Positions 1 through 36,090 of a stretch of 36,090 nucleotides of DNA are shown here, in pieces. The stretch lies in the sequence record SRR31156797_208; one strand, 5' to 3'. The position numbers and the translations under genes are program-made. Each line of letters opens with the position of its first letter. The first letter of the stretch is position 1. The notes under the pieces were generated by a model. It searched no databases and was not told the DNA's origin. It worked only from the letters and a program-made list of their open reading frames with translations.

Positions 1-313
1 CTCGTACGGAGGTTACCGCATTTAAAATGGCTTTCATGCCACTACCACAAATCATATTCAGAGTATAAGCGGGGGTCTTCGCAGGAATGCCAGCAAGTAT
101 AGCGGCTTGTCGACCGACACCCTGCCCTTGTCCTGCGCTTAACACGTTGCCTGCAATCACTTCATCAATATAGTCAGGCGCAATACCTGACTGTTCTAGA
201 GCCGCTTTTATGGCCCTTGTTCCTAGCTCGACAGCCGATAATGAAGATAAGGCGCCCATGAAAGAGCCAATAGCTGTGCGCTTAGCGGCAACAATATACA
301 CTTTGTTATTCAT
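1..313 (-). CDS. Acetyl-CoA C-acetyltransferase (thiolase), N-terminal part, truncated by the window edge
   Basis: Not in the ORF track; translated by hand from ATG at 313: MNNKVYIVAAKRTAIGSFMGALSSLSAVELG...DEVIAGNVLSAGQGQGVGRQAA...TLNMICGSGMKA, which has the thiolase RTAIG motif and the active-site Cys (N-x-x-C-G-S-G). GAGG RBS upstream. Confidence 0.95.
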   Translation of the reverse strand, partial: MNNKVYIVAAKRTAIGSFMGALSSLSAVELGTRAIKAALEQSGIAPDYIDEVIAGNVLSAGQGQGVGRQAAILAGIPAKTPAYTLNMICGSGMKAILNAVTSVR

Positions 314-328
314 AGTATTGTTCCTCAA

Positions 329-1063
329 TCAAAGCACCAAGCCGCCGTCGATTTTTAAAACTTGTCCGGTAATAAAACTGGATTTATCACTGGCCAGGAA
401 CTCAACACCATTGGCAATATCTTGTGTTGTTCCCATTCGTCCTAACGGTGTTTTCTCTTTCATCATATTGAGGACTTTTGTAGGTAAGTCAGCGGTCATC
501 GGCGTTTCGACGAACCCCGGAGCGACACAGTTTGACCTTACCTGTGCACCTTTACGCGCAAACTCTTTCGCCCAGCTTTTACTCATGGCAATAACGCCGC
601 CTTTGGTTGCCGCATAATTGCTTTGTCCGATATTGCCGTCAGTCCCCACAACAGAAGACATGGTGACGATTGAGCCGTAGTTGTTTTCAATCATTAACGG
701 AGCCACCGCTTGAGTAAGGTTAAATACGCCTTTTAGGTTTACATCGATGACCAAATCCCAATCTGCTTCACTCATCTTGTCAATTAATCCATCCCGAGTA
801 ACGCCTGCGTTATTCACCAACACATCTATTCTTCCAAACTGCGCCTGTATGCTGGCGACGAGTTCTGCAATCCCTCGTCGGTCACAGATATTGAGATTGA
901 CCGGAACGACGCGTTCCACATGAGAGTAAGCTTCCATTAGCGCTTGGTCGTTCATATCAATGGCGTACACCATTTCAGCACCCTGAGTATAAAAGCGCTC
1001 CACGACCGCTTTACCAATACCTTGTGCTGCACCAGTTACAATACATACCTTGTTTTGAAACAT
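329..1063 (-). CDS. Classical SDR, FabG/PhaB-like 3-oxoacyl-(ACP/CoA) reductase or 3-hydroxyacyl-CoA dehydrogenase
   Basis: TGAAQGIG, NNAG, catalytic Ser and YAATK; GQSNY typical of the FabG/PhaB group; Asp at the end of beta2 (AIDMN). Confidence 0.9.
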   Translation of the reverse strand: MFQNKVCIVTGAAQGIGKAVVERFYTQGAEMVYAIDMNDQALMEAYSHVERVVPVNLNICDRRGIAELVASIQAQFGRIDVLVNNAGVTRDGLIDKMSEADWDLVIDVNLKGVFNLTQAVAPLMIENNYGSIVTMSSVVGTDGNIGQSNYAATKGGVIAMSKSWAKEFARKGAQVRSNCVAPGFVETPMTADLPTKVLNMMKEKTPLGRMGTTQDIANGVEFLASDKSSFITGQVLKIDGGLVL

Positions 1064-1120
1064 ATTTGCTGACCTTTTATCTTTCTTATTGAAGTGTAGG
1101 GGTTATAGGACCTTCAGCGT

Positions 1121-2692
1121 TTAATCTGAGGCCAGATGTAATTTGAATTTGGATTGAAAAATGCGGCTGTCCATCAAGGTCAAGTCCGGACTGATGGAGG
1201 GCATAAACGCCATCTGGTTTAGAATGTCCCTTTCAATATCGATTCCTGGTGCTGTTTCTACCAACTCGATACCATCGCGGGTAAGACGAAACACTGCCCG
1301 CTCAGTAATGTACAGCACCGGTTTATTCGCTTTTAAAGCCTGATTAGCGCTGAAAGTAATTTGCTCAACATGAGAAATAAACTTGCTTTGCTTACCTTCA
1401 GTGATGATTTGGAGCTGCCCGCCTTCGACCTGAACATTTAACCCTTGCGCGGTGAAAGTGCCGCAAAAATACACTTGCTTTGCGTTCTGGGTAATGTTGA
1501 TAAATCCACCACAGCCAGCGATTTTAGTGCCAAAGCGGGAGACGTTGATGTCGCCTTTAGCATCACACTGTGCAAGACCAAGAAACGCTTGATCCACACC
1601 ACCACCATCATAAAAATCGAACATTTGATCTTGGCCAATGATGGCATCCGGGAATGCAGAAGCACCAAAATCCAGTCCACTAGCTGGTGAGCCACCCACG
1701 GCCCCCGGTTCTACCGTTAATGTGAATTTATCGAGAATGCCCGCTTGCTGAGCGACTTTGGCTATATATTCAGGCGCGCCAATACCGAGGTTCAGAATTG
1801 AGTTGGCTGTTAATTCTTGCGCCGCTCTGCGGGCGATAATGGTTTTCGCATCGATCAACGGTTCTTCACACAAATCAGAAGCGCTGTGTTTTGAAGCTTT
1901 GCTACCACGACCAATAAATTCAGGATTCATTTGAGTCGCAAAGGTCTGCATATGTTCACTAAGATCATCACAGACCACTATCGCATCAACAAATATGCCC
2001 GGAATCTTAACCAAATGCGGATCTAAGGTTCCTGCCGGTACCACTTGTTTAACCTGAACGATAACTTTGCCATTGTTGTTGGTCGCAGCTTGCGCCGCGG
2101 CTAAGCTTTCAACAATCAGGCACTCATCTTCCATGGTGATGTTGCCGTTTTCATCCGCTGTTGTACCGCGAAGAATCGCAACATCAATTGGAAGCTTTTT
2201 ATAAAACAGATACTCTTCACCATCGATTTCAGTTAAGCGAACCCAATCTTGTGAGGTTATAGAATTAAGCTTTCCGCCTTCAATGCGTGGATCTACGAAG
2301 GTGCCCAAGCCAACTTTGGTAAACAACCCCGGCTTTCCTGCGGCGCTATCGCGTAATAAATGAGAAATAACCCCCTGAGGCAAGTTGTAACCTTCAATCA
2401 GATTATCAACCACTAATTGCTGTAGTTTGGGAACCAGCCCCCAATGTCCACCTATGGCTCTTTTCACCAAACCTTGTTGCGCCAGATGGTTGACCGCTCG
2501 TGATTTACCGTCCCCTTGTCCAGCCGCAAAAACCAATGTGAGATCTTTAGGAAAGCCCGTATTCTCAAAACGTTCACCAATCGCACGCTCTATTGCCTCT
2601 GGCACTACGCTGCCAATAAATCCACCAAGCATGACTGATTGGCCATTTTCAATCCAATGCGCTGCTTGCTCTGCTGATAATTTCGTAACCAC
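1121..2692 (-). CDS. Family I acyl-CoA:acetate/3-ketoacid CoA-transferase (YdiF/Pct-like, fused alpha-beta)
   Basis: AAGQGD, GLGTFVDPR, NLGIG, catalytic E-x-G-x-x-G (EPGAVG), FDFYDGGG and GCGGFINI motifs; GTG start with AAGG upstream. Confidence 0.92.
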   Translation of the reverse strand: MVTKLSAEQAAHWIENGQSVMLGGFIGSVVPEAIERAIGERFENTGFPKDLTLVFAAGQGDGKSRAVNHLAQQGLVKRAIGGHWGLVPKLQQLVVDNLIEGYNLPQGVISHLLRDSAAGKPGLFTKVGLGTFVDPRIEGGKLNSITSQDWVRLTEIDGEEYLFYKKLPIDVAILRGTTADENGNITMEDECLIVESLAAAQAATNNNGKVIVQVKQVVPAGTLDPHLVKIPGIFVDAIVVCDDLSEHMQTFATQMNPEFIGRGSKASKHSASDLCEEPLIDAKTIIARRAAQELTANSILNLGIGAPEYIAKVAQQAGILDKFTLTVEPGAVGGSPASGLDFGASAFPDAIIGQDQMFDFYDGGGVDQAFLGLAQCDAKGDINVSRFGTKIAGCGGFINITQNAKQVYFCGTFTAQGLNVQVEGGQLQIITEGKQSKFISHVEQITFSANQALKANKPVLYITERAVFRLTRDGIELVETAPGIDIERDILNQMAFMPSISPDLTLMDSRIFQSKFKLHLASD

Positions 2693-2772
2693 AATTCACC
2701 TTCCTTGATTTGATGAATTTCAGGTTAGACGCAGAGGGTCAGTTTGATAATTGCACATACAGAGATTGTGAA

Positions 2773-2786
2773 TTTCAAATTTGAAA
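2773..2786. promoter_or_regulatory. Perfect 14-bp palindrome, candidate LysR binding site upstream of the CoA-transferase operon
   Basis: TTTCAAATTTGAAA contains T-N11-A and lies about 80 bp upstream of the GTG at 2692, directly after the LysR stop. Confidence 0.5.
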
Positions 2787-2789
2787 CAA

Positions 2790-3743
2790 TCATGCTTGGA
2801 CTCGCTTAGCTTCTTGCCGCATCGTCTCAACACGTTCAAGCAGATACTGTTTAAAGCGGTTGCAACGCTCCGGCATGGGTGAACGCGGACGGTACAAAAG
2901 ATCAATATCGAAACTTGCACAGCGGTAATCCGACATAATCTGTATCAGGTCGCCATTTTCGATATACCTATGCACCAATGAATGAGGAAGATAGGCTATC
3001 CCGGCGTGCTCCATTGCAAAATCGAGCAGCATTTCACTGTTGTCACACTCTAAGGTGTCCTGAATTGTGACGAATTCCTGCTTGCCATGAAGTTCAAAGC
3101 TCCACCGATTCCCGCCCAATAAAGTCCGCGCATATAAGCAGCGATGCTGGGTTAAAACCTCCGGCGTTTCTGGTTCACCGTGCTCTTGCAAATAGGATGT
3201 CGAAGCACAGAGATATAATGGTTCGGTGAGAACCCGTTTACGTACCAAAAGAGAGTCGGGGGAAATATCGCCGTCATAATTGGCCGTTGCCCGAAAGGCG
3301 AAATCCATATTCAGCGGATCAAAATCTCCCGCTTCAATAAAAATCCTAAAGTGCACCTGAGGGTGCATTTCCATGTACTCTGCAACGATTTTGGTCAGAT
3401 ACTGACGAGCAAACAACGGAGTTGAAGAGATTTTAATTTCGCCCTGCTGCTCGGCTGCAAGATTCTGCACTTCTTCGCACAGATTATTGATATCGGGTAG
3501 AAGTGGCGCAAACCGCTCATACAGTAATTGCCCCGCCTGAGTGGCCACCAGCTGACGGGTACTGCGTTTTATCAGCTCAACTGACATGGCATCTTCCAGC
3601 TCTTTTACCCAGCGACTTCCCGCAGCTGGTGAAAGGCCTTGCTGCTGAGCTGCTTCACGGAACGATCCCGTTCTGATGACCGCGCAGAAAAACACGATTT
3701 TATCCAAAATAGGCTGACGACTGGAGAGTAATTTACCCGTCAT
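2790..3743 (-). CDS. LysR-family transcriptional regulator (CrgA-like)
   Basis: N-terminal HTH (GSFREAAQQQGLSPAAGSRWVKELEDAMSVELIKRSTR); C-terminal ASTSYL, HRCL and GIAYLP motifs; TAATG overlap with the upstream gene. Confidence 0.93.
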   Translation of the reverse strand: MTGKLLSSRQPILDKIVFFCAVIRTGSFREAAQQQGLSPAAGSRWVKELEDAMSVELIKRSTRQLVATQAGQLLYERFAPLLPDINNLCEEVQNLAAEQQGEIKISSTPLFARQYLTKIVAEYMEMHPQVHFRIFIEAGDFDPLNMDFAFRATANYDGDISPDSLLVRKRVLTEPLYLCASTSYLQEHGEPETPEVLTQHRCLYARTLLGGNRWSFELHGKQEFVTIQDTLECDNSEMLLDFAMEHAGIAYLPHSLVHRYIENGDLIQIMSDYRCASFDIDLLYRPRSPMPERCNRFKQYLLERVETMRQEAKRVQA

Positions 3744-4372
3744 TAGCTCACCAGCCCTTTATCTAACGCCAGCTTAACCAGCGCAGCGGTAGACGTCGCG
3801 CCAAGCTTTTTCTTAATTCTAAGCCGATGAGTTTCGACGGTTCTTACACTGATGTGTAAGGTATCAGCGATATCTTTATTACCAGCGCCATTAACAATTA
3901 ATTTAAGAACGTCGGATTCTCTTTTGGAGAGATCATCGTCTTTCGGCTCCGGCTTATCGTTGATTTGTTCCAACAGCCTATCCGATGCCTGAGGGCATAA
4001 ATACGAACGTCCTTGAGCAACCTGATTAATCGCCATCACCAGCTCTTCTGAACCGACATCTTTCAACACGTACCCTTTCGCACCGGCTTTCACCGAACGA
4101 ACAACGTAGTCTTTACTATCGTGCATCGATAACATGATGACTGCTGTTTCCGATTTAGACTGTGACAGTTTTTCTAACATCTCAATACCGTTCATATTGG
4201 GCATGTTGATATCCAGAAGTAACACATCTGGTTTTAGAGTTAGCGTCGCTTTTAACGCATCTGCGCCTGTACCAACGCAAGACAAAATCTCAAGGTTGTC
4301 TTCCCTTTCTAAGCGTGACTTTAAACCGTCCTGCATCAAACGATGATCATCAGCCAGTACCAACTTAATCAT
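3743..4372 (-). CDS. NarL/LuxR-family two-component response regulator
   Basis: Receiver LADDH, LLDINMP (phospho-Asp), GYVLK; LuxR HTH LSKRE...NKDIADTLHISVRTVETHR. Confidence 0.95.
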   Translation of the reverse strand: MIKLVLADDHRLMQDGLKSRLEREDNLEILSCVGTGADALKATLTLKPDVLLLDINMPNMNGIEMLEKLSQSKSETAVIMLSMHDSKDYVVRSVKAGAKGYVLKDVGSEELVMAINQVAQGRSYLCPQASDRLLEQINDKPEPKDDDLSKRESDVLKLIVNGAGNKDIADTLHISVRTVETHRLRIKKKLGATSTAALVKLALDKGLVS

Positions 4373-5754
4373 ACAAACTCCATATTTAAGCTGACACGAA
4401 TCTCTGTGCCTTCTCCGGGAATACTCGATACGCCAAATGTTCCACCAATTGCATGAATACGATCCTTCATATTCTGTAACCCCATATGTTCTAAATTAGG
4501 TTTATTTCGTTTTCCGGGTTTAGTGATGGTGGGTGCGATACCAATGCCATCATCACTTACGGTTAAAATCAGAAGCTGACCTTCTCGTTGCATAATGATG
4601 TCCACACCTTGTGCCTGTGCATGTTTTTCAACGTTGTGCACGGCTTCCTGAATGACGCGATACAAGGTTGTTTCGACCTCTGGAATCATTTCTACTCCGT
4701 CAATGTCATGCTCAAACACCAGCTCTAAATCGGTACGCTGACGCATTTCATTGATATAGGCTTCGATACCTGCGGCTAAGCCCAAATCATCTAACTGTGG
4801 TGGCCTTAAATCTCGAGATATACGCCTAACCTCGACAATGGCTTGCTCCATAACTCGTTTACTGTCTTCAAGCTCTCTAAGTTGCTTTTCCTGATCGAGT
4901 TCCTTACCGACGTTATCTAGACGATATTTCGCTGCGACCAAAAGTTGGTTTACGCCATCATGCAATTCTCTTGAGACTCGTTGCCGCTCGTTTTCCTGTG
5001 AATCGATAATTTGCTGATTCAAAACACTGAGCTGCTCGTTCGCCAAACGCCTTAAATTGAGATTGAGTGAAGCGCCCAAAACCGCGATGACTGAAATAGA
5101 AATCAGCATGACAAAAAACAGAGCACTGCTGGTTCGGCCTACATTCTGGTCATAGCCGTTTTGCATATGGGAAACCTGACGTTCAATATCATCCAGATAA
5201 ACACCGGTTCCCACCATCCATTGCCACTTATCCAGTGAAATGGCATAACTTAACTTAGGCAGCGGCTCTTTGGTCGAAGGTTTATGCCACAGATAATCGA
5301 CAAAACCTCCTCCCTCACGCCCAACTCGAATCAGTTCCTGTAATAGCTTTTTGCCCTTAACATCTTCCACTTCCCACCAGTTCACACCGATACGCTCCGG
5401 TTGATATGGCAGGACAATCGCGTCACCCTTCCAGTTATAAACAAAGAAGTATCCATCAACGCCATATGTTAACTGGCTCAATTTTTCGGCAACAATTTGC
5501 TTAGCATGCTCTTCCGATAATGACTCATCGGCGTAGTACGGAGTGATGCTTTTCACTGCCATTTCTACGTACTGCATCAATTCTTGTTTTTTGGCTGAAA
5601 GAATATTATTTCTGGTTAACTGAACCTGATCTTCAACTAATTGTTTTGCCTGACTAAATAGAATCGCTGCAACAATCGCAACCACAATGATCAAAGGAAC
5701 AATAGATAGCAAAATGATGTTAACCGTCAGCTTTCTATTCCTTACAAAGCCCAT
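4369..5754 (-). CDS. Cache-domain sensor histidine kinase (HisKA_3 type, MctS-like)
   Basis: TM - single Cache domain (YGVDGYFFVY, YLWHKP, WQWMVGTGVY) - TM; H-box ERQRVSRELHDGVNQ; QEAVHNVEKHA, DDGIG, GEGT. Start placed at ATG 5754 (ORF track extends to 5766). ATGA overlap with the regulator. Confidence 0.93.
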   Translation of the reverse strand: MGFVRNRKLTVNIILLSIVPLIIVVAIVAAILFSQAKQLVEDQVQLTRNNILSAKKQELMQYVEMAVKSITPYYADESLSEEHAKQIVAEKLSQLTYGVDGYFFVYNWKGDAIVLPYQPERIGVNWWEVEDVKGKKLLQELIRVGREGGGFVDYLWHKPSTKEPLPKLSYAISLDKWQWMVGTGVYLDDIERQVSHMQNGYDQNVGRTSSALFFVMLISISVIAVLGASLNLNLRRLANEQLSVLNQQIIDSQENERQRVSRELHDGVNQLLVAAKYRLDNVGKELDQEKQLRELEDSKRVMEQAIVEVRRISRDLRPPQLDDLGLAAGIEAYINEMRQRTDLELVFEHDIDGVEMIPEVETTLYRVIQEAVHNVEKHAQAQGVDIIMQREGQLLILTVSDDGIGIAPTITKPGKRNKPNLEHMGLQNMKDRIHAIGGTFGVSSIPGEGTEIRVSLNMEFV

Positions 5755-5772
5755 AAACACATCCAATTCTTA

Positions 5773-5788
5773 TACGTAGTTCTACTTA
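5773..5788. promoter_or_regulatory. 7-2-7 inverted repeat, candidate site for the NarL-family regulator
   Basis: TACGTAG-TT-CTACTTA (one mismatch from perfect); an additional CTAC half-site at 5814, 32 bp downstream. Confidence 0.5.
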
Positions 5789-5965
5789 CTGCTTCGTTTT
5801 AAAACTGCCCAAACTACTGACTCAATTTGCGCAATTTCACCAATAGAGCGTTATGAATCTGCTGCTTATACTCAAGCTCAAATGTAACATTAAATTAACA
5901 TTGTTTAATACGAAATGTTCACATTTATACGCTTGGTAACAAATTAGTCAAACAAGGATAAAGTT

Positions 5966-7036
5966 ATGAATGTAAAAAACGCTGCCATTGCATCTGCCAT
6001 TGCACTCGCGTCAGTTGGACTTTCACTAAATGCGCATGCGGAAGATAAAAAGGTACTGCTAAAAACCCCTATCGCCTTCGGTAGCCACTTGCCTGCTTTA
6101 GGTACACCGATTCAATGGTACGCCGACCACATTACGCAAACGTCTGGCGGCACAATTAAAATGAAGATCTATGAGCCGGGCAAGCTGGTTAATCCAGCTG
6201 AAATTTTAGATGCGGTATCAACCGGTAAAGTGAACTCTGGTTATTCAACGGCGGGCTACTGGCAAGGTAAGCTTCCGGCTTCTGCACTTTTCTCTGCGGT
6301 TCCCTTTGGCCCTGAAGCGGGTGAATACATGGCGTGGCTCTACTTCGGTAATGGATTAAAGCTGTATCAGGAAATGTATGATCAGGGCGGTTACAACGTA
6401 AAAGTTCTGCCATGTGCGATCATTTCACCGGAAACATCAGGCTGGTTTAAGCGTCCTATCGACAAACCAGAAGATCTAAAAGGTCTGAATATGCGCTTCT
6501 TCGGTCTCGGTGCTTCTGTCATGGAAAAGCTCGGTGTAGGTACGGTTCAGATCCCGGGCGGCGAAATTTTTGGTGCGCTTGAAAAAGGCGCTATCGACGC
6601 GTCTGAGTTTTCACAACCGGCGATCGATGAACGCTTAGGCTTCCACAAGGTAGCGAAATACAACTACTTCCCTGGCTGGCACCAGCAATCCACCGTCTTT
6701 GAGTTACTGATCAACAAGGATACGTGGAACGACATGAGCAAGACACAGCACGATGCTGTTGAAACAACCTGTATGGCGTCAATGACTTACTCCATTGCAG
6801 AAGGTGAAGCAATGCAGTTCACAGCAATGGAAAAAGCAAAACAGAACGGTGTGGAAATTCGCTACTGGAACAAAGAAATGTTGGATCTATTCAAAACGAC
6901 CTGGCTGGAAGTGGTGGAAGAGAAAAAATCGGAAGACCCATTCTTTAACAAAGTATGGAAGGACTTAAGCCAGTTCCGCAAGGGGTATGCTCTGTGGCAA
7001 GCAAATGGCTTCCTGCCTAGAGAATCAATACAGTAA
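5966..7036 (+). CDS. dctP: TRAP transporter substrate-binding protein (keto-acid/lactate, TakP-like subgroup)
   Basis: Signal peptide ending AHA; AVPFG, SGWFKRPI, conserved Arg in GLNMRFFG, LEKGAIDASEF, YFPGWHQ; AAGGA RBS. Confidence 0.92.
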   Translation: MNVKNAAIASAIALASVGLSLNAHAEDKKVLLKTPIAFGSHLPALGTPIQWYADHITQTSGGTIKMKIYEPGKLVNPAEILDAVSTGKVNSGYSTAGYWQGKLPASALFSAVPFGPEAGEYMAWLYFGNGLKLYQEMYDQGGYNVKVLPCAIISPETSGWFKRPIDKPEDLKGLNMRFFGLGASVMEKLGVGTVQIPGGEIFGALEKGAIDASEFSQPAIDERLGFHKVAKYNYFPGWHQQSTVFELLINKDTWNDMSKTQHDAVETTCMASMTYSIAEGEAMQFTAMEKAKQNGVEIRYWNKEMLDLFKTTWLEVVEEKKSEDPFFNKVWKDLSQFRKGYALWQANGFLPRESIQ

Positions 7037-7054
7037 TCATCACATAAACCGGAA

Positions 7055-7087
7055 TCTGGGGCCGGATTGTTTCTGGCCCTAATCAGA
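7055..7087 (+). other. GC-rich intercistronic stem-loop after dctP (probable mRNA-stabilising hairpin)
   Basis: GGGGCCGGA-TTGTT-TCTGGCCCT pairs with G-U wobbles; no U-tract follows. Confidence 0.5.
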
Positions 7088-7100
7088 CAAGGAGAAAGCG

Positions 7101-7643
7101 ATGAGTAAAGTATTATGCTCTGCCCCACCGATTCCCATTTATTATCATATTGAAAAAGCCATTACTAATGTCAGCAAAATTCTCGCCTGGACTAACCTAG
7201 CCTTGATAGGAATCATCGTTCTTCAGGTGGTGTTACGCAAAGTTTTTTCCAATGGTCAAATTGCATTAGAAGAGTTGCAATGGCACTTGTACGCCACCGC
7301 CGTGATGTTTGGCACGGCTTATGCGCAGACCACCAATATGCATGTGCGTGTTGACCTCTTCTATCACAAATTTTCAGAACGTAAAAAAGCCATAACTGAT
7401 TTATGCGGATTGTTGTTTCTTGCGATTCCATTTGTCGTCGTGGTGATCGTTCACGCTTACGATTTTACCTATGAATCATGGCGGGTAAACGAAAGCTCTG
7501 CATCGCCTTCAGGTCTGCCGTATCGCTGGCTGATTAAGAGTGTGATACCAATTAGCTTCTCACTATTACTGCTCTCTATGCTGGCCAAAATTCTTCGTAC
7601 AGTTGAAACAATTTTTAAAGGAAACGTCAATGGAACCGAATGA
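7101..7643 (+). CDS. dctQ: TRAP transporter small permease
   Basis: Four hydrophobic segments; ELQWHLY, HVRVD, GLPYRW motifs; GGAG RBS. Confidence 0.92.
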   Translation: MSKVLCSAPPIPIYYHIEKAITNVSKILAWTNLALIGIIVLQVVLRKVFSNGQIALEELQWHLYATAVMFGTAYAQTTNMHVRVDLFYHKFSERKKAITDLCGLLFLAIPFVVVVIVHAYDFTYESWRVNESSASPSGLPYRWLIKSVIPISFSLLLLSMLAKILRTVETIFKGNVNGTE

Positions 7644-9015
7644 GTGGATTGTAATTGCGATGTTTGGCTCATTTATCCTGCTACTGTTTACCGGGATTCC
7701 TGTAGCCTACGTGCTCGGCGGTATTGGGGTGTTTTTTGCCGGTGTGGGTTATCTGGCCGATGTCTATCTTGATACCTTTACTGGCTTAAATTTTACCAGC
7801 CTCGGCTTGGTGGTTAACCGCATCTATAAAATCATGGATAACTGGATTCTTGTTGCCTTGCCGATGTTTATTTTCATGGGGAATATGCTCGATAAATCCG
7901 GTATTGCTGAAAAGTTGATGTCTTCAATGCAGGCTTTGTTTGGTAAGGTTCATGGTGGCTTGGCGGTGACGGTTATGGCGATCGGTATCATTCTTGCCGC
8001 ATCAACCGGTATCATCGGCGCTTCGGTCGTGTTGCTGGCAGTAATGTCACTCCCAACCATGATGCGTCAGGGGTACCACTTACCTTTAGCTTTGGGGACT
8101 GTCGCTTCAGCTGGAACTTTAGGTATCTTGTTACCACCGTCAATCATGCTGGTTATCATGGCAGATCAGCTTGGTCTATCCGTTGGTGACCTGTTTATGG
8201 GCGCAATCATTCCGGGGCTTTTACTTGGCCTGTTTTACATTATGTATATCCTGCTGGTTGGCAAAATGAACCCGGTAAAAGCACCCATTCCAGAAGATAT
8301 TCAGCCAGTAGAATGGCGTCTCATTCTTCAGGTATTCAAAGATATTACACCTACCGTAGTCCTTATCTTTGTGGTACTGGGATCTATCTTTGCTGGTATT
8401 GCAACACCGACCGAGGCTTCAGGAATCGGTGCTTTAGGCGCAACACTACTCGCGGCCTACAACAGAAAACTGAACATGAAAGTGATTAAAGAAGTGATGC
8501 TCGCTTCGTACGGCACAACGGCATACATTTTCATGATATTCCTAGGGGCTTCATGTTTTGCTCTGGTATTGCGCGAACTCGGTGGTGATGAACTGATTGA
8601 AAGTTTTTTAAGTGGTTTACCATTTGGACCATACGGCATCATTGCCTTTATCCTGATGATTGTTTTCTTCCTGGGATTCTTCCTCGATTGGATAGAAATT
8701 ACGCTGATTGCCCTGCCGTTACTTGCGCCAGTAATCAGTAGTTTAGGTATCGAACTGGATGGCCACGGCGTAGTGGATAATCCGTCATTAGTGTGGTTTG
8801 TGATGTTAGTGGCGATGGCGCTTCAAACAAGCTTCTTAACTCCACCCGTTGGGTTTGCACTGTTCTATTTAAAAGGTGTTTGTCCTGAAGGTGTTAGCTT
8901 AAAAGACATTTATCGCGGTGTTATTCCTTTCATCATCATTCAGCTTGTCGCACTAGTGTGCCTAGTTGCTTGGCCACAACTGGTATTGTGGTTTCCAAGT
9001 GTGGCGTATGGTTAA
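7630..9015 (+). CDS. dctM: TRAP transporter large permease
   Basis: ALPMFIFMG, GTLGILLPPS, GIATPTEA, GFFLDWIEI, SFLTPPVG; start placed at ATG 7630 after AAGGA. Confidence 0.93.
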   Translation: MEPNEWIVIAMFGSFILLLFTGIPVAYVLGGIGVFFAGVGYLADVYLDTFTGLNFTSLGLVVNRIYKIMDNWILVALPMFIFMGNMLDKSGIAEKLMSSMQALFGKVHGGLAVTVMAIGIILAASTGIIGASVVLLAVMSLPTMMRQGYHLPLALGTVASAGTLGILLPPSIMLVIMADQLGLSVGDLFMGAIIPGLLLGLFYIMYILLVGKMNPVKAPIPEDIQPVEWRLILQVFKDITPTVVLIFVVLGSIFAGIATPTEASGIGALGATLLAAYNRKLNMKVIKEVMLASYGTTAYIFMIFLGASCFALVLRELGGDELIESFLSGLPFGPYGIIAFILMIVFFLGFFLDWIEITLIALPLLAPVISSLGIELDGHGVVDNPSLVWFVMLVAMALQTSFLTPPVGFALFYLKGVCPEGVSLKDIYRGVIPFIIIQLVALVCLVAWPQLVLWFPSVAYG

Positions 9016-9020
9016 CAACA

Positions 9021-9046
9021 AAAAGCCAGCGTTTACACGCTGGCTT
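9021..9046. terminator. Intrinsic terminator between convergent dctM and MCP
   Basis: AAGCCAGCGT-TTAC-ACGCTGGCTT with an A-tract on the left (U-tract for the minus-strand MCP transcript). Confidence 0.8.
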
Positions 9047-9064
9047 ATGCCTCTTTAATCTGAG

Positions 9065-10363
9065 TTAGTGTTCCGATAAACGCATCACTGTTTTCGACAC
9101 ATTCTCTGCACCACGATAGATTTCATCCATAACGGCGGACACTTCTGTAATTTTATCCTTACCCATACCAGAAATACTTGCCACAGTTTCCATTGAAGCT
9201 GATAAGTCCTCTGTCAGTTTTTGGTTGGCACTTACCACACTTGCAATATCCGCAGTCGATTGACTGGTTCTCGATGCCAATGTTCTGACTTCATCAGCCA
9301 CCACAGCAAACCCGCGCCCTTGCTCTCCTGCCCTTGCTGCTTCTATCGCTGCATTAAGAGCCAGTAAGTTGGTTTGTTCAGCAATACCTTTAATAATTGA
9401 TACGATATTAAAGATGTTCTGTGACTGAACATTGAGCATTTGTACTTTTTCTGCTGTGACTCTTACATCATCAGCAATTTGCGTTGAAATCTCTACAGAG
9501 TCATTCAAGAGAGCCGCACCTTGCTTCGCTATTTGAGACGTTTCAACCGACGTTGACAATGCAATCTCAGACGCTTCTTTAACAGCAAGGTTTTGATTCA
9601 CTTCGGGTGTTATATTTGACGCAAATTTAATGATTTTTGTCACTTTTCCAGTTCGGTCGATCACAGGGTTGTAAGTCGCTTCAAGCCAAATATCCTGACC
9701 ATAACTGTCCTTACGTAAAAATTGACCGGACTTAAATATGCCCTTACCCAACTCTTCCCAAAAGCGTGGGTTCTCTTGATAAAACTCACTGTGACATAAC
9801 ATCCTATGGTGCTGCCCCTTGATTTGAGACAACTTGTAACCAAAGACGCTTAGAAAGTTTTCGTTAGCATCAACAATATTCCCTGAAGGATCGAACTCAA
9901 TCACCGCTTGTGAACGGTTCAAGGCGTCAATCAGGTTAGTCTGTGCTTCGTCTTTCAAACGACGCTCGGTAATATCTGTGGCTATTTTCATAACTTTCAC
10001 AACTTGCCCTGCGTGCTTAACTGGGAAGTATGTCGCTTCTAACCAAATAGTTTGCCCACTTTTACTTACCCGTTCAAAAGCACCAGACTGAGGTATGCCA
10101 TTGGCGAGATCTTTCCAAAACTGAGCATATTGTTTCGACTGGCTCATGCTTGTACTACAAAATATGGAATGCTGTTTATCAACGATTTCTGTGAGTTGAT
10201 AACCGACAACATCAAGAAATAACGAATTGGCCGTGAGGATTTTTCCACTAGGAGTAAATTCAATGACAGCAACACTGTCACTAATAGAAGTGAATAGTGA
10301 ATCGCGTTTTGCGATTTCTTCATTTGCATTTTGCAACGCTAATTTTGTTTTTTTGCCAAACAT
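9065..10363 (-). CDS. Soluble methyl-accepting chemotaxis protein with two PAS/PAC domains (BdlA-like)
   Basis: Two AVIEF...AN..F...GY...H...C...W...WLEATY.PV repeats; signalling motif [34 protein letters not shown]; no transmembrane segment. Confidence 0.95.
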
Positions 10364-10736
10364 ACATACCCTATCAATGGTGAGTAGTAATCAAAATCCT
10401 TTCAATTACCACTTAAGTATTAGTACCCCGTAGTACAGAGAAAGGCATAAGCAACCTCCATTAAAAGTACTTTTATTAAGTAAATCCAATGGGTTAAACA
10501 CCTCAACAACCAGTATCGTCAAAACAATTCAATTTACAGTACGGCTTTAACCAAGCTGTCGTCAAAACACAACAGCAATTGATGTACCAAATGTTAAATC
10601 AACAACAAATACACAACTCAAATAATTTACATTTATTTAACTTAAGTCGCTGAGTTTAATATTAATTATTCCAAGAATTTCACCATTAGCAGGTGTATTA
10701 TGTATTTGTAACAAGATATAAATTACTGAGGTTCGA

Positions 10737-11801
10737 ATGAACAACACAGCAAACTACGATGACGTAAGTGCTTCTGAACGAATGAGTTTTCTGGATCGAT
10801 TCTTAACCGTATGGATTTTTTTGGCGATGGCTATTGGGGTTGGAATCGGTGTGCTGTTTCCACAAGTTGCTCAGTGGAATGAAAGCATGTCCGTTGGCTC
10901 AACAAACATTCCTTTGGCCATTGGTCTGATCCTGATGATGTATCCACCTTTAGCTAAGGTGAACTATAGCCTATTGGGTGAAGTCACCCGAGACAAAAGA
11001 GCCATCAGCCTTTCATTAATCATGAATTGGATTGTTGGACCGATTCTGATGTTCACACTGGCGATCATTTTTCTCCACGATAAACCGGGGTACATGGTAG
11101 GCCTAATTCTTATCGGGCTTGCGCGATGTATTGCAATGGTATTGGTGTGGAACGATATCAGTGGCGGTAATAAAGAATACGGAGCAACATTAGTTGCCCT
11201 TAACAGCGCTTTCCAAATTGTTACTTACAGTTTTATGGCCTGGTTGTTTATCACTTTATTACCACCTTATTTTGGACTTGAAAGCTTTGTCGTAGATGTC
11301 ACTATCTTGGATATTGCGAAGAGTGTACTCATTTATCTCGGCATTCCGTTTCTAGCTGGTTTCTTGAGTAGAAAAGTCCTGGTTTCTGCGAAAGGTGAGC
11401 AATGGTATAACGACGTTTTTATTCCCCGAATTTCACCTATCACCCTGATAGCATTACTAGCAACTATCATTCTAATGTTTAGCCTTAAGGGCGAGATGAT
11501 TATCGACTTACCTTTGGATGTGTTACAAGTCGCTATACCGCTTGTGATCTATTTTATGGTGATGTTTTTTGCCAGTTTTTATATCGGAAAGCGAATGGAA
11601 CTTCCTTATGATCAAAACGCTTCCATCGCGTTTACCTCTTCAGGAAACAACTTTGAATTGGCTATCGCTGTATCAATAGCCGTGTTCGGACTCAATTCTG
11701 ATCAAGCGTTTGCCGGTGTTATTGGTCCTCTGGTCGAAGTTCCAGTATTAATCGCTCTGGTTAACGTTGCTCTGAGAATGAAACGTAAATATTACGCTTA
11801 A
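10737..11801 (+). CDS. acr3: ACR3-family arsenite efflux permease
   Basis: [29 protein letters not shown] (essential Cys), [26 protein letters not shown]. Confidence 0.95.
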
Positions 11802-11834
11802 TCCGTTGCGCGACGTTTTAAACGCCAAAAAACA

Positions 11835-11861
11835 AAAGCCAGCGAATAAACGCTGGCTTTT
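11835..11861. terminator. Bidirectional intrinsic terminator between acr3 and ilvE
   Basis: AAAAGCCAGCG-AATAAA-CGCTGGCTTTT. Confidence 0.85.
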
Positions 11862-11877
11862 CTATGTCATATTTTGA

Positions 11878-12876
11878 TTAAGCGATTTTGGTTAGCCAGT
11901 TATGCGTGTCTGGGGCTTTACCCCACTGAATGTCATTCAGTGACTGACGAAGTTTTTGCGCTACCGGACCTGGTTCACCTGAGCCGACTTTGTAGTCTTC
12001 GCCGTTGTGGATCAGTGTACCCACTGAAGTTAACACGGCTGCAGTACCTGAAAGCATGGCTTCAACACCGGGTTTCGCAGCACGCTCTAAAAGCTCTTCT
12101 ACTGATACTTCACGTTCGCTGACTGTCATACCTAAATCTTTAGCGATCGTTAAAATACTTGAACGTGTTACACCGTGCAGGAAGCTTGAATCTAATGCTT
12201 TGGTAATGATTTCATTACCATCCACGAGTAGGAAGTTTGCTGCGCCAGTTTCAGTGATGTAGCCATTTGGACAGAACAGAACCTGATCCGCTTGGTACTT
12301 CTCTTTTGCTTCTAGCGTTGGCGAAAGCGCGCTCGCGTAGTTACCACCACTCTTAATCATACCCATGTGCGGGGCACAACGTTGGCCTGTTTCATCCAAC
12401 AGCAGACGAAGCGCCGTTGCACCACCAGCAAAGTAATCCCCCACTGGAGAAAGTAGCACGTACATCAAAGATGTTAGTGAAGGTGCTGCGGCTTTACCTA
12501 CTGCCGCTTCGGTACCGATATGAGTCGGGCGAATGTACATCGACCCTGGAGGCGTCGGAACATCGGCAGCGTACTCGGCCACGATATCAACGATCATCTT
12601 AGACAGTTGTTCTTTGTTGATTTCAGGCAATGAAAGAAGTTTGCTGCTTTGAGCGAAGCGGTCGACGTTTTGGTCCATTCGAAAGACGTGCACACTGCCG
12701 TCTTCGTGACGGAATGCTTTTAAACCTTCAAAACAAGTACTTGAGTAATGAAGGACGTGTGCGCCTGGGTGTAAAGAAATGCTATCTGATGCAACGATAT
12801 CAGCGTCAGTCCATTGATTATTTTCGAATGTTGCTAATGCCATTTTAGGCATGAACACGGTACCAAAAGCCGCCAT
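11878..12876 (-). CDS. ilvE: Branched-chain amino-acid aminotransferase (PLP fold IV)
   Basis: LHYSSTCFEGLKAF, YIRP, PLP-Lys in KSGGNY, ETGAANF, GVTR, SGTAA; AGGA RBS. Confidence 0.92.
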   Translation of the reverse strand: MAAFGTVFMPKMALATFENNQWTDADIVASDSISLHPGAHVLHYSSTCFEGLKAFRHEDGSVHVFRMDQNVDRFAQSSKLLSLPEINKEQLSKMIVDIVAEYAADVPTPPGSMYIRPTHIGTEAAVGKAAAPSLTSLMYVLLSPVGDYFAGGATALRLLLDETGQRCAPHMGMIKSGGNYASALSPTLEAKEKYQADQVLFCPNGYITETGAANFLLVDGNEIITKALDSSFLHGVTRSSILTIAKDLGMTVSEREVSVEELLERAAKPGVEAMLSGTAAVLTSVGTLIHNGEDYKVGSGEPGPVAQKLRQSLNDIQWGKAPDTHNWLTKIA

Positions 12877-13147
12877 ATGTTTTCCTACAAGTATTTACTA
12901 AAAGATAAGTCCGTTAAGTCTGGGCAGATGATGTGAAAGGATGTCCAATACTTAGTTTCAAAATACTAAAACAGATTGAGTTTGTAAGAAAGAGCGTTTG
13001 TTCAATTAAAAGGCTCTTAACAGCAATTATTATTATTTTTCACAAACATGCTCCAACGAACTGATGACAAATCACTCAAGCCAAAAAAGTTAGAAGTCAC
13101 TCTCAATTATCTCCACATAAAATTGTGACCCTAATTCGTTCATGCTT

Positions 13148-13220
13148 GTATCCAACGCCTGAAACCGATAGTCCGCGACACGCAGTGGAAACAGCATAAC
13201 AACTTCGGCGTTGGGCGTAC
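13148..13220 (+). ncRNA. Candidate structured RNA element in the ilvE-sbmA intergenic region
   Basis: Outer stem CCAACGCC(T)GAA 13152-13163 pairs with TTCGGCGTTGG 13204-13214; inner hairpin TCCGC/GTGGA; G-U pairs favour the plus strand. No family recognised. Confidence 0.3.
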
Positions 13221-13264
13221 TCTAAACTACAACCAACACTGAACTTGCTCATATTTCAATCGAA

Positions 13265-13301
13265 CCATCTGAATAATAGCCAAGTTCGTTTATTCAGATG
13301 G
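13265..13301. other. Perfect 12-bp inverted repeat (hairpin)
   Basis: CCATCTGAATAA (13265-13276) / TTATTCAGATGG (13290-13301), 13-nt loop, no adjacent U-tract. Confidence 0.6.
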
Positions 13302-13361
13302 CCTTAGCTATGATTTTTTCTTACTATTCATAAAACTAATCGTATTTTATGCGGTCTCTAG

Positions 13362-13420
13362 TATACCCAAATCACTAGTTGATGTTCGTTAAGCAACAAG
13401 CCTAGAATCACTTAGGTATA
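13362..13420. repeat. Short degenerate ERIC/MITE-like element
   Basis: Ends TATACCCAA ... TTAGGTATA (8/9 inverted match) resemble the TATACCC...GGGTATA termini of ERIC-type repeats of enterobacteria and vibrios; only 59 bp. Confidence 0.5.
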
Positions 13421-13463
13421 TACTTGATTTTATATTGACAGTAGTAACCACAAGGAATGTTTT

Positions 13464-14735
13464 GTGTTTAGTTCATTTTTTCCAAAACCAAAGTTGTTTT
13501 TTCTTAGCTTCGTATTTTGGGCTCTATTCTGTGTCATTGGCTGGTATACCGTCATTGACGATCTGGGGCCTCACCTGAGTTTAGGGCATCTGTTTGGTGT
13601 TGATTATCCAGCGGCTTTAGCAGAAGGAGCATCAGAAGCGGCTAACGCTGAATTTAACGCCGCTACAGAAACAGCGACGAACGTATGGCTCTACCAGTTT
13701 ATGATCGTGTGTTACGCGCTTTACATCGCCATCTGGATGAAACTGGGAGGTCAAAAATGGGCTAAATGGTCCGTCATGGGCTCAGGCTTAATCGTGTTTA
13801 TTACCTGGTTCCAAGTTGAAGTCAGTGTCATGCTAAATGAGTGGTATGGTGATTTCTACAACCTAATTCAGAAAGCCTTAACCGCACCTAACAGCATTAC
13901 TCTTGCCGAATTTTACTCGGAACTCTCGACCGTAATGGTATTACTAATGATCGCGATTATGGTTGCCGTCGGTAATGCGTTTTTCGTAAGTCATTTCGTG
14001 TTCCGCTGGCGTACTGCAATGACCGAGCACTACACCTCGAAATGGGAGCATGTTCGTCACATCGAAGGGGCGGCACAGCGTATTCAGGAAGACACCATGC
14101 GTTTTGCTAGCATCATGGAAAGCTTGGGAGTTCGTCTTCTCAACTCGATAATGACGTTAATCGCCTTCCTGCCTATTTTGTGGGGATTGTCGGGTTACGT
14201 CACCTCCCTGCCTTTTGTCGGTGAAGTACCTCAAGCACTGGTGTTTGTTGCGATCCTTTGGTCAATTTTCGGCACGGTACTATTGGCGTTCGCGGGTATC
14301 AAGCTACCGGGACTGGAGTTCAACAACCAGAAAGTTGAGGCAGCTTACCGTAAAGAACTGGTTTATGGTGAAGATTACGAAGATCGAGCGCACCCGTTAA
14401 CACTGGAAGAGCTGTTTTCCAACGTACGCAGTAACTACTTCAAACTGTATATGCACTATGTCTATTTCAATGTGGTTCGTTATGGCTACCTTCAATTTGG
14501 TGCTTTCATTCCGTTTATTGCCCTTGCTCCTTCTATCGTGGCTGGTGCTTTCACCCTAGGTGTAATGCAACGAATCATGAACGCATTCAATCAGGTCGAG
14601 AACTCATTCCAGTATTTGGTTAACTCATGGACGACGATTGTAGAACTGCTTTCCATTTACAAACGTTTGAAAGCATTTGAACACGCCTACCAAGTAAAAG
14701 CCGATAGCTTAATAGAAGCTGAAGAAATCAGTTAA
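13464..14735 (+). CDS. sbmA: SbmA/BacA peptide antibiotic transporter
   Basis: MFSSFFPKPKLFF N-terminus, SHFVFRWRTAM, HIEGAAQRIQEDTMRF, LPGLEFNNQKVEAAYRKELVYGED, SFQYLVNSWTTIVELLSIYKRL; GTG start after AAGGA. Confidence 0.96.
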   Translation: MFSSFFPKPKLFFLSFVFWALFCVIGWYTVIDDLGPHLSLGHLFGVDYPAALAEGASEAANAEFNAATETATNVWLYQFMIVCYALYIAIWMKLGGQKWAKWSVMGSGLIVFITWFQVEVSVMLNEWYGDFYNLIQKALTAPNSITLAEFYSELSTVMVLLMIAIMVAVGNAFFVSHFVFRWRTAMTEHYTSKWEHVRHIEGAAQRIQEDTMRFASIMESLGVRLLNSIMTLIAFLPILWGLSGYVTSLPFVGEVPQALVFVAILWSIFGTVLLAFAGIKLPGLEFNNQKVEAAYRKELVYGEDYEDRAHPLTLEELFSNVRSNYFKLYMHYVYFNVVRYGYLQFGAFIPFIALAPSIVAGAFTLGVMQRIMNAFNQVENSFQYLVNSWTTIVELLSIYKRLKAFEHAYQVKADSLIEAEEIS

Positions 14736-14751
14736 TCACTGAACGATGGAT

Positions 14752-14781
14752 AAAGCCCCGTAATAAATACGGGGCTTTTTT
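14752..14781 (+). terminator. Intrinsic terminator after sbmA (probably bidirectional)
   Basis: AAAGCCCCGTA-ATAAA-TACGGGGCTTT followed by a T-tract. Confidence 0.88.
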
Positions 14782-14801
14782 GTTGGGTTAGCCGTAATCA
14801 G

Positions 14802-17800
14802 TTACTCCTCGTCTAAAGTAACCAAACGTGTGCTGCCTCCATGGGCTTTTTCACGCTTACGCTGAACCAGAGCGAAGAAACCCGGAATCATCAAGGTACC
14901 GACAATAAGAACACATAATAAGCCACCAATTAGAGCCACCCCTAAAGAGTTTTGGCTAATGTGTCCCGCACCGCTTGCAAACACCAGTGGGAACATACCG
15001 AGAATGAATGACCATGACGTCATATTCACCGCTCGGAAACGAAGTTTTCCTCCTTCCACTGATGCCTGTTCAATGGGCAATTCTTTTTCCTCTCGCTCGA
15101 CTTTGGCAAACTCGACAATGAGTATTGCATTCTTTGCGGCGAGCGCTATGAGCAGTACCAGACCAATTTGCGCATAAAGGTTTAAGGGCATACCCGCAAT
15201 GTTTAGTGCCAAAAACGCCCCCAGAGTTGCCAGTGGTACCACTAATATTATCGCCAGAGGAATAGTCCAGCTTTCATACTGCGCCACTAAGAATAGATAA
15301 ATAAATATTAATGCCAAAGCGAACGCGTAAATTGCCTGATTTCCAGCTAAAACCTCCTGATACGCCATTCCTGTCCATTCATATTGATACCCTTGCGGCA
15401 GAACTTCAGCCGCTACTCGTTCCATTTCTGCAATGGCATCACCACTTGAATACCCCGGAGCCGGTTGCCCCTGAATGACAGCGCTGCGGTACATGTTGTA
15501 TCGCCATGCGACATCCGGTTCGAATATTTGTTCATAAGTGATCAATGTGCTCAGAGGAACCATATCCCCTGATTTTGAGCGAACGTGAAAACGTTCCAGA
15601 TCTTCCATTCCAGAACGATACTGACTATCAGCCTGCATAGAGACACGGAAATTTTTCCCCCACATAGTGAAGTCGTTGACATAAAGCGAGCCCAAGTTAC
15701 CCTGTAGCGTTTGAAATATTGACGCTAATGGAATACCAAGCTGCTGAGCTTTATCTCTATCGATATCGACATAGTAGTGCGGAACATTCGCTCTGAATGT
15801 ACTAAACGCGTAACCAATCTCAGGCTGGGCATTGGCTGTTTGAATCACATCGGACATGACCATCGCTAAATCGCTTCGGCTGCGCCCTAGTGTATCTTCC
15901 AGAACAAATTCAAAACCTGATGCAGCCCCCATCCCTGGAACAGCCGGTGGTCCCATTGCAAACACGACCGCCTGAGGAATCGATTGAGCAGCTTTGCTAT
16001 TGATTCTTTGAGCAATAGCGTTTGCAGAATGATCACCATCAAAACCGTTTCGTGTGTCCCAATCATGAAGTTTCACAAACACTGAAGCACCATTAGAGGC
16101 AGCAGCACCTGTCATGAAAGCAAATCCGTTGGCAACAGTAACACCATCGACTCCCGGCTCATCTTCCACTAACTTCAGTAACTGTTCGGTCACTTGCTCA
16201 GTACGTGACAGCGATGCTGCATCGGGTAACTGTACATTGACCAACAAAACACCTTTATCTTCCTGAGGAACAAAAGCGCTCGACGTTGTTTTGGCAAAGA
16301 AACTCACAGCCACGACTGCAACCATAAAAAACGTGACTAGCAAAATCGATTTTTTAACCAGAACACCAGCTACTTTTCCATAACGCTCTGTCAGCCGCTC
16401 TAGACCCCGGTTAAAGGTTTTGTACCAGCTTGCCGTATTTCCACCGCCCTGTTTGAGAACCAGAGAACACAGTGCCGGTGCCAGTGTTAACGCGTTAATG
16501 GAAGAAATGACAACTGAGATACAAATCGTCAGCGCGAACTGTCGGTACATAATACCGGTGATACCCGGCAGCATAGCGACAGGAATAAACACGGCTAATA
16601 GTACCAGCGTAGAAGTAATTATCGGCCCTGTGACTTCCTTCATCGCAAGCAGCGTTGCTTTTCTAGGTGACATTGTTGGATCTTTTGCCATTGTGGTATC
16701 GACATTTTCAATAACCAAAATGGCATCATCAACAACGATACCAATCGCCAAAATCAATCCAAACAAAGTTACGGTATTAATCGTAAACCCCGTCGTTTGC
16801 ATAATCGCAAAAGTACCGATGAGAGAGACTGGTATCGCGACAACAGGTATAAACGTCGCTCGCGCATTTCCCAAAAATAGGTATGTCACCACAATAACGA
16901 GTAATATGGCTTCGATTAGCGTTTTGACCACACCTTTGATCGATTCAGCAACAAAAAGCGTCGTATCGTAACTTGTTTCGTAAGCCATCCCCTCTGGGAA
17001 ATTAACACTCAAGTTATCAAGCAAACTCATCACCGCTTCACCACTTTCCAACGCATTAGCATCGGATTGAAGCGACAAAGCAATAATCGAAGCATCTTGA
17101 CCACGGAATTGACCATTGCCATCGTAGAATTTTTTGCCAAGTTCGACTCTGGCAATATCTTTCAAGTAAACCGTCGAACCATCGTTAGTCGCACGAATAA
17201 TCACATGCTCGAACTCATCTACCGATTCCAATCGACCTTTTGTGACCAGATTAAACTGTACTTCCTGAGGATTATGGTAAGGCGCAGAACCGACTCTACC
17301 CGCGGCTACTTGAACGTTTTGTTCAGCCAATGCGCTATAAACATCAGAGGTGGTAATGTTTAGGTTGGCCATTTTTTCTGGATCGAGCCATACACGCATC
17401 GCGTATTCACCCCCACCGATAACATTGACATCACTGATGCCTTTTACACGGGCGAGCTGATCTTTTACATTCAGGTTAATGTAGTTAATTAAAAACTGAT
17501 CATCATACCTTCCATCTGGCGAATAGAAGTTCAACACCATCAATATATCTGGCGAACGCTTTTTCACGGTGACGCCGACCATTCTAACTTCTTGTGGCAA
17601 CTTAGATTCAATCTGAGAAACTCGGTTCTGAACATTCACCTGAGCCATGTCAGGGTCTGTGCCTACATCGAAAGTCACATTTAAGCTATACGAGCCATCA
17701 TTAGCGCTTTTAGAAGACATATAAATCATGTCTTCTACGCCATTGACGGATGTTTCTATCGGGTCTGCAATTGCCTGCTCTACCACTTCTGCACTTGCAC

Positions 17801-17954
17801 CAGAATACACAGCACTGACACTGACCGAAGGTGGACTGATTTGGGGATACTCCGCTACTGGCAAAACAGCCAGGGATATAGCCCCAGCCAAGGTCAGAAT
17901 AATAGAGATGACCAGCGCAAATTTCGGCCGCTGGATAAAGAAACGACTTAACAT
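14802..17954 (-). CDS. RND efflux permease (HAE1 family)
   Basis: 1050 aa; [28 protein letters not shown] proton relay, [19 protein letters not shown]. Confidence 0.96.
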
Positions 17955-17957
17955 TGA

Positions 17958-19079
17958 TTAATCCACCGACTTAGGTTGTTGAATTGAAACGGGTACACCG
18001 TTGCGGACACGCTGTAGCCCCTGAACAATGACAAGCTCATCTATACGGATACCACTGGTCAGAATGATGCCCTGTTCCAGCTGTTTCCCCATCTCAACAT
18101 TACGACGTTCGGCAATATTTCCTTGGGTAACCACCATAACGTAATTGCCTTCCAAATCGGTTTGGACAGCTCGTCTGGGAACGACTATCGCATCTTTCGC
18201 TTGGCTATTTCTCAGCTCGACACGAATATGCTGTCCCGGCAATAATTGCTGGTGTGGATTGGGAATCTGAGCACGAATCGCTAAAGTACCCGTATTCAGG
18301 TCAATACGGTTCCCAAGATAGTCTAATGTGCCTAAATACGGGTATTGAGAGTTATCTTCCAGCAGCACCTGAACTTCAACTTTATCAACGCCCTGATGGC
18401 CGTTGCCTGTCACCTTATCCATACCGAACGTGAGTCGCTCTCGTTCACTGATTCGAACAGCAGCATGAACAGGATCTAAACTGACCAAGGTTGCTAAAAC
18501 CCCTGAAGAGGGAGAAACAAGTTCACCGGTACTGACACTCGTTTGACTGATTCTTCCGTCAAACGGTGCTCTGATTTCAGTATACGAAAGATTGACTTGA
18601 GCCAAGTTAAGTTGCGCTTCAGCCACCTCTACTTGTGCCTGAGCCCCTAAATGGTTGCTGGTCAGTGCGTCAAATTCGGACTGTGAAATACTCCCTCGTG
18701 GTAGCAGTTCTTTACCACGACTATAATCTAACTCTGATTTTTTGAGATTGGCTAATGCTTGTGCCAAAGACGCTTTTGCACTAGCTAGCTGAGCTTGGAA
18801 CGATGACGGTTCAATGGTATATAGCAAATCGCCGGCTTTCACCATCTGGCCTTCGTCAAAATGACGCTGTTTCAGGTAACCTGAAACTTGCGCAGTGATC
18901 GCTAAATCTTCTACCGCTTCAACTCGCCCTATGTACGACTTGCTCTGCTTATGCTCAATAACCTCAACGCTTTGCACAACAACCGTTGGTAAGGACACCG
19001 CTGTTTGCTGAGCGTCTTGCCCACAACCGGATAAAGCTAGAACACCCACTAATACCGATAATTTGGATCTCATTCTCAT
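17958..19079 (-). CDS. RND periplasmic adaptor (membrane fusion lipoprotein)
   Basis: Lipobox LSGC; AQVSGYL, LSYTEIRAPFDGRIS, LLPGQ. Confidence 0.94.
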   Translation of the reverse strand: MRMRSKLSVLVGVLALSGCGQDAQQTAVSLPTVVVQSVEVIEHKQSKSYIGRVEAVEDLAITAQVSGYLKQRHFDEGQMVKAGDLLYTIEPSSFQAQLASAKASLAQALANLKKSELDYSRGKELLPRGSISQSEFDALTSNHLGAQAQVEVAEAQLNLAQVNLSYTEIRAPFDGRISQTSVSTGELVSPSSGVLATLVSLDPVHAAVRISERERLTFGMDKVTGNGHQGVDKVEVQVLLEDNSQYPYLGTLDYLGNRIDLNTGTLAIRAQIPNPHQQLLPGQHIRVELRNSQAKDAIVVPRRAVQTDLEGNYVMVVTQGNIAERRNVEMGKQLEQGIILTSGIRIDELVIVQGLQRVRNGVPVSIQQPKSVD

Positions 19080-19270
19080 TCAGTTAACCATCTTAAAAAA
19101 CTTGATGGCACGGAATTTAATTAATACAACACACCGTTCTGTCCGAGCCTTGTCAGAAGAACCCTACAAATTGTATGGAAATATTTCGAATCAATTCAGA
19201 GAACTTACAAATATGGGGAAAGGGAATATATGCAGATAGATAATATGAAAGGTTTATAAATCAACGATTC

Positions 19271-19300
19271 AAAAAATTAAAGCCTCATACGAGGCTTTAA
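19271..19300 (-). terminator. Intrinsic terminator of the allantoin catabolic operon
   Basis: TTAAAGCCTC-ATAC-GAGGCTTTAA with A6 at 19271-19276 (U-tract on the minus strand). Confidence 0.8.
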
Positions 19301-19310
19301 CATCCAATGG

Positions 19311-20537
19311 CTAATGATCAAATCGACGAATCATCTCAATAAAGCATTCTAAACCGACTTGCACATCCGACGTCGTCACTTGCTCTCTCGGGTTATGACT
19401 GATACCTTTCTCACAACGGATAAACAGCATGCCTATTTTGGTTAACTCCGCGATGACCATAGCATCGTGTCCAGCGCCACTCGGTAGGAAACGGGCCATT
19501 CTGCCAGTTACCGATTCAACCACCGATGCCCACTTGTGCTCTAGCTTAGGATCACATTGAACCGCTTTTGCTTTGTAGATGTTTTCGATATTCAACGTCA
19601 ATTTACGTTTGGTAGAGATCTGTTTTAGTTGCTCCAGCATTTCAAACGTTGCATTTTCAAGTGCCGATTGAGAAGCACTACGAATATCAATGGTGAAACG
19701 AACTTTGCCAGCAATAACATTGATGGCACCAGAGACAATTTCGCATTTACCCACTGTGGCAACGACACCCTGCTCTTTCGCCAACGTTTCGATAGCATTG
19801 ATCATTTCCGCCGTCCCGCACATCGCATCCTGACGCAAATTCACAGGTACCGTGCCAGCATGACCGGCCATGCCCTTCACTTCACATTGAAAACGTTTAG
19901 CACCAGCGATACCGTTTACAACGCCAACGGCTAAATTCTCTGCTTCCAGTACGGGACCCTGCTCAATATGAGCTTCCAGATAACCCAACGTTTCTTCAGG
20001 CTTACGGGCATCACTACCAGCTTTTTCCGGGTCTAAGCCAAAGTCTCTCATCGCCTGTGCCATCGTAATGCCATCAGCATCGGCCACATCCAGCCAATTT
20101 GGGTTGAAACAACCTGCAACAGCACTAGAACCGATTAAAGTGGTATTAAAGCGTGTGCCTTCTTCATCTGCGAATGCCACCACATCAATATGAAATGGAA
20201 AGGTCTCATTTTTCAAAGCATCTAAAGCTTCAATGGCTAAAATCACCCCTAGATTGCCATCATACTTACCAGCGTTGACGACAGTGTCACTGTGTGAACC
20301 CAAAATAAGCGTTGGCTGAGTTGGGTTAGGAGAAACCTTGCGCCCCCACTGATTGCCAACACTGTCTTCCCAGGTTTCTAAGCCAGCTTGTTGCATCCAT
20401 TTTTCAAGTTGATCATGAGCTGCGCGATGCTCTGGTGTGAGATAAGCTCGAGTTAATTCTGTTTTACTTTCGCTGAATGAAGCAAGCACATCCGCTTGCT
20501 CCATGAGTCGTACAGCGCGACTTTCCAGTTCGCTCAT
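19311..20537 (-). CDS. Allantoate amidohydrolase (M20 family, AllC/HpxK-like)
   Basis: GSHSDTV, GKYDG, DEEG, HIEQGP, GHAGT, SGAGHDA, GISHNP; start placed at ATG 20537 after AGGAG; substrate inferred from context. Confidence 0.88.
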   Translation of the reverse strand: MSELESRAVRLMEQADVLASFSESKTELTRAYLTPEHRAAHDQLEKWMQQAGLETWEDSVGNQWGRKVSPNPTQPTLILGSHSDTVVNAGKYDGNLGVILAIEALDALKNETFPFHIDVVAFADEEGTRFNTTLIGSSAVAGCFNPNWLDVADADGITMAQAMRDFGLDPEKAGSDARKPEETLGYLEAHIEQGPVLEAENLAVGVVNGIAGAKRFQCEVKGMAGHAGTVPVNLRQDAMCGTAEMINAIETLAKEQGVVATVGKCEIVSGAINVIAGKVRFTIDIRSASQSALENATFEMLEQLKQISTKRKLTLNIENIYKAKAVQCDPKLEHKWASVVESVTGRMARFLPSGAGHDAMVIAELTKIGMLFIRCEKGISHNPREQVTTSDVQVGLECFIEMIRRFDH

Positions 20538-20547
20538 ATCACTCCTA

Positions 20548-21780
20548 CTATTGATAAAATTCCATTGCTGCCGCAACTGCCTGGCCTGGATTAACTGCGG
20601 CTTTGTGTTTGATCAACAAAGCTTCCAGTGCAGCCAACGTTGAAAGCACACACTCTTGGCGCGCGTTGTAGCCCATGGTACCAATACGCCAAATTTTGCC
20701 ATGCAGTGGTCCAAACGATGTACCAATTTCTATGCCAAAACGATTTAGTAGCTCAAGGCGCACAGTATCGCCGTTTACGTTCGCTGGAATGTAAACGCCT
20801 ACGACGTTGTTCATTTTGTGCTGTTGGTTTCCAAACAATTCAAGTCCCATGGCACGTAAACCTGCTGCCATTGCATCCCCAGCTTGTTTGTGGCGTGCAA
20901 TCACGTTCTCAGGACCTTCTTCTAGGAAGATTCGAGCACACTCACGTGCTGCGTAAAGCATACTTGTTGCTTCAGTATGGTGATTTAAACGCTCTGGGCC
21001 CCAATAGTCCATGATCATAGACAAATCAAAGTAGTTTGACTGAATCATTGCGTCTTCACCTTCGGTATGGTGATCCGCACGAATACCCGCTTCGATATGT
21101 TTACGACGATTAATGACTTCAGCACAGCGGTCACTCAAAGTAATTGGCGCTGAGCCTGAAGGACCACCCAAGCACTTCTGTAGTCCGGCAGAAACCGCAT
21201 CTAGGTGCCATTCATCCACTTTTAAATCGTTACCAGCGATTGAAGCGGTGGCATCACAGTAGAAAAGCACACCATGACGCTGACAAATCTCACCCATTTC
21301 TTTCAATGGCTGATTCATTGTGGTGGACGTATCCCCTTGAACTGTTGCCAGTAGCTTTGGCTGGAAAGATTTAATCGCCGCTTCCACTTTTTCAGCAGGA
21401 CATACTTCGCCCCACTCAATATCAATGGTTTTTACTACCGCACCCACACGCTGTGCGATTTCGCATAACAGGTGACCAAAACGACCAATCACCGGAACCA
21501 ACACTTTGTCGCCCGGTTGCAGTACAGAGACCAGTACCGCTTCAATACCTGAGCGCGCCGTACCATCCACCAGCATCGTTTGCTGGTTTTGCGTGAAAAA
21601 CACACCGCGATACAGAGACTGAACCTGATTCATGTATCCGGTCATTACCGGATCATATTGACCAATCAAAGATTGTGAAATCGCCTGATGTACACGCGGA
21701 TACGCATTAATTGGCCCAGGCCCCATTAAAAGACGTTGTGGTGGGTTAAGTGTTTCAAATAATTCTTTTTGGGCTGTCAT
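20548..21780 (-). CDS. pucG: (S)-ureidoglycine-glyoxylate transaminase (PucG/HpxJ-like, class V PLP)
   Basis: RLLMGPGP, DATAS, PLP-Lys in GLQKC, SNYFDL, NHHTEAT, EIGTSFGPL, WRIGTMG; start at ATG 21780 overlapping the upstream TGA. Confidence 0.88.
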   Translation of the reverse strand: MTAQKELFETLNPPQRLLMGPGPINAYPRVHQAISQSLIGQYDPVMTGYMNQVQSLYRGVFFTQNQQTMLVDGTARSGIEAVLVSVLQPGDKVLVPVIGRFGHLLCEIAQRVGAVVKTIDIEWGEVCPAEKVEAAIKSFQPKLLATVQGDTSTTMNQPLKEMGEICQRHGVLFYCDATASIAGNDLKVDEWHLDAVSAGLQKCLGGPSGSAPITLSDRCAEVINRRKHIEAGIRADHHTEGEDAMIQSNYFDLSMIMDYWGPERLNHHTEATSMLYAARECARIFLEEGPENVIARHKQAGDAMAAGLRAMGLELFGNQQHKMNNVVGVYIPANVNGDTVRLELLNRFGIEIGTSFGPLHGKIWRIGTMGYNARQECVLSTLAALEALLIKHKAAVNPGQAVAAAMEFYQ

Positions 21781-23339
21781 TTTATACTCCATGTACCATC
21801 GCTTCGAGGATCACTGGTTGCTGAGGCTTTTCCCTGCGTATCGATGATGATTGCACCAGCGTGTCCCATTAATTCATTATTATCAGCCACGTACGTTACA
21901 TCGTGACCGAGTTGTTTGAGTTGTTCTCCGTACTGTTTATACAGAGATTCTTCAAGTCTTAAGTTGTTTGTGGTGTCGCCCCATGTCCGTCCAAGTAGCC
22001 AACGAGGAAGTGACACAGATTCACTCAGAGAGAATCCCTGATAGTGGTAACGGCTGAATAAACAGGCTTGAGTTTGTGGCTGACCTTCTCCACCCATGGT
22101 TCCATAAACCATACGTCGCCCATCGGCTAAATCAGCATAGGCAGGGTTAAGCGTGTGGAAAGGCTTCTTACCGGCCGCCAGCACATTATGATGATTCGCA
22201 TCGAGAGAAAAACTCTTAGAACGAATGTTCCAAAGAATACCAGTACTTGGCAGTACAACACCTGAACCAAATTCCCAATAGATACTTTGAATAAAGCTCA
22301 CCATAGTGCCGTACTGGTCAGTGGCGCCCATCCAAATTGTGTCGCCCGGCTCTGCCTGATGTGGCCATTCAAGCGCTTGCTCAGCGGAAACGTTATTTGC
22401 ACAATGGCTAATCACAGACTCTTTCAGCCACTCTTGTAATGGCTGAGTTAAATATTCTTCGTCACACACTTCTTTATCGCGGATGATAAATGCTTGCTTA
22501 GTGGCTTCAACCAACAGGTGGATATGATCAACTCCACCTTTAGCCTGAGAAGCTAATCGATCGTAAATAGCCAGAATAAGAAGAGACGCGACACCTTGAG
22601 TTGGTGCGCCGAAGTTATAGAGCTGACCTTTTGATGTTTCTACCGTCAACGGTGACATCACTTTCGCCTGATGACGTTTAAAATCTTCCAGCTCAATCGG
22701 GCTACCGACTTCTTGTAACTCTTTCGCCGCGCTTTGTGCAATTTCACCACGGTAGAAATCATCTAAGCCATTTTCGGCCAGCGTAAACAATGTATTGGCT
22801 AGCGCTTCGTTAACAACGGTATCGCCGACTTTTAATGTCTTACCGTCGTTTAAGAAGTTTTCTGCAAACGCTTTTAAACTTCCCAATCGCTCATAGGTTT
22901 TTTCACTGGCATTGACTAAGCTTTGGGTCACTTCAACGCCTTGTTTCGCCGCTTGAATAGCAGGTTCTAACAGGGAATTTAAACTTAGTTCAGTAGAATC
23001 AATTTCCAGTGCCTTTTGCCATGCGGAGACAGTGCCCGCCATGGTGATAGCGGCTTCTCCACCAAACTCGGGTAGCTCATCGCTTTGGGCGCGATATTTT
23101 TCGATATCAACGTTCATCGCCGCCGCACCACAACCATCAATAGCGACCGGCGTTTGATCTTTCTTGGCAATCAACCAGAAACTATCACCACCAATACTGT
23201 TCATATGCGGATATTGCACAGCGATCATCGCAGCCGCCGCAACCATGGCTTCACTGGCTGTGCCTCCCGCGTCTAAAATCTTTTGCCCCGCTTCTGTGGC
23301 CTTATAGTGTGGAGCGGTAAATGCGGTTTGGTATTTCAT
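21777..23339 (-). CDS. hpxW: Gamma-glutamyltransferase-like Ntn hydrolase, oxamate amidohydrolase (HpxW-like)
   Basis: YPHMNSIGGD, nucleophile Thr in GDTIW, SFIQSIYWEFGSG, KPFHTLNP, GTMGGEGQPQT, SDPRSDG; no signal peptide; purine-catabolism context. Confidence 0.8.
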   Translation of the reverse strand: MKYQTAFTAPHYKATEAGQKILDAGGTASEAMVAAAAMIAVQYPHMNSIGGDSFWLIAKKDQTPVAIDGCGAAAMNVDIEKYRAQSDELPEFGGEAAITMAGTVSAWQKALEIDSTELSLNSLLEPAIQAAKQGVEVTQSLVNASEKTYERLGSLKAFAENFLNDGKTLKVGDTVVNEALANTLFTLAENGLDDFYRGEIAQSAAKELQEVGSPIELEDFKRHQAKVMSPLTVETSKGQLYNFGAPTQGVASLLILAIYDRLASQAKGGVDHIHLLVEATKQAFIIRDKEVCDEEYLTQPLQEWLKESVISHCANNVSAEQALEWPHQAEPGDTIWMGATDQYGTMVSFIQSIYWEFGSGVVLPSTGILWNIRSKSFSLDANHHNVLAAGKKPFHTLNPAYADLADGRRMVYGTMGGEGQPQTQACLFSRYHYQGFSLSESVSLPRWLLGRTWGDTTNNLRLEESLYKQYGEQLKQLGHDVTYVADNNELMGHAGAIIIDTQGKASATSDPRSDGTWSIK

Positions 23340-24520
23340 TTAACTTCTCCTTGAATAAGCAGTTCGCCCGTCGAAAATAAATGCGGTTCGCTATCAGACA
23401 GCCCCAACAATGACATGCCACAAGGGCCTTCAGACAAAGCTTGCATTGGAAGATGCAGTTGAGGGAAACCACACAACCCAGCGATACTGGTTAGCCCCAT
23501 CAACTGCGTTCGATAAGTGGCTAATTTGTCGCCAGAAAGTGTTAGTGCTGGCGGACCAGATGGCGTAGTTGGAACGGCCCAAAGTAAGGAATTCTGTTCC
23601 AGATGCTGCTCAACGATATTTTTAAATTCAGACTGTTTATCAACCGCTTTCTGGTAGTCTTCATCAGTAATGGTTTGTGACCATTTCACTCTCTCGAGAA
23701 TCGCAGGGTCTAGGCTTTCACCGTGTTGCTCTAGCCATACACCATGCTTTTCAATAATGTCATGACCTTGAATCGTGCGGAACAGCAAGCTCAAATCACT
23801 GAGCTCCCAGCCATTCTCTTTCAGGTAGTCACCCCGTACGATCTCTATGTTTGCCTGATCGCACCAAGATATAAACCGAGCCAACCGCTCTTCAGTTAAA
23901 AGCTGAGCGCACTGGTTATCAAGGTAAAGTTGGGTGGCAGAAGTTTCACTTGAGTTTGAGTTTGAAAGAACACGCCATACCTGACGTAATAGAGGCAGTT
24001 CCCGAGCGAAGAGTCCGGCTGTATCAAACGTTTTAGAAAGCTCAAAGCAGTGACTTAGATCTAAAGAACCAACCGTTGGGCGCAGTCCAAACAATCCACA
24101 GTAACTGGCCGGAACTCGCACTGAGCCTCCGGTATCGGTACCAATAGAAAAGTCACATTCTTTGTTGGCTACCGCTACAGCGCTGCCACTGGAAGATCCG
24201 CCGGGGATACACTCTGGAGCCACTGGGTTAACAGGTGTTCCATAATGAATATTTTGACCATTTAAGCTGTAAGCCAACTCGTCGGTTTGAACACGACCAA
24301 CACACTCGGCTCCATTGGCTAACAGTGCAGAAATAAGCGGAGAGCTAACAGCCGCACAGGCGTGGGTTTCAAGCCATTTCGGATTACCTGCTCCGGTTTT
24401 ATAGCCTTCTACATCGAAAAGATCTTTAAATACAAACTGATTACCACTCAAGGCACCTTCAGCAGTCGCTGACAAATGCTCAGGACCTTGAGAGCAATAA
24501 ACTCGACTATCCTTAGTCAT
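23336..24520 (-). CDS. Amidase-signature family amidase (short, AMI1-like type)
   Basis: Catalytic Lys in FKDLFD, GGSSSGS, GTDTGGSVRVPAS; ATGA overlap with the hpxW-like gene. Confidence 0.9.
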   Translation of the reverse strand: MTKDSRVYCSQGPEHLSATAEGALSGNQFVFKDLFDVEGYKTGAGNPKWLETHACAAVSSPLISALLANGAECVGRVQTDELAYSLNGQNIHYGTPVNPVAPECIPGGSSSGSAVAVANKECDFSIGTDTGGSVRVPASYCGLFGLRPTVGSLDLSHCFELSKTFDTAGLFARELPLLRQVWRVLSNSNSSETSATQLYLDNQCAQLLTEERLARFISWCDQANIEIVRGDYLKENGWELSDLSLLFRTIQGHDIIEKHGVWLEQHGESLDPAILERVKWSQTITDEDYQKAVDKQSEFKNIVEQHLEQNSLLWAVPTTPSGPPALTLSGDKLATYRTQLMGLTSIAGLCGFPQLHLPMQALSEGPCGMSLLGLSDSEPHLFSTGELLIQGEVK

Positions 24521-24552
24521 TTCACTTCCTTTTAGAGTTTTAATTATTGTTA

Positions 24553-25548
24553 TTAATTGGCAACCACTGCCCCTTCGGTCTGGCGAGCGTATCGGTTAGC
24601 CAATACTGCGCAGTAGAAAATTTGAATTGGGTGATAAAGCATGATTGGCAGCAAAATCATCCCTAGGTTCGGGTCTGTACCAAAGATAACTTTTGCCATT
24701 GGAATACCTGCCGCCAACGTTTTCTTTGTACCACAGAAAACCGCAGCAACTTCATCTGGCAAATTAAACTTGACTCGACGCGCACCCCATTGGATAAAGT
24801 GCACCATGAAAAGCAAAACAATAAGACAGATAGCAACGGAAGCTGCAAGCAAGCCAATAGAGAATTCACTCCAAATGCCATTTTCCACAGAATCACAGAA
24901 AGCGTTGTAGACAATAAGAAGAATCACATATTTATCCACTTTACCGACCATGCTCTTGTGTTTGGTGGTCCATTCAATCAGGTAAGGACGCAAAATTTGC
25001 CCCACAACCATAGGCAGCAGAAGCAATTTAGCAATTGAAATCACAGACGCCATTAAGTCCAGCTCTACGCCTTCCACACCCATGAACAATTGAATAAGGA
25101 AAGGAGTAATGAATACGCCAATAATGCTTGATAACGATGCATTGAAAATCGCACCTGGAACATTGCCTTTGCCCACACTGGTCATCGCAACCGATGATGA
25201 AATTGTGCTTGGTAGAACGAGCAAGTAACAGAAGCCAAAAGCCAATGCCGCAGGCATATAAGCGATAAAGGCTTCACCAAAGATAACCCATAGCAATGGG
25301 TAAGCAACAAAGGTCGCGGCCTGAATATAAAGGTGAAGACGCCAGTTGGTCATCCCCGATTTGATCGCCTGAGGAGAAAGTCCTAAGCCATGTAGAAAGA
25401 AAACAATTGCGACACCGATACCGGTTAGCACGTCGAGGTGAATGATTCCCCCCGATTTTCCCAAGTCAGAGGTGACCGTCGCTAAACCAATTGCGACAAC
25501 CATTCCGACTAAAAACCATTCTTTCTTAAGTTTTCCAATTACACTCAT
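24553..25548 (-). CDS. Bile acid:sodium symporter (SBF-like, YfeH-type) transporter
   Basis: FFLHGLGL, LPSTISSSV, GNVPGAIFNA, FCGTKKTLAAGIP, MLYHPIQ; about ten hydrophobic segments. Confidence 0.9.
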   Translation of the reverse strand: MSVIGKLKKEWFLVGMVVAIGLATVTSDLGKSGGIIHLDVLTGIGVAIVFFLHGLGLSPQAIKSGMTNWRLHLYIQAATFVAYPLLWVIFGEAFIAYMPAALAFGFCYLLVLPSTISSSVAMTSVGKGNVPGAIFNASLSSIIGVFITPFLIQLFMGVEGVELDLMASVISIAKLLLLPMVVGQILRPYLIEWTTKHKSMVGKVDKYVILLIVYNAFCDSVENGIWSEFSIGLLAASVAICLIVLLFMVHFIQWGARRVKFNLPDEVAAVFCGTKKTLAAGIPMAKVIFGTDPNLGMILLPIMLYHPIQIFYCAVLANRYARQTEGAVVAN

Positions 25549-25598
25549 CTTGCTTTTTATTCTCTTGATTTAGAACGCCATTAACGAACTATGATTAA

Positions 25599-25619
25599 AT
25601 TTTAACAAATTGTATACAG
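25599..25619 (-). promoter_or_regulatory. Putative internal sigma70 promoter (extended -10) with overlapping GntR-type operator
   Basis: The minus strand reads CTGTATACAA-TT-TG-T-TAAAAT: TGnTAAAAT next to a 9/10 copy of TTGTATACAA (25610-25619). Confidence 0.55.
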
Positions 25620-25664
25620 AAAAAGCGAAAAGTAGCGGCAGCCAGTACAGGCTAGCCACCGCCA
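25620..25664 (-). terminator. Terminator/attenuator hairpin after the NCS1 gene
   Basis: Minus strand TGGCGGTGGCTAG-CCTGTA-CTGGCTGCCGCTA: 13-bp stem with four G-U pairs, then CTTTTCGCTTTTT. Confidence 0.65.
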
Positions 25665-25670
25665 AAAAGG

Positions 25671-27113
25671 TTAAACTTCGCTATTTGAAACGGCCGGAAC
25701 TTGAGCCCAAGCTTCTTGTGGTTGCATCAGATATCGATATACAACAGCAGCGACGCCCCCACCAATAAACAGTGCATAGTTAGCAAGCTCTGCGACCCAA
25801 AATGTCGCTATAACAGAGAGCACACTTGCAAACAACAGCGCATAAACACTCTTCATGTTCACACCATTACGATACCAGTACAGTCCTTGTTTAGACTCGG
25901 TATACAAAGACGGAACATCAATATGACCTTTCTTGATAATGTAGTAGTCAACAATAATGATGCCGTATAGCGGTCCAATCATTGCTGCCAACACATCTAC
26001 TGTATAATGAATCACTTCCGGATTATTAAACAGGTTCCAAGGCGTCAACAATACAGAACCAAACGCCGCAATGAACCCACCCGCTTTAAAGCTGATCTTT
26101 TGTGGAGATACGTTTGAAAAGTCAAACGCCGGTGCGACAAAGTTGGCAACGATATTAATACCCACAGTTGCGAAGATGAATGTCATCGCGCCCAAAACAG
26201 TAATGAGTCCAGAATCTAAACGTTTCACTGTTTCTACCGGGTCGGTGATCATCTCACCAAATACTGGAATCGAAGCCGATACGATAACCACACTGAACAC
26301 TGAAAAGAGCAGAAAATTCAGTGGCAGACCCAACAAGTTACCTAACTTCAGTTTGCTGTAGCTACTGCAGTAACGAGAAAAGTCACTAAAGTTCAATGTT
26401 GGTCCAGCAAAATATCCAGCAACCAATGCAATCGCAATAAACATCTGAACAACAATATCCCACCCTTCAAGTTTTTGAGACGCAAGATTAAAGCTAATGT
26501 TCTCCCACCCGGCTAGATTGATCATGTAAATACACAATGCAAACATCGCAATGTAGATAGCTGGGCCTGACCAGTCGATAACTTTACGAATCATGTCCAT
26601 ACCAAACATGAACACAATCCCCTGAAGAATCCACATTGACACAAAGCCTACCCATCCCAAGTATGACAGTCCGACAAAAGACGATTCAGACAGACTTTCC
26701 ATACCAGGGAAGAAATACAACAGTAAGATAATGAATGAGCTTGATGCTAGATAGGTTTGAATTCCATACCACACGACCGCAATCAAACCGCGAATCACTG
26801 CTGGGATATTGGCTCCAAACACACCAAAGGCCATACGTGCGATTACAGGGAACGGGGCGCCCGCTTTCTGCCCTGGTTTGCCCATTAAGTTTGCAAACAA
26901 GAGCACAATACAAATACCCACTAGCAAACTGATAAATACCTGGATACCATTTAGACCCAGTGCAAATAAACTGGCGGCAAACACATAGCCACCAACACTA
27001 TGAACATCAGACATCCAAAAAGCGAAAATACTGTACCATCCCCAATTTTGTTCTTTGTCTGGTTGTAAATCTTCGTTACTCAAACGGGCACTTACTGGCA
27101 ATTCCTTTGTCAT
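25671..27113 (-). CDS. NCS1 nucleobase:cation symporter (probable allantoin permease)
   Basis: NEDL, FWMSDVHSVGGY, WYGIQT, LNFSDFSRY, INIVANFV, TPWNL; start placed at ATG 27113 after AGGGA. Confidence 0.9.
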   Translation of the reverse strand: MTKELPVSARLSNEDLQPDKEQNWGWYSIFAFWMSDVHSVGGYVFAASLFALGLNGIQVFISLLVGICIVLLFANLMGKPGQKAGAPFPVIARMAFGVFGANIPAVIRGLIAVVWYGIQTYLASSSFIILLLYFFPGMESLSESSFVGLSYLGWVGFVSMWILQGIVFMFGMDMIRKVIDWSGPAIYIAMFALCIYMINLAGWENISFNLASQKLEGWDIVVQMFIAIALVAGYFAGPTLNFSDFSRYCSSYSKLKLGNLLGLPLNFLLFSVFSVVIVSASIPVFGEMITDPVETVKRLDSGLITVLGAMTFIFATVGINIVANFVAPAFDFSNVSPQKISFKAGGFIAAFGSVLLTPWNLFNNPEVIHYTVDVLAAMIGPLYGIIIVDYYIIKKGHIDVPSLYTESKQGLYWYRNGVNMKSVYALLFASVLSVIATFWVAELANYALFIGGGVAAVVYRYLMQPQEAWAQVPAVSNSEV

Positions 27114-27132
27114 TTTAATCATCCCTACATAA

Positions 27133-27144
27133 ATTGTATACAAT
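27133..27144. promoter_or_regulatory. GntR-type operator palindrome
   Basis: ATTGTATACAAT, a perfect 12-bp palindrome at the predicted start site of the sigma54 promoter. Confidence 0.7.
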
Positions 27145-27150
27145 CATAGA

Positions 27151-27167
27151 TACAAATTGTATGCCAA
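27151..27167 (-). promoter_or_regulatory. Putative sigma54 (-24/-12) promoter of the NCS1 gene
   Basis: Minus strand TTGGCATACAATTTGTA = GG-N10-GT (GT instead of the canonical GC), with NtrC-like sites upstream. Confidence 0.6.
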
Positions 27168-27229
27168 CCTGATAAGTTACCGATTTACCAATAAATCACG
27201 TATATAAATGCCTCCACAACGAGTATTAA

Positions 27230-27266
27230 TGCACCATTTGAGTTCACCGTGTTACATATTAGTGCA
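27230..27266. promoter_or_regulatory. Tandem NtrC-like enhancer sites
   Basis: TGCACCATTTGAGTTCA (27230-27246) and TGTTACATATTAGTGCA (27250-27266) versus TGCACCA-N3-TGGTGCA; centres 20 bp apart. Confidence 0.65.
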
Positions 27267-27359
27267 TCAAATTTAGCGAATTGACTAACAAATTACGACA
27301 TTATTAGTATTGTAAGGGACAAATAATGGAATCATAATGGTATACATATTGCACGGTAG

Positions 27360-27373
27360 CTTTGTATACAAAG
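27360..27373. promoter_or_regulatory. GntR-type operator palindrome upstream of the GntR gene (autoregulation)
   Basis: CTTTGTATACAAAG, perfect 14 bp; weaker copy TGGTATACAT at 27338-27347. Confidence 0.7.
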
Positions 27374-27395
27374 AACAATAAAAAAGAGAGTTCAC

Positions 27396-28067
27396 ATGTC
27401 GAATGACGATATCATTTATCAAAGAATGCTAAAGGCGATCGTTGAACATCAACTTCCACCCGGCGAGCGTTTACCAGAAGATAAGCTTTCTGAAGCTTTT
27501 GGTGTAAGCCGAACGGGTATTCGTAAAGTTTTGCAACGTTTAGCATTAGAGCGCTTTGTAGTCATCCAACCTAACAAAGGCGCACAGGTTAATAGACCAA
27601 GCCGCAGAGAGGCTGAAGAAGTTTGGGACAGCCGTATTTTATTAGAGCCTCAATTGATCCCAGATATCGCTGCAAATTGGAATAACAAAATCGCAAAACA
27701 ATTTCGTTCTATGGTTGAACTGGAGAAACAAGCTGATCTCGACGGAAACATGGCTGAAGCTATTCAGCTGACTGCTAAGTTTCATTATGAATTGGCGCGA
27801 TCAGGCAACAACCTAGTACTTGCTGAATTTATCGAACAACTCTGTTATCGCTCCTCACTAGTGATTGCGGCTTACGGTACAAAAGAGAGTGTAAGCTGTG
27901 ATTGTGGCGACCATATGGAACTGGTGGACCTTTTAACTGATAACAAAGTTGAACAAGCGCAAAAATGGATGCGTCACCACCTCGAACATATTAAAGCATC
28001 AATATCCCTGAGTAATAAACAAGATGGGCATGTTGATTTTGGTCAGTTGTTCAAACAGGCCGTCTAA
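27396..28067 (+). CDS. GntR-family regulator (FCD/FadR subfamily)
   Basis: LPPGERLPEDKLSEAFGVSRTGIRKVL HTH, PNKGA; FH...GN and HHLEH FCD motifs. Confidence 0.94.
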   Translation: MSNDDIIYQRMLKAIVEHQLPPGERLPEDKLSEAFGVSRTGIRKVLQRLALERFVVIQPNKGAQVNRPSRREAEEVWDSRILLEPQLIPDIAANWNNKIAKQFRSMVELEKQADLDGNMAEAIQLTAKFHYELARSGNNLVLAEFIEQLCYRSSLVIAAYGTKESVSCDCGDHMELVDLLTDNKVEQAQKWMRHHLEHIKASISLSNKQDGHVDFGQLFKQAV

Positions 28068-28081
28068 CAAATTTAAATAAG

Positions 28082-28140
28082 TTGAATGTCCTCATGCCCT
28101 GCCAATTTCAATTGGTTTGGGCTGGAAATAAGACGTTCAA
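28082..28140 (+). other. Nested stem-loop in the gntR-puuE spacer
   Basis: TTGAATGTC/GACGTTCAA outer stem (one G-U), GCCC/GGGC, and GCCAAT-TTCA-ATTGGT inner hairpin. Confidence 0.5.
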
Positions 28141-28170
28141 AACAATCCGTCAGTTTACAAGGAAATAAAC

Positions 28171-29100
28171 ATGGAAGTATCAAACCCAAGGGACTATATC
28201 GGCTACGGCCGTGACAATGTTCCTGACGCTCAATGGCCAAACAACGCAAAAATCGCTGTGCAATTCGTTCTGAACTATGAAGAAGGAGGGGAAAACTGTG
28301 TTCTGCACGGAGATTCTCATTCAGAAATCTTCCTTTCAGAAATAGCAGGCGCTGAACCCTATCCAGAACGCCATATGAGCATGGAATCCCTTTATGAATA
28401 CGGCTCTAGAGCGGGTGTTTGGCGGATACTAAATGAATTCAAACGTCGCGAACTGCCTCTAACCGTATTTGGCGTTGCTACTGCGCTTCAACGCAACCCT
28501 GAAGTGACCAAAGCCATTATTGAAGACGGTCATGAAATTGCTTGCCACGGTTTGAAATGGATTCACTATCAGCACATGCCAATTAAGCAAGAGCGTGAAC
28601 ATATGCGTCAGGCTTTGGACATTATCGAAAATTTAACGGGTAAGCGACCAATCGGCTGGTATACCGGTCGTGATTCGCCCAACACTCGAGAACTGGTCGC
28701 TGAGCAAAGCGGACTTTTATACGATTCAGACTACTACGGTGATGATCTCCCCTTCTGGACTCAGGTCGAAGACAAGAAGCATCCGGATGAGACACGACCA
28801 CATTTGATCGTACCTTACACACTGGATACGAATGACATGCGTTTTTCTTCTCCGTATGGATTTAGCCATGGCGAAGAGTTCTTCCAGTACTTGAAAGAGA
28901 ATTTCGATTGTTTGTATGAAGAAGGCAAAGAAAAACCGAAAATGATGTCCGTCGGTTTACACTGCCGAGTCATAGGTAAGCCTAGCCGCTTTATGGCACT
29001 TAAGAAATTCCTCGATTACATTCAATCTCATGAAGGGGTTTGGGTGGCAACGCGTGAACAGATCGCTCGTCACTGGATTGAGCACCATCCCCCTAAATAA
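28171..29100 (+). CDS. puuE: Metal-independent allantoinase PuuE (polysaccharide deacetylase fold)
   Basis: PRD.IGYG, VLNYEEGGEN, MESLYEYGSRAG, CHGLKW, GWYTGRDSPNT, PYTLDTNDMRF, GLHCR, IARHW; AAGGA RBS. Confidence 0.95.
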   Translation: MEVSNPRDYIGYGRDNVPDAQWPNNAKIAVQFVLNYEEGGENCVLHGDSHSEIFLSEIAGAEPYPERHMSMESLYEYGSRAGVWRILNEFKRRELPLTVFGVATALQRNPEVTKAIIEDGHEIACHGLKWIHYQHMPIKQEREHMRQALDIIENLTGKRPIGWYTGRDSPNTRELVAEQSGLLYDSDYYGDDLPFWTQVEDKKHPDETRPHLIVPYTLDTNDMRFSSPYGFSHGEEFFQYLKENFDCLYEEGKEKPKMMSVGLHCRVIGKPSRFMALKKFLDYIQSHEGVWVATREQIARHWIEHHPPK

Positions 29101-29115
29101 TATTGAAGACATTAA

Positions 29116-29141
29116 AATGCCACTGATTAGTCAGTGGCATT
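29116..29141. terminator. Hairpin terminator between convergent puuE and DUF3299 genes
   Basis: AATGCCACTGA-TTAG-TCAGTGGCATT. Confidence 0.8.
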
Positions 29142-29159
29142 GATACTGACTATCGATAA

Positions 29160-29705
29160 TTAAGACTGTGAATCTTCGTAATCTTCGACGCCCACACCAT
29201 CAATCAAATAGCCGGCCTGCCCTAAATCGGATTCGACCATTTCTACATTGAGTTGACCAACGATGTAAACCACGTCCCAAAGCCCCTGCAACGGTACTCC
29301 TTTATCAAACTTTACATATAAGATTTGATTGGGTGGCGGTGGCGGTACATGAATACATGCCCCAAAATACGGCACTAATAGCAGTTCTGTGACCACCTCA
29401 TCATCCCCTTCCAAAGGGATAACAAAGCCCGGAATACGAACCTGCTTACCATCGAGGTCGGTTCGAAACCCACCCGCTATATTTTGCGGTGGCGTATCAC
29501 TTTCATGATCAATCGGCACCGGACTGCGTGGCAAAATACCATTACGCTCACTTTCTGGGATCAAGTCTCTCCAATCTAAAGTAATGACCTCAGTTTGAGA
29601 TTTGACTGACTCTTCTTTAGCAAAAGCAACCGTAGTGTTTCCGACTAACAGCGGCAATCCGGCCAATGCAACAAGCCCCGCCCTTTTTAATAAGTTCGTT
29701 TTCAT
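29160..29705 (-). CDS. DUF3299-domain exported protein (ZrgD-like)
   Basis: Signal peptide; LDWRDLIP, VRIPGFVIPLE, LLVPYFGACIHVPPPPPNQI. Confidence 0.88.
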   Translation of the reverse strand: MKTNLLKRAGLVALAGLPLLVGNTTVAFAKEESVKSQTEVITLDWRDLIPESERNGILPRSPVPIDHESDTPPQNIAGGFRTDLDGKQVRIPGFVIPLEGDDEVVTELLLVPYFGACIHVPPPPPNQILYVKFDKGVPLQGLWDVVYIVGQLNVEMVESDLGQAGYLIDGVGVEDYEDSQS

Positions 29706-29779
29706 AAGTAGTAATTTCAGATAGAAACATCATTTATTGTGACTACCAAATCTATCTCTCACATAAGACAGCAATATTA

Positions 29780-29823
29780 CAATCATAAAAACTTCACGAA
29801 CCGGTAACGCGTTATTCATAAAT
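29780..29823 (+). promoter_or_regulatory. Degenerate Pho-box-like array
   Basis: TCAT/TCAC/TAAC/TCAT at 29783, 29794, 29805 and 29816 (exact 11-bp period) upstream of the phosphatase. Confidence 0.4.
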
Positions 29824-29915
29824 TTATTAGGTAATTGAACTAGGTTAAGCCCTTGAACAATAAGCGCAAGTGACCTCAGCATATGGATAATCGAATAAAC
29901 AATTGGAGCCTATTC

Positions 29916-31406
29916 GTGAATAGTAAAAAACTTCTATTAGTCAGTGGTATTTTGGCAGCCCTAGCAGGTTGCTCTACGCAAGGTCAGACAGCGGGCGTGG
30001 ATGCCCCTCAGAAAGACGATATTTGGTTTAAACAAGCACAAGACGATATTGCAAAAGCAAAAGCGAACTTGCCTATCGATAAGCCAGCTAAAAACGTTAT
30101 CTTGTTTGTGGGTGACGGAATGAGCGTAGGTACAATTACCGCTGCACGTATATTTGAAGGTCAACGACGTGGATTAATGGGTGAAGAGTACAAGCTCAAC
30201 ATGGAAAGCATGCCAAATATGGCTCTAGCAAAAACCTACAACACCAATGCGCAAACACCAGACTCAGCCGGCACCGCTTCCGCGATGGTTACGGGTGTTA
30301 AAACCAAACAAGGCGTAATCAGTGTTGATGACAACGTTCAACGTGGTTTCTGTAACACAGTAAAAGACAATGAAGCTAAAACAGCATGGGAAATGGCCGC
30401 TGAAAAAGGTATGTCAGTCGGTGTTGTTTCTTCAGCTCGTATTACTCACGCTACCCCAGCAACCACTTACGCTCACTCAGCAGACCGTAACTGGGAAAAT
30501 GATGCTTCTATGCCGAACATCGCTAAAAACCAAGGCTGTGTAGACATAGCGCAACAGCTTATTAGCTTTAACGACGGCAAAGGTATGGATGTGGTATTCG
30601 GTGGTGGCCGCCGTGAATTCCTTCCTGTTGACGTTGTCGACCCAGAAGGTAAAAAAGGTAAGCGTAAAGACGGTCAGAATCTGGTTTCAAAATGGCAAGC
30701 TCAACACCCAGATGGCCAGTATGTTTATGACCAAAACGGTTTCGACAGCATCCCTGCTGATGCAAAAAAAGTATTTGGTTTATTTGAAAGCAGCCACATG
30801 AAGTATGAAGCTGACCGCCGCGACGGTGAACCTTCTCTCGCTGATATGACTTCGAAAGCGATTGATGTTCTCTCTCAAAACGAAGACGGATTTGTGTTAA
30901 TGGTTGAAGCTGGTCGTATTGACCACGCTCACCACGCCGGTAATGCCGCGCGTGCGCTATGGGACACGATTGCTTATGACGATGCGATCAAAGCAGCACT
31001 AGACAAAACCAATCCTGAAGAGACGTTAATCATTGTGACTGCGGACCATGCACACACATTGATCTCTAATGGATATGCAGAACGCGGCAACCCTATCTTG
31101 GGCTTATCGAAATCTAACGGTAAACTGAGCGTTGATGCTTACGGTAAAAACTACACCACATTAAGCTACGGTAACGGCCCAGGTGCAGTGGCAAAAGGTG
31201 GTGAAGAACGACCAAACCCGACTCAAGAAGAAGTGTTAGGCCTAGATTATCTGCAGCAGTCTCTAATCAAAATGGATTCAGAAACTCACTCAGGTGAAGA
31301 CGTGGCGATTTTTGCTCGTGGTCCTCAAGCTTACCTTTTCCAAGGTGCTGTTGAGCAAAACTACATTTTCCACGTGATGAATGAAGCGCTAGGCTTAGCA
31401 AAATAA
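29916..31406 (+). CDS. Alkaline phosphatase (PhoA family), predicted lipoprotein
   Basis: GDGM, catalytic Ser in PDSAGT, THATPA, VEAGRIDHAHH, TADH, HSGEDV; lipobox LAGC; GTG 29916 after GGAG preferred over ATG 29883. Confidence 0.94.
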   Translation: MNSKKLLLVSGILAALAGCSTQGQTAGVDAPQKDDIWFKQAQDDIAKAKANLPIDKPAKNVILFVGDGMSVGTITAARIFEGQRRGLMGEEYKLNMESMPNMALAKTYNTNAQTPDSAGTASAMVTGVKTKQGVISVDDNVQRGFCNTVKDNEAKTAWEMAAEKGMSVGVVSSARITHATPATTYAHSADRNWENDASMPNIAKNQGCVDIAQQLISFNDGKGMDVVFGGGRREFLPVDVVDPEGKKGKRKDGQNLVSKWQAQHPDGQYVYDQNGFDSIPADAKKVFGLFESSHMKYEADRRDGEPSLADMTSKAIDVLSQNEDGFVLMVEAGRIDHAHHAGNAARALWDTIAYDDAIKAALDKTNPEETLIIVTADHAHTLISNGYAERGNPILGLSKSNGKLSVDAYGKNYTTLSYGNGPGAVAKGGEERPNPTQEEVLGLDYLQQSLIKMDSETHSGEDVAIFARGPQAYLFQGAVEQNYIFHVMNEALGLAK

Positions 31407-31432
31407 CCGTTTATCGTTTCATAAATAAAAAC

Positions 31433-31463
31433 AATAAAGCCGGAGATAAACTCCGGCTTTATT
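31433..31463. terminator. Bidirectional intrinsic terminator
   Basis: AATAAAGCCGGAG-ATAAA-CTCCGGCTTTATT. Confidence 0.88.
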
Positions 31464-31483
31464 TTAAATAACGATTTATCTAG

Positions 31484-32299
31484 CTAACCATCGAGCAAAG
31501 CCATTTCTGGCTCTTTAACTTTTACAGGATAGTGATAAAAACCTAACTGCTCAGAAACTTTTTTGCACGAACAATGAAGCATTTCGACGTATTGATGTTT
31601 CACGTCCTCATCATAACGAATGGTGGGCACAGAAATAGATAAACCCGCAATAATATTACCCATTCGATCATAAATTGGTGCCGCCAAACATCGGATGCCG
31701 TGCTCTTGCTCTTCCAAACCTTCGGAATAGTGCTGCTCTCGGATCACTTTGAGTGCTTCGATAACCTGCTCAATGTTTTCCATCGTGTTTGCCGTATGCT
31801 TGACGAACTCCACTTTTTTTAAGAGCACGCTGACCGCTTCATTCTCTAAACCTGACAAAAGCATCTTACCAATTGCAGTACTATATAAAGGTCGAGGTCG
31901 GCCGATATCAGAGTGAGTGATCAAATTATACCGAGCATCAATCTTATGAGTGTGCACAAAGTATTCTTCTTCTAAAACACCGAGATGGACAGCTTCTCCG
32001 GTCATCTCAGAGATCGCGACCATTTCTTTATCAGCGATGTCTTCAAGGTCAATGTGTTCTAATGATCGAGAACCAAGCTCAAAAAGTTTAAGCGTGAGGG
32101 AATAATCCTCTCCTTCTTTAATGACATAACCAAGTGTGACCATGGTTTCAAGAAAGTGGATAGTTTTCGCTTTGGACATCATTAGGCGTTGTGATAATTC
32201 AGATACGCCATGTTTTTTATCTTCGCCCAAAGCCTGCAAAATAGTGAACACCTTCAATACTGAAGAGACTTGTTCAGGTAATGTGGCTTTTTCTGTCAT
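31484..32299 (-). CDS. kdgR: IclR-family regulator, KdgR-like
   Basis: VSSVLKVF.ILQALGE, YSLTLKLFELG, PLYSTAIGK, EEQE.GIRCLAAPIYDR; divergent from kduD. Confidence 0.8.
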   Translation of the reverse strand: MTEKATLPEQVSSVLKVFTILQALGEDKKHGVSELSQRLMMSKAKTIHFLETMVTLGYVIKEGEDYSLTLKLFELGSRSLEHIDLEDIADKEMVAISEMTGEAVHLGVLEEEYFVHTHKIDARYNLITHSDIGRPRPLYSTAIGKMLLSGLENEAVSVLLKKVEFVKHTANTMENIEQVIEALKVIREQHYSEGLEEQEHGIRCLAAPIYDRMGNIIAGLSISVPTIRYDEDVKHQYVEMLHCSCKKVSEQLGFYHYPVKVKEPEMALLDG

Positions 32300-32363
32300 A
32301 TCTTTTTAACTATTTATTAATAACTTTGCTTATTGTAACAGCTTTAATATGAACCATCATTAA

Positions 32364-32452
32364 TTTTAAAATGCTATTTTGTTTTTTGAAAAATTGCCAT
32401 TGCAGAGCAAAAGTTAGAAGTGAGTAGAAATTTTTGAAATGGCCTTTCATTT
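32364..32452. promoter_or_regulatory. Two KdgR-box-like sites in the kdgR-kduD spacer
   Basis: TTTTAAAATGCTATTTTGTTT (32364-32384) and TTTTGAAATGGCCTTTCATTT (32432-32452; TGAAA-N5-TTTCA). Confidence 0.55.
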
Positions 32453-32549
32453 TTAATTGAAGAGAGATTTTTTTTTTGTTATGTTTACTGCACATGATGA
32501 TCAGGGCGTTCCTGTTCATATTTAATTAGGTACGTTGAGGAAAAAAGTA

Positions 32550-33311
32550 ATGATTCTTGATTCATTTGATGTGAAAGGTAAAGTTGCAATCGTAACTGGT
32601 TGTGACACTGGTCTAGGTCAAGGTATGGCTCTAGGTCTTGCACAAGCTGGTTGTGATATCGTTGGTGTTAACATTGTAGAACCAACTGAAACAATCGAAA
32701 AAATCCAAGCAACTGGCCAAAAATTCATCGACATCCGTGCGAACCTAATGAAGCTGGACGACATCCCTTCAATCGTTAGCCGTGCAGTAGAAGAACTTGG
32801 TCACGTTGATATCCTAGTAAACAACGCTGGTATCATCCGTCGTAACGACGCAATCGACTTCTCTGAGCAAGACTGGGATGATGTTATGAACATCAACATC
32901 AAGTCTGTATTCTTTATGTCTCAAGCAGTTGCTAAGCAATTCATGGCTCAAGGTAACGGCGGTAAGATCATCAACATCGCTTCTATGCTTTCTTACCAAG
33001 GCGGTATCCGTGTTCCTTCTTACACTGCTTCTAAGAGCGGCGTAATGGGTGTAACTCGTCTAATGGCGAACGAATGGGCGAAACACGGCATCAACGTTAA
33101 CGCTATCGCACCAGGTTACATGGCAACAAACAACACTGCAGCACTACGTGCAGATGCAGACCGTAACCAAGCTATCCTAGAGCGTATTCCTGCTGACCGT
33201 TGGGGTACACCTGAAGATCTAGCTGGCCCATGTGTATTCCTAGCTTCTAAAGCTTCTGATTACATCAACGGCTACACAATCGCTGTTGACGGTGGTTGGT
33301 TAGCTCGTTAA
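32550..33311 (+). CDS. kduD: 2-dehydro-3-deoxy-D-gluconate 5-dehydrogenase
   Basis: MILDSFDVKGKVAIVTGCDTGLGQGMA, NNAGIIRR, SYQGGIRVPSYTASK, GYTIAVDGGWLAR; ATG 32550 after GAGG. Confidence 0.96.
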   Translation: MILDSFDVKGKVAIVTGCDTGLGQGMALGLAQAGCDIVGVNIVEPTETIEKIQATGQKFIDIRANLMKLDDIPSIVSRAVEELGHVDILVNNAGIIRRNDAIDFSEQDWDDVMNINIKSVFFMSQAVAKQFMAQGNGGKIINIASMLSYQGGIRVPSYTASKSGVMGVTRLMANEWAKHGINVNAIAPGYMATNNTAALRADADRNQAILERIPADRWGTPEDLAGPCVFLASKASDYINGYTIAVDGGWLAR

Positions 33312-33339
33312 TCCCACTTTCTTTGGATTAAAGATAACG

Positions 33340-33489
33340 GAGAAAGTGATTGTACTGCGATCACTTTCTCTATTCTTGGATTCACACCGATGGTGTTAGT
33401 TCTAAGCGTTGACACACAGTGTTTAGAACTAACAATATATGGTTACGTTAACGTTAGTGAGCTTCTGGGGCCTTAGCCCCAAGCAGAAG
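33340..33489 (+). other. Three consecutive hairpins between kduD and the isomerase gene
   Basis: 33340-33370 (11-bp perfect stem plus wobbles); 33394-33434 (18-bp stem whose only non-Watson-Crick pairs are three G-U); 33462-33489 (TGGGGC-CTTA-GCCCCA core). Confidence 0.6.
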
Positions 33490-33540
33490 ACTGCTATAAG
33501 TTTAAAATAATATACGCAACTACGGTTGCAGGAGAATATG

Positions 33541-34179
33541 ATGAAAATTGCATTGATGATGGAAAACAGCCAAGCTGGCAAAAACGCAATGGTTCTTAAC
33601 GAACTAAACACTGTTGCGGGCCCTCTTGGTCACGATGTATTCAACGTGGGTATGAGCGATGAAGCTGATCACCACCTAACGTACATCCACCTAGGCATCA
33701 TGGCTAGCATCCTTATTAACTCTAAAGCAGTTGACTTCGTAGTTGCAGGTTGTGGTACTGGTCAAGGTGCAATGATGTCTCTTAACCTACACCCAGGTGT
33801 GGTTTGTGGTTACTGCCTAGAGCCATCTGACGCTTTCCTTTTCAACCAAATCAACAACGGTAACGCTATCGCTCTAGCATTCGCTAAAGGTTTCGGTTGG
33901 GCTGGTGAACTAAACGTTCGTTACATGTTCGAAAAAGCGTTCACTGGTGCACGTGGCGAAGGTTACCCTAAAGAGCGCGCTGAACCACAACAACGTAACG
34001 CTGGTATCCTAAACGAAGTTAAAGCGGCAGTTGCTAAAGACAACTTCCTAGATACTCTACGTTCTATCGACCAAGAACTTGTTAAAACAGCTGTTGGCGG
34101 TGCTCGCTTCCAAGAGTGCTTCTTCAACAACTGCCAAGACGCAGAAATTGAAGCTTACGTTAAGTCTCTAATCGCTTAA
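33541..34179 (+). CDS. RpiB/LacA/LacB-family isomerase, DhuI-like (4-deoxy-L-threo-5-hexosulose-uronate ketol-isomerase)
   Basis: MKIALMMENSQAGKN, LTYIHLG, GCGTGQGA, FAKGFGWAGELN, GYPKER; lies between kduD and kdgK; start 33541 (or 33538) after GGAG. Confidence 0.85.
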   Translation: MKIALMMENSQAGKNAMVLNELNTVAGPLGHDVFNVGMSDEADHHLTYIHLGIMASILINSKAVDFVVAGCGTGQGAMMSLNLHPGVVCGYCLEPSDAFLFNQINNGNAIALAFAKGFGWAGELNVRYMFEKAFTGARGEGYPKERAEPQQRNAGILNEVKAAVAKDNFLDTLRSIDQELVKTAVGGARFQECFFNNCQDAEIEAYVKSLIA

Positions 34180-34215
34180 TTGTGAGAAAATCATTTATCG
34201 GGAATAGATGATTTG

Positions 34216-34243
34216 AAGCCAACCAGTACTGGTTGGCTTTTTT
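34216..34243 (+). terminator. Intrinsic terminator
   Basis: AAGCCAACCAG-TA-CTGGTTGGCTT followed by a T-tract. Confidence 0.88.
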
Positions 34244-34391
34244 CGATTAAATATGGTCGAATATTTTATTTTTTTATAAGACAGCTGCTTTATATAACCA
34301 TATGGATAGTTGTTTTATTTTTGCTTATTACGCCTTGTTTCATTACGCGTTGCGTTCAAATCACAACACGTAATACATACGGAGTTATCCT

Positions 34392-35321
34392 ATGAACCAA
34401 ATCAAAAAAGTTGCGATCATCGGCGAATGCATGGTCGAGCTAAGAAAAAACGAAGGTGCAGTTGAACAAGGATTTGGTGGCGACACTTTAAATACTGCTG
34501 TTTACCTTTCTCGTCTTACTCAATCTGCAGGTGTTGAGACGTCTTACGTGACTGGCCTTGGTAAAGATCCTTTCAGTGCTGAAATGCTATCAGCTTGGCA
34601 ACAAGAAGGTCTTAACACAGATATGGTGTTCCTATCTGAAACTAAGTTACCGGGTATCTACACTATTCAAACTCGTGAAGACGGTGAAAGAAGCTTTTTC
34701 TACTGGCGTAATGATGCAGCAGCAAAATACTGGTTACGTGATGTTGAACTTGAAGCTCTAGAAGCGCAGCTTTGCGAACATCAAATGATTTACCTAAGCG
34801 GTATCAGTGTTGCAATTCTTCCTGAAGATTGCCTGAAGTCTCTTATCGAAGTTCTGGCTAAGTGCCGCGCTAAAGGCGTTAAAATTGCTTTCGATAATAA
34901 CTTCCGCCCTGCTCTTTGGTCTTCGATCGAAGATGCGAAGAAAGTTTACACTGAGATCCTAAAGATCACTGACATTGCTTTCCTGACTTTCGATGACGAA
35001 ATCCTACTTTGGGGTGACAGCGAAGAGAAGCAAGCAATTGAACGTACTCAAGGCTTCGGCGTTGAAGAGATTGTTGTTAAACGTGGTGCAGATGCTTGTT
35101 TCGTTATCACTAACGGTGAACAAGTCACTGTTGCAGCGAACAAAATCTCAAACGTTATCGATACTACAGCCGCAGGTGACTCGTTCAGTGCAGGTTACCT
35201 AGCGAAAAGAATTCTTGGAGGCAGCGAAGAAGAGTCTGCTTCTTCTGGTCACTTAGTGGCTGGTACTGTTATTCAACACCGTGGTGCTATCATCCCAACT
35301 AGCGCTATGCCAAAAGTTTAA
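34392..35321 (+). CDS. kdgK: 2-dehydro-3-deoxygluconokinase (PfkB family)
   Basis: IGECMVEL, GGDTLNTAVY, GERSFFYWR, FDNNFRPALW, DTTAAGDSF; GGAG RBS. Confidence 0.95.
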   Translation: MNQIKKVAIIGECMVELRKNEGAVEQGFGGDTLNTAVYLSRLTQSAGVETSYVTGLGKDPFSAEMLSAWQQEGLNTDMVFLSETKLPGIYTIQTREDGERSFFYWRNDAAAKYWLRDVELEALEAQLCEHQMIYLSGISVAILPEDCLKSLIEVLAKCRAKGVKIAFDNNFRPALWSSIEDAKKVYTEILKITDIAFLTFDDEILLWGDSEEKQAIERTQGFGVEEIVVKRGADACFVITNGEQVTVAANKISNVIDTTAAGDSFSAGYLAKRILGGSEEESASSGHLVAGTVIQHRGAIIPTSAMPKV

Positions 35322-35331
35322 GGAAGAAAAA

Positions 35332-35955
35332 ATGAAAGATTTAAACCAACAGCTATCTGAAATCAAAGTTGTTCCAGTAATCGCAATCAAAGACGCAGAC
35401 AAAGCCGTTAAACTTGCTCAAGTTCTTAGCGAAAACGGCCTACCATGTGCAGAAGTGACTTTCCGTACTGAAGCTGCTGTTCAAGCAATCAAAAACATGC
35501 GTGAAGCTTACCCAGATATGCTAATCGGTGCGGGTACTGTGCTGACAACTGCACAAGTTGACGAAGCTATCGACGCCGGTGTTGATTTCATCGTAAGCCC
35601 AGGTTTCAACCCGACTACAGTAAAATACTGTCAGCAACGTGGCGCAACTATCGTACCGGGCGTAAACAGCCCTAGCCTAGTTGAGCAAGCGATGGAAATG
35701 GGTCTGCGCACTCTTAAGTTCTTCCCAGCCGAGCCTTCAGGCGGCGTTAACATGCTTAAAGCGCTAACTGCAGTTTACCCAGTTAAATTCATGCCTACTG
35801 GCGGCGTTAGCCCGAAAAACGTTAACGACTACCTGGCAATCCCGAGCGTTCTAGCTTGTGGTGGTACTTGGATGGTTCCAAACGATCTCATCGACAACGA
35901 AAAATGGGATGAGCTAGCTGTACTCGTTAAAGAAGTCGCTAACGTTATCGCTTAA
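35332..35955 (+). CDS. eda: KDPG/KHG aldolase
   Basis: VVPVI, EVTFRT, IGAGTVL, FIVSPG, Schiff-base Lys in LKFFPAE, FMPTGGV; ATG 35332 after AAGGAAG. Confidence 0.96.
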   Translation: MKDLNQQLSEIKVVPVIAIKDADKAVKLAQVLSENGLPCAEVTFRTEAAVQAIKNMREAYPDMLIGAGTVLTTAQVDEAIDAGVDFIVSPGFNPTTVKYCQQRGATIVPGVNSPSLVEQAMEMGLRTLKFFPAEPSGGVNMLKALTAVYPVKFMPTGGVSPKNVNDYLAIPSVLACGGTWMVPNDLIDNEKWDELAVLVKEVANVIA

Positions 35956-35994
35956 TCGTATTTTTAATCCTCCTCCCTTAGAGGATTATTAATT

Positions 35995-36024
35995 AAAATG
36001 CCCGACTTTTCGTTGGGCATTTTT
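35995..36024 (+). terminator. Intrinsic terminator after eda
   Basis: AAAATGCCCGAC-TTTTC-GTTGGGCATTTTT; a smaller hairpin TAATCCTC/GAGGATTA lies just upstream. Confidence 0.82.
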
Positions 36025-36090
36025 GTATGCAGTTGTGCAAACATACTCCATTTCTCGCTCAATACCAATCTACATAAGTTTCTGTTCATT

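Follow-up and report, generated by a model that had tools for sequence, protein, structure and literature searches.

A Vibrio allantoin gene cluster, probably of the Klebsiella HPX type, with a short amidase predicted to act at the oxalurate step

The described system that most resembles the locus reported here is the HPX branch of purine catabolism in Klebsiella, in which the allantoinase is HpxB. AllC/HpxK converts allantoate to ureidoglycine, CO2 and NH3, and HpxJ transfers an amino group from ureidoglycine to a 2-oxo acid, giving oxalurate and an amino acid. HpxY, an AtzE-family amidase, is described as an oxalurate amidohydrolase (PMC12625717) and HpxW as an oxamate amidohydrolase (PMC5270733), and an hpxWXYZ operon has been reported (PMC3560190). 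The same position in the pathway, from oxalurate to oxamate, is occupied in E. coli by the oxamate carbamoyltransferase AllFGH, the reaction of which is given as phosphorolytic, with energy conserved through carbamoyl phosphate (PMC11326118). A further point of comparison is the 1-carboxybiuret hydrolase AtzE–AtzG of Pseudomonas sp. ADP, in which the amidase AtzE has a small partner protein, AtzG. In that organism the product of AtzE is the substrate of AtzH.

The DNA analysed (record SRR31156797_208, 36,090 nt; referred to throughout as the window) contains an allantoin cluster at positions 19311–29100. The minus strand carries genes for an NCS1 permease, an SBF-like transporter, a 394-residue amidase, an HpxW-like hydrolase, an HpxJ-like aminotransferase and AllC; genes for a GntR regulator and for PuuE lie divergently on the plus strand. 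All eight genes listed in a preliminary description of this DNA were recovered, and the features are as follows.

19276–19301, minus strand: intrinsic-terminator-like hairpin (11 pairs) followed by a T run, ending the operon after allC
19311–20537, minus strand: allC/hpxK, allantoate amidohydrolase (NF006775, 535.4 against a cut-off of 479)
20548–21780, minus strand: hpxJ/pucG-like gene, class-V ureidoglycine aminotransferase (3NNK, E 6e-182; PF00266)
21777–23339, minus strand: hpxW-like gene, GGT-family Ntn hydrolase, predicted oxamate amidohydrolase (PF01019, 412 bits)
23336–24520, minus strand: short amidase, 394 aa, PRK08310-like, predicted oxalurate amidohydrolase (NF006169, 399.5 against 391)
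24553–25548, minus strand: SBF-like transporter, proposed oxalate exporter (PF13593, 338.8 bits)
25610–25619: operator-like palindrome TTGTATACAG with one mismatch, between the NCS1 and SBF-like genes
25633–25664, minus strand: terminator-like hairpin after the NCS1 gene (13 pairs, 7 of them GC)
25671–27143, minus strand: NCS1 permease, probable allantoin importer (PF02133, 281 bits)
27134–27143: TTGTATACAA, a perfect palindrome at the NCS1 promoter and candidate GntR operator
27362–27371: second perfect copy of TTGTATACAA, lying upstream of the GntR gene, likewise a candidate operator
27396–28067, plus strand: GntR/FCD regulator, probable cluster repressor (PF00392 and PF07729)
28171–29100, plus strand: puuE, metal-independent allantoinase, allantoin to allantoate (TIGR03212, 499.1 against 424.6)

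The AllC/HpxK, HpxJ and HpxW enzymes and the predicted end products are those of the Klebsiella HPX branch, and we read the cluster as a variant of that known pathway rather than a new kind of system. There are four differences. A single PRK08310-like amidase stands in place of HpxY, HpxX and HpxZ; the allantoinase is PuuE; the regulator is of the GntR type (RpiR-like in Psychromonas); and the operon contains a transporter gene. The ATGA overlaps said to join the amidase, hpxW and pucG-like genes are both real, the first at 23339–23336 and the second at 21780–21777 provided that hpxJ starts at ATG 21780; the alternative start at ATG 21792, which gives the longest reading frame, would produce a 16-nt overlap with hpxW instead. 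The preliminary description was also right about what is missing, in that no window ORF matches the AllE, AllA, AllD, urate-oxidation, AtzG-like (HpxX) or AtzH-like (HpxZ) families, and the intergenic gaps of the cluster are too small for a gene of 60 codons, the largest ORF in 27143–27396 being 45 aa. Its term 'self-contained' holds from allantoin downwards but not for the upstream part of the pathway, since in a close relative xdhABC and genes for a PuuD-type urate oxidase, HIU hydrolase and OHCU decarboxylase lie about 25 kb from the cluster. The host is a marine Vibrio, in agreement with the earlier 'Vibrio-like' assignment; the closest locus, from a Vibrio sp. MAG, is fully syntenic with 90–98% protein identity.

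At the level of sequence, the identities of PuuE, AllC, HpxJ and HpxW are established by curated models or by their closeness to enzymes of solved structure. PuuE and AllC both exceed the cut-offs of their models (an equivalog model in the case of TIGR03212), which places AllC in the Klebsiella-type HPX branch. The allC start is likely ATG 20537, behind an AGGAG; the longest reading frame begins at TTG 20576, and the HMM match starts at its residue 14. The HpxJ-like protein matches none of the curated HMMs of the ureidoglycine aminotransferase family, and its place in the same branch follows from PDB similarity (phmmer), with the match to 3NNK extending over residues 12–413 and 3ISL (PucG) also matched at E 3e-128. 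The HpxW-like protein is colinear with both chains of the oxamate amidohydrolase structure 5HFT (A, E 2e-68; B, E 8e-67), and the autoprocessing nucleophile of 5HFT, residue 1 of its small chain, has Thr334 as its counterpart in the alignment. The window protein is thus a GGT-family Ntn hydrolase with a Thr nucleophile, for which oxamate activity is predicted. HpxW-like proteins at 41–48% identity are also encoded in many settings that lack purine genes (neither hpxJ nor allC is nearby at 15 of the 19 loci), so their substrate range may exceed oxamate. One draft genome has amidase, hpxJ and allC and no HpxW-like match at E 1e-40, and in another (G464) hpxW lies 1.5 Mb from the cluster.

The short amidase is the component that sets this cluster apart. 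It exceeds the NF006169/PRK08310 cut-off narrowly, core members scoring 440–557, and this membership says little by itself because 27 of the 36 core-member loci examined have no purine genes nearby. It falls outside the AtzE family to which HpxY belongs, scoring 159.9 with TIGR02715 (cut-off 425.75) and 173.5 with NF006631 (cut-off 461), and the AtzE sequence match is confined to its first half. Residues K32, S109 and S133 do not vary among 20 sequences and correspond to what we take, from the motifs GGSS and GGS-x-R, to be the Lys/cis-Ser/Ser triad of the amidase signature (PF01425). A structure model of the protein (pLDDT 91.6) is matched best by malonamidase E2, AtzE and allophanate hydrolase, whose substrates are in each case small amides or ureides that carry a carboxyl group. 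Malonamidase E2 of Bradyrhizobium japonicum (1OCL and mutants; TMq 0.85, TMt 0.81) is likewise a short stand-alone amidase-signature enzyme for a small carboxylated amide, but it shares only 20% identity with the window protein, has a different substrate and is not linked to purine genes. AtzE (6C62; TMq 0.83) has the same triad and the same predicted chemistry, in which the terminal ureido amide next to a carbonyl is deaminated and CO2 is then lost. The window amidase, however, lacks about 45 N-terminal residues of AtzE (its residue 24 aligns with AtzE residue 66), and no counterpart of AtzG was found for it. The amidase domain of allophanate hydrolase (AtzF and DUR1,2; 4CP8 and 4GYS) matches at TMq 0.80–0.82, although that enzyme has an extra C-terminal domain and its models score far below cut-off on the window protein. 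On a carboxylated ureide, allophanate hydrolase cleaves the amide at the end of the molecule, and the N-carboxy product that results is unstable. The AllFGH proteins are unrelated to the window amidase.

In quick tree searches the 22 short amidases whose genomic context includes hpxJ/allC all belong to a single group, apart from the core PRK08310 clade, although the support for this group is weak (SH-aLRT 83). Three Vibrionaceae genomes encode PuuE::amidase fusions of 748, 726 and 717 aa, each followed by hpxW-TauE-hpxJ-allC, and at one locus (L058) a short amidase directly adjoins an AtzH-like gene, hpxW and TauE being close by. No account of a short amidase at the oxalurate step was found in the literature covered, the primary HpxJ and HpxW papers and the enterobacterial purine review lying outside that scope.

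The amidase, at 50% identity or more, is present in 31 of 301 Vibrionaceae species or genomes sampled, and hpxJ is close to it on the same contig in all 31; four genomes with an amidase at 41–42% identity have the order amidase-hpxW-TauE-hpxJ-allC. Of 15 related loci, 11 have the entire core SBF-amidase-hpxW-hpxJ-allC, three are cut by contig ends and one is degraded, and the arrangement is therefore not attributable to chance. Contigs of 150–640 nt from two seawater RNA libraries and a wastewater library are 90–97% like the cluster genes, covering parts of the allC, hpxJ, hpxW, amidase, SBF-like, NCS1 and GntR genes; they derive from relatives, may reflect DNA carry-over, and show neither strand nor operon structure.

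Profile searches with cut-offs were run on ten short-amidase genomes, all from relatives of the window's organism: its closest relative, four Psychromonas genomes and five more distant genomes with an amidase-hpxW-hpxJ-allC cluster. None of the ten has an AtzG-like HpxX (PF13318), AtzH-like HpxZ (PF11533), AllG (PF06545), AllE (TIGR03214) or AllA (PF04115) above cut-off, so that the absence of hpxX, hpxZ and allE proposed for the cluster extends to these genomes, and the AtzE family is likewise missing from the first five. Controls were positive, with E. coli detected for AllE and among those for AllA, two genomes for AllG in the same runs, and another with an AtzH-like protein (179 bits) and a 23.3-bit AtzG-like match beside its amidase. 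Elsewhere HpxW-like genes keep other company, one (L023) with genes for an AtzH-like protein, an AtzE-like amidase, PuuE, HpxJ and AllC, and two (L022 and L027) with AllG/AllH, AllC and HpxJ. Because HpxW-like genes adjoin either HpxY/HpxZ or AllG/AllH, the oxalurate-to-oxamate step appears to be served by interchangeable modules. The idea of another oxalurate module in 13 Vibrionaceae genomes that have an HpxJ-like gene and lack the amidase was dropped; in the four of these examined the HpxJ-like gene is in a different context without allC.

The NCS1 permease scores 289.8 with TIGR00800 and 271 with the allantoin permease model, in each case under the cut-off, and its true start is probably ATG 27113 or 27122. 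A TauE/SafE exporter takes the place of the SBF-like gene in more distant clusters, such that the operon always holds a membrane transporter gene of one kind or the other. Neither oxalyl-CoA decarboxylase nor bicupin oxalate decarboxylase is above cut-off in any of the ten genomes, which suggests that oxalate is excreted. The terminator-like hairpin after the NCS1 gene suggests two minus-strand transcription units, and the GntR gene is syntenic in four related loci.

Taken together, the cluster probably encodes a pathway of the Klebsiella HPX type that scavenges nitrogen from allantoin, with the short amidase at the oxalurate step. Allantoin would be imported by the NCS1 permease and opened by PuuE to allantoate, from which AllC would remove one ureido group to give ureidoglycine; HpxJ would then form oxalurate by transamination, passing one nitrogen to a 2-oxo acid. 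The short amidase would hydrolyse the terminal ureido amide of oxalurate to N-carboxy-oxamate, which would lose CO2 spontaneously to yield oxamate, and the HpxW-like hydrolase would convert this to oxalate and ammonia. The predicted net yield per allantoin is three NH3, one amino acid, two CO2 and one oxalate, with one of the four nitrogens leaving through HpxJ as amino acid, not as ammonia. Oxalate would not be metabolised further and would probably be exported by the SBF-like transporter, and GntR probably represses both divergent promoters through the TTGTATACAA operators. We infer from context what the amidase acts on, that the decarboxylation is spontaneous, that the SBF-like protein is an exporter and that the palindrome is an operator. 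Every computational test run agrees with the oxalurate branch and non-standard oxalurate step of the preliminary description, the chemistry being predicted. The cluster encodes no supply of a 2-oxo acid as amino acceptor for HpxJ, and isocitrate lyase is above cut-off in one of five relatives, which weighs against the route as regards glyoxylate for HpxJ in Psychromonas.

A source of glyoxylate would be at hand if the amidase acted earlier, deureidating ureidoglycine, ureidoglycolate or allantoate and so yielding glyoxylate for HpxJ, and the fusions to PuuE, together with a distant PuuE-like gene preceding PRK08310 amidases at two loci, point the same way as the four relatives with isocitrate lyase below cut-off. 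We nonetheless think an earlier step quite unlikely, for it would leave the oxalurate made by HpxJ with no consuming enzyme and HpxW with no source of oxamate in genomes lacking the AtzG-like, AtzH-like, AllG and AtzE alternatives, and fusions unite enzymes of one pathway that need not be consecutive. It is unlikely, too, that the roles of the two hydrolases are exchanged, with the short amidase hydrolysing oxamate and the GGT-like protein acting on oxalurate or another amide. Malonamidase E2, the top structural neighbor, hydrolyses malonamate, a small carboxy-amide, and the contexts of HpxW-like proteins are varied; yet the low identity to malonamidase, the colinearity of the GGT-like protein with 5HFT, and the pairing of a short amidase with an AtzH-like gene at L058, as for the AtzE-type enzyme at L023, speak for the assigned roles. 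So does the association of HpxW with AllG/AllH at L022 and L027, the AllFGH product being given as oxamate (PMC11326118).

Urease is above cut-off in three of five relatives, the closest included, and its absence was accordingly dropped as a reason for calling the route urea-free. The same finding would suit a cleavage of the inner imide, by which the amidase would split oxalurate into urea and oxalate and urease would recover the nitrogen. This is very unlikely: HpxW would be superfluous, even though it is adjacent to the amidase, overlaps it translationally and is conserved beside it; one of the five relatives (G002) has the cluster and no urease match; and the characterised relatives AtzE and allophanate hydrolase deaminate terminal amides. 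Degradation of a ureide or hydantoin other than allantoin would be in keeping with the sub-threshold permease scores but is highly improbable, as PuuE and AllC exceed equivalog cut-offs and, in relatives, the cluster is linked to HpxO, an allantoin-racemase-like gene and urate genes.

The HPX-type route with the short amidase at the oxalurate step thus remains our reading. A fuller proposal, which we hold only tentatively, is that a partner-free oxalurate amidohydrolase of single PRK08310 origin has displaced HpxXYZ or AllFGH in marine Gammaproteobacteria, with the SBF-like or TauE protein as a dedicated oxalate exporter. The advance is a modest one, of interest to specialists in purine catabolism. 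If correct, it would supply the function of a clade that sources label only as 'amidase', or wrongly as 'biuret hydrolase' or 'GatA', and the oxalurate-to-oxamate position, next to an unchanging HpxW, would be filled in at least three unrelated ways. The short amidase would also offer a comparison case for AtzE-type enzymes, which need a small partner protein that it apparently does without. About one in ten Vibrionaceae species and many Psychromonas are predicted to use allantoin for nitrogen only and to excrete oxalate, and the release of one oxalate per allantoin by Vibrio and Psychromonas would supply sea water with oxalate from a biological source that has gone unrecognised.

The cluster between positions 19311 and 29100 had been described as a self-contained allantoin pathway, and its eight-gene content is confirmed by curated models, Pfam and similarity to solved structures. 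The minus-strand genes are listed here in transcription order, followed by the divergent plus-strand genes.

25671-27143, minus strand: NCS1 permease, first in transcription order
24553-25548, minus strand: SBF-like transporter (PF13593, 339 bits)
23336-24520, minus strand: short amidase, 394 aa (NF006169/PRK08310)
21777-23339, minus strand: HpxW-like GGT-family hydrolase, colinear with both 5HFT chains
20548-21780, minus strand: HpxJ-like class-V aminotransferase (3NNK and PucG matches)
19311-20537, minus strand: AllC, M20 amidohydrolase, last in transcription order
27396-28067, plus strand: GntR/FCD regulator, divergent
28171-29100, plus strand: puuE, divergent

AllC and PuuE are identified by curated models, with scores of 535 for NF006775 (cut-off 479) and 499 for TIGR03212 (cut-off 424.6). 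The aminotransferase resembles a Klebsiella ureidoglycine aminotransferase of solved structure (3NNK, E 6e-182) and B. subtilis PucG (E 3e-128). Thr334 of the GGT-like protein aligns with residue 1 of the small chain of 5HFT, which we take to be the structure from the HpxW work of Hicks and Ealick 2016. The only model passed by the short amidase is NF006169/PRK08310 (399.5 against a cut-off of 391), and it scores far under the cut-offs of the AtzE, allophanate-hydrolase and GatA models. The remainder of the window is occupied by unrelated genes (RND pump, SbmA, ACR3, TRAP transporter and KDG metabolism); the permease and adaptor of the RND efflux pump flank the allC side (14802-19079), and genes for a DUF3299 protein and alkaline phosphatase flank the puuE side (29160-31406).

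The reported gene overlaps are borne out, with the amidase stop and hpxW start sharing ATGA at 23339-23336, and the hpxW stop sharing ATGA at 21780-21777 with an hpxJ ATG that lies 12 nt downstream of the beginning of the longest hpxJ ORF. The allC start is most likely the ATG at 20537, behind an AGGAG and ten bases past the hpxJ stop. Putative signals are located as follows.

19301-19276: hairpin and T run after allC
25664-25633: hairpin and T run after the NCS1 gene
25610-25619: palindrome TTGTATACAA, copy with a single mismatch in the gap separating the NCS1 and SBF-like genes
27134-27143: perfect palindrome TTGTATACAA, divergent promoter region
27362-27371: perfect palindrome TTGTATACAA, divergent promoter region

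The two perfect copies of the palindrome in the window are both within the divergent promoter region. Permitting up to one mismatch there are five matches against 1.9 expected, a number reached in 4 of 100 shuffles, and we propose that the palindrome may be the GntR operator.

In the route that we propose, PuuE would convert allantoin to allantoate, AllC would convert allantoate to ureidoglycine, CO2 and NH3, and HpxJ would use ureidoglycine and a 2-oxo acid to form oxalurate and an amino acid. The short amidase would then deaminate the terminal ureido amide of oxalurate, giving N-carboxy-oxamate that decarboxylates to oxamate, from which HpxW would release oxalate and NH3. The assignments of PuuE, AllC, HpxJ and HpxW to their steps are backed by curated models or by strong resemblance to characterised enzymes of solved structure; that the short amidase performs the oxalurate step we infer from its gene context, the fusions, the exchange of modules and the chemistry of its family.

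The pathway outline is that of the Klebsiella HPX route (PMC3560190, PMC5270733, PMC12625717), with the identification of HpxW as an oxamate amidohydrolase credited to Hicks and Ealick 2016 (PMC5270733), and AllFGH is compared from PMC11326118. Relative to Klebsiella, the window's cluster retains HpxW, HpxJ and HpxK but is missing HpxX, HpxY and HpxZ, three components that define hpxWXYZ. In operation it would resemble the HPX branch, yet it is a variant of that known pathway. A full-text literature search returned no account of the short amidase, and the key primary papers or the enterobacterial review may hold an earlier mention.

Other candidates for the oxalurate step were sought in ten relatives' genomes carrying the short amidase, namely a Vibrio sp. 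MAG and four Psychromonas (G001-G005), and five more distant carriers (G621, G633, G421, G780 and G464). There is no match over cut-off in either set for AtzG-like (PF13318), AtzH-like (PF11533), AllG (PF06545), AllE (TIGR03214) or AllA (PF04115) proteins (0/5 and 0/5 in each case), nor for the AtzE family (TIGR02715) in the first set (0/5). Three control genomes were run alongside the second set: G250 has an AtzH-like match (179 bits) and a sub-threshold AtzG-like match (23.3 bits, cut-off 24) adjoining its amidase, G104 and G309 are positive for AllG, and G309 also for AllA. The absence of hpxX, hpxZ and allE from the cluster, noted in the preliminary description, thus holds over cut-off throughout these ten genomes. 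The clustered amidase is therefore the only candidate that these searches leave for consuming HpxJ-made oxalurate in these genomes.

Residues K32, S109 and S133 of the short amidase, which we read from family motifs as the putative Lys/cis-Ser/Ser triad, are invariant among 20 aligned sequences, down to 39% identity. Its AlphaFold model, predicted with confidence (pLDDT 91.6, pTM 0.92), has malonamidase E2 as the best structural neighbour (TMq 0.85, 20% identity), followed by AtzE (0.83), Thermus amidase, GatA and allophanate hydrolase. Compared with AtzE, the short amidase lacks approximately 45 N-terminal residues, its residue 24 aligning with AtzE residue 66.

A scan with the amidase as query identifies 15 loci, one in the Vibrio sp. 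MAG (L001) and 14 in Psychromonas. L001 encodes proteins 90–98% identical to those of the window and is fully syntenic, including the puuE-side flank, the only one of the two flanks common to both; the Psychromonas loci have identities of 61–65% for the amidase and 85–87% for HpxJ. The core SBF-amidase-hpxW-hpxJ-allC is intact in 11 of the 15 loci, with three ending at contig edges and one (L015) degraded. Psychromonas loci additionally carry genes for an RpiR-like regulator, for an ABC transporter of the amino-acid type, for HpxO (in L007, score 604, cut-off 500) and for a hydantoin-racemase-like protein. The window's cluster covers steps from allantoin downwards only. Approximately 25 kb from the cluster in the Vibrio MAG are genes for a BMP-type ABC transporter, xdhABC, OHCU decarboxylase, HIU hydrolase, guanine deaminase and a PuuD-type urate oxidase, and the lineage can therefore probably convert purines to allantoin.

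At L015 (genome G003) the amidase and allC matches are truncated, hpxW has an internal TGA and hpxJ is not detected; broken genes are numerous in the same genome, which has a TGA in OHCU decarboxylase and a urease alpha subunit in three pieces, so that either the pathway is decaying or the assembly is rich in frameshifts. The position after allC is occupied by a DUF5718 protein gene in L004 (15272-16123, 283 aa), by ORFs of similar length in L003 and L013, and by an RraA-like protein gene in L080 (235-732).

In a phylum sample of 401 genomes, 31 have a protein passing the NF006169 cut-off, and amidase contexts were examined at 36 loci. The amidase is adjoined by hpxW, hpxJ and allC in five (L060, L062, L065 and L066, with amidase identities of 41–42%, and Psychromonas L069, with 64%, whose contig equals that of L005 in length). 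In one (L067) it adjoins hpxJ, allC, puuE, GntR and NCS1 genes, with an HpxW-like gene (51%) 1.5 Mb distant from the cluster; an hpxW-like gene alone is nearby in three (L044, L058 and L059), and none of hpxW, hpxJ and allC in 27. The order in the distant clusters is RpiR, amidase, hpxW, TauE/SafE exporter, hpxJ, allC and a small cupin; the ORF of about 121–126 aa after allC has a weak cupin match in L060 (2411-2776) and L065 (2375-2740) and no Pfam match in L062 (2635-3003) and L066 (14051-14431).

A quick maximum-likelihood tree was built from 55 rows, leaving aside L002, L006, L022, L069 and L073, which are partial sequences or duplicates. In it, all 22 short amidases with hpxJ/allC context form one group (SH-aLRT 83), separate from the core PRK08310 clade (SH-aLRT 96) and from AtzE-like outgroups. 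Among 301 Vibrionaceae genomes of a family sample, the short amidase is present at 50% identity or above in 31 and an HpxJ-like protein in 49, and hpxJ is near the amidase on the same contig in all 31 amidase carriers. Vibrio diazotrophicus, which is culturable and non-pathogenic, carries an amidase 76% identical to the window's. An HpxJ-like gene is present with no amidase match in 13 of the 301. At L081, L082 and L083, from amidase-negative genomes, and L085, a second copy in amidase carrier G938, the HpxJ-like gene is 76–79% identical to the window's and lies in a different conserved context with no adjacent allC; probably this is a paralogue that serves a different function.

In five further Vibrionaceae genomes, amidase matches lie within open frames of 704–758 aa. 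Two loci fetched from these (L077 and L078) and one reached through hpxJ (L084) encode fusions with N-terminal Polysacc_deac_1 and C-terminal Amidase domains.

L077:11992-14238, minus strand: PuuE::amidase fusion, 748 aa
L078:12055-14235, minus strand: PuuE::amidase fusion, 726 aa
L084:13200-15353, minus strand: PuuE::amidase fusion, 717 aa

In all three, hpxW, TauE, hpxJ and allC come after the fusion gene. Two exceptional genomes (G791 and G942) have amidase-hpxJ-allC with no hpxW between; in G791 an HpxW-like gene of 59% identity is located on a separate contig, and the draft G942 has no HpxW-like match at E 1e-40. In L058 (6865-9103 and 12365-14800) the short PRK08310 amidase directly adjoins an AtzH-like gene (194 bits), with GntR near, and some 3 kb separate the pair from an HpxW-like gene and TauE; hpxJ and allC are absent within the 17 kb fetched. 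AtzH acts on the AtzE product, and an AtzH-like gene is paired with an AtzE-type amidase in L023, so the pairing in L058 suggests that the short amidase works by AtzE-like chemistry.

HpxW-like proteins (E 1e-80 or better, 41–51% identity) are present in 20 of 401 genomes of an even sample of the class; the other 19 loci were fetched, and 66 ORFs from nine of them were scanned with Pfam. Four of the 19 have hpxJ and/or allC nearby. L023 is the classical HPX form, in the order OHCU decarboxylase, AtzH-like, PuuE, HpxJ, AllC, HpxW and AtzE-like amidase. L022 and L027 have AllG with AllC, HpxW and HpxJ (and AllH in L027), a set that would route oxalurate via carbamoyl phosphate and then hydrolyse oxamate to oxalate. 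The HpxW-like gene has no purine-gene neighbours in the other 15, and the subfamily may therefore have substrates besides oxamate. In L037 (9001-15275) the HpxW-like gene adjoins genes for a full-length amidase, XdhC and an AtzD/TrzD-type ring-opening amidohydrolase, which may constitute a cyanuric-acid- or barbiturate-like pathway with the same hydrolase subfamily.

Oxalate seems to be a dead-end product, with neither oxalyl-CoA decarboxylase nor bicupin oxalate decarboxylase over cut-off in the ten genomes (0/10 each). Every operon form contains a transporter gene, SBF-like and upstream of the amidase in Vibrio and Psychromonas and of the TauE/SafE type in the other forms, which looks like a non-orthologous swap; we suggest with low confidence that this transporter exports oxalate. 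Placed between hpxW and hpxJ in the distant clusters, the 272-aa TauE/SafE exporter is encoded in L060 (5523-6341), L066 (10753-11571), L065 (5293-6111) and L077 (9510-10328). Isocitrate lyase, which could supply HpxJ with glyoxylate as amino acceptor, is over cut-off in only one of five relatives, the Vibrio MAG, and in none of the four cluster-carrying Psychromonas genomes (G002-G005). Urease is over cut-off in three of the five, and the urea-free route is thus not a consequence of lacking urease.

The proposal of a non-standard oxalurate step is supported by comparative genomics, with the enzyme activity itself a prediction. The oxalurate step would be filled by several alternative modules around HpxW: AtzE-like, AllG/AllH and the short amidase.
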